DNA of 23,778 nucleotides, taken from assembly GCA_964366395.1 (NCBI GenBank), contig CAYITW010000004.1, positions 1 through 23,778 of the forward strand, read 5' to 3'. The translations under genes and the position numbers were made by a program. Position 1 is the first letter of the stretch. The number at the start of each line of letters is the position of its first letter. Below the pieces are notes generated by a model, which did not search any database, was not told the DNA's origin, and saw nothing but the letters and a program-made list of their open reading frames with translations. Of the stretch, positions 1 through 23,778 are shown piece by piece. Source of the stretch: an uncultured Candidatus Saccharibacteria bacterium. Its GTDB lineage: Bacteria > Patescibacteriota > Minisyncoccia > Phycocordibacterales > DATDWN01.

Positions 1-638
1 GAAGAGGCTTCAGAAGTGTTCAGCGCATACAAAATTGGTTTCAACGTCAGCAAGTGCATCGTGGCTAAAATCTCTTTCTCAACTGGGTCTAGTTTTACCG
101 ATGAAGCAAGTTCACCTTCTTCAAGACTTTTTTGAACTTTTTCTAGGACACTACTTTCAAGAACTGCATTTTTATCTCCTCGTTTTACTTCCCTGACAAT
201 ATTCACTAGTCGTTTTGTAACAGTCTGCAAATCGGCCAAAATAAGTTCGTAGTTAATCACCCCGATATCAGAAAGTGGGTTTATTTCATTGTGAACATGG
301 ATAACATCTTTATCTTCAAAAACTCGCACAACCTCTAGAATTGCATCAACTTCTCGAATATTAGAAAGAAATTTATTTCCTAAACCCTCACCTTCAGAAG
401 CACCTTTGACAAGTCCAGCAATATCAACAAACTCCACCACGGCTGGAATAGTTTTAGCAGATTTACTTAAACGGCTCAGCTCGTTGAGCCGTTTATCTGG
501 CACAGGCACAATTCCCACAGATGGGTCGATAGTACAAAAAGGATAGTTCTCTGCTGGTACTGATTTTTTTGTCAGTGCATTAAAAAGTGTGGACTTCCCC
601 ACATTTGGCAGACCGACAATCCCGATTGATAAACTCAT
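1..638 (-). CDS. ychF: Ribosome-binding ATPase YchF (Obg-family GTPase), N-terminal ~212 aa; gene continues past window start
   Basis: Not in the ORF track because it is open at the window edge. Minus-strand translation from the ATG at 636-638 gives [55 protein letters not shown].... This has the P-loop GLPNVGKST and the YchF-typical NYPFCTIDP and [14 protein letters not shown] motifs. Confidence 0.85.
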
Positions 639-728
639 ATAAAATTTATATTAACATATTAAAGACGTTGATATGTAGTTTGGGATATTGTATTGTGTTG
701 AATAGTTGGTTCCTTTGGAAGAGGTGGT

Positions 729-1040
729 ATGCTAAAACAACCATATTGGAAAAAGCCTGTTAGAGTTCAAGATAGTGACTTTCTGATTGAAGTCTTGGTA
801 CCGGCAGTAGTTACGTGGGGTCTCCACAACTCCATAATTTGGCAGGATAGAGTTGGGGTTGGGTTTCGATTCAACACTCATTCAATGGTGGGATCTTGGC
901 ATAATGTAGATCCATTAACCAAGCGTACACCTTGCTTCAAACGTGTTGGCGAGGCACTTCCCGCAGATCAGGTTGATGCCCACAATCATAGCCGGAGTAT
1001 TAAAATTAAAAGGATATACGACAAACACAAAAGCGCCTGA
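729..1040 (+). CDS. hypothetical protein (103 aa), no recognisable domain
   Basis: ORF track. A GGAAGAGGTGG purine-rich ribosome-binding site lies just upstream of the ATG. The stop codon TGA sits inside the loop of a terminator hairpin. No family recognised. Divergent from ychF. Confidence 0.35.
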   Translation: MLKQPYWKKPVRVQDSDFLIEVLVPAVVTWGLHNSIIWQDRVGVGFRFNTHSMVGSWHNVDPLTKRTPCFKRVGEALPADQVDAHNHSRSIKIKRIYDKHKSA

Positions 1041-1056
1041 CCAGCGCTTTTTCTTT
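1029..1056. terminator. bidirectional rho-independent terminator (AAAAGCGC-ctgacca-GCGCTTTT + T-run, A-run upstream)
   Basis: Perfect 8-bp stem read directly from the sequence, flanked by an A-tract and a T-tract. It lies between the convergent ORF 729-1040 (+) and the response regulator (-). Confidence 0.6.
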
Positions 1057-1062
1057 GAAACT

Positions 1063-1455
1063 CTATTTTGTACTCTGAAGTATGTCTGTTATTTTTTTGA
1101 CAATTCCATCCAGACTTAAATCAGTTTTTATGATGTAGCCGTAAACATTGCTATCCATAGCTTTAGCGATATAGGTGGCCTCATCAAGAAGAGATAGAAC
1201 CATAACCTTTGCTTCTTTACCCCACTCGGTCTCTCTTAGTTGTTTTAGCATTTCAAGACCATCCATCACGGGCATAACCAAATCAAGTAGTATGATGTCG
1301 GGCTTAAACTCTAGCGCTTTCTTGAGTCCATCTTCTCCGTTAACTGCACCCATTGCATCAAAACCTGAAAGGTTGAACTTATCAACCAAAACACTGGTCA
1401 AATTATTATTATCATCAACAATAAGAACTTTCTTTTTGCTTTTTATTTTATCCAT
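1063..1455 (-). CDS. single-domain response regulator (CheY-like receiver domain only)
   Basis: ORF track. KVLIVDDN ... phospho-acceptor region PDIILLDLVMP ... conserved K in YIIK. 130 aa with no output domain. Starts 23 nt downstream of the histidine kinase stop (HK-RR operon). Confidence 0.85.
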   Translation of the reverse strand: MDKIKSKKKVLIVDDNNNLTSVLVDKFNLSGFDAMGAVNGEDGLKKALEFKPDIILLDLVMPVMDGLEMLKQLRETEWGKEAKVMVLSLLDEATYIAKAMDSNVYGYIIKTDLSLDGIVKKITDILQSTK

Positions 1456-1478
1456 ATTATTGTTATCTATTATATAGG

Positions 1479-2804
1479 TTAAAGTGTAATTGTAAAAGCA
1501 CTTCCTTTATTTTCCTGAGAAACAAAACTAATACTTCCGCCAATAGAGTCCATAACGGATTTTACTAAATACAAACCTAAGCCTGTACCTTGGCTATCAT
1601 TTAGTCCACGAACATTATCTGCCCTAAATAATTTAGTGAAAATCAAACCTTGCTGGGATTCGGGTATGCCCAAACCTGTATCTGAAACTGTGATTGTTTT
1701 TTCTCCACTTGATTCTTCAAAAGTGACAGCTATTGTACCTCCACTTGGAGTATATTTTAGAGCATTCGTTATCAAGTTTTGAATTACAATACGCAACAAC
1801 TTTGGGTCACTTTGTATGTTTTGAAACAACCCATTGTATTCTTTGACGATGTTGATTTGTTTTTTATTAATAAGAAAAGCGAGTTCACCAAAAATACTTT
1901 CAGTTAGTTCTTCTACGTTAGTCTGTTTCATATCTACAGTAAGAGAGCCCATCTCTATTCTTGAAACGTTAAGAAGAACGTCCACAAGGTCAATCATGTC
2001 TTCGTTGGCAGTATGCAACTTATCAACATACTCTTTATGTTTAGGGGAAAGCTCCCCGATATCTCCAGATGCCAACATCTCTGTGAGCCATTTTGTTGTG
2101 GCTAGTGGAGATCTTAGTTGATGTGAGGCCAGAGACACGAATTCTGTTTTCGCCTTGTCTAGTAGTTTCTGCTCTGTAATATCAAAAATCATAGCGAGTC
2201 CTGTGCTTGAAAAACTACCAGGATTTTTCATTTCAAAAATAGAGAGTTGAACAATGCGAGTCTCACCCTTTTTTGTAATCATTGAAACCTCCTTTCTGTT
2301 TATAGGCACATTTGACTTGTAGTAATCGAAAAGCCTCTCCGCCTGCTCCTTATCCTCTCCAGTTAAATATGAAAATAAATTTTTACCGACAATGTCTTCT
2401 GGGAGCACACTAAAAAAACGCAACGCAGCTTTGTTTGGACCACGAATCTCCGCATTTTTATCCAGCATGATGTAGGGCACTGGGGCACTATCATAAAGCC
2501 TTTTGAATTGTTCCTTTGAGAGTGCCAAATCCTTAGTTGCATTCCAAATTTCTAAATGGAACCGAGTATTGTTTGTAAGTAGTAAATAAATTACATATGA
2601 AATTAAAACAAAAATAACAGTAAGACCAATGAAAACCGTCACGAAATATATTTCAGCAGACTCCAAACCGCTTAAAAAATAATCTTGGGGATTAGAAATA
2701 AAATTTTTTATAAAATTTCTTGACAGAAAAAGGGTAGAAAGCAAGACAAGTAGAATGACGACAGAAGTTAGTAGATGTTTAAGATAATTTTTAACTGGAG
2801 ACAT
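1479..2804 (-). CDS. sensor histidine kinase: two N-terminal TM helices, PAS domain, HisKA (H-box SHQLRSPL), HATPase_c (G-box GTGLGLYLV)
   Basis: ORF track. ATG confirmed at 2802-2804. Hydrophobic N-terminus, PAS-like middle, canonical H-box and G1/G2 boxes. Confidence 0.9.
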   Translation of the reverse strand: MSPVKNYLKHLLTSVVILLVLLSTLFLSRNFIKNFISNPQDYFLSGLESAEIYFVTVFIGLTVIFVLISYVIYLLLTNNTRFHLEIWNATKDLALSKEQFKRLYDSAPVPYIMLDKNAEIRGPNKAALRFFSVLPEDIVGKNLFSYLTGEDKEQAERLFDYYKSNVPINRKEVSMITKKGETRIVQLSIFEMKNPGSFSSTGLAMIFDITEQKLLDKAKTEFVSLASHQLRSPLATTKWLTEMLASGDIGELSPKHKEYVDKLHTANEDMIDLVDVLLNVSRIEMGSLTVDMKQTNVEELTESIFGELAFLINKKQINIVKEYNGLFQNIQSDPKLLRIVIQNLITNALKYTPSGGTIAVTFEESSGEKTITVSDTGLGIPESQQGLIFTKLFRADNVRGLNDSQGTGLGLYLVKSVMDSIGGSISFVSQENKGSAFTITL

Positions 2805-2830
2805 TTATATAATGATAACTAAAATTAGAT

Positions 2831-2868
2831 AAAAGAAAAAGCTCAGTTGGATTTTACCCCAACCGAGC
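2831..2868 (-). terminator. rho-independent terminator of the MVP-homolog transcript (minus strand: GCTCGGTTGG-ggtaaaat-CCAACTGAGC followed by TTTTTCTTTT)
   Basis: 10-bp stem (9 Watson-Crick pairs plus one mismatch) with a T-tract on the minus strand. Sits between the MVP stop (2892) and the histidine kinase start (2804). Confidence 0.6.
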
Positions 2869-2891
2869 CTATGTCTATTTGTACAAAGTAA

Positions 2892-5459
2892 CTAGACTCT
2901 TGCTGCGCCCACGCCAACGCGTGCGCGAGAGCCGAGAGCCTTCATTGCATCTTCAAGAGGTGTTCCCTTGAAAAGCTGTCCGAGAATGTCAACTGTGCTG
3001 ACACCACTCAGTGCTGCCATTGGTCCAAGTGCTGTAGAGATTCTCTCCACCAATGCGTTGTCGGAGAGAGTGGTCAATGCAACAGAGAGCTTGTCGTCAA
3101 TCGCACCTGCGCGCTTGACGATGTCCTCAGTTTCAGCAAGCATCCGTTTGATCTCGAGCTCGATTTCAAGTCTCTTTGTTTCGAGCTTCTGATCATCAGC
3201 GATTTTCCTTCGAGCAACGTCAGCAAGGTTCAACTCGTCACGAGTTGCCCCTTCGGCAACTTGGTCAGCGAGTTTCCTGCTGGCAACTCGAGCCTCAGCT
3301 TCGATTCGAGCCAGATTGGTAGCGAGAGTGAACTCGATACCTTCTTTCTCGATTTCAGCCAAAGCTTCAGTTGTTTCTGCTGTCGCAGTTGCCTTGTTGC
3401 GCTTGATTTCCTCGGAGCGAACGGTTAGTGCGAGCTCACGTTCTTCCTTGGAAATACGAAGTGCACCTTGCAATGCTTCAGTTTGAGCACCGACAAGGAG
3501 TGCGGCGACTGTGCTGTTGTTGATCTTGACGTCCAAGACCTCAACATCATAGACGCGCATTCCATTTTCGACCATGGTACGACCCGCTCGCTTGCTCTTC
3601 TCATCCTGAATTCCGAGAACAGCATCACGAATGATGTCGATTGCCTTGGCGTAGAAAACTTCCACACCATGGTGTTTTGCGGTGTTGCGAATCAGTGACC
3701 GCAAATGGTCAACAAGGAACCTAACGTAGTTCTCAACTGCGAACCACCTCTCGGGTTCATCACCCTCGAAGTTGACTCGATATGAGAGATTGATGTCCAA
3801 CTGAACAAGATCAAGTGTTTCCACTTTGACAACATCCGAGACCTTGTTGTTCTTCACTCGCAGATACGCGGTGCCGAGCAATTTGTCATCGGTTTTCGGG
3901 GTACCAGTGGACAGTTCCATCGGCATCAGGTTTTCGTCGTACTGCAGAAGGATCGTTGCCGGTCCCTGCACAACTCGACGAGCACCTGACTTACTGACAA
4001 CCAGAACAGCGTAGCCCGTCCACACATCAATCGCCACAGCTCCCTCATACTTCGTATCGAGAGTTACTGTGCGTGGAGGTGTAAACGTAGTCCCGCGAGT
4101 GAATGATTCCGAAACAAGATGTTCCGGACCTCTGCCTCTCGAGGTGTATGCTGCCGCATTTCGCAACGAAGCTTCCGTCTGGAGATACTCTCCAGCAGGA
4201 AGATCTTTGCTTTGTGCAAGAAGTTCCTGATTGACCTGAAGTGCACGCTGGTTTCCTGGATACCAAAGACCAACGGTCTTTAGATCAAGAATCCGACGAA
4301 TGATTACTTCCTTGCGCGGATCCGGAAGAAGCATGGTTGGTCCATTGACCAAACGTACTTCACCCTTGTTCCGATCGAGGATATAACGCCCTTCACCTGC
4401 AGGCACAGCAACAGCATAGTGAATCGTCTGATCCCCATACTTGATGATGCTGTGTTCCTCACGTGGAAAGTAAATCGCCTGATCCTTCCCAGTGATGAAG
4501 AGTTCGTCACCCACCTTATGGTGTGTGGCTTCCTCTCCTTCGCCTTCAGTGTAGTCAGCGATGACCTTCACGTAGATTCCGCTGTTTTCGTTCAATTCGA
4601 TTGCGCGGAACTTTCGGTTGTCACCCTTGCTTACAAATGTTTCCGTTGGTGCGGGAAACACGACGTCTGGTCCTTGCACGTAGCGCTTGTTGCCGTCTTC
4701 GTTAAGAAGAATGCAGTACTCAAGTCGCTCGAGCGTAACCGCTTCGCGAACGTACGTTTCTCCTTTTTCCGTCTGTTCCGGAATAACTTCCACGCCGGTA
4801 GGCGGAATAAAGAAAGCGACTTCAGTTCCCTCGATCACCATGAGTTGCCCCATGGTAAATTCGGTGGGAGCTGACGTTTTTGTAAGCTTTGCTGCTGTCG
4901 CAGGTTGAGTCTGTACGACTTCTGGAAGTTTCTGCTCTCCACCCTCTCCACCTGGATCAGATTTCAAACCAGTTGGCTGTTGTGGTTTCAGAACCGCCTT
5001 GCCCCAGTTTGCCCGTGCTTCTTCGTCGTTGTAGACGCGAACCACGAGATACTGGTTTGAACGAAGATGGTGACCCTCAATCACTTTCGCCGTTTGTCCC
5101 GGCCAAAGTGGAAAATGAGTCGGTCCAGGAATGTTGATCCTGCGACCCATCTTTAGAGACACCATTACACTCGACGAACCTTCACGAGGGTGCTCTTCCT
5201 TGGTTGCATCCACTGGATTCGTCAGGACAAGATAGAACCCCTCAGGCGCATTTGGGTATGCCTGTATTGCTTCAGAAGCATCACACCTTTGAAAACGACG
5301 CGCTGATGGATCCCATTTGACCGGTTGGTCGGTATCCGACATGCTCGTTTTGTTTGGACCGACATTGACATTGATATGTCCCTTTGTCGTATCCAGCACA
5401 AACGCGAACTCACCTGGAGCGAGAACTAAGTCTCGACCCCTTCCCATGCTATCCGCCAT
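2892..5459 (-). CDS. Major Vault Protein (MVP) homolog, full-length architecture: N-terminal MVP/vault repeats, shoulder (SPFH-like) domain, long A/E/R-rich cap-helix, cap-ring tail
   Basis: ORF track; ATG at 5457-5459 with AAGGGAG 4-5 nt upstream. N-terminus LVLAPGEFAFVLDTTKGHINVNVGPNKT matches the eukaryotic MVP repeat-1 motif ([28 protein letters not shown]). A later repeat, RYILDRNKGEVRLVNGPTMLLPDPRKEV, matches [25 protein letters not shown]. The shoulder region FAVENYVRFLVDHLRSLIRNTAKHHGVEVFYAKAIDIIRDAVLG ... VYDVEVLDVKINN matches the MVP shoulder. A roughly 130-aa coiled coil follows. Eukaryotic MVP sequences are recalled from memory. Confidence 0.85.
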   Translation of the reverse strand: MADSMGRGRDLVLAPGEFAFVLDTTKGHINVNVGPNKTSMSDTDQPVKWDPSARRFQRCDASEAIQAYPNAPEGFYLVLTNPVDATKEEHPREGSSSVMVSLKMGRRINIPGPTHFPLWPGQTAKVIEGHHLRSNQYLVVRVYNDEEARANWGKAVLKPQQPTGLKSDPGGEGGEQKLPEVVQTQPATAAKLTKTSAPTEFTMGQLMVIEGTEVAFFIPPTGVEVIPEQTEKGETYVREAVTLERLEYCILLNEDGNKRYVQGPDVVFPAPTETFVSKGDNRKFRAIELNENSGIYVKVIADYTEGEGEEATHHKVGDELFITGKDQAIYFPREEHSIIKYGDQTIHYAVAVPAGEGRYILDRNKGEVRLVNGPTMLLPDPRKEVIIRRILDLKTVGLWYPGNQRALQVNQELLAQSKDLPAGEYLQTEASLRNAAAYTSRGRGPEHLVSESFTRGTTFTPPRTVTLDTKYEGAVAIDVWTGYAVLVVSKSGARRVVQGPATILLQYDENLMPMELSTGTPKTDDKLLGTAYLRVKNNKVSDVVKVETLDLVQLDINLSYRVNFEGDEPERWFAVENYVRFLVDHLRSLIRNTAKHHGVEVFYAKAIDIIRDAVLGIQDEKSKRAGRTMVENGMRVYDVEVLDVKINNSTVAALLVGAQTEALQGALRISKEERELALTVRSEEIKRNKATATAETTEALAEIEKEGIEFTLATNLARIEAEARVASRKLADQVAEGATRDELNLADVARRKIADDQKLETKRLEIELEIKRMLAETEDIVKRAGAIDDKLSVALTTLSDNALVERISTALGPMAALSGVSTVDILGQLFKGTPLEDAMKALGSRARVGVGAARV

Positions 5460-5539
5460 TGATACTCCCTTCTAGTTGACTTACTTTGTTTTGAAAGAAC
5501 ACTCCAAACCAGAGAACTTCTCGGGTTTGGACACCCAGA

Positions 5540-5567
5540 ATACTAATCATTCTTGTCCTTTTGTCAA
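5540..5567 (-). promoter_or_regulatory. sigma70-like promoter for the MVP homolog (minus strand TTGACA-16 nt-TAGTAT)
   Basis: Perfect -35 hexamer (plus-strand tgtcaa at 5562-5567) with 16-nt spacer and a 4/6 -10 hexamer (plus atacta at 5540-5545). About 80 nt upstream of the MVP ATG. Read by eye. Confidence 0.45.
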
Positions 5568-5601
5568 ATATTTATTTGGCTGAAATTTCACTCAAATTTG
5601 T

Positions 5602-5633
5602 ATAAAAAACACCGTCTGGTTTTACCCAGACGG
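5602..5633 (-). terminator. rho-independent terminator ending the NfeD-flotillin-CA-like operon (minus strand CCGTCTGG-gtaaaa-CCAGACGG + TGTTTTTTAT)
   Basis: Perfect 8-bp GC-rich stem immediately followed by a T-tract on the minus strand. Located 33 nt downstream of the 5666 stop codon. Confidence 0.7.
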
Positions 5634-5665
5634 CGCGTTGTGCCGAGAACTTTAGAGCCTAGGCC

Positions 5666-6319
5666 CTAAAGTTTTTCGAACACAACTGATGTACGATTGG
5701 AGTCAGCGAACTTCGCGAAGTATTGCTCAATCACAAGGTGACGAGGAAACACTCCGAGAAGATGTTGCGCGACTGAAGCAAGATCAAGCCGTTGCCTGTC
5801 CACCATATTCTTCACCGCTGTGAAGAAAAATGGTGCAGCCTTTTGCAACAACTTGTACTTTCCACAATCCTCATGGTTGATCAGGATCACCCGATCAATC
5901 GATGAGAACTGATTGACGTAGTTGACGGCACCTTCCGTGACATACCTCGTTTCTTTTGGAAAGAAGTTGCCAACGGTGAATGATGCTGCACCTCCACGAA
6001 TAACGAACGGAAGGTACTGACCTTCCTTTACGCCGATTTCCCTTTCGAGAAACTGACGAATCGGACCTTGAAAGCGAGGATCTCCACAGAAGATTGCCAG
6101 TACACGAGGTGTGGCAGTTGCGGTTGTTTGGTAGGCTTTCGGCCCCCTTACTTCCACAACAGGTTCTGTTCTTCGAATTGGAATCTCGTCTTTTTCGATA
6201 ACTCCAGCACTGGCATCATCTTGCTCAACCGCTTGAACCGTAGGTCTGGGTGGTTGAGATGCTGCACTACTTGCGCCTGGTCGTGATCTTTTTTGATCCA
6301 TTCTGTTTTTTCCTTTCAT
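5666..6319 (-). CDS. beta-carbonic-anhydrase-like protein (CxDxR ... HxxCG zinc-site motifs) with disordered Pro/Ala/Ser-rich N-terminal extension; start more likely the ATG at 6301 (AAAGGAAAA upstream) than 6319
   Basis: ORF track. Motifs FCGDPRF (Cys-x-Asp-x-Arg), FVIRGG (compare beta-CA FVxRNAGN) and VILINHEDCG (compare beta-CA hhhGHxxCG). The spacing between them is about 70 residues. Last gene of the flotillin operon. The assignment is by motif only. Confidence 0.5.
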   Translation of the reverse strand: MKGKNRMDQKRSRPGASSAASQPPRPTVQAVEQDDASAGVIEKDEIPIRRTEPVVEVRGPKAYQTTATATPRVLAIFCGDPRFQGPIRQFLEREIGVKEGQYLPFVIRGGAASFTVGNFFPKETRYVTEGAVNYVNQFSSIDRVILINHEDCGKYKLLQKAAPFFFTAVKNMVDRQRLDLASVAQHLLGVFPRHLVIEQYFAKFADSNRTSVVFEKL

Positions 6320-6352
6320 GAGGGAGGATGGATTTTACTCCACCCTCCCTCA
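6319..6352. promoter_or_regulatory. intercistronic perfect 9-bp GC-rich inverted repeat (TGAGGGAGG ... CCTCCCTCA, 16-nt loop) between flotillin stop and CA-like gene start
   Basis: Read directly from the sequence. On the minus strand the SD-like GAGGGAGGG arm pairs with a CCUCCCUCA arm that abuts the first in-frame ATG (6319). There is no U-tract, so it is not a terminator. Confidence 0.4.
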
Positions 6353-6367
6353 CAAAAATCGGAAATA

Positions 6368-8011
6368 CTACGAACTCGCCCTCTCAGAGACAGCGTGCCC
6401 CACTGACGGTTTGTCACCGTCTGGTCCCACTCCACTCAGCAAACCTTCAAATCCACTGAGGTCAATGCCCAAGGTCTTTGCGATACCCTGAACATCGATT
6501 CCTTTCGCTTTGAGTTGAGCCAGCGTCTGAAACACGGTGTCGGTCACAAGACCAGACATCTTGTTCATACCCTTACCATCCCCACCCACATCCACGATAC
6601 GGATGGAGTCAATGTTGGCAAGACCAGCTGCGATGGGTCCAAACATTGAACCCAAGAGCTTCGAACCAGCATCTCCGCTCTTTTCGAGAAGAGTGGGCAT
6701 GCGGTCGAGGATGAGGATGAGCTTTGCCGCTGGAGACATTGTCGCCATGGCATCGTTGAGTGCTCGGGTACCCTCTGCTCGCGCAACGAGAACTTCTCGT
6801 TCGCTTGCAGCTTGACCCTTCGCCTGAGCAACGAGGTTGAGCTCGGTAGCTTTCGAGCTACCTTCACCCTCGAGAACAGCCGCGTTCCTTCTGGCTTCAG
6901 CCGTCGTGCGGAGAACTTCCGCTTGAGCTTCGGCATCAAGAATCATCGTCTGCTTGCTAGCTTCGGCGCGCAGAATTGAAGTCGCCTTATCAGCTGTTGC
7001 CTGAGCAATAACTGTCGCTTGCAATTCTGCTGTTCGACGAACACCTTCCTTGGTGGCAACCTCAACTCGTGCCTGCGTTGACGCAGCATCTCGGGCTGCC
7101 TGTGCAACCTGAAGTGTTTGCTCCTGTGCAGCAGTCGCGATCTGACCAGCCATGTTGGCTTCGGCTTGAGCTGTCGATGTTTCCCTCAAGAAATCCGCCT
7201 TTTTCAGGTCCCGATTCTTGCCAGCCTCAGCAACTTTTGCATCGTTGTCTGCTTCGACAAGTGCTGCTGCTGTCCGAGCGTTGGAAACACTGATGTCCTG
7301 GTTGCGCTTTGCTTCGGCGGTTTTCGTTTCCGCTTCAGCTTTAGCGTCCGCAACGGCACGTTTGCCGAGCGCATCGATGTAACCTTCGGCGTCGATGATG
7401 TCTTGGATGACCAAGTTCATCAACTCGATACCAAAGCTCGCAAGTTCGGCAGCGGATTCCTCCACAACCTTCTTGTTGAACTCGTCACGATTTCGGAGAA
7501 GCTCATTGATGTCGAGCTTACCGATAATCGAACGAAGGTGGCCCTTGAGAATGTTCCGAACAAACTCTTCAATGGGATTCGAATCGGTATTTCCCTTTTT
7601 GGGACCGTTGTCCAGAACAAGTTTGTCGACGAGAGCCTCGATAGCTTTTCCGAGATTCTCAGGGTTGGTTGAAATCTTGCAAGTTGCCACTCCAGGCACA
7701 GACAACTTGACGTTGTCTTTGTTTGGAATGTCCTTTTCATTGATTTCAACCTGAAAGGCAGTCGTCGGGATTTCAAGGTAACCTTCCACCAGCGGACGCT
7801 GAATGCGTCCGCCACCGGACATGACCATGAAACCCTTTTGATGACCGTCTTTGTCTTTGTACTTCATGCCGTAGAAGATACCAACCCTTCCAGGAGGAAT
7901 CTTCTTGTAGCGTGAGACAGCGACCTTCAGACCGTAGAGAAACGAAAGGGCAACGACCAAGATGAGAATGGGGATTACCCATCCAACGATAGTGCTGACG
8001 ATTCCTTCCAT
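6368..8011 (-). CDS. flotillin-family SPFH/band-7 protein (YqiK/FloT-like): N-terminal TM anchor, SPFH domain, long Ala/Glu-rich coiled coil, C-terminal flotillin tail
   Basis: ORF track. The listed start at 8017 is GTG. The ATG at 8009-8011 has AAGGAGAG 9 nt upstream. Sequence runs from VGWVIPILILVVALSFLY (TM) through an SPFH core to the EA-repeat region AKAEAETKTAEAKRN... Classic NfeD-flotillin gene order. Confidence 0.85.
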   Translation of the reverse strand: MEGIVSTIVGWVIPILILVVALSFLYGLKVAVSRYKKIPPGRVGIFYGMKYKDKDGHQKGFMVMSGGGRIQRPLVEGYLEIPTTAFQVEINEKDIPNKDNVKLSVPGVATCKISTNPENLGKAIEALVDKLVLDNGPKKGNTDSNPIEEFVRNILKGHLRSIIGKLDINELLRNRDEFNKKVVEESAAELASFGIELMNLVIQDIIDAEGYIDALGKRAVADAKAEAETKTAEAKRNQDISVSNARTAAALVEADNDAKVAEAGKNRDLKKADFLRETSTAQAEANMAGQIATAAQEQTLQVAQAARDAASTQARVEVATKEGVRRTAELQATVIAQATADKATSILRAEASKQTMILDAEAQAEVLRTTAEARRNAAVLEGEGSSKATELNLVAQAKGQAASEREVLVARAEGTRALNDAMATMSPAAKLILILDRMPTLLEKSGDAGSKLLGSMFGPIAAGLANIDSIRIVDVGGDGKGMNKMSGLVTDTVFQTLAQLKAKGIDVQGIAKTLGIDLSGFEGLLSGVGPDGDKPSVGHAVSERASS

Positions 8012-8053
8012 GTGCACACTCTCCTTTTTTTCTGCTTCTTGTTTTAGTTTGAC

Positions 8054-8584
8054 TTACTGTTTGACTTCGACGATGACTTCACTTCCGTTTGTTCGAACTA
8101 TCGTAACTCCACTACCTTTTGGAATTGTAGTTCCATTGGTAGAACGTGCAAGATAGGTACGAACCTGGCCGGCAAGCATGACATCCACACTGCCAACCGA
8201 GGTATTACCGATTTCCACTGTGACAAATCCATTTTTCCCAATGGTTTGGTCAGTGCTAACGAGCGAGTTTGATTGTTGGCTGTATAGCACTCGCAGAATT
8301 GCCAACATGAAAAATCCGAGTAAAGAGCCTGCCACAAGACCGATGAGAGAGGATGCAATCCACCCATAACCGTTCCATGAAGCAATAGCCCCAGCTGCAC
8401 CAAATGCCATGATGAATGAACCAATGACCTTGAGCGAAAAAATGCTCACTGTCGGTTCACCATGAGTGACATCGTGGTCATGATCGTGGTCAAAGTGTGC
8501 ATCATGATCGTGGTCGTGACCAAAAAGGGCACCACCAACAAGCACGACGAAACCTAGAAACACAAGCGCTAGAAAGATAAGCAT
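8054..8584 (-). CDS. NfeD-like membrane protein (short NfeD/YuaF type: TM helices plus C-terminal OB-fold beta domain) carrying an (HD)n His-Asp repeat loop
   Basis: ORF track; ATG at 8582-8584 with AAGGAGA upstream. Three hydrophobic segments, then a C-terminal GFVTVEIGNTSVGSVDVMLAGQVRTYLARS...VIVEV beta-rich domain typical of NfeD. HDHDHDAHFDHDHDHD lies between TM1 and TM2. Positioned immediately upstream of the flotillin gene, as in yuaF-floT. Confidence 0.75.
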   Translation of the reverse strand: MLIFLALVFLGFVVLVGGALFGHDHDHDAHFDHDHDHDVTHGEPTVSIFSLKVIGSFIMAFGAAGAIASWNGYGWIASSLIGLVAGSLLGFFMLAILRVLYSQQSNSLVSTDQTIGKNGFVTVEIGNTSVGSVDVMLAGQVRTYLARSTNGTTIPKGSGVTIVRTNGSEVIVEVKQ

Positions 8585-8705
8585 CGACTTTCGTCTCCTT
8601 TTCCTTTTGTCTACGAGATTGTTATCGAAACTGCTATTAAGCTTGTCGATTTGTTCTTTGTATTAACTCCAATATTACATTTACAAAGAACTAAAACTGT
8701 CGCCA

Positions 8706-8734
8706 ACATTAAACTAAATATTTACTTTTGTCAA
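8706..8734 (-). promoter_or_regulatory. sigma70-like promoter of the NfeD-flotillin-CA-like operon (minus strand TTGACA-17 nt-TAATGT)
   Basis: Plus-strand tgtcaa at 8729-8734 and acatta at 8706-8711 with a 17-nt spacer. About 120 nt upstream of the NfeD ATG in an AT-rich intergenic region. Confidence 0.45.
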
Positions 8735-8865
8735 GGCTTTATTAGTGCCTAAAATAGTGTTGTTATAAGCCATAGTTTTGGGTTTAAAAATTAAACTAAA
8801 TTAATCAATTTTTATATAAAAAAGAAAACTCGCAACCACTTTGGTTACAAGTTTTTGAGAACAAA

Positions 8866-9081
8866 CTACCCTGGTTCTGCAAACGGGATGAAATTCTCCG
8901 CTCGAGTTCGCAACGGTCGTCCAGAGAAACGCCTCTGAATACGTCTGCCTCCCTTAGTTGGTTCGCATTCGTTGCCTTCGCGGTTTTTGTGAAGCTTGAG
9001 TAAACCCTTGGCGTCTACCTCAACCGCTAGCACACAGGTTGGACACAAACCGACAAGAATGGATTCATCAGATTTTCTCAT
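8866..9081 (-). CDS. hypothetical small Cys-containing basic protein (71 aa)
   Basis: ORF track. GAGAGGTG ribosome-binding site 5-6 nt before the ATG. GC content is like the surrounding island. CPTC...C with an Arg-rich C-terminal half. No family recognised. Confidence 0.35.
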   Translation of the reverse strand: MRKSDESILVGLCPTCVLAVEVDAKGLLKLHKNREGNECEPTKGGRRIQRRFSGRPLRTRAENFIPFAEPG

Positions 9082-9136
9082 TTCACACCTCTCTGTTTAG
9101 ATATTATGTAAATAATCTTTTTAAGTCAATCTGGTT

Positions 9137-9174
9137 TTATAAAAAAGAGGACGGCACAAATGTGCACCGCCCTC
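9137..9174 (-). terminator. rho-independent terminator after the LysM-protein gene (minus strand GAGGGCGGTGCAC-a-TTTGTGCCGTCCTC + TTTTTTAT)
   Basis: Imperfect GC-rich hairpin followed by a T-tract on the minus strand, 20 nt after the 9196 stop. Confidence 0.5.
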
Positions 9175-9195
9175 GCCAATTTTTACTTTCTGCCC

Positions 9196-10572
9196 TTACT
9201 TCTTCTTACCGAACATAGTCCGAAGGTCAAGTTTGACCGTTGGACCACATGAGGTTGGACTGGATTTTGAATTGTGTTCGTTTACGCATTCATAACCCAA
9301 CTTAAGGTTGAGAACTCCGCTCTGCCAAGGGTAAGCAAAGCTTAATCCTGTTCCAAATGTGTTGCGGTTATTCCAAGGGTAACCCTTGGAATCTGCGCTC
9401 GTCACGATCCATCCAGTTGGACTGACAAGAACTTTCCTGATTTGCATCATGGTAAGTCCTTGTTCCAAATGAATGGCGCCAATGAGATTCCCTCGTTCGT
9501 AGGGTGAAATGTATCCAGCATTCCACTCCACAAAACCAGGGGCTGTGAAGGTCCCGCTTTCAGACGAAGGGGTTTTCTGTTGCCAGAAAAACTGTCCAGT
9601 ACTGAAAGCCACTACGCCGAGTTTACTTTTCCCGAAACCCTTACTCCCCAAGCCTTCACGACGGCTCTCGAGAGCAACTGCTCCAGCGAACTCTATTTCG
9701 CCATGGGTGAAGGATTTGACGAATTTCAAACCCGTCTCAATTTCCACCCTATTATTCTGTGGTCGCCCTTTAGCGTCCTGCATGGCATTTAATGCCGTGT
9801 AATACAGAACCTCTCCCCCTCTAAATCGAGAGGCGACAATCCCTGCATCAACGTGAAAGGTGTCGATTTTGTTTCCATTGTCTTTTGGAGTGATGTCGTA
9901 AAAATTCCAAAAGTTTCCACGAGTTTGGAATTTCCGCTCTTCACTTGTGGTCAATGGCAGATTCTGTGGTACTACTGCAGGCAGAGGCTTAGACTCTTCC
10001 ACAAATCGTGGCGTTGGTGTGGACACTGGTGCTTCCTGCACAACAGACGTTTCAGCCGTCTTCGGGCGAAATGTCACAGTTCCTCCTAACCTTGCTGGAG
10101 GAGTAGCATGCACAATTAGAACTTCTGGTTCTTCTTGTGTCAGCATCTTCTCCGTCGAAGGAATCTTTTTGGTTGCAGTTTTCTTTCCTGTTCGTGCAAC
10201 TTTTGATTCCTTCACTAAAACAGTGGACAGATTGCAAAGAGTCATCGGAATCCGCAGTACCTGACCCACGTGAATCACGTACGGAGACTTGATGTCGTTG
10301 ACTTCAGCAATCAACTGGTAGAGGTAACCTCTGCCACCATATTCGTGCTCGGCAATTCTCCAAAGAGAGTTACCGCGAATTACGACGTAGGTCCTGTCAA
10401 TGCAGGCAGGTACCTCAATAACTTTGGATGTGGGTCCAACAACCGGTGTTGGCACAGCTACCACTTGACTCGGAACTGGGATGGGTTTTCCAGACGGCAA
10501 CCAATAGTGACCGATAGCTACACCCACCACAATACCAACAAGAAGCGTGACTAGGTTAAACAACTTCAGCAT
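9196..10572 (-). CDS. LysM domain protein with N-terminal signal-anchor, Pro/Thr-rich linker and a ~250-aa beta-rich (possibly barrel-like) C-terminal domain
   Basis: ORF track. AAAGGGGAG ribosome-binding site. LysM signature YVVIRGNSLWRIAEHEYGG...YQLIAEVNDIKSPYVIHVGQVLRIP. The C-terminal domain shows alternating hydrophobic beta-strand patterning and is not assigned to a family. Confidence 0.8.
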   Translation of the reverse strand: MLKLFNLVTLLVGIVVGVAIGHYWLPSGKPIPVPSQVVAVPTPVVGPTSKVIEVPACIDRTYVVIRGNSLWRIAEHEYGGRGYLYQLIAEVNDIKSPYVIHVGQVLRIPMTLCNLSTVLVKESKVARTGKKTATKKIPSTEKMLTQEEPEVLIVHATPPARLGGTVTFRPKTAETSVVQEAPVSTPTPRFVEESKPLPAVVPQNLPLTTSEERKFQTRGNFWNFYDITPKDNGNKIDTFHVDAGIVASRFRGGEVLYYTALNAMQDAKGRPQNNRVEIETGLKFVKSFTHGEIEFAGAVALESRREGLGSKGFGKSKLGVVAFSTGQFFWQQKTPSSESGTFTAPGFVEWNAGYISPYERGNLIGAIHLEQGLTMMQIRKVLVSPTGWIVTSADSKGYPWNNRNTFGTGLSFAYPWQSGVLNLKLGYECVNEHNSKSSPTSCGPTVKLDLRTMFGKKK

Positions 10573-10634
10573 CTTACTCCCCTTTCAAATAGTGTTTCGT
10601 ACTTAGCCCTTTTCAAATTACTGGCTTTCAAATC

Positions 10635-10661
10635 TATACAACAAAGAACTTCTTCGTTGTA
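10635..10661. promoter_or_regulatory. near-perfect 13-bp-arm palindrome ATACAACAAAGAA-c-TTCTTCGTTGTAT in the LysM-gene upstream region (candidate operator)
   Basis: Read directly from the sequence: 12 of 13 arm positions are complementary. Located 60-90 nt upstream of the 10572 start. Confidence 0.3.
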
Positions 10662-10709
10662 TGCCGAAAGACATCTGTCAGTATTACTACCATAAAATTT
10701 ATATTTTGT

Positions 10710-11288
10710 CTAGTATGCCTTCTTCCCATATTCTATAAATTTTTGCACCCACTTAGCACGATTTTCGGGAGATATTTTTTTCATGGGTCCGCATTTCTTC
10801 ATTTTTGTGTGAAAACCCGCAAACCAAAGAATTCCGTCTTGTATCTCATTTGTATTATCCCCAAAAAGAAACCGAGCGAGGAGTGGTGGAGAATCAGAAG
10901 TAACAAACACCCGAGCTGTTCTACCTTTCAAAAGTCTTTGCCAACCAATACCACTTGGGAGAAATTTATACGCAAATCCAGGAAGCCACGCTCTATCAAA
11001 AAGTCCTTTAAGAAGCGCGGGCATAGTTGACCACCAGGATGGGTAAATAATTACAAAATGATCACACCATCTTACATCTTGCTGAAACTGCTTTAAATCT
11101 GGTTCAAGTTCCTGAATAACTTTGTACCCATGATGTAGAATCGGGTCAAATTTCATATTACCAAGATTGACAATTTTTACTTCGTTGCCCTTTGACCTAG
11201 CCCCTTCTACATACGCGTTACCAAAATCTCGGCACATACTTTCTGTATCCGGATGCCCAACTAAAACAAGAATTTTTCGATATTTCAT
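10710..11288 (-). CDS. flavodoxin-like fold NAD(P)H dehydrogenase (quinone)/FMN-dependent reductase (Flavodoxin_2 family)
   Basis: ORF track (listed to 11312 with a GTG start). The likely start is the ATG at 11286-11288, giving MKYRKILVLVGHPDTESMCRDF..., the typical N-terminus of this family. Also WLPGFAYKF ... FVTSDSP. Confidence 0.8.
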   Translation of the reverse strand: MKYRKILVLVGHPDTESMCRDFGNAYVEGARSKGNEVKIVNLGNMKFDPILHHGYKVIQELEPDLKQFQQDVRWCDHFVIIYPSWWSTMPALLKGLFDRAWLPGFAYKFLPSGIGWQRLLKGRTARVFVTSDSPPLLARFLFGDNTNEIQDGILWFAGFHTKMKKCGPMKKISPENRAKWVQKFIEYGKKAY

Positions 11289-11377
11289 CTTAAATAATTC
11301 TATCATTTCCACTTAGTGTAGTCTATGTGGAAAGAAAATATAAAAAGCAAAAAAATGTGATACAGTTAAAAGAAACA

Positions 11378-12229
11378 ATGAACTTCTATTCTTCGAAGAA
11401 AAAACAAGTTAAACAAAAAAGAAAGTACTCTGGTATGGGTTGGCGGGTTATTGTTGCTCTATTTCTCGTCTCTTTCGGAAGTTTTTTAGGAATGATTTAT
11501 TACTACGACTTTGATTTAAAACTTCTGGCGACTCTAGAATTTTATGAAAATCTTGCCAATCCATCAATCCGTATAGTAAAAATCCAAGAAGGCTTACGGA
11601 AGGAGGAAATTGCTGATATTGTCGCAAAAAAACTCAACTGGAGTGAAAAAATAAAGGAAGAATTCATAAATGTGCATCTAGCACTAAATAGTAACAATTT
11701 GGAGGGAAAATACTTTCCGAAGACATATATGATTCCAAAAGATGAAGACCCGATTGGAGTTACAGCAGCTATGCTGAGAGAATTTTCAAAAGAAACGGCC
11801 GCGGTGAAAAAACCCAAATCAGCTCAAGTGATAAGCCAAGACACCGCACTTAAAATTGCCTCGATTATTCAAAGAGAGGCTGGTGGCAAAAGTGATATGA
11901 AGTTAATTTCTGGAATAATCTGGAACCGTCTTTTTAATGGAATGAAACTTCAAATAGACGCGACACTTCAATACGCAAAGGGCTCGGAAGAAGATGGTTG
12001 GTGGCAAAAGGTTGTGCCTAATGATAAAAATATTGACTCTTTTTATAATACATATTTATACACTGGTCTTCCCCCATCACCCATAGCTAATCCTGGAATT
12101 GCCGCAATCGATGCTGCCTACAATCCTCAAAAAACAAGTTGTATATTTTATCTTCACGACAAAAAAGGGAAAATTCACTGCACTAAAACTTATGAGGAGC
12201 ATAAAAGGAATATAGAGAGGTACTACTGA
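11378..12229 (+). CDS. mltG: endolytic murein transglycosylase MltG (YceG family)
   Basis: ORF track (listed from the GTG at 11327). The first ATG is at 11378. N-terminal TM segment, conserved ASIIQREAG, LQIDATLQYA and YNTYLYTGLPPSPIANPG motifs characteristic of YceG/MltG. Confidence 0.85.
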   Translation: MNFYSSKKKQVKQKRKYSGMGWRVIVALFLVSFGSFLGMIYYYDFDLKLLATLEFYENLANPSIRIVKIQEGLRKEEIADIVAKKLNWSEKIKEEFINVHLALNSNNLEGKYFPKTYMIPKDEDPIGVTAAMLREFSKETAAVKKPKSAQVISQDTALKIASIIQREAGGKSDMKLISGIIWNRLFNGMKLQIDATLQYAKGSEEDGWWQKVVPNDKNIDSFYNTYLYTGLPPSPIANPGIAAIDAAYNPQKTSCIFYLHDKKGKIHCTKTYEEHKRNIERYY

Positions 12230-12408
12230 TAAACTTCTTACTCGACACATATTTTAAAAAGCAATCTATCTAGCTCTTCTGAGCTAGCGAACTTCTCGTC
12301 GTTCAAGAAAATAATTGTCGGAATACCTCCCTTATTTTCTAAACTCCTGCGAAAGGCTTTTCTCAATATGTGATCTCGACGAAGTTTATAAGAAGATGGG
12401 ATGGAAAC

Positions 12409-12440
12409 AAAAAACCGGGCGCGCAAGGCGACCGGTTTTG
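12409..12440. terminator. bidirectional rho-independent terminator (AAAAAA-CCGGGCGC-gcaag-GCGACCGG-TTTT)
   Basis: GC-rich 8-position stem (7 pairs plus one mismatch), with an A-tract on the 5' side and a T-tract on the 3' side. Ends the mltG transcript on the plus strand and the 12631-12446 unit on the minus strand. Confidence 0.6.
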
Positions 12441-12445
12441 AGACA

Positions 12446-12631
12446 CTACAGGCCAGAGATTGTTGGGACAATCACGCCTGCAGTCATAGAATCCTTGCTC
12501 AAAGCAAGAACATTCTGAATCGTCTCAAAGAACACGAGGAGGGTGCTCTCGAGACCCGAAAAAATTTTCGGGGTAAGGAACTTAAGCACGACAATCGCCA
12601 GTCCAAGCCCCAAAACGCTAAGTATTTTCAT
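12446..12631 (-). CDS. hypothetical small hydrophobic-N-terminus protein (61 aa); coding status doubtful (no SD)
   Basis: ORF track. MKILSVLGLGLAIVVLKF is signal/TM-like. A terminator follows immediately after the stop. However, there is no purine-rich ribosome-binding site, unlike neighbouring genes. Confidence 0.25.
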   Translation of the reverse strand: MKILSVLGLGLAIVVLKFLTPKIFSGLESTLLVFFETIQNVLALSKDSMTAGVIVPTISGL

Positions 12632-12639
12632 ATACTTGT

Positions 12640-12880
12640 ATTTTTAAGGGTGGGCCTATGCTGTCCGACTGAACAGCATTTCGACTAATTGTCGGCGCCC
12701 CCCTCTTCCATGACAATCAGGCAGGAAGCCTGCCTGCGTAGGCAGGGAAGAAAAGAGGTTCCGATATATTTCAATGATCACTTACAATAAAATTGTAACA
12801 TGGAAAAATAGCATCTGCCATTGACAAAATTTGCTATGCAATATGTAGTATTTGAGGAAGAAACACCATCTTCCACCAAC
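12640..12880. other. GC-rich structured intergenic element (candidate cis-regulatory RNA/ncRNA): several stable hairpins and a triplicated GGCAGG/CCTGCC motif allowing mutually exclusive pairings
   Basis: Read directly. ATGCTGT/ACAGCAT hairpin (12658-12679). CGAC/GTCG hairpin (12682-12694). CAGGCAGG-aag-CCTGCCTG (12718-12736) followed by a third AGGCAGG copy (12740-12746). A CCTCTTCC segment (12702-12709) is complementary to GGAAG..AGAGG (12746-12758). The whole element is bracketed by terminators at 12409-12440 and 12880-12910. No match to tmRNA, RNase P or SRP consensus that I could recognise. Confidence 0.25.
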
Positions 12881-12910
12881 AAAAAAGGTGTCTCGCGACA
12901 CCTTTTTTTA
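12880..12910. terminator. bidirectional rho-independent terminator (AAAAAA-GGTGTC-tcgc-GACACC-TTTTTTT) after the SurA-like gene
   Basis: Perfect 6-bp stem with 4-nt loop and flanking A- and T-tracts. Located 4 nt past the 12914 stop. Confidence 0.65.
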
Positions 12911-12913
12911 TTT

Positions 12914-13591
12914 CTATAGATTTGTTTCAACCTCCGCCGCTGCCCTTAAGGACGCGATGAAAGTATTTACCAGTAATTGCTGTTTACTACCTATAATCTG
13001 TTGTTTGATTTGCTCAACAATATCTTTATATGCTGGTGCTCCTGTCTGACCCTTTACATTAGTATCGTAGAATTGCTGTGCTTCCGCATCTGTCGCTGTA
13101 GCTGAAGCTATATCAATATTTCTTAAAAGATAAGCCTGAATTGAAAGTTGTTTTGATATGTTTGCTCTGAACTGTTCCTCAGTAAGATTTGCTGCTGTTA
13201 GCTGTTCTTTCAATTTATCTGCCCCACCTGCTTGCGCAACAAGAATCTGAAACTGCTTTTCAACTTCTTCTGCTGAAATCGTGATACCGGCTTTAGCTAC
13301 TCCCTGGAGAACCAACTCATTATTTATAAGGTCCTCCATAACTTGAGTTCTAATTTTTGCCAACGAATCAGCACTCTCTGTATCAACTCCTTGGGTCTTA
13401 AGAGATAATATGGCTGAAGCTAGCTGGGCATCAAAAACACTTTTTGTTATTGTTTCTCCATTCACTTTTGCAACACCTTCAACAGCTACAGGTGAATTGG
13501 TTTTATTATATCCAAAATAAGCCAGAGCGGTGACTGCACCAGCAACTAACACTAACACTGCAACAGAAACTAATTTTTCTTTGTTAATCAT
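12914..13591 (-). CDS. SurA N-terminal-domain chaperone-like protein (PpiD/SurA/PrsA family chaperone module without PPIase domain), signal-anchored
   Basis: ORF track. N-terminal hydrophobic anchor LVSVAVLVLVAGAVTALAYF. Helical chaperone-domain pattern VFDAQLASAILSLKTQG...VMEDLINNELVLQ...EEQFRANISKQLSIQAYL. Confidence 0.65.
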   Translation of the reverse strand: MINKEKLVSVAVLVLVAGAVTALAYFGYNKTNSPVAVEGVAKVNGETITKSVFDAQLASAILSLKTQGVDTESADSLAKIRTQVMEDLINNELVLQGVAKAGITISAEEVEKQFQILVAQAGGADKLKEQLTAANLTEEQFRANISKQLSIQAYLLRNIDIASATATDAEAQQFYDTNVKGQTGAPAYKDIVEQIKQQIIGSKQQLLVNTFIASLRAAAEVETNL

Positions 13592-13666
13592 ATAAGTCTT
13601 TGTATGTTAATAATATATAATCTGGTATGCCCGCTATTCTAGCATGAGTATCAAAAAAATACCATA

Positions 13667-13710
13667 ATAAAAAAAAGGGCTGTGTATACCACTCCCGGTA
13701 CACACAGTCC
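13667..13710 (-). terminator. strong rho-independent terminator (minus strand GGACTGTGTA-ccgggagtggta-TACACAGCC + CTTTTTTTTATTAT)
   Basis: About 9-10 bp stem with one bulge, followed immediately by a T-tract of at least 8 on the minus strand. Located 12 nt after the 13722 stop. Confidence 0.7.
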
Positions 13711-13721
13711 TTGAACTCTTT

Positions 13722-14000
13722 TTAGGATCCTTGGTTGGGATCCATGTCCTCGAAGATGCACTCGTCACCATCACAGTACGGAATATTGTGACAGGCTGAA
13801 TTGATTCCACGAGGGCAGCGATCGACGTTGCTCACCGTGTTCAAATCAACACCACTGACCATATTGACCGGTATGAACCTCCCTCCACGAGAACCTGCCC
13901 TTGCTCGGATCAGCGGAGATTGTAGCTCTGCGAACATTGCTTCAACTTCCATCTGACGTGAATCCTGCTTCTCTTCTCGACGTCTCGACGCACCTGGCAT
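13722..14000 (-). CDS. GC-rich small Cys-rich protein (92 aa): Arg/Glu-rich N-terminus, C-terminal CPRGINSACHNIPYCDGDEC cluster (putative metal-binding)
   Basis: ORF track. Excellent SD AACGGAGGT 7 nt before the ATG at 14000. GC content is markedly higher than flanking genes. Last gene before the terminator. Confidence 0.5.
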   Translation of the reverse strand: MPGASRRREEKQDSRQMEVEAMFAELQSPLIRARAGSRGGRFIPVNMVSGVDLNTVSNVDRCPRGINSACHNIPYCDGDECIFEDMDPNQGS

Positions 14001-14088
14001 ACTCGACCTCCGTTACTAATGGTAGACCTCTTATTTGGAAATGTAAAGCCACAAACTTATCCACTGTTTTAGTTGTCCACTAAACACC

Positions 14089-14979
14089 TTAAAACCCTGA
14101 CTTATCAAGAACGTATACAATTGGTTCTAACCCAACTCGAACTATTGCCTTGAGTAAATTATTATCACGAATAACATTTGCAACTGGTGGACTAACTTTA
14201 TAATAAAATTCAACAAAATCCTGTCCGGTCGAAGATTCCAGTAAAACATTGTCTCTGAAGTTGCGTAGGGTGGTGACTTCTGATTCCATTTCTGTTCCAT
14301 ACGTGGCTGTCGCGATAAAACATCCGCTTGTCGATGAAACTTGCGCTTGGCAAGAAAGAGAAATGGAGTTTACGCCTGACTGTAAAACTACATCGCCAGT
14401 TTTTTTCCCTTCGCTCGTGTATAAAATATAAACTGGATTTGTGGTCGTGGAAAAACCATCACTACCTGACCATGTATAAGTAAAGGGCGCTTGGGCTTCA
14501 GGACCTGATCCATAAGAGTTCCAAAAAATACTTAGACCAGATGAAGATGGTTCGCAACTGCCACCGATTCGGCTACCACTTGTTGTTGACGAGACTGCTG
14601 TAGGAATATTTACACTACAATCAAATGTGAAAGACTGATTGCTTGAGGTTATAGTGACAGTTCCTGTTTTCAATCCAGGTGTGGTATATCTTTTTCTTAT
14701 TAAACTTGTTGAGCCTGTTAAGTTGTCGGTTCCGCTCCAGATATATTTTGTATCACTGGACGGTGCGTTGAAAAAAGATGCATTCCAAGCGACTTCATAT
14801 TCACTTATATTGGGTACAGCTATGGCGACAACTGAGCAAGACCCTTTGGGTGAGAGTTGGTTAGGAGTTGTAGTTGCACTTTGTGCAGAAGTTTTATTGA
14901 TTATCACCAACGAGAAAATGCAACCAAAAAGTAAAATGCTGAATGCTTTAAAATACTGATTTTTTAATATGACTTGCAT
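14089..14979 (-). CDS. secreted Ser/Thr-rich protein with two internal beta-sandwich-like repeats and a conserved C-terminal CFIATATYG...LRNFRD...FVEFYYKVSPPVA domain
   Basis: ORF track. N-terminal signal peptide FSILLFGCIFSLVIINKTSAQS. Duplicated module (C...W...Y(I/T)WSG(T/S)D...KTG.V). The C-terminal motif recurs at the ends of large extracellular proteins. Family name not recalled. Confidence 0.7.
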   Translation of the reverse strand: MQVILKNQYFKAFSILLFGCIFSLVIINKTSAQSATTTPNQLSPKGSCSVVAIAVPNISEYEVAWNASFFNAPSSDTKYIWSGTDNLTGSTSLIRKRYTTPGLKTGTVTITSSNQSFTFDCSVNIPTAVSSTTSGSRIGGSCEPSSSGLSIFWNSYGSGPEAQAPFTYTWSGSDGFSTTTNPVYILYTSEGKKTGDVVLQSGVNSISLSCQAQVSSTSGCFIATATYGTEMESEVTTLRNFRDNVLLESSTGQDFVEFYYKVSPPVANVIRDNNLLKAIVRVGLEPIVYVLDKSGF

Positions 14980-15127
14980 GTATTTTTTAGTGATTTAACT
15001 ATACTCATATTATGAGCCGTAATAAGGCAGATATTCTTACAAAATACAGAACTCTTGACTATAATTAGCCAATAGCCTTGTGTTTAATTTATCTATATTA
15101 CTTTCACTTTAAAAAGTGTACAACTCC

Positions 15128-16231
15128 CTAAAATCTCACTGGTAAGACTGAGTAACTTTCTTTTTCTTCCACAAGTGGAGGACACTTTGTTCCAGTGTGA
15201 TAACCCACAACTTTACCCATAAAACCAGTACTATCTATACAATAAAATTCACTGTTAATAAGTTTTGCAGATAAAGCATACTCGTTCTTCGTGTCATTAC
15301 ACATTATTTTATTGCCGGTCGTTTTTTCTATATAAGAAACACTATCAACATAATATTTTTCTTTATTTTTACATAAACCTGAATAACTATTTGAATTTGA
15401 ATCATAATAAATTTCACTACTAGCTCTCAAGCTGGAAAGGTAGGATTTTATAGCTGCGTTATCTGCTCTTGCTTTGGCTTCTATTTGAAGCTCCGCAATT
15501 TTTGATTCGTTGATAGATAGAGTAGCTAAAACAGATTCTATCTGTTTTATAGTTTTTGGTTCAACGATATCTGTAACAACTAAAAAATGGATATCTCCTT
15601 TTTCAGTTGGAAAGATATATACTGTATTGACTGAAGCTGATCTTCCAAACTTGAATTTACGAACAACCGTCTCACCCAAGTTAATCTCTTCTATTGGAGA
15701 TACTTTATAACCAGACTTTGATATAGCTTCTGGATTATAATAAGCAGAGAGAGTCTTTTCATCAGCAAGTATTCCTAATGATAGGGTTCCGGAACCAGAT
15801 TCTAAACTATCTCCACCAAAAATAAAGGATAATCCCGTAGAAAGCGAAATTCCAGGGTATACATCATATCCTTCTGGACCAAGAATAGACCAATCCTTAG
15901 GGTAACTCAAAGTAAAGAGTCCACTAGAATGAATATACTCAACACTATTTCCATTTTGTATTAATGGATTTGAACTAAATTTATTGAGCACAATAAAAAG
16001 AAAAACTCCTATAAGCATCACCAGCACTATACCCACTAAGAGTGTTTTATTATTGAAAGTATAAGGTTTTTTAGATGTGATATTTATTACAGGAGCAGGA
16101 AAACTTGCATTTAAAACTTCTGAAATATCCGTGTCAGTCCAACCATTACTTTTTAAATCTTGAGATATTTTTTCCTTGGACTGTCCAGCTTTTACCGCTC
16201 CATTTACATAATTTTGTAAATCTAGATTCAT
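15128..16231 (-). CDS. membrane-anchored (single TM near aa 63-82) extracellular protein with Cys-containing C-terminal domain (pilin-like disulfide pattern), hypothetical
   Basis: ORF track. Hydrophobic segment LLVGIVLVMLIGVFLFIVL. C-terminal YY...GLC...MCND...FYCIDSTG...KCPP. AT-rich like the host genome. Confidence 0.65.
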   Translation of the reverse strand: MNLDLQNYVNGAVKAGQSKEKISQDLKSNGWTDTDISEVLNASFPAPVINITSKKPYTFNNKTLLVGIVLVMLIGVFLFIVLNKFSSNPLIQNGNSVEYIHSSGLFTLSYPKDWSILGPEGYDVYPGISLSTGLSFIFGGDSLESGSGTLSLGILADEKTLSAYYNPEAISKSGYKVSPIEEINLGETVVRKFKFGRSASVNTVYIFPTEKGDIHFLVVTDIVEPKTIKQIESVLATLSINESKIAELQIEAKARADNAAIKSYLSSLRASSEIYYDSNSNSYSGLCKNKEKYYVDSVSYIEKTTGNKIMCNDTKNEYALSAKLINSEFYCIDSTGFMGKVVGYHTGTKCPPLVEEKESYSVLPVRF

Positions 16232-16333
16232 TTATATTTTATAAAATAATATCCTTAAATTATATCATCAGGGAATAATAAATGCATTAAATCCTTGTTT
16301 CATTTCAATATTTCTGATAATCTTGTTTCTATT

Positions 16334-16406
16334 GGGCCCTTAGCTTAGTTGGTAGAGCGCCTCATTTGCAATGAGGAGGTCACCAGTTCGAATCTGGTAG
16401 GGTCCA
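16334..16406 (+). tRNA. tRNA-Ala (anticodon UGC), 73 nt, CCA not encoded
   Basis: Cloverleaf folded by hand. Acceptor GGGCCCT/AGGGTCC with the G3:U70 Ala identity pair. D-arm GCTT-AGTTGGTA-GAGC. Anticodon stem CCTCA/TGAGG with loop TTTGCAA. T-arm ACCAG-TTCGAAT-CTGGT. Discriminator A. Confidence 0.9.
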
Positions 16407-16414
16407 CAGACGAC

Positions 16415-16445
16415 AAAAAGATCTGCACTGCTGCAGATTTTTTTG
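16415..16445 (+). terminator. rho-independent terminator after tRNA-Ala (ATCTGCA-ctgc-TGCAGAT + TTTTTTT), nested inside a CACAGACG/CGTCTGTG outer stem
   Basis: Perfect 7-bp stem plus a T-tract of 7, 10 nt after the tRNA 3' end. Confidence 0.7.
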
Positions 16446-16465
16446 CGTCTGTGGAAGCCGCAGGT

Positions 16466-16640
16466 ATGTTTTGTTAGCAAACAAAACAACCGAGGCGGGG
16501 TCGAGGAAGTTTCAATTCGACGGAATTGAAACTATCCGTGACCACAAAATTCTGGCAGGGTCGTGAAAATTTTGGTTTGGCGAAACTAAAATTATTCCTG
16601 ACCATAAAATTAGACCCAACGAACAGAAGTTCGTTGGGTC
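16466..16640. repeat. cluster of perfect palindromes and short direct repeats (TGACCAyAAAATT x2, TAAAATTA x2) between tRNA-Ala and the acyltransferase pair
   Basis: Three perfect palindromes: TGTTTTGTT-agc-AACAAAACA (9 bp), GTTTCAATTC-gacg-GAATTGAAAC (10 bp) and AGACCCAACGAAC-agaa-GTTCGTTGGGTCT (13 bp, 16609-16638). The last abuts the acyltransferase stop and is followed by AATTTTAT on the minus strand, so it is a probable terminator. Confidence 0.5.
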
Positions 16641-17327
16641 TCATCCATAAACTACCTCGTGGGGTAGCTCAAGGAGTATGTTTTGTGTTTGAAGGAGTAT
16701 CTCTTTGTGGTCAACACCAGAAAATTTTCTGGGACATCCAACCCTAACCGTTTTGGTGGATGAATCCACCCAGACTGGAACCATTCTGACACCTGGCATA
16801 GAAACTAGGTGAGTAAAACCGTTACGAAGTGGTTTTATTTTCCTATTTCCATCCCTACTGTAGAGATGTCTATTGCCTCTCTGTCCCTTAGTGACTTTGT
16901 CAGTTCTAGCCCCTTCTGGAAAGATGACAATGTTACCACCTGAATCCAGATGAGCTTCAGCAGAAACCAGACTCCACGAATCACCAGCATTCCGCTTCTT
17001 CCCAACAAAAATGAAAACGGGCCAAACGATCCAAGTGAGCATAGCCCACCAAGTGTGAAAAACGCTTCTCTTGTTTGCCAATATCCGTGGCATATATTTC
17101 GGGCTAAAGGTGTAGTGGGGGCGAAATAGTCCTGGCACAAGAACGGTTTCAATTATTCCAGGGTGATTAGACACTAGTACAATTTTACCGCTCTCCTTTG
17201 GGAAGTTTTCTCGTCCGTTAACCCTCCAAAAACCACTAAACCAAAAGAGTTCAACCGCACCACCAATCACATTTCCCGCAATGGGGTATGTGACGAGGTA
17301 AAACACAATAACCTTAAGTATCTCCAT
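16641..17327 (-). CDS. PlsC-family 1-acyl-sn-glycerol-3-phosphate/lysophospholipid acyltransferase (NHPGIIE H(x)4E variant box, FPEGAR box)
   Basis: ORF track (listed to a TTG at 17381). Likely ATG at 17325-17327 with GGAGAGGGG upstream. Acyltransferase boxes I and III recognisable. Confidence 0.7.
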   Translation of the reverse strand: MEILKVIVFYLVTYPIAGNVIGGAVELFWFSGFWRVNGRENFPKESGKIVLVSNHPGIIETVLVPGLFRPHYTFSPKYMPRILANKRSVFHTWWAMLTWIVWPVFIFVGKKRNAGDSWSLVSAEAHLDSGGNIVIFPEGARTDKVTKGQRGNRHLYSRDGNRKIKPLRNGFTHLVSMPGVRMVPVWVDSSTKTVRVGCPRKFSGVDHKEILLQTQNILLELPHEVVYG

Positions 17328-17441
17328 CACACCCCTCTCCGGCCACGATACTAACACAAAAGCGCTTGTATTCAAAACCAATTTCTAAATATAAATAAAT
17401 GGGACCCAGCGAACTTTCGCTCGCTGGATCCCCTATTAGCC

Positions 17442-18149
17442 TCACGCCACCCTGTCAGCTGTCTCAAGGAAGATCTGTTCCATTTCCTCTACCACTTCCT
17501 TTTTATTTCTGCCATAGAAATCCCTCGGCTCGGAAATGACAAGCTTCATCTTGAAGAAGCTCTCGTATTCGAACCAGACGATTACAGTGACGACACCAGG
17601 TACCTCAGTTGCATATCGCGCGGCGCCATTTTTCAAGCACCGGATTTTGCGACCCGTTTTGCTTGTGAGAAAATGCTTGCCCTCCACCTTCGGCTCGCTA
17701 TCTCCTGTTGGCATCTCACCTGTTCCTTTTGGAGTTCTTCCTCCTTCTGGGAAACCAATAAGATTTCCTCCAGCTTCCAGCTTGCTTAGGGCAATCCTCT
17801 GACTTTCCACGTCCTTACCGCCACGTTCCGCCAGTATTAGCCTGCCCTCAATGAATGGCGTGAACCACCTGTCCCCGTAGTTCTCCTTAGCTGCAATACT
17901 CCACGGACCAAGTTTCGGTCGTATGATGTATTGCTTCAACCAAAAAAGACCGTTGAGGATGAAGTGCTCACCTTTGTAAGGGTGGTTTGAGGCAAGATAG
18001 ATTTTACCTTTTTGTTTTGGAAAATTCTCCAGGCCTTTGATTTCCAAGAACCCGAGAGCAGACCAAATTTCAAACCACAACCCTATCACAGATCCAATAC
18101 AAAGGAATGTGACAAGGTAATACACGAGACGTTTTCTAAGTTCTCTCAT
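17442..18149 (-). CDS. PlsC-family acyltransferase, tandem paralog of the downstream gene (NHPYKGE, FPEGGR boxes)
   Basis: ORF track (listed to a TTG at 18167). Likely ATG at 18147-18149 with AAAGGGGA upstream. Collinear similarity to 16641-17327: SNHP..., GGN(I/L)(V/I)(I/G)FPEG(A/G)RT, NG....(V/M)PGV..V.VW. Confidence 0.7.
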   Translation of the reverse strand: MRELRKRLVYYLVTFLCIGSVIGLWFEIWSALGFLEIKGLENFPKQKGKIYLASNHPYKGEHFILNGLFWLKQYIIRPKLGPWSIAAKENYGDRWFTPFIEGRLILAERGGKDVESQRIALSKLEAGGNLIGFPEGGRTPKGTGEMPTGDSEPKVEGKHFLTSKTGRKIRCLKNGAARYATEVPGVVTVIVWFEYESFFKMKLVISEPRDFYGRNKKEVVEEMEQIFLETADRVA

Positions 18150-18183
18150 CACATCCCCTTTCTGCAAATGATACTACCACAAA

Positions 18184-19176
18184 CTATTTTCTCTTCAAGG
18201 CTAGTTCTAGCACATGATGTAAAAATTCTTTCACTGAAACACCGACAGCATCCAGAGATTTTGGAAAAAGAGATTCCTTAGTTAGCCCTGGAAGTGTGTT
18301 AACTTCCAGAAAATAAACTCCACGTCTTGGAGAAACAATAAAATCTGAACGAGAATAGTGCTCAAGTCCAAAATGCTTATGAACCAGCCCAGACACCCTT
18401 TCGATTTCCCTCTTCTCCTTATCTGTAAAATTGCCGGGGCATATTTCCCTACTCTGACCATTATATTTTGATTCATAATCAAACAAGTTATCTTTGGGAG
18501 GAACTATTTCAATCAAGGGTAATGTGTATATATCTTTAGAACGAAAGTTATCAATAACACCGAGTGTAGCTTCTTTTCCGGAGATAAATTCCTCCACTAG
18601 AGCCATGTCATAGTTAGCTAAAATATTTTCAAGTGCAGACAAAAGTTCTTTAAACGAACTGACTTTAGAAACACCTTGGGAAGAACCTCCATTTGCTGGT
18701 TTTACAACAAGTGGATGCGGGATAGAATTAAAAATTTCTTTTGCCTTTGCTCCCAAATCGTCTGTTCTTCGTACTACCCCGTATACTGGAGTCTTAACCC
18801 CCAGCATCTTAACTCTTTCTTTTACCATCCATTTATTCATGGCTATAGCAGATGGAAACCTACTCGAACCTGTATATGGAACTCCATGATGCTCTAGGAT
18901 TTCCTGAACCTCCCCATCTTCTCCATATTTACCATGCAAAGCATTGAAAACCACATCCACATTTTTCAAAATCCTCTCTGGTGACTTCTCTAGTCCATGC
19001 ATATGCCAAGTGCCATCTCCAGATACAAAAATATCAATAGGTTTGTGTGTCTCTGAAAGATGCTCGAGTACATTTGCTCCTGTCCGTAGTGACACATCGT
19101 ATTCTGGAGAAGTGCCTCCACGGATAACACCTATTCTAAGTGAGTGAGGTAAAACGTTCATGCAAACATTATACAT
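18184..19176 (-). CDS. ddl: D-alanine--D-alanine ligase
   Basis: ORF track. IGVIRGGTSPEYDVSL N-terminal motif, ATP-grasp core, C-terminal EVNTLPG. Alternative ATG start at 19161. Confidence 0.9.
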   Translation of the reverse strand: MYNVCMNVLPHSLRIGVIRGGTSPEYDVSLRTGANVLEHLSETHKPIDIFVSGDGTWHMHGLEKSPERILKNVDVVFNALHGKYGEDGEVQEILEHHGVPYTGSSRFPSAIAMNKWMVKERVKMLGVKTPVYGVVRRTDDLGAKAKEIFNSIPHPLVVKPANGGSSQGVSKVSSFKELLSALENILANYDMALVEEFISGKEATLGVIDNFRSKDIYTLPLIEIVPPKDNLFDYESKYNGQSREICPGNFTDKEKREIERVSGLVHKHFGLEHYSRSDFIVSPRRGVYFLEVNTLPGLTKESLFPKSLDAVGVSVKEFLHHVLELALKRK

Positions 19177-19211
19177 GTAAAATTTTCAATCCTCAATTTT
19201 TAGATAAGAAA

Positions 19212-19232
19212 AAAGGACCCCGAGGAGTCCTT
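19212..19232 (-). terminator. intrinsic terminator/expression-platform hairpin between the structured leader and ddl (minus strand GGAC-t-CC-tcg-GG-GTCC + TTTTTTCTT)
   Basis: GC-rich hairpin followed by a T-tract of 6 on the minus strand, 36 nt upstream of the ddl ATG at 19176. Confidence 0.5.
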
Positions 19233-19519
19233 CGAACGTGTGAGTGTCTTACCGGCGCGTGCTGAATGACAAAACTGAAACAGAGTCGAGTTTTTGAAGA
19301 GAGGAGTCATGGTTGTCTTCGAACCTTTGCAGTTTTACCCGCTAGATTGTAGAACTACCTTTGCCCTTCCTTACAAATTCCATCTCTTGTCTTTCGACTT
19401 GAGCTGGCGTCATTGTGTTTCCTCCGAGTTTTACCCCAGTGGATCCCTCCGACAACTTGAACACTTTCTCGAGTTCGTCACCAGCCCGTGCCGATAAGCT
19501 ACTCAGTTGTTCTGGAGCT
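19233..19519 (-). promoter_or_regulatory. candidate riboswitch-like structured leader/ncRNA upstream of ddl with pseudo-twofold internal repeats (GGGTAAAACT x2; TCGA(G)AAAG...GGA(G/A)GG x2)
   Basis: About 50% GC in an AT-rich neighbourhood. Has its own sigma70-like promoter and a downstream terminator. Repeated half-sites are visible on the minus strand, with a CTCGGAGGAAAC segment resembling c-di-AMP (ydaO) riboswitch cores recalled from memory. Confidence 0.3.
19342..19413 (-). other. 23-codon ORF MTPAQVERQEMEFVRKGKGSSTI with a perfect SD (GGAGGAAACACA-ATG) embedded in the structured leader; leader peptide or coincidental
   Basis: Codons verified base-by-base on the minus strand. GGAGG lies 7 nt upstream of the ATG. 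The GGAGG may instead be part of the conserved RNA core. Confidence 0.2.
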
Positions 19520-19548
19520 ACTGTATACCCATTCTAAAAACAAGTCAA
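19520..19548 (-). promoter_or_regulatory. sigma70-like promoter (minus strand TTGACT-17 nt-TACAGT) driving the structured leader/ddl
   Basis: Plus-strand agtcaa at 19543-19548 and actgta at 19520-19525. 37 nt downstream of the uvrC stop. Confidence 0.35.
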
Positions 19549-19584
19549 CAACTTTTTACAACAGACCGTAAATTAAAGTTTTTG

Positions 19585-20907
19585 TCAAAATTTCCCCCTT
19601 AGAAGCTTATGAAAATTGATGGAGTAACGGTGTGCTTCACTATTTGAAAGTAAAATCTCACGCTCTAATTCTTGCCATTTTTTGCCTGCCGTGAGTGCGA
19701 TCGAACGGTCACCAAGTATCTCGCGAGGTTTATGTCTTTCATCTTTCACTACAGAAACTACTGGTATCTGTATATTGTTTTCCTTGAGAATTTTCTCCAC
19801 AACTTTCTTTTGTGCAATACCTCCATCTACTACTATAAGATCCGGCAATCTCCACTCTATATGAGCAAGTCGTCGTGACAAAACTTCCGCCAGAGCTTTC
19901 GTATCATTCACACCTGGATCGTTTTTTATTTTAAATTTTCTATAGTCTGACTTTTTTATTTCACCATCTTCCATTACGGTCATAACCCCCACCACATTTT
20001 GTCCTGACATATGCGCAATGTCGTAGCTCTCTATCCTAAAATTCGCATATACGCCATGGCGTATAGTGCTATTGAGGTCATCTTTGATGAGTGAGATATC
20101 TTGAATATGGTTTAGAGTAAACAATGTACGTTTAGCAATGTTTGCCTTTTCAAACTCCCGAGCCTTTGCGAAACTTTTCATTTGTTTCTCAAGGTTTTTC
20201 ACTAGCTTCTTTTTATTACCTTCAAAAAACAAAATTATATTTTGGATTTGCTTAGCATATTCTTCTTTCGAAATCTCCCCAGTGCAAACCCCAGGGCAGA
20301 GCCCTATCTGCCTATTGAAACAAGGTCTACCTGAAAGAGGTTCACATTTGTCTCGATACGGGAACATCTTGCGAACTATCTTCATTGCTTCCTTTAACTG
20401 ACTCCCATTTGGAAAGGGTCCAAACGAATATCCAATCTTCAAATCACCAGAATTTCTTATCTTACGATATATCGTAAGATAAGAATTATTTAAAAGTTCT
20501 CTACTACGCATAATAAGAATGCGAGGAAAGTCTTCCTTAGTTATAACCATAAAATTGAAACTCTTATTATCTTTTTCTTTTATATTTGCTTCTGGTTGAT
20601 ATTTTTTTATGAGCTGCGCCTCTAAAACAAGTGCCTCAAGAACAGAATCTGTTTTTATAAAATCAATTTTATCGAAAGTGCCCAACATTTTGTAAATTAG
20701 TGGACTTCTTGTTTCAATTATGTCTGCTCGAAAATAACTTCGCACACGGTCTCGAAGTGATGTAGCTTTACCAACATAAAGTATTTCACTTTTGCCTTTT
20801 GCCGTTTGCCTTTTAGACTTCCCTCCTCCTCGGCGGGCAAGAAATAAATACACCCCTGGTGTATCTGGTAGTTTAGCTGTTAATTTTTTAAGGTCTTGAC
20901 TTTTCAT
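19585..20907 (-). CDS. uvrC: excinuclease ABC subunit C, short form (GIY-YIG nuclease, UvrB-interacting region, RNase-H-like endonuclease domain; no C-terminal HhH domain)
   Basis: ORF track; ATG at 20905-20907. GVYLFL...ILYVGKATSLRDRVRSYF GIY-YIG motifs. The C-terminal end at 440 aa is shorter than canonical UvrC of about 600 aa. Confidence 0.85.
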   Translation of the reverse strand: MKSQDLKKLTAKLPDTPGVYLFLARRGGGKSKRQTAKGKSEILYVGKATSLRDRVRSYFRADIIETRSPLIYKMLGTFDKIDFIKTDSVLEALVLEAQLIKKYQPEANIKEKDNKSFNFMVITKEDFPRILIMRSRELLNNSYLTIYRKIRNSGDLKIGYSFGPFPNGSQLKEAMKIVRKMFPYRDKCEPLSGRPCFNRQIGLCPGVCTGEISKEEYAKQIQNIILFFEGNKKKLVKNLEKQMKSFAKAREFEKANIAKRTLFTLNHIQDISLIKDDLNSTIRHGVYANFRIESYDIAHMSGQNVVGVMTVMEDGEIKKSDYRKFKIKNDPGVNDTKALAEVLSRRLAHIEWRLPDLIVVDGGIAQKKVVEKILKENNIQIPVVSVVKDERHKPREILGDRSIALTAGKKWQELEREILLSNSEAHRYSINFHKLLRGKF

Positions 20908-20942
20908 AAATAATACTTTATTATAACAGAGGGAGGATAGTT

Positions 20943-21200
20943 ATGAGAAGCACGATTTTTGTTGTAGTATTTGGTGTGTTGACAGTTTTTCTTTTGATGA
21001 AGGATGGTACACCAGTCGATGCAAAACAGGAGCTGGAGTTGCGACTGGGCAGACTACATGAGCATGCTCGCTCAGAGAACCGGAGAATCGCTGCAACTTG
21101 TGATACTGGGAACGGTACGATGATTTACACCGTAGATTCGGGGTCATGGGATGGTGGTGTCGCAATCGCAATCCAACCAAACGGATGTACAAAGAAGTAA
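20943..21200 (+). CDS. small secreted protein (85 aa, N-terminal signal peptide), hypothetical
   Basis: ORF track. Strong SD AGGGAGGA 6 nt before the ATG. Hydrophobic STIFVVVFGVLTVFLL. Followed by a perfect terminator. Confidence 0.5.
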   Translation: MRSTIFVVVFGVLTVFLLMKDGTPVDAKQELELRLGRLHEHARSENRRIAATCDTGNGTMIYTVDSGSWDGGVAIAIQPNGCTKK

Positions 21201-21214
21201 TGTGTACCGGATGT

Positions 21215-21246
21215 GCGCCGAGGGAAACCTCGGCGCCATTTTTTAT
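21215..21246 (+). terminator. rho-independent terminator (GCGCCGAGG-gaaa-CCTCGGCGC + CATTTTTTATTTAT)
   Basis: Perfect 9-bp GC stem with a GAAA tetraloop and a T-tract. Overlaps the 3' end of convergent uvrA. Confidence 0.75.
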
Positions 21247-23778
21247 TTATGATACGCCTTATACTGCTTCAGAGCCTTTTTCAAATATTTCCCCGTATAA
21301 CTTTTTTCATTATTTGCTACTTGCTCTGGTGTTCCCTTCGCCACAAGCTGACCTCCACCATCTCCTCCTTCTGGACCAATGTCTAAAACATAGTCCACTG
21401 ACTTTATAATATCCATATTGTGTTCTATGACAAGAACAGTGTTTCCTTTACTTACAAGTTTTTGTAGAATTTCAATAAGTTTTTTAACATCTTCGTAGTG
21501 AAGACCGATGGTCGGCTCGTCCAGAAGGTAAATTGTTTTCTGGAGGTGTGGTCGGTAAAGCTCTGAAGAAATTTTTACACGCTGTGCTTCTCCACCAGAA
21601 AGAGTTGTGGCAGACTGACCAAGCTCCAAGTAGCCAAGGCCCACATCATCCATTGATTTCAGTCTGTCAGAAATAGCTGGGATATCCTCAAAAAACTTCA
21701 GTGCCTCTTCCACTGTCATTTTCAAAACTTCGTAAATATTTTTTTTCTTATAATGCACCTCCAAAGTTTCTTTCATAAATCTTTTACCTTTACAGACGTC
21801 GCAAGGCACATACACAGTAGGTAGAAAGTGCATTTCCACTTCTATCATTCCGTTACCTTGGCAAGTCTCGCAACGTCCACCTTTGACGTTGAATGAAAAT
21901 CTGTTGGCTTTCCAACCTCTTGCGCGAGCTTCAGACGTCTCTGCAAACAAGTCACGAATAAATGTCCAAGCCCCAGTATATGTAGCTGGGTTTGAACGAG
22001 GTGTTCGTCCTATTGGCGACTGGTCTATGAGTATTGCTCGACCCAAGTATTCTGTACCTGTAAAAGATTTGCAGTTGTAAATCTCAGCTGACCTGTACTT
22101 TCGCTCAAACCGTGCCTGTAAGTTTCTGTGTAAAATCTCATAAACAAAAGAAGATTTACCAGAACCAGAAACACCAGTCACGGCAATAAACCGGCCGAGT
22201 GGAATATCCACATTCATATTTTTAATATTAAATATTTTCCCACCTCGAATTTGGATTTCCCCTCTCGGCTCTTCCCTACGCTCTTCTGGTACTTCTAAAA
22301 CTTTGTCACCGCGGAGATAGTCCAGAGTTACAGAGCCGGAAGTATTTTTCTTTGCAGTAATCAGGTCATCCAAATAGTCAGCTACAACTACATGCCCACC
22401 ATGGACACCCGCCCCTGGACCAATATCCACAATATAGTCAGAAGCAAAGATCGTATCCTCATCGTGCTCTACCACTATAATAGTGTTACCGAGGTCGCGC
22501 AGATTTAAAAGAGTTTTGATAAGCCTATCATTGTCCCGACTATGTAAACCGATTGTTGGTTCATCTAGAACATACAAAGCTCCCACAAGTCCTGAGCCAA
22601 GCTGTGACGCAAGTCTGATTCTCTGTGCTTCTCCGCCTGAAAGAGTGTGGGCTCTACGGCTTAATGATAGATACTCAATACCGACATTTATCATAAAAAG
22701 GAGTCTAGCTTCAATTTCTTTTACAACCACTTTTGAAATATTTTTTTCTCGCTCGGACAGCTTCAGGTTCATCATAAAATCATAAGCATCTTTAATAGAC
22801 ATTGCTGTGACCTCAACAATATTTTTTTTGCCTATCATTACATGCAAGGCTTCTTCGCGAAGTCTCGCACCCTTACACTTCGGACATGCTTCCTTACCAA
22901 AAAAGTGTCGAGTTCCCAAGCCATTACACTCTGGACAGGCACCATATGGAGAATTGAAGGAGAAAAGTCTCGGTTCTACTTCTGGATATGAGTAGCCATC
23001 CTTTGGACAGGAAAGTTTACTTGACATAAACATTTCTTCTGGAATATAGTCCTTATTTTTTTCCTGGGCCATGTCTCGGAAAATAATCTTAACTTGTCCA
23101 TCTGATTCATGCAGAGCCTTTTCCAAGTCCTCGGAGAGTCGCTCCTCAGCACTTTTTTTGTCGCTACCAAAATCAAGCAAAGAAATACTATCTACAAGCA
23201 CATCTATACTGTGTCGTTTTGTTTTTGAAAGTTCGATTCTATCTCTAAGAGATTTTTTAGCCCCATCTACTAAAATATGCGAATACCCTTTACCCAAAAG
23301 ATCGTAGAGCAGCTGATAATACTCTCCTTTTCTACCCTTCACAACGGGTGCATAAATTTCTAAATAAACTGGTAGTGGAATCTTGGATTTGGTAGGTGTA
23401 TGAGATTTTATTTTCTCCAGCACAAAATTCTTTATCTCTTCGTTGGAAAGTTTGTTTATCTCGTCTCCACAAACAAGGCAGTGTGGATGGCCGATACGGG
23501 AATACATAATACGAAGATAATCGTAAATCTCTGTGATAGTTGCCACAGTAGAGCGTGGGTTGTTGGAACGTGATTTCTGGTCAATTGAAATTGCTGGTGA
23601 AAGACCGACAATCTCATCCACATCTGGTTTTTGCATTTGACGGAGGAACTGACGAGCATACGAAGAAAGTGATTCTACATATCTTCTTTGACCTTCTGCA
23701 AAAATAGTATCAAAAGCTAGAGAAGATTTACCAGAACCAGAAAGGCCCGTAAAAACCACCATCTTGTTTCGTGGCATT
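21243..23778 (-). CDS. uvrA: excinuclease ABC subunit A, 5'-truncated by window end (first ~20 aa outside window)
   Basis: ORF track. ...VFTGLSGSGKSSLAFDTIFAEGQRRYVESLSSYARQF corresponds to UvrA residues about 25-65. Two ABC ATPase modules and zinc-finger CxxC pairs. The apparent ATG at the window edge corresponds to an internal Ile of UvrA. Confidence 0.9.
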   Translation of the reverse strand, partial: MPRNKMVVFTGLSGSGKSSLAFDTIFAEGQRRYVESLSSYARQFLRQMQKPDVDEIVGLSPAISIDQKSRSNNPRSTVATITEIYDYLRIMYSRIGHPHCLVCGDEINKLSNEEIKNFVLEKIKSHTPTKSKIPLPVYLEIYAPVVKGRKGEYYQLLYDLLGKGYSHILVDGAKKSLRDRIELSKTKRHSIDVLVDSISLLDFGSDKKSAEERLSEDLEKALHESDGQVKIIFRDMAQEKNKDYIPEEMFMSSKLSCPKDGYSYPEVEPRLFSFNSPYGACPECNGLGTRHFFGKEACPKCKGARLREEALHVMIGKKNIVEVTAMSIKDAYDFMMNLKLSEREKNISKVVVKEIEARLLFMINVGIEYLSLSRRAHTLSGGEAQRIRLASQLGSGLVGALYVLDEPTIGLHSRDNDRLIKTLLNLRDLGNTIIVVEHDEDTIFASDYIVDIGPGAGVHGGHVVVADYLDDLITAKKNTSGSVTLDYLRGDKVLEVPEERREEPRGEIQIRGGKIFNIKNMNVDIPLGRFIAVTGVSGSGKSSFVYEILHRNLQARFERKYRSAEIYNCKSFTGTEYLGRAILIDQSPIGRTPRSNPATYTGAWTFIRDLFAETSEARARGWKANRFSFNVKGGRCETCQGNGMIEVEMHFLPTVYVPCDVCKGKRFMKETLEVHYKKKNIYEVLKMTVEEALKFFEDIPAISDRLKSMDDVGLGYLELGQSATTLSGGEAQRVKISSELYRPHLQKTIYLLDEPTIGLHYEDVKKLIEILQKLVSKGNTVLVIEHNMDIIKSVDYVLDIGPEGGDGGGQLVAKGTPEQVANNEKSYTGKYLKKALKQYKAYHK

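Follow-up and report, generated by a model that had tools for sequence, protein, structure and literature searches.

We found that the block spanning about 2.9-10.6 kb of the window (the whole 23,778-nt stretch of DNA analysed here) is quite probably a patch of foreign accessory genes made up of four transcription units, in which a major vault protein (MVP) gene and an NfeD-flotillin operon are independently mobile modules that lie side by side by chance. The four predicted units are the MVP gene, the NfeD-flotillin-p217 operon, an ORF of 71 amino acids and a LysM gene (Table 1). The gene identities proposed in the first-pass annotation (MVP, NfeD, flotillin, the beta-carbonic-anhydrase (beta-CA)-like protein that we call p217, the small ORF and the LysM protein) were all upheld, as was their common position on the minus strand. 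In the arrangement we propose, accessory genes of foreign composition sit within the low-GC chromosome of a bacterium from groundwater, probably of CPR/Parcubacteria-like affiliation. The first mobile module would be an MVP gene of the bacterial type that stands alone between a promoter and a terminator of its own, and the second a classical NfeD-flotillin (SPFH2) operon with an added third gene.

Table 1. Genes and predicted transcription signals of the block; promoter-like sites are consensus matches only, and the region contains as many of them as shuffled sequence would be expected to give.
Feature	Position	Strand	Basis or detail
Terminator-like hairpin and T-run after MVP	2839-2870	-	13-pair stem, then TTTCTTTT
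MVP homolog, bacterial-type, 855 aa	2892-5459	-	Pfam MVP_shoulder, Vault_3
Promoter-like site of MVP, TTGACA-16-TAGTAT	5540-5567	-	10/12 consensus matches, ~80 nt upstream of ATG 5459
Terminator-like hairpin closing the NfeD-flotillin-p217 operon	5609-5636	-	11-pair stem, 7 GC pairs, then TTTTTAT
p217, third gene of the flotillin operon	5666-6319	-	beta-CA fold and motifs
Flotillin (SPFH2/FloT-like), N-terminal membrane anchor	6368-8017	-	Band_7 2.4e-27
NfeD-like (YuaF/YqiJ-type) membrane protein	8054-8584	-	Hydrophobic stretches, Pfam NfeD domain in family, PDB profile matches
Promoter-like site of the NfeD-flotillin-p217 operon, TTGACA-17-TAATGT	8706-8734	-	Direct sequence reading
14-pair hairpin and T-run after the 71-aa ORF	8855-8825	-	Signal scan
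71-aa ORF	8866-9081	-	Gene also called in independent assembly L257
Promoter-like site of the 71-aa ORF	9129-9101	-	Signal scan
Terminator-like hairpin of the LysM gene	9174-9147	-	Signal scan
Membrane-anchored LysM protein	9196-10572	-	LysM 2.7e-9, residues 62-109

The composition of the DNA changes at both ends of the block. In 500-nt steps, the GC content is 0.45-0.55 across 2751-8500 and 0.43-0.49 across 9001-10750, with 0.35-0.41 on the left (1001-3000) and 0.32-0.40 on the right (10501-12250). In summary, the block has 45-55% GC against 32-42% for its flanks. The earlier estimate of 50-57% was correct in calling the block GC-rich and slightly high in its figure, the highest 500-nt value being 0.552. 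The six island genes have a GC content at third codon positions (GC3) of 0.41-0.535 (~0.54) and ten flanking housekeeping genes one of 0.20-0.35, ranges that do not overlap, and the mean distance to the host pool in relative synonymous codon usage (RSCU) is 0.41-0.59 for the island genes versus 0.22-0.34 for all host genes of at least 200 codons; a short response regulator (131 codons) gives a noisy value of 0.42. The compositional break claimed at ~2.9-10.6 kb was thus borne out by windowed GC, GC3 and codon usage, and the suggested codon-usage profile separates island from host genes. In its atypical composition and codon usage, the block resembles a genomic island. GC3-rich genes also lie outside it, at 13722-14000 (0.505), 16641-17381 (0.417) and 17442-18167 (0.512). 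The mobility markers of a classical island are absent: no integrase or transposase domain was found among the ORFs of the window, the direct repeats flanking the block are short ones at chance level, and no tRNA adjoins it, the sole tRNA being at 16334-16407, outside the block.

Since the contig is metagenomic and its composition changes sharply at two points, the island or the adjacency of its genes might be a chimera of assembly or binning. Against this, host-like composition resumes on either side of the block, and two other assemblies from the same groundwater site recovered parts of it: L257 (6783 nt, 99.985% identical) spans 5593-12375, and L258 (1100 nt, 100% identical) spans 5286-6385 and crosses the p217/MVP junction. 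The block is not a chimera, because these two independent assemblies reproduce its right boundary and the p217/MVP junction, the boundary between MVP and the histidine kinase gene being known from this contig alone. We regard a chimera as largely refuted and very improbable.

A native block is the other way to explain the composition, its GC arising from the amino-acid composition of coiled-coil proteins rich in Ala, Gly and Arg, or from the codon bias of highly expressed genes. The share of Gly, Ala, Arg and Pro is indeed 0.23-0.35 in the island proteins and 0.14-0.23 in host proteins, and the spacers between the block genes are AT-rich, as in the host. In addition, the regression of MVP GC on flank GC over 76 loci has a slope of 0.73, which means that in low-GC genomes the MVP gene generally surpasses its surroundings by a few points of GC. 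However, GC3, which is free of amino-acid constraint, is also 0.1-0.3 higher, and the regression predicts ~0.44 GC for the MVP gene of the window, where 0.509 is observed. MVP also exceeds its flanks in other low-GC contexts (by 0.10 in L001, 0.19 in L054 and 0.12 in L059), and in L082 and L083 the flotillin trio likewise has a higher GC content than the DNA around it. An effect of expression is argued against by L001, because its DnaK and GrpE genes lack the GC3 elevation of its MVP. Both modules, moreover, are distributed patchily without a fixed context. We consider a native origin improbable; horizontal acquisition, as the first-pass annotation had proposed, is the likeliest cause, supported by GC3 and codon usage unlike those of the host, by the differing contexts of the relatives, and by modules that are GC-richer than other low-GC hosts.

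The MVP homolog was identified by its shoulder domain (PF11978, residues 537-646), which matches at E 6.2e-27 with 94.4 bits (cut-off 25) and is overlapped by a weak Band_7 match, and by Vault_3, which matches one repeat only (residues 492-526, E 2.1e-9). A profile of 14 homologs recovers the MVP chains of rat and human (E 9e-27), positions 460-773 of the profile corresponding to 465-811 of the chain, and phmmer aligns residues 243-380 to the repeats (276-410) of an MVP chain of known structure. Overall, the AF2 model has a low pLDDT of 48.7; values of 70-87 are reached in the shoulder and in a helix of 135 residues (649-783), and residues 1-537 are beta-rich at low confidence. This helix is predicted to be continuous past the shoulder, at the place of the cap-helix coiled coil, and aligns to the MVP chain up to residue 811. 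No hydrophobic or membrane segment is predicted in the protein. By homology, the product would be soluble and would combine repeat domains with a shoulder resembling SPFH domains and a long cap helix, and it may assemble into particles.

Known bacterial MVPs (Corallococcus, Plesiocystis, Microscilla, Saprospira, Herpetosiphon; Daly et al. 2013, PMC3762200; Sokolskyi 2019, bioRxiv 10.1101/872010) belong to the same family and share ~850 aa, a putative repeat region, a shoulder with weak Band_7 similarity and a long C-terminal helix; unlike them, the gene in the window is compositionally foreign and lies in a probable CPR groundwater host. The closest relative, 75% identical, is from Parcubacteria Gr01-1014_20 and is already named 'major vault protein' at NCBI; the five closest are 62-75% identical, and myxobacterial and Bacteroidota members ~50%. 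Our literature search found no paper linking MVP with CPR. Similarity to eukaryotic MVP is low (E 1e-13, single sequence), but the last repeat domain, shoulder and cap helix are collinear with those of the eukaryotic vault (MVP, TEP1, PARP4 and vault RNA; PDB 4V60, 4HL8). The partners of the eukaryotic vault are missing from the window: Pfam finds no TEP1/TROVE or PARP domain in the window ORFs, and Rfam finds only tRNA-Ala and no vault RNA.

In the second module the three genes are co-directional, with gaps of 36 and 48 nt. The flotillin matches NCBIfam FloT at 2e-56 and is not a FloT equivalog, because its 192 bits are below the cut-off of 700; the human flotillin-2 chain matches at 1e-28 (residues 95-406) and flotillin-1 at 7e-25. 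The database gene call has 547 aa, and the likely start is therefore the ATG at 8011. Through its hydrophobic segment (residues 1-36) the protein would be anchored in the membrane, and by analogy to solved flotillin cages it may oligomerise there. The NfeD-like protein has three hydrophobic stretches (1-25, 45-69 and 74-102), a conserved loop rich in His and Asp (residues 23-41) and, at its C-terminus, a beta domain. In 7/7 family members the C-terminal domain of Pfam NfeD is matched (best 5e-6), the window copy scoring 21.1 bits, below the cut-off of 29.1, and the best two PDB matches of the family profile are YuaF (2k14, 0.003) and the stomatin operon partner PH1510-C (3wwv, 0.015). We suggest that this predicted three-pass protein, with its His/Asp-rich loop and OB-type domain, would bind the flotillin. 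That NfeD and SPFH2 genes form operons, and that these move laterally as units, is established (PMC2636767). As in B. subtilis yuaF-floT(yuaG)-yuaI and E. coli yqiJ-yqiK (Hinderhofer et al. 2009, PMC2636767), a short three-TM NfeD-like gene directly precedes an N-anchored flotillin of ~500-550 aa. The window differs in the conserved loop of its NfeD-like protein and in its third gene, which encodes a beta-CA-fold protein where yuaI encodes a GNAT acetyltransferase.

This third protein, p217, consists of a disordered N-terminal tail and a C-terminal domain (residues ~70-217) that was found to have the beta-CA fold. C78, D80, R82, H149 and C152 are invariant across the family alignment, and we take their roles in the predicted zinc site from the beta-CA motifs CxDxR and HxxC. 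The Pfam scores are below the gathering thresholds (Pro_CA, 16.4 versus 25.7 bits; Pro_CA_2, 13.6 versus 30), the best member of the family reaching E 8e-5 in this comparison, and the family is small, numbering ~502 clusters (50% identity) in a set of 1.84 billion proteins. Compared with beta-CAs and their relatives (COS and CS2 hydrolases, LCIB; Pro_CA/Pro_CA_2), p217 is shorter, has a long disordered tail and these sub-gathering scores, and its gene belongs to a flotillin operon. With its fold and putative zinc-site residues intact, p217 is probably a zinc enzyme that the flotillin assembly recruits or regulates. The trio recurs in at least 7 metagenomic loci: the order NfeD-flotillin-p217 is seen in six p217 loci with the whole upstream region (L082, L083, L091, L092, L093 and L094) and partially in L089 and L084, while a seventh p217 locus ends inside the flotillin gene.

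The first-pass annotation had further proposed that MVP and flotillin-NfeD form a functional membrane-associated vault-like unit, or an evolutionary intermediate between SPFH cages and vaults. In this reading MVP and the operon were acquired together as one system, which would be either a vault-like compartment at the membrane or a pair of SPFH-superfamily cages that cooperate. The two are adjacent on the same strand, their predicted promoters share the exact 10-mer TTGACAAAAG (an extended -35 motif), which occurs nowhere else in the window, and their RSCU distance is 0.219, each being 0.46 from the host pool. Given this near-identical codon usage, both may have been acquired in one step from an unseen donor. 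The relationship of the MVP shoulder to SPFH domains was already known (cited in PMC3762200), and such kinship alone does not link MVP with the flotillin gene. The gene neighbourhoods argue against one system. The genomes of 424 species from many phyla contain MVP homologs, and no conserved neighbour gene family emerged from 80 of these loci. Within the available sequence of up to 10 kb per side, none of 84 cellular loci, the five closest relatives included, has an SPFH, NfeD or p217 gene near MVP; the SPFH profile used for this search was sensitive enough to detect all 166 MVP shoulder domains. The five nearest relatives are each in a different gene context, the closest being flanked by unrelated genes, and the seven other trio loci lack MVP. 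Within the block, a predicted terminator and promoter divide MVP from the operon, and MVP lacks a membrane segment.

MVP relatives are also known on viral contigs (Santos et al. 2023, bioRxiv 10.1101/2023.11.10.566534). The phage-like loci give the one-system reading some support: 8/82 of them carry a same-strand SPFH gene no more than 6 kb from MVP (one-sided exact p ~0.003 against the cellular 0/84, for loci that are not independent), and at least four different SPFH types are involved. However, none of these SPFH genes is an ortholog of the window flotillin or has NfeD beside it, and MVP is present in only 6/80 viral flotillin loci, all of one lineage. We found MVP relatives on 192 IMG/VR contigs; the best are 53-58% identical to the window MVP and form the sister group of its clade in a neighbour-joining tree, a group that includes one of the eight loci (L176). 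Unlike phage MVPs, the window copy lies in a chromosome, flanked on either side by housekeeping genes, and Pfam and PHROG detected nothing of phage origin. Among these cellular and phage-like loci the synteny of MVP, flotillin and NfeD is not conserved, and a shared system appears unlikely. A combined cage system is unsupported because separate mobile modules adjoin only here, and the proposed intermediate finds no support either, the neighbourhood recurring in none of the 84 cellular loci. Chance adjacency of independently mobile modules is the reading we prefer.

The predicted signals agree with the earlier operon boundaries and with a monocistronic MVP gene. The MVP terminator follows the stop of MVP (2892) and precedes the start of the histidine kinase gene (2804), and the operon terminator first placed at 5602-5633 matches the hairpin and T-run at 5636-5609. 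The operon promoter is present where it was annotated, with a weak -10 element below the scanner's reporting level. For the 71-aa ORF there was no match in Pfam, NCBIfam or PHROG and no homolog among the fetched loci, and for the C-terminal ~300 residues of the LysM protein no family match in Pfam or NCBIfam. Residues 1-26 of the LysM protein form a hydrophobic segment, and a Shine-Dalgarno-like GAGAGGTG precedes the ATG of the 71-aa ORF.

The block at about 2.9-10.6 kb, which the first-pass annotation had recognised by eye, is compositionally real: GC content, GC3 and synonymous codon usage all set it apart from its flanks. In 500-nt windows, the GC content rises from 0.35 (2501-3000) to 0.45-0.55 between 2751 and 8500, dips to 0.38-0.40 in an AT-rich spacer around 8501-9250, and stays at 0.43-0.49 up to ~10750, beyond which it is 0.32-0.40. 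The GC3 values of the six block genes (MVP 0.49, p217 0.42, flotillin 0.535, NfeD-like 0.41, 71-aa ORF 0.46, LysM protein 0.455) do not overlap with those of ten flanking housekeeping and signalling genes (0.20-0.35), and synonymous codon usage separates the two sets likewise. A chimeric assembly is ruled out, because the right boundary and the p217/MVP junction recur in two other assemblies from the same groundwater well (Hain_H43_01um, Hain_H43_02um), in a 6783-nt contig that is 99.985% identical and spans 5593-12375 of the window, and in a 1100-nt contig that is 100% identical and spans 5286-6385, including the first 174 nt of MVP. Codon bias driven by expression is also unlikely, since at L001, the closest CPR MVP locus, DnaK and GrpE show no GC3 elevation while MVP does.

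Horizontal acquisition, as originally proposed for the block, is plausible from the GC and codon deviation and from the separate GC-rich modules, but mobility markers were not found. An integrase, att-like or flanking repeats and an adjacent tRNA are all absent from the block, arguing against a classical mobile island, and the window contains no phage hallmark genes that we could find. Over 76 loci the GC content of MVP tracks that of its host (r = 0.95, slope 0.73); in low-GC CPR contexts MVP shows an excess of 0.10 (L001), 0.19 (L054) and 0.12 (L059), and of about 0.12 in the window. The flotillin trio (NfeD-like, flotillin and p217, a protein of beta-carbonic-anhydrase fold) has a GC content of 0.464 vs 0.389 in the flanks at one p217-type locus, L082, and 0.577 vs 0.411 at another, L083. 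As MVP and the trio are each GC-richer in other low-GC contexts, their composition suggests that the two modules were imported into low-GC genomes on separate occasions. GC3-rich genes also lie outside the block, at 13722-14000 and in two acyltransferase genes at 16641-18167; the block is therefore not the only mosaic part of the host. The former is a 92-aa ORF (GC3 0.505) of island-like composition, 3 kb outside the block and without a family match. The latter (GC3 0.42 and 0.51) belong to a second GC3-rich patch (16334-18167), which may be another acquired segment, and are located ~230 nt from the only tRNA gene of the window, tRNA-Ala(TGC) at 16334-16407.

Features of the block and of the MVP-bearing phage-like loci used for comparison
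Feature	Locus	Coordinates	Strand	Description
MVP	window	2892-5459	minus	Pfam MVP_shoulder 6e-27, Vault_3 2e-9, weak Band_7 on shoulder
p217	window	5666-6319	minus	third gene of flotillin operon
Flotillin	window	6368-8017	minus	Band_7 2e-27, N-terminal hydrophobic anchor
NfeD-like protein	window	8054-8584	minus	three hydrophobic stretches, His/Asp-rich loop, C-terminal beta domain
71-aa ORF	window	8866-9081	minus	ribosome-binding site, promoter-like site, strong hairpin terminator
LysM protein, 458 aa	window	9196-10572	minus	membrane-anchored, LysM domain, C-terminal domain without family assignment
Site after LysM gene	window	9174-9147	minus	hairpin plus T-run
Site after 71-aa ORF	window	8855-8825	minus	hairpin plus T-run
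Site after p217	window	5636-5609	minus	hairpin plus T-run
Site after MVP	window	2870-2839	minus	hairpin plus T-run
Site before MVP	window	5567-5540	minus	promoter-like, consensus match
Site before 71-aa ORF	window	9129-9101	minus	promoter-like, consensus match
SPFH gene near MVP	L100	2970-3869		phage-like
SPFH gene near MVP	L122	12669-14468		phage-like
SPFH gene near MVP	L151	4165-5703		phage-like
SPFH gene near MVP	L160	15334-16716		phage-like
SPFH gene near MVP	L176	7642-8733		phage-like
SPFH genes near MVP	L156, L166, L168			phage-like
DUF2828+DUF7788/MVP cluster	L144	7221-22060		viral
DUF2828+DUF7788/MVP cluster	L145, L149, L152, L154-L157, L159-L163, L165-L173			viral

The identity of the vault protein is supported by a profile of 14 MVP homologs, which matched solved rat and human MVP chains with an E-value of 9e-27 (profile 460-773 to chain 465-811), and by the window MVP alone, whose residues 243-380 align with the repeat region 276-410 of a solved chain. 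We relied on profile matches for MVP membership because the full-length AF2 model (14 sequences; pLDDT 48.7 overall) was too poor for a fold search; the shoulder and a 135-residue helix (649-783) were modelled confidently, and the predicted helix is as expected for the cap helix. No membrane segment is predicted in this MVP. Directly downstream, on the same strand, lie a histidine kinase and then a response regulator (1063-2804), separated from MVP by a terminator; the same order follows MVP in two Myxococcota loci (L017, ~13036-14055; L024, ~11131-12147), an adjacency that is probably due to chance, such genes being common. At another locus (L087, 256-3547), the genes beside a 67%-identical MVP, divergent from it, encode NAPRTase, a nicotinamidase-like isochorismatase, a NUDIX protein and a faint ADP-ribosylglycohydrolase match, giving this neighbourhood, as far as its gene families tell, an NAD-salvage/ADP-ribose theme.

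The flotillin belongs to a recurrent operon of its own. It matched human flotillin-2 (1e-28) and flotillin-1 (7e-25) as well as the FloT model (2e-56, far under the equivalog cut-off), and its closest relatives, 67% and 59% identical, both reside in NfeD-like/flotillin/p205-208 trios in other contexts. The gaps between NfeD-like gene and flotillin (36 nt) and between flotillin and p217 (48 nt) are consistent with a single operon. A metagenome scan returned seven loci with p217 relatives, and the order NfeD-like, flotillin, p217 was found in all four with room upstream (L091-L094), while L089 ends inside flotillin and L088 and L090 are short fragments with p217 only. With L082 and L083 included, six trios are complete and one is partial, and MVP is present in none. 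The p217 family is small, with ~502 clusters at 50% identity among 1.84 billion proteins. The Pfam NfeD domain matched all seven members of the NfeD-like family (best 5e-6; the window copy is under the cut-off), and among solved structures the family profile fits YuaF and the Pyrococcus stomatin operon partner best. A loop, GHDHDHD...HDHDHD (residues 23-41, 8462-8518), separates membrane segment 1 from segment 2 and is kept in 7/7 NfeD-like partners of this flotillin type (the window, L082, L083, L084, L091, L093 and L094); by its residues it looks like a metal-binding site, notable beside a third gene that resembles a zinc enzyme. That NfeD-SPFH2 operons exist and move laterally as a whole is already established (PMC2636767), and the form with a beta-CA-fold third gene seems to be a variant, of modest novelty; we found no paper on flotillin, beta-carbonic anhydrase and operon together. 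In two viral contigs of 205 and 225 kb (L177 and L178, ~9548-11728), a flotillin with 36-38% identity to that of the window is immediately preceded by an NfeD-like gene; therefore the NfeD-flotillin pair also travels on phage-like elements. No homologs of the 71-aa ORF were found.

A pattern scan with one genome per species found 424 MVP-encoding stretches; they cover many phyla, including CPR (Parcubacteria, Paceibacterota, Saccharibacteria, Magasanikiibacteriota), Myxococcota, Vulcanimicrobiota and Riflebacteria. Among the best 80 of the 424 (≤10 kb flank), tblastn and phmmer detected no relatives of the window flotillin or p217. The NfeD-like signals in these 80 were three weak phmmer matches, all in myxobacterial loci, which turned out to be a weak NfeD-domain ORF without an SPFH partner, a leucyl aminopeptidase and an ORF without family. 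Apart from MVP shadow ORFs, no family of neighbours occurred in more than nine of the 80 in an all-against-all clustering. The closest MVP relative (75% identical, Parcubacteria) is flanked by a dockerin/He_PIG protein and YchF, and the next four (62-67%) all differ in their surroundings and have no Band_7 or NfeD there. A true Band_7 protein at the phage-like locus L122 was barely picked up by tblastn, phmmer and jackhmmer from four seeds; the final screen used an iterated profile seeded with six divergent SPFH domains, which detects 166/166 MVP shoulder domains, and it found no SPFH gene near MVP in any of 84 cellular loci. The conserved MVP + flotillin + NfeD synteny was thus not found in these loci, and together with the MVP-free trios this leaves the functional unit suggested by the first-pass annotation unsupported; nor is there support for an evolutionary intermediate between SPFH cages and vaults.

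Phage-like contigs gave a different count. IMG/VR holds 192 MVP relatives on viral contigs (the best 53-58% identical), and in a neighbour-joining tree, which has no support values, four phage-like contigs form the sister group of the window's MVP clade. In 8/82 phage-like loci, MVP has an SPFH gene at most 6 kb away and in the same orientation, and every one checked was confirmed as a Band_7 protein. Compared with the cellular loci, this gives a one-sided exact p of ~0.003, although the loci are not independent and four (L156, L160, L166, L168) come from one lineage. The phage partners are of several unrelated subtypes, have no NfeD beside them and include no ortholog of the window flotillin; a gene upstream of Band_7 at L176 was considered as NfeD and rejected as not NfeD-like. 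Conversely, MVP occurs in only 6/80 viral flotillin loci, all six from one lineage. We therefore read the proximity as a weak phage-specific tendency that lends no support to the system proposed in the window.

A stronger reading would be that MVP and SPFH proteins cooperate in part of the mobile gene pool. Outside the window the pairing was seen on large phage-like contigs only, where at least four lineages have it, with differing SPFH types; the window would then be its first case on a chromosome, and the matching codon usage and identical extended -35 motif would reflect joint acquisition and co-regulation. The codon-usage distance between MVP and the flotillin operon (0.219) is indeed like within-host distances, each being ~0.46 from the host pool. 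The 10-mer TTGACAAAAG (minus strand), with AATAAA just upstream, has only two exact sites in the window: 5558-5567, at the -35 region predicted for MVP, and 8725-8734, at that predicted for the NfeD-flotillin operon; it was noticed post hoc, and may mean similar promoters or chance. The operon promoter proposed earlier (TTGACA-N17-TAATGT, 8734-8706) is present, but its -10 element is weak, and promoter and terminator calls in the window are consensus matches whose total counts are not above shuffle expectation. We consider this stronger reading very improbable, and prefer that of a weak tendency confined to phages.

In 22/80 viral MVP loci a DUF2828+DUF7788 protein is encoded directly upstream of MVP, in a cluster that also has an RlaP-type nucleotidyltransferase, two or three metallophosphoesterases, NADAR, an RNase T-type exonuclease, an AAA_33 kinase and a PHA02142 OB-fold protein, whose domain we take from the family name to be RNA ligase-like. 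By gene content this looks like an RNA-repair cluster, which hints at an RNA-related role for MVP and, by analogy, recalls the RNA and ADP-ribose partners of the vault. The DUF2828/DUF7788 protein, which may be Ro60/TROVE-like, had no informative match in solved structures or literature. Because one phage lineage has both MVP and flotillin inside such a cluster, the two could conceivably act together as a scaffold in nucleic-acid conflict; none of the cluster genes is found in the window or in any cellular MVP locus.

The conservation of the trio, the operon structure, the domain content and the membrane anchors are demonstrated here. By analogy with the flotillin-1/2 complex, solved as a membrane-attached cage (PMC11348225), the window flotillin would oligomerise into a cage on the membrane, and the OB domain of the NfeD-like protein would be what binds it, as described for YuaF and PH1510 (PMC2636767, PMC4208085). 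From what is known of these families, p217 would be a zinc enzyme joined to the flotillin assembly, possibly by its disordered tail, and the NfeD-like protein may hold metal in its His/Asp loop. MVP most likely works alone, as a soluble protein that forms shells.

A link between MVP and flotillin, if true, would have offered a way into the old problem of how vaults arose and what they do. As it is unsupported, the block chiefly illustrates how an ultra-small groundwater bacterium acquires accessory genes; its components are further members of known families, and only the beta-CA-fold extension of the operon is modestly new. This operon variant with its metal-binding-looking NfeD loop, of which we found no description, offers a concrete candidate client for a bacterial flotillin cage. 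Vault homologs in CPR genomes and in many phage-like contigs imply that MVP passes widely among prokaryotes and viruses and is no eukaryotic speciality, and its place in the RNA-repair-like cluster of one phage-like group could steer work on the function of the prokaryotic vault protein.

Two further regions of the window lie outside the block. The 684 nt at 12230-12913 (GC 0.424) show no convincing ORF and no Rfam match at gathering score. The product of the gene at 14089-14979 matches PKD weakly and CFI-box-CTERM strongly (NCBIfam 9e-29); the latter domain may be a C-terminal sorting signal.

Follow-up and report, generated by a model that had tools for sequence, protein, structure and literature searches.

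Since 1986 the function of the eukaryotic vault has stayed open, and genetic work in eukaryotes has brought no answer; the particle now appears to be tied to NAD+/ADP-ribose handling. Rat or human major vault protein (MVP) alone suffices for vault building, and the solved SPFH proteins form closed cages (PMC12280208). The literature places MVP in ‘only a few Bacteria’ (PMC12962969). Cyanobacterial MVPs (Moorea/Lyngbya F4Y3B4, Oscillatoria K9TKX8 and Microcoleus K9WB38) are, like the gene described here, bacterial genes of the MVP family; they share more than 50% identity with eukaryotic MVP, group with Amoebozoa and probably result from eukaryote-to-bacterium transfer (PMC3762200; 10.1101/872010). 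The present protein falls in the other, deeply divergent bacterial clade, set apart from the cyanobacterial proteins by their description in the literature. For this ‘chemotrophic’ clade, Daly et al. 2013 (PMC3762200) and Sokolskyi 2019 (10.1101/872010) give homologues from Corallococcus (H8MNI3), Plesiocystis (A6FXM1/A6FXE2), Microscilla (A1ZGE7), Saprospira (H6L4P8), Flexibacter (I4AHY9) and Herpetosiphon (A9AUD4). Asgard archaeal homologues also have a cap helix, a shoulder and fewer repeats; the representative one, with five repeats compared by description with approximately seven here, was modelled as a 10-mer cup, which is a prediction only (PMC12962969).

The nearest relative of the 855-aa protein, at 75% identity, is encoded by the Parcubacteria group bacterium Gr01-1014_20 MAG and is already annotated as ‘major vault protein’. 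Proteins from Saprospira, Microscillaceae, Nannocystaceae and an Enhygromyxa MAG are about 50% identical to it over the full length. Members of the chemotrophic clade likewise carry Vault_3 and MVP_shoulder, sometimes with Band_7, and are encoded by stand-alone genes; the only differences from them and from the Gr01-1014_20 protein are the host lineage, a long (37 aa) hypervariable loop and the adjoining flotillin/NfeD cluster. The gene is, in other words, a solid member of an already catalogued bacterial and phage family and no discovery. A tested function was not found for any bacterial member in the literature searched, as the preliminary description of the gene had held.

Gene, genomic setting and expression signals

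The ORF list and translation gave a complete, uninterrupted CDS of 855 aa on the minus strand (2892..5459, stop codon 2892-2894) with an ATG start, to which bacterial homologues of 50-75% identity align at 100% coverage. Its neighbours in the window, i.e., the whole 23.8-kb stretch of DNA analysed, are typical CPR/Patescibacteria genes (Ddl, UvrA, UvrC-like, MltG and PlsC), and the best Ddl matches with names all come from Zambryskibacteria, Parcubacteria or Patescibacteria. Because its neighbours are of CPR type, we regard it as a native bacterial gene in a Parcubacteria-type (CPR/Patescibacteria) genome. GC content in the MVP region (~0.50) is higher than in most of the contig, which could point to eukaryotic contamination or a chimeric assembly, but the probability of either is practically negligible: human, rat and rabbit MVPs are only 18-20% identical to the protein as against 75% for that of the Parcubacteria MAG, the uninterrupted ORF is accompanied by a bacterial ribosome-binding site and by promoter- and terminator-like signals, CPR-type genes lie on both flanks within a single contig, and hundreds of bacterial contigs carry the same gene. 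The earlier rejection of contamination therefore stands. The third codon positions of the MVP gene are likewise GC-richer (GC3 0.49) than those of housekeeping genes in the window (0.20-0.35), the flanks being GC-poorer. This holds for other CPR loci too, with an extreme in locus L055 (GC3 of 0.89 vs flank GC of 0.44).

Directly upstream, on the same strand, are genes for an NfeD-like protein, a 549-aa TM-anchored flotillin-like protein and a 217-aa protein. The eukaryotic vault parts TEP1 (TROVE/NACHT/WD40), PARP4/PARP and vault RNA had no counterpart in the 23.8-kb window in Pfam and Rfam searches, and the sole Rfam match was a tRNA. No phage, integrase or defence genes were identified in the window; PHROGs and PADLOC returned no match for the 855-aa protein, and neither flanking repeats around the gene nor a plasmid match were found.

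The coding sequence is preceded by a putative leader of ~80 nt (5460..5539, minus strand) with a GGGAG Shine-Dalgarno sequence (5469..5465) 6 nt before the ATG; a leader hairpin was no better than in shuffles (z = −1.1). A consensus scan placed a sigma-70-like promoter, TTGACA-16-TAGTAT, immediately upstream (5540..5567, minus strand; 10/12 matches). Promoter-like sites are not in excess in the region (5 found vs 5.4 expected from shuffles). The candidate is still credible, given its 10/12 match, its position at the right intergenic spot and the alignment of both hexamers with TTGACA-16-TATAAC upstream of the 75%-identical homologue (locus L002), where the upstream genes differ. An intrinsic-terminator-like hairpin with a T-run (2839..2870, minus strand; 13-pair stem, 6 GC pairs) lies 21 nt past the stop codon. 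Another terminator-like hairpin (5609..5636, minus strand; 11-pair stem, 7 GC pairs, T-run) ends the upstream 217-aa gene and would part it from the MVP transcription unit. The promoter, ribosome-binding site and terminator of the preliminary description are thus all present. From these sequence signals alone we infer that the gene is its own transcription unit, and the terms ‘expressed’ and ‘functional’, used in that description, are to be read in this sense.

Domain architecture and comparison with eukaryotic MVP

Profile searches, alignments and structure prediction identify the protein as an intact, full-length member of the bacterial MVP-family branch in the SPFH clan, with the predicted domain order of MVP. 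Pfam MVP_shoulder (PF11978) matched residues 537-646 at 6.2e-27 (94.4 bits vs a cut-off of 25; model positions 2-116/118) and the R9-type Vault_3 (PF17795) residues 492-526 at 2.1e-9 (37.8 bits vs 28.8). The classical Vault repeat PF01505 stayed below the Pfam threshold (15.3 bits vs 27), Vault_2 and Vault_4 (PF17794, PF17796) did not match the protein, and Band_7 (PF01145) was weak (0.003; 18.1 bits vs 23.6); vertebrate MVPs, by contrast, match all five Pfam vault families. Against vertebrate MVP, hhalign paired residues 239-812 with human 272-826, from repeat 6 through the cap ring (99.7% probability, E 7e-26, 501 columns), and residues 4-243 with human 1-176 (R1-R3; 80% probability). Searches of the PDB returned MVP chains alone (phmmer E 5e-13; family profile 4e-28). 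The AlphaFold (AF2) model has a pLDDT of 73, with about 90 in R1-R3, R9 and the shoulder, 45-70 at residues 241-345 and <60 over most of the C-terminal 100 residues. It is all-beta as far as residue 536, and Foldseek matched it to whole MVP chains (E~3e-32) and to the murine R1-R7 crystal structure 3gf5 (E~1e-11); the next-best matches were the SPFH proteins flotillin, HflK/C, QmcA-YbbJ, prohibitin and stomatin (E 1e-7 to 1e-5). The protein had been described as an end-to-end homologue of the vault shell protein rather than an isolated SPFH match, and both the alignments and the predicted structure bear this out; of the Pfam profiles, the shoulder and Vault_3 agree with it and the three other vault families do not. 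The motifs quoted for the repeats (LVLAPGEFAFVLD...VNVGPNKT at residues 11-38, RYILDRNKGEVRLVNGPTMLLPDP at 358-381) and for the shoulder (FAVENYVRFLVDHLRSLIRNTAK at 573-595, VYDVEVLDVKINN at 636-648) were all located.

The following coordinates are on the minus strand. The N-terminal beta-repeat region (residues 4-536; 3852..5450) was delimited with hhalign, per-repeat profiles, AF2 strands, the Foldseek match to 3gf5 and Vault_3. It probably comprises about seven MVP-type modules (roughly 4-60, 61-115, 116-238, 239-290, 291-342, 343-471 and 472-536), a count based on profile alignments and secondary structure, with residues 239-536 aligned by hhalign to human 272-519 (R6-R9). The beta2-beta3 loop of the third repeat holds an insertion (residues ~143-200; 4860..5033) predicted to begin with a short helix and to continue as a disordered Pro/Ala/Thr/Gly/Glu-rich linker (pLDDT <50 at 164-191), opposite which hhalign leaves a gap at human 133/134. 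The Gly/Glu/Pro-rich insertion reported before is real (~160-200) and predicted to be disordered, but it is a hypervariable loop of the whole family, 5-41 aa long, unconserved and with a median net charge of −2 in 66 homologues. Another predicted disordered loop (residues 436-471; 4047..4154; pLDDT <50) in the repeat-8-like module aligns with the loop region of human R8 and spans 30-69 aa across the family.

The SPFH-like shoulder (residues 537-648; 3516..3851), delimited by the MVP_shoulder match at 6.2e-27, is modelled with a pLDDT of about 90. It is followed by the predicted cap helix (residues 649-784; 3108..3515; DSSP on the AF2 model), which aligns with the human cap helix (647-~800). 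This single uninterrupted helix of ~136 residues is rich in Ala, Glu, Leu, Arg and Lys and shows no clean heptad in its hydrophobic periodicity; across the family its length is kept (110-143 aa) and its sequence is poorly conserved. A putative cap-ring-like domain (residues 785-855; 2895..3107) with helices at 790-818, 822-829 and 834-844, modelled at low pLDDT, forms the C-terminus; here hhalign runs to residue 812 (human 826), and the family consensus contains conserved motifs. A long cap helix and tail, as described earlier, are accordingly both predicted. The whole protein is predicted to be soluble, with no TM-like segment (maximum Kyte-Doolittle 19-residue mean of 1.19) and no signal peptide or strongly hydrophobic stretch in the hydropathy scan.

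Eukaryotic MVP (rat/human; PDB 4V60, 4HL8, 9BW5, 9MXJ) has the same domain order and nearly equal length. Shared elements are the R1 motif (VLD...V.VGP.KT), the R2 motif (FPLWPGQ/FPLYPGE), R6-R9, the SxGxPK loop, the shoulder, a cap helix of ~135-150 residues and part of the cap ring. The identity is nevertheless 18-25%, human residues 177-271 have no counterpart, and the insertion in repeat 3 adds ~55 aa to the bacterial protein, which has about seven repeats, not the nine of the eukaryotic region. Its S-T-G-T-P-K loop (residues 517-522; 3894..3911) corresponds to the human ‘keyhole loop’ S-A-G-R-P-K (501-506), and S517, T518, P521 and K522 are invariant in the 66 bacterial homologues. Around it, the human NAD+/ADP-ribose pocket residues R504, R507, P508, H509, R511, L517, F522 and W545 correspond to T, T, D, D, L, R, K and V here, D521 corresponds to N538, and K506 alone is identical (K522). 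The alignment thus suggests that the backbone motif SxGxPK is kept and the human pocket mostly is not.

Family size, neighbourhoods and phage homologues

Bacterial MVP homologues had been called rare, which our searches contradict. More than 6,500 matches were found in a 90%-clustered database, with 628 clusters at 50% identity (E<=1e-30); carriers include at least 468 species-representative genomes over many phyla and at least 261 IMG/VR viral contigs, many of 100-500 kb. The family is therefore much larger and more widely spread than the literature states, with huge phages among its carriers. Identity over the whole repeat and shoulder region is 50-55% from CPR to Myxococcota, Chloroflexota and Bacteroidota. 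More than 100 columns are invariant in 66 sequences, and conservation per 20 aa is 0.6-0.9 outside the two loops and the cap helix; such strong conservation over the whole length suggests a pressure consistent with a tightly packed shell.

No neighbouring gene is conserved: the commonest neighbouring family occurs in 10 of 80 genome loci and 7 of 80 viral loci, and the flotillin/NfeD adjacency, absent from all 80 other genome loci, is peculiar to this window. FtsH is the immediate same-strand neighbour in two CPR loci (58 nt downstream in L006, 199 nt upstream in L055). ADP-ribosylglycohydrolase, NUDIX, NAPRTase and NAD-synthase genes adjoin MVP in two CPR loci (L083 and L006), and in a few phage loci YpsA/SLOG genes come next after it; these neighbours and the invariant backbone motif of the keyhole loop are hints of a connection with NAD.

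Phage homologues (gut Caudoviricetes ctOa11/ct2Ri15, 10.1101/2023.11.10.566534; huge-phage records LR756500/LR756501) belong to the same bacterial-type clade and are full length and 40-48% identical to the present protein; they sit on viral genomes, whereas the window is without phage genes. Such homologues could mean that large phages are the main home of the family, as a mobile gene, and that the bacterial copies were acquired; the protein might then act as a compartment related to infection, as a protective shell or as a means of sequestering nucleotides or NAD-derived molecules. This is consistent with the 735-kb and 462-kb ‘uncultured phage’ GenBank records LR756501/LR756503/LR756500, which encode full-length homologues (42-45% identity, 93-97% coverage), with the IMG/VR contigs, some of which carry genes for T4-type capsid (Gp23) and homing endonucleases a few kb away, with the two reported gut phage MVPs (10.1101/2023.11.10.566534), with the higher GC of the gene here and in other CPR loci, above all L055, and with its NAD-related and YpsA/SLOG neighbours. 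We nonetheless consider such a phage-linked function unlikely, as the window has none of the mobile-element traits searched for, the top IMG/VR matches (53-58% identity) may be misclassified bacterial contigs, and the human NAD+/ADP-ribose pocket residues are mostly not kept. Moreover, in a neighbour-joining tree made with no bootstrap the CPR copies group together and most other phyla group by taxonomy, which fits long residence in bacteria. The wider proposition that prokaryotic vault-like cages are real, occur in ultra-small CPR bacteria as well as in hundreds of huge phages, and have a functional link to NAD+/ADP-ribose handling appears less probable still; if true, the vault-NAD connection would be older than eukaryotes and phages would be a main vehicle of the gene.

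Predicted assembly and alternative readings

We favour, as the probable reading, an intact, independently transcribed MVP-family gene whose product forms a self-assembling dome or cage serving as a general container. By analogy with eukaryotic MVP and every structurally solved SPFH protein, many copies would stand side by side, with one end closed by a helical barrel of cap helices and a thin wall built from the repeats. This would give a hollow dome (half-vault), which may pair through the conserved N-terminal module into a closed cage; self-assembly into a vault-like dome or cage is most likely, with assembly, stoichiometry and half or full form all derived from this analogy. Points that weigh against this reading are the three vault Pfam families without a match at threshold, the modest pLDDT at residues 241-345 and over most of the C-terminal 100 residues, the poorly conserved cap helix with no clean heptad, and the absence of minor vault components from the window. 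As two repeats are missing, a shorter barrel than in rat or human is expected, and both hypervariable disordered loops would lie on one face of its wall. Since no partner gene is conserved alongside, the shell probably self-assembles and works as a general container or a scaffold for sequestration, not within an operon-encoded machine. For the question of what the shell encloses, a bacterial or phage system in which one gene is self-sufficient would be much simpler to work with. The window adds one clean, full-length example from a genome-reduced CPR bacterium, where the retention of an 855-aa shell protein implies a real benefit, and the family comparison gives a picture of a shorter wall of ~7 repeats, no conserved partner gene and a human NAD+ pocket that is not retained.

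That the protein builds no cage and is a long coiled-coil, TolA-like structural or envelope protein, sharing with MVP an SPFH domain and a low-complexity helix, is already disfavoured and very improbable. Bacterial MVP-like proteins do resemble TolA domain II and band-7 proteins by BLAST (10.1101/872010; PMC3762200), and the Band_7 model matches weakly here, but the homology to MVP extends beyond the helix over beta repeats and shoulder, the PDB profile search returned only MVP, and the TM anchor that TolA has is missing. A more serious contender, though we think it rather unlikely, is a single cap-closed dome whose open N-terminal rim would rest on the membrane from the cytoplasmic side, instead of a free two-halved vault; such a dome would enclose or organise membrane proteins, for example FtsH or the flotillin/NfeD system next door. 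Membrane SPFH cages (HflK/C-FtsH, flotillin, QmcA-YbbJ/NfeD, prohibitin, stomatin, erlin) share with MVP an SPFH-type domain and, after it, a long helix by which a multimeric dome is closed; the shoulder is such a domain, cages of this kind are its next-best structural matches, and a true member with its NfeD partner is encoded just upstream, together with the 217-aa gene. FtsH adjoins the gene in L006 and L055, and a subpopulation of eukaryotic vaults touches membranes in situ (PMC13100048). Those cages, however, are membrane-anchored and have no N-terminal beta-repeat wall, whereas the bacterial MVP has no anchor, signal peptide or strongly hydrophobic stretch and places 536 residues of repeats before its SPFH domain, which begins at residue 537. 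The flotillin/NfeD adjacency recurs in none of the 80 other genome loci and that of FtsH in only two, and a terminator-like hairpin and a separate promoter-like site lie between the MVP gene and the flotillin cluster.

The waist bears on both the free cage and the membrane-docked dome. In human/rat vaults the half-to-half contact is made by F6, I7, R9, N22, I36, D39 and N40 (PMC12280208), to which R9, D10, V12, T25, M40, T43 and D44 correspond here; the contact is therefore not conserved in detail, which agrees with a single dome. Against the latter speak the good conservation of the N-terminal module and its alignment with R1, the waist-making domain of eukaryotic MVP. Another, family-conserved surface is present at the waist, where D10, T43 and D44 are nearly invariant.

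The 855-residue protein and its eukaryotic counterpart

The minus-strand ORF 2892..5459 (ATG start) encodes an 855-aa product which, by sequence profiles and predicted structure, is a full-length member of the MVP (major vault protein) family. In Pfam, MVP_shoulder (6.2e-27) and Vault_3 (2.1e-9) exceeded their curated cut-offs, with the Vault repeat PF01505 scoring below its own and Band_7 giving a weak overlapping match; no NCBIfam model matched the protein. MVP chains were the sole matches in a PDB sequence search: the single sequence reached E~5e-13, and a profile built from 66 bacterial homologues (A1) reached 4e-28. For the eukaryotic reference, a human MVP query recovered P0124 at 100% identity from the protein database, and 15 vertebrate MVPs were aligned (A2). 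Comparison of A1 with A2 in hhalign (99.7% probability, E 6.8e-26, 501 aligned columns) equated residues 239-812 with human 272-826, a stretch that runs from repeat 6 to R9 and on across the shoulder and cap helix into the cap ring, R1-R9 being the nine beta repeats of human and rat MVP. The N-terminal parts, aligned apart, equated residues 4-243 with human 1-176 (R1-R3) at 80% probability, an alignment that covers the motifs VLD...V.VGP.KT and FPLWPGQ / FPLYPGE.

The AlphaFold2 model built from A1 has a mean pLDDT of 73, rising to about 90 in R1-R3, R9 and the shoulder; it is disordered at 164-191, 436-471 and 779-802 and contains one helix at 649-784. Foldseek against the PDB returned whole-chain alignments with human, rabbit and rat MVP chains (E 3e-32 to 1e-25) and also the murine R1-R7 crystal structure (1e-11), with flotillin, HflK/C, prohibitin, QmcA, erlin and stomatin ranked after MVP. 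Taken together, the Pfam, hhalign and Foldseek matches extend well beyond a lone SPFH match and include stacked repeats. The preliminary description, which had named this ORF as an MVP gene homologous over its full length, was thus correct, and all the motifs it quoted are found in the translation.

The differences from eukaryotic MVP deserve attention. Human residues 177-271 (most of R4 and R5) had no counterpart in the window protein in two hhalign alignments. Per-repeat profiles and the strand pattern delimit modules at about 4-60, 61-115, 116-238, 239-290, 291-342, 343-471 and 472-536, and the predicted number of seven repeats, which comes from profile alignments and secondary structure, is of moderate confidence, given the 80% probability of the N-terminal alignment. 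A Gly/Glu/Pro-rich insertion, described earlier as absent from the eukaryotic repeat region, is real and corresponds to the beta2-beta3 loop of the third module (residues ~143-200). It is, however, a family-wide hypervariable linker of which the window protein carries a long version: over the 66 homologues the loop is 5-41 aa long, rich in Pro, Ala, Thr, Gly, Glu and Ser, unconserved and slightly acidic. Apart from two loops and the cap helix, the protein is strongly conserved over its whole length among homologues. The human waist residues are not kept in the alignment.

Human MVP binds NAD+/ADP-ribose between adjacent shoulders, in a pocket whose residues include R504, K506, R507, P508, H509, R511, L517, D521, F522 and W545 (PMC12280208). 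The equivalents in the window protein are, in order, T520, K522, T523, D524, D525, L527, R534, N538, K539 and V562. A conserved NAD+ pocket was rejected, as most positions proved changed in this residue-by-residue check and the basic character of the human pocket is lost. S-T-G-T-P-K at residues 517-522 (DNA 3894-3911) aligns with S-A-G-R-P-K, the keyhole loop by which human MVP binds the NAD+ diphosphate, and its S517, T518, P521 and K522 show no variation among the 66 bacterial homologues. As aligned, the S-x-G-x-P-K backbone is a motif common to human and bacterial MVP and hence across domains of life, whereas the surrounding basic residues are not shared. No TEP1-, PARP- or vault-RNA-like features were found within the 23.8-kb window.

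Expression signals and genomic surroundings

On the minus strand, a GGGAG ribosome-binding site lies 6 nt 5' of the ATG, preceded by a sigma-70-like promoter, TTGACA-16-TAGTAT, at 5567..5540 (10/12 match to consensus). Terminator-like hairpins with T-runs follow the MVP stop codon (2870..2839) and the upstream gene (5636..5609). In the promoter scan as a whole, the number of sites was no higher than in shuffles. The site at 5567..5540 aligns hexamer by hexamer with TTGACA-16-TATAAC 5' of the homologue in L002, a Parcubacteria MAG locus with a 75%-identical MVP gene, yet the upstream genes are not the same in the two loci, and this makes the gene look like a self-contained transcription unit. 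The promoter, ribosome-binding and terminator signals behind the earlier claim of a functional transcription unit are present; expression as such is predicted from these signals.

The ~80-nt 5' leader contains a hairpin, CCAAACCCGAGAA...TTCTCTGGTTTGG, at 5495-5531 (-), and a shorter GAGAG...CTCTC hairpin occupies the equivalent leader position in L002. A regulatory RNA was rejected here, with no Rfam match and a hairpin energy no better than in shuffles (z = -1.1).

The neighbours of the MVP gene in the window are bacterial housekeeping and envelope genes, coding for Ddl, a UvrC-like protein, UvrA, two PlsC-type acyltransferases, MltG/YceG, a SurA-N-like protein, a PKD protein, a LysM protein, a PAS histidine kinase and a response regulator. 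The best named matches of Ddl were all from Zambryskibacteria, Parcubacteria, Paceibacterota or Patescibacteria, which assigns the contig, by sequence affinity, to a CPR bacterium. Eukaryotic contamination as the source of the MVP gene was rejected. UvrA (21243-23777 (-), 844 aa) starts one base inside the window end and may be cut short; a tRNA-Ala(TGC) lies at 16334-16407 (+).

Upstream, the MVP gene adjoins a classical SPFH/NfeD unit at 5666-8584 (-). It comprises an NfeD-like membrane protein of 176 aa (8054..8584), a TM-anchored flotillin-like Band_7 protein of 549 aa (6368..8017) and a 217-aa protein without family (5666..6319), for which only weak sub-threshold carbonic-anhydrase-like matches were obtained. 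Two distinct SPFH-clan cage proteins are therefore encoded as neighbours, with a strong terminator between the MVP gene and these three upstream genes. In tblastn searches of 80 genome loci, none of the flotillin-like, NfeD-like, 217-aa and LysM proteins was found near MVP, nor were the first three in four further metagenomic relatives.

Neighbours were counted within +-6-8 kb in the best 80 of at least 468 genome loci and the best 80 of at least 261 viral loci. By unbiased clustering, the commonest neighbour family occurred in at most 10/80 genome and 7/80 viral loci, and a conserved operon partner was rejected. Downstream of MVP in the window, a PAS histidine kinase and then a single-domain response regulator follow on the same strand (1063-2804 (-)), and this order recurs in two closely related myxobacterial loci (L017, 13036-14055; L024, 11131-12147). 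Such pairs are very common, tblastn of the window proteins against the 80 genome loci gave generic histidine kinase and response regulator matches only, and the shared order may be due to chance.

Five consecutive minus-strand genes (MVP, 217-aa, flotillin-like, NfeD-like and LysM) form a GC-rich block at 2892-10572, with GC3 of 0.41-0.54 versus 0.20-0.35 for most other window genes. An island is not demonstrated, since no bounding repeats, tRNA, integrase or mobility genes were found around the block; a mobile element was likewise rejected, there being no flanking direct or inverted repeats, no integrase and no plasmid match. The two PlsC genes (16641-18167) also have high GC3. MVP is likewise richer in GC than its flanks in seven further CPR loci. 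The MVP gene of L055 from Magasanikiibacteriota (10001-12469; GC 0.63 and GC3 0.89, flanks GC 0.44) stands out strikingly in composition, which suggests either that it came recently from a donor of high GC or that the assembly is chimeric.

Family spread, phage carriage and possible assembly

Bacterial MVP homologues had been described as rare, which the searches do not bear out. More than 6,500 matches were obtained among 8,000 candidates scored in a 90%-clustered database; the best 120 were all full-length and 50-75% identical, and many already bore the name "major vault protein" in JGI or NCBI annotation. Exhaustive phmmer against 1.84 billion 50%-identity representatives gave 628 clusters at E<=1e-30, and two peptide patterns alone located homologues in at least 468 species-representative genomes. 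Carriers belong to Parcubacteria, Saccharibacteria, Magasanikiibacteriota, Myxococcota, Desulfobacterota, Chloroflexota, Bacteroidota, Vulcanimicrobiota, Riflebacteria, Sericytochromatia, Bacillota, Planctomycetota and others. In a neighbour-joining tree rooted with human MVP, computed without bootstrap and open to long-branch effects, CPR copies group together near the base and most other phyla follow taxonomy.

The gene is also not new in kind. Daly et al. 2013 (PMC3762200) listed seven non-cyanobacterial bacterial homologues of the window protein's clade, with about 25% identity to eukaryotic MVP, and predicted an MVP-like fold and docking for them. An in silico analysis of bacterial homologues followed (Sokolskyi 2019, 10.1101/872010), two phage MVPs appeared in a 2023 preprint (10.1101/2023.11.10.566534), and a 2026 paper, which placed the known prokaryotic homologues "in only a few Bacteria", reported Asgard homologues with five repeats (PMC12962969). 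Our literature search turned up no experimental study of a prokaryotic member, in agreement with the earlier statement that the bacterial proteins have no known function, and no paper tying MVP to CPR bacteria or to jumbo/huge phages. The window gene is one more MVP of an already known, uncharacterised bacterial kind.

By analogy with eukaryotic MVP and all solved SPFH cages, we infer that the chains would self-assemble side by side, with a barrel of cap helices closing the resulting dome; two domes might then pair through their N-terminal rims as a closed cage that is shorter than the eukaryotic vault. A half-dome docked on a membrane is a less likely alternative to a free cage; the protein has no TM-like segment and is predicted to be soluble. 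Another, unlikely one is a coiled-coil protein that forms no cage. The family membership and the MVP domain order are themselves established here.

A phage-linked role has to be weighed on the viral records. Unexpectedly, full-length homologues occur in uncultured-phage GenBank records of 735 kb and 462 kb (LR756501.1, 17359-19608; LR756500.1, 20958-23363; also LR756503.1) and in no fewer than 261 IMG/VR contigs, among which lengths of 100-500 kb are frequent; these proteins are 40-58% identical. Some viral loci contain a T4-type (Gp23-type) capsid fragment and NUMOD3 homing endonucleases within a few kb of MVP. Against such a role for the family, neither PHROGs nor PADLOC gave anything relevant for the window MVP protein or its neighbours, and the window has no integrase.

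The eukaryotic vault has links to NAD+/ADP-ribose, PARP4 and a TEP1 NADase, and FtsH is the client of the SPFH cage HflK/C. In the CPR-type locus L083 (256-7012), genes for ADP-ribosylglycohydrolase-like, NUDIX, nicotinamidase-like, NAPRTase and cytidylyltransferase-like proteins surround MVP, and in L006 of Saccharibacteria (2984-7984) NAPRTase, NAD synthase, ADP-ribosylglycohydrolase (5e-56) and NUDIX genes lie 5' of it, in an unlike order. These flanks are reminiscent of the eukaryotic links. FtsH is encoded immediately next to MVP on the same strand in L006 (10823-12868, 58 nt downstream) and in L055 (7979-9802, 199 nt upstream). Neither arrangement recurred in other loci, and both adjacencies, with n=2 each, are therefore treated as thematic coincidences and leads only. 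A gene of the YpsA/SLOG family, predicted to bind nucleotide ligands, lies 3' of MVP in a small set of viral contigs, L135, L145 and L146 (~160-200 nt), L107 and L147.

Follow-up and report, generated by a model that had tools for sequence, protein, structure and literature searches.

The gene on the minus strand at positions 5666..6319 of the window (i.e., the whole stretch of 23,778 nucleotides that was analysed) was concluded, with a probability of around 0.6, to encode a cytoplasmic and putatively zinc-binding protein of the beta-carbonic anhydrase (beta-CA) superfamily, which is a divergent relative of the Pro_CA_2 family (PF20393) and constitutes the conserved last gene of an NfeD–FloT operon. 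What appears to be new, judged against the literature searched, is a flotillin-linked clade within this uncharacterised branch of the superfamily.

Operon layout and expression signals

The genes and signals around the beta-CA-like gene are given below in their 5′ to 3′ order on the minus strand:

8054..8584, minus strand: NfeD-like gene, first gene, 176 aa (Pfam NfeD with an E-value of 3.7e-4, under the cut-off)
6368..8017, minus strand: FloT-type flotillin gene, second gene, 549 aa (Pfam Band_7, 2.4e-27)
6318..6353, minus strand: intercistronic RNA hairpin with a 15-bp stem and a 6-nt loop, the Met1 AUG lying in the stem
5666..6319, minus strand: beta-CA-like ORF, 217 aa, stop codon included, as taken from the ORF list
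5600..5636, minus strand: intrinsic-terminator-like hairpin plus T-run, with 11 pairs (7 of them G-C) followed by TTTTTATA
5540..5567, minus strand: sigma-70-like promoter before the MVP-like gene (TTGACA, 16 nt, TAGTAT; 10 of 12 positions matching, by consensus match only)
2892..5459, minus strand: gene for an MVP-like protein, 855 aa (Pfam MVP_shoulder, 6e-27; Vault_3, 2e-9)

The order of the genes on this single strand is therefore NfeD-like, flotillin, beta-CA-like and MVP-like. The NfeD-like protein consists of three predicted transmembrane (TM) segments and a C-terminal NfeD domain, and carries a His/Asp-rich loop (GHDHDHDAHFDHDHDHDVTHGE) after its first TM segment. Of the nine NfeD sequences that were read completely, eight carry such a loop (the NfeD protein of locus L092 is N-terminally incomplete). 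The flotillin also matched the FloT model of NCBIfam (2e-56), at a level below the equivalog cut-off.

The beta-CA-like gene starts 48 nt (counted to Met1) or 66 nt (counted to Met7) downstream of the flotillin stop codon on the same strand, and no terminator was found between both genes; the hairpin in the gap has no U-tract. Downstream of the beta-CA-like gene, a terminator-like hairpin lies at positions 5636–5609, and the orthologue in locus L104 likewise has such a terminator behind it. The assignment as third gene of a flotillin–NfeD operon, as put forward in the original prediction, is thus supported by the shared strand, the uninterrupted gap and the terminator behind the gene, which is at the same time the last gene of the operon. 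We infer that the beta-CA-like gene is carried on the same mRNA as the flotillin gene.

The 217-aa ORF was recovered together with all three motifs previously quoted for it, i.e., FCGDPRF (C78–R82), FVIRGG (residues 105–110) and VILINHEDCG (residues 144–153). Since Met7 is preceded by an AAAGGA Shine-Dalgarno sequence, and since an identical database protein of 211 aa (P0001) begins at this very residue, the true start codon is probably Met7 (ATG, 6301–6299), yielding a product of 211 aa. The Met1 AUG itself falls within the 3′ arm of the strong and conserved intercistronic hairpin. No signal peptide or TM segment could be read from the sequence of the beta-CA-like protein, and we infer a cytoplasmic location.

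The 5′ arm of the intercistronic hairpin is purine-rich and Shine-Dalgarno-like, the 3′ arm is CCUCC-like, and the region folds with a predicted energy of –37.6 kcal/mol (z-score of –7.5). A hairpin occupies the equivalent position in loci L002, L103 and L104, with 14 consensus pairs of which six show compensatory double changes, and a similar hairpin is present in L092. An Rfam scan of the hairpin matched no known family. This conserved element would probably set the ratio in which the flotillin and the beta-CA-like protein are expressed.

Because a terminator and a promoter-like site precede the MVP-like gene, the latter probably forms a separate transcription unit that falls outside the conserved module. 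Moreover, no MVP homologue was detected by tblastn in any of the 100+ related loci that were fetched, and MVP was rejected as a component of the module. The partnership with MVP that had been envisaged for the beta-CA-like protein was abandoned on both grounds. Likewise, Pfam scans of the ORFs in the window revealed no encapsulin (HK97-fold) or BMC shell gene.

The block from the NfeD-like to the MVP-like gene has a GC content of 0.47–0.52, versus 0.36–0.40 in its flanks, which are made up of low-GC housekeeping genes (uvrA, uvrC, ddl and yceG).

Beta-CA homology, predicted fold and putative zinc site

Taken alone, the window protein remained below the Pfam gathering thresholds of both carbonic anhydrase models, as it scored 16.4 bits (E-value of 0.011, and over residues 115–175 only) against Pro_CA (PF00484; threshold of 25.7 bits) and 13.6 bits (E-value of 0.077) against Pro_CA_2 (threshold of 30 bits). 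The resemblance to beta-CAs nevertheless goes beyond chance, the evidence at the level of the family being far stronger. Pro_CA_2 was matched by all ten close homologues, each of them below threshold (best E-value of 8.3e-5), by the long-form relatives P0041, P0058 and P0071 with about 23–29 bits, and by P0098, a relative whose N-terminal domain is long, with 33.8 bits. Nine homologues were found in a set of 5.8 billion proteins, and a profile search of 1.84 billion representatives returned 495 clusters at an E-value of at most 1e-3 and 163 at an E-value of at most 1e-10; a metagenome scan with a narrow alignment added just a few extra loci.

A profile–profile match was obtained with HHalign, when the profile of the clade to which the window protein belongs (A2) was aligned with a profile of Pro_CA_2 proteins (A3), resulting in a probability of 99.8% and an E-value of 2.3e-29 over 121 aligned columns. 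The A3 profile was built from relatives of approximately 120 aa from Anaerolineales and other MAGs, whose membership of Pro_CA_2 was checked on four members (48–58 bits vs. the cut-off of 30). Relatives of this type also touch the Pro_CA model (24 bits), and their profile matched solved beta-CAs, i.e., Rv1284 (2.1e-6), COS hydrolase (1.3e-4) and Cab (2.8e-3), with CxDxR falling on CMDAR and HEDCG on HHTDCG of Rv1284. As these profile comparisons show, the window protein is homologous to Pro_CA_2 and, via Pro_CA_2, to solved beta-CAs. Direct searches of the PDB sequences with the single sequence or with the close-family profile returned nothing useful, and the broader clade profile returned insignificant matches only, nearly all of which were beta-CAs. 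The HHalign alignments to the single E. coli Can sequence had probabilities of 6.5% (clade) and 5% (Pro_CA_2) and are informative for the motif register only; in the former, C78, D80, R82, H149 and C152 are placed on C42, D44, R46, H98 and C101 of Can.

The predicted structure points in the same direction, and its features of interest are located as follows:

6143..6319, minus strand: N-terminal extension (residues 1–59), polar and Pro/Ala/Ser/Gln-rich, and basic at the extreme N-terminus
5669..6142, minus strand: core with the beta-CA fold (residues 60–217), with five strands arranged as three alpha-beta units followed by beta4 and beta5
6074..6088, minus strand: C78-G-D80-P-R82 motif, providing the putative first zinc-ligand Cys and the Asp-Arg dyad
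5864..5875, minus strand: H149-E-D-C152 motif, providing the putative second and third zinc ligands

The core was modelled by AF2 with pLDDT values of 83–97, and a Foldseek search with the model retrieved beta-CAs for all of its top 50 hits (best E-value of 2.5e-6, probability of 1.0), so that the fold check yielded a beta-CA fold and not an unrelated one. The pLDDT drops below 50 for residues 1–47, and the fold begins near residue 60. The anticipated Pro/Ala/Ser/Gln-rich disordered N-terminal extension is thus present, with a length of some 55–60 residues according to pLDDT instead of the 70 originally estimated.

In an alignment of 54 sequences, C78, F90, G109, H149 and C152 are invariant, and D80, P81, R82, D151 and Y155 are conserved in at least 90%. 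With regard to secondary structure, C78 lies at the end of strand 1, H149 at the end of strand 3 and C152 in the turn that leads directly into the next helix (helix H153–161). This placement in strands and turn is the arrangement found in beta-CAs (cf. 1I6O and 1G5C). The spacing of the motifs, which had been called class-typical, proved so only in part: both zinc motifs are in register, but the distance from Cys to His is 71 residues in the window protein, having been lengthened by a clade-specific insertion, as compared to 56 in E. coli Can and 58 in minimal Pro_CA_2 proteins. Three insertions are conserved in the clade, i.e., an LPKE loop (residues 116–125), a PFFF segment (residues 161–173) and residues 205–210, all of which are absent from the minimal Pro_CA_2 proteins. 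In the FVIRGG segment, G109 is invariant, but R108 is not conserved in the family.

Other positions around the putative active site are more variable. G153 is present in the window protein and its close homologues, but in many clade members K, A, Q, R or S takes its place (e.g., HEDCKKY, HQDCRYY and HEDCAKY), and the active-site Gln of plant-type enzymes is Ala or Thr in the window clade. In some relatives the motifs themselves are degenerate, as in CYAPN (P0016), CPDPK (L011/P0052) and GNQDNG (L093, in which the His and the second Cys are lost), indicating that parts of the family may be non-catalytic. The main rival explanation draws on exactly these features, and holds that the protein is a non-catalytic zinc-binding adaptor or pseudo-enzyme whose fold and metal site were kept for structure or for sensing (of CO2/bicarbonate, redox or zinc status), and which regulates or decorates the flotillin–NfeD assembly; the conserved His/Asp-rich loop of NfeD, which could bind metal, would fit in such a scheme. 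However, the Asp-Arg dyad has been retained alongside the invariant Cys/His/Cys in at least 90% of the 54 sequences, and the degenerate members fall outside the flotillin-linked core. In beta-CAs, this dyad is not known to serve a purely structural purpose. On balance, we consider a non-catalytic adaptor unlikely.

Together, the profile–profile match, the fold search and the conserved Cys/His/Cys and Asp-Arg residues bear out the original prediction of a beta-CA-like protein, with the qualification that the Pfam check proposed for it fails for the window protein alone (under both thresholds), the match to Pro_CA_2 proteins being obtained with the clade profile. The protein is accordingly filed as a divergent, sub-threshold Pro_CA_2 relative in the beta-CA superfamily, and not as a demonstrated carbonic anhydrase.

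Linkage to flotillin and the N-terminal extension

The genomic neighbourhood of related genes was retrieved by context look-ups and by tblastn with the NfeD, flotillin and MVP proteins of the window. In 13 distinct loci, of which the window is one, a flotillin gene lies directly upstream in the same orientation, and NfeD homologues were found upstream of flotillin by tblastn in ten loci:

Flotillin-linked loci: the window, L001/L008, L002/L003, L004-6/L089, L009, L010, L091, L092, L096/97, L098, L100, L103 and L104
NfeD-bearing related loci: L001, L002, L009, L010, L091, L092, L096, L098, L100 and L103

On every contig that is long enough in this direction, flotillin is preceded by an NfeD-type gene. 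The linked loci stem from an Acidobacteriota MAG (L001/L008), Phycisphaerales (L009), Planctomycetota (L010) and unassigned metagenomes. Across these loci, identity to the window protein ranges from 30 to 72% for the beta-CA-like protein, and the flotillin homologues show identities of 31–73%. The reading frames of flotillin and the beta-CA-like protein overlap by 14 nt in L001 and by 17 nt in L100, and are separated by 9 nt in L098.

In a neighbour-joining tree, 12 of the 13 flotillin-linked sequences fell in one clade, in which all members of known context are linked, except for the P0052 subgroup; P0052 lies after another Pro_CA_2 paralogue. Conversely, P0081 is located outside the main clade, yet is flotillin-linked. 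Relatives without a flotillin link were found at identities of 32% or less (L011, L012, L093 and L106), with the Patescibacteria group of L011, L012 and L093 being situated between glycosyltransferase-like genes and comEC.

This conserved synteny strongly suggests a functional link to flotillin, and since the gene directly follows flotillin in 13 loci, its product probably serves the flotillin membrane scaffold of bacteria as a dedicated partner. Of the earlier proposal that the protein is cargo or a partner of a flotillin/MVP assembly, the flotillin part is therefore retained and the MVP part is not. The accompanying remark that NfeD–flotillin operons do not normally contain beta-CA-like genes holds for the literature that was searched, but within this clade the linkage is the rule.

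The N-terminal extension bears on the manner in which such a partnership could be established. Among the 54 relatives, the region preceding the core measures at least 30 aa in 18 and at most 15 aa in 31. Where the tail is long, it is polar, rich in Pro and in many cases tipped by a stretch rich in Lys/Arg; in two relatives the N-terminus is instead hydrophobic and TM-like, and others (P0081 among them) carry extra N-terminal domains of 160–280 aa that have no Pfam match. Judged from this diversity, the N-terminal tail has the character of a variable tether or spacer.

It was proposed earlier that the tail might serve as a cargo-targeting peptide, and the corresponding explanation would be that the protein is cargo of a flotillin or MVP cage, recruited via its disordered tail in the way encapsulin or BMC targeting peptides operate. 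SPFH proteins and MVP do form cages, and disordered Pro/Ala-rich tails with a basic tip occur in the 18 long-tailed relatives, including the flotillin-linked P0021 and P0028. Nevertheless, no motif is common to the tails, which resist alignment even in proteins with cores that are 72–76% identical, and the relatives with short pre-core regions include the flotillin-linked L001, L004, L009 and L010. The missing MVP homologues in related loci, the terminator and promoter that set the MVP gene apart, and the lack of an encapsulin or BMC shell gene in the window further weigh against it, and we regard recruitment as cage cargo through the tail as improbable.

Still less credible is that an ordinary cytoplasmic carbonic anhydrase came to lie after flotillin by chance in a transferred island, for even if the GC content of the block indicates that it could have moved as a unit, gene order and orientation have been kept in 13 loci from different phyla, at identities down to 30%, amid flanks that are otherwise unrelated and with reading frames that frequently overlap. 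Both the tail-targeting/MVP-cargo model and chance adjacency are thus disfavoured with respect to a dedicated flotillin partner.

Proposed role and comparison with known systems

As a dedicated flotillin partner, the protein would be made together with flotillin and, as gene order suggests, act as partner or client at the flotillin/NfeD membrane assembly. There, C78, H149 and C152 are predicted to bind zinc and D80–R82 to position the zinc-bound water, putatively enabling hydration of CO2 or of a related small heterocumulene (COS/CS2-type chemistry) near the membrane. Docking would more likely occur via the clade-specific insertions (residues 116–125, 161–173 and 205–210), with the N-terminal region serving as a variable tether that, depending on the relative, may be absent, disordered, a TM-like anchor or an extra domain. 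A more far-reaching and tentative proposal, which we hold to be possible but doubtful, is that NfeD, FloT and the beta-CA-like protein form an undescribed, horizontally mobile module, in which a zinc hydratase would be the dedicated client of a flotillin cage that arranges or encloses it at a patch of membrane, so as to handle CO2, bicarbonate and protons locally, with expression being tuned by the hairpin and the His/Asp-rich NfeD loop taking part in metal handling.

The role generally ascribed to bacterial flotillins is the scaffolding of membrane microdomains, their specific clients having mostly been defined indirectly, and recent structures revealed that SPFH proteins form cages. An enzyme-like soluble protein that is encoded in flotillin operons of several phyla is a concrete and genetically tractable candidate client, and for the first time puts the uncharacterised Pro_CA_2 branch of the beta-CA superfamily into a functional context. 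An active hydratase would connect flotillin assemblies with the local handling of CO2/bicarbonate or pH at the membrane; an inactive protein would represent a new pseudo-enzyme adaptor of SPFH cages.

Searches of the literature on Pro_CA_2, on flotillin together with carbonic anhydrase, on gene neighbourhoods and on bacterial MVP yielded no account of the association, and no paper mentioning PF20393 was found.

The closest sequence relatives for comparison belong to Pro_CA_2, which Pfam labels 'putative carbonic anhydrase'. They are proteins of approximately 120 aa, such as those from Anaerolineales MAGs (L013–L087), which have the CxDxR motif, the (L)INHEDCG motif and the order of strands and helices in common with the window protein, whereas the window clade adds the three insertions and often an N-terminal extension. 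The genes of the 120-aa proteins have an amidohydrolase gene and a tandem paralogue upstream and a SulP transporter gene downstream, with no flotillin gene within 8 kb. The wider Pro_CA_2 family adjoins SulP anion transporters in 18 loci. SulP transporters are reportedly known companions of carbonic anhydrases, and their proximity to genes of the wider family is consistent with a role in inorganic-carbon handling. The canonical beta-CAs (PF00484; Cab, 1G5C; Rv1284, 1YLK; Can, 1I6O) have their Cys-His-Cys and Asp-Arg residues in register with the window protein, but are only 10–19% identical to it and differ in Cys-to-His spacing (56 vs. 71) and in the Gly of HxxCG and the active-site Gln, which are not conserved in the clade.

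The cargo proteins of encapsulins and BMCs likewise comprise enzyme-like proteins encoded next to the gene of a cage-former, sometimes with a disordered terminal extension. The window clade differs from these in that it has neither a targeting motif nor a shell gene, and in that its link to flotillin does not depend on the extension. A precedent for a family that is defined by its adjacency to a flotillin gene is provided by the flotillin-associated rhodopsins (FArhodopsins; PMC10308929), which are reported to be membrane rhodopsins from SAR11 and related marine bacteria, as opposed to the soluble zinc-enzyme fold in the window.

Finally, flotillins of the SPFH2 type are known to reside in operons with NfeD-type genes such as yuaF and yqiJ (Hinderhofer et al. 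2009, PMC2636767). The yqiJ-yqiK operon of E. coli resembles that of the window in combining an NfeD-type gene with a flotillin gene (YqiK), but has no third gene. The yuaF-floT-yuaI operon of B. subtilis does share the succession of an NfeD-type gene, a flotillin gene and an enzyme gene, yet its third gene, yuaI, encodes a GNAT acetyltransferase and is reported from B. subtilis only (PMC2636767). In contrast to yuaI, the third gene of the operon type found in the window encodes a protein with a beta-CA fold and recurs across phyla.

A conserved hairpin between the flotillin and CA-like genes

A conserved RNA hairpin lies between the flotillin stop codon and the start of the beta-carbonic-anhydrase-like (CA-like) gene, and has counterparts in other loci where flotillin is directly upstream of the CA-like gene:

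Window 6318-6353 (-), RNA hairpin between flotillin stop and CA-like start
L002 4956-4991, hairpin counterpart
L103 about 1866-1898, hairpin counterpart
L104 about 1082-1115, hairpin counterpart
L092 within 6895-6965, hairpin counterpart

The hairpin has a purine-rich 5′ arm that resembles a Shine-Dalgarno (SD) sequence and a CCUCC-like 3′ arm; the real SD and AUG are located downstream of it. When four loci were compared, compensatory double changes were observed in 6 of the 14 consensus pairs, and the hairpin region of the window yielded a folding z of –7.5. No family in an Rfam scan matched this hairpin, which may cause the flotillin and CA-like genes to differ in mRNA stability or translation.

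The MVP-like neighbour and the surrounding genes

A gene for a protein related to the major vault protein (MVP) adjoins the flotillin operon; it is preceded by a promoter-like site of its own and followed by a terminator at 2870-2839. MVP homologues are already known from bacteria (bioRxiv 10.1101/872010), and the adjacency of MVP and flotillin (i.e., two SPFH-related cage formers) was found only in the window and in none of the related loci searched for homologues. This gene and two further features of the window are:

2892-5459 (-), MVP-like protein of 855 aa with MVP_shoulder, Vault_3 and, weakly, a Vault repeat
8866-9081 (-), ORF of 71 aa containing several Cys, located upstream of NfeD
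16334-16407 (+), tRNA-Ala (TGC), the sole RNA gene detected in the window

Within about 2890-10570, the MVP, CA-like, flotillin, NfeD and LysM-protein genes have a GC of 0.47–0.52 and a GC3 of 0.41–0.54, whereas the flanking housekeeping genes remain at 0.36–0.41 and 0.27–0.35, respectively. With GC and GC3 above those of these flanking genes, the block is a compositional island, which suggests horizontal acquisition by a low-GC host. The 71-aa ORF is bracketed by terminator-like hairpins (8825-8855 and 9147-9174). The remaining window genes are housekeeping genes (uvrA, a short uvrC, ddl, two acyltransferases, SurA-like and yceG), and among them are also a protein of the Flavodoxin_2/FMN-reductase type and a PAS histidine kinase accompanied by a response regulator.

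Relatives of the CA-like protein

Relatives of about 150–160 aa form a sister group in Patescibacteria:

L011 7968-8432
L012 6251-6709
L093 3238-3729

These genes are divergent from two glycosyltransferase-like genes and lie beside comEC, and flotillin is absent from their vicinity. The L011 relative has CPDPK. L093 carries GNQDNG and has lost the His and the second Cys, so that some members of this group, at the least, are unable to bind zinc in the beta-CA manner.

For minimal Pro_CA_2 genes (loci L013-L087, from Anaerolineales and other MAGs), tandem pairs occur in 28 loci, an upstream hydantoinase/dihydropyrimidinase-like amidohydrolase in 49, and a downstream SulP/STAS anion transporter in 18. 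Close kinship of the sampled genomes may underlie much of this pattern.

Other relatives carry extra, helical-looking N-terminal domains of 160–280 aa without any Pfam match (P0081, P0098 and P0134, of 424–444 aa; P0058, P0079 and P0094, of 313–332 aa), and P0081 is still flotillin-linked despite its large domain. Furthermore, P0139 (523 aa) has a Cys-rich C-terminal region, and P0124 (4421 aa, from the representative library) gave 10 separate matches to positions 42–81 of the CA-like family profile, which may be a repeat artefact.

The His/Asp-rich loop of the NfeD-like protein

Past its first TM segment, the NfeD-like protein contains a His/Asp-rich loop:

8458-8523 (-), GHDHDHDAHFDHDHDHDVTHGE, NfeD residues 22-43

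This loop, encoded near a putative zinc protein, is a possible candidate for metal binding. Comparable loops were present in 8 of 9 NfeD partners from triads with the order NfeD, flotillin and CA-like gene, whereas E. coli YqiJ displays such a loop in weak form only.
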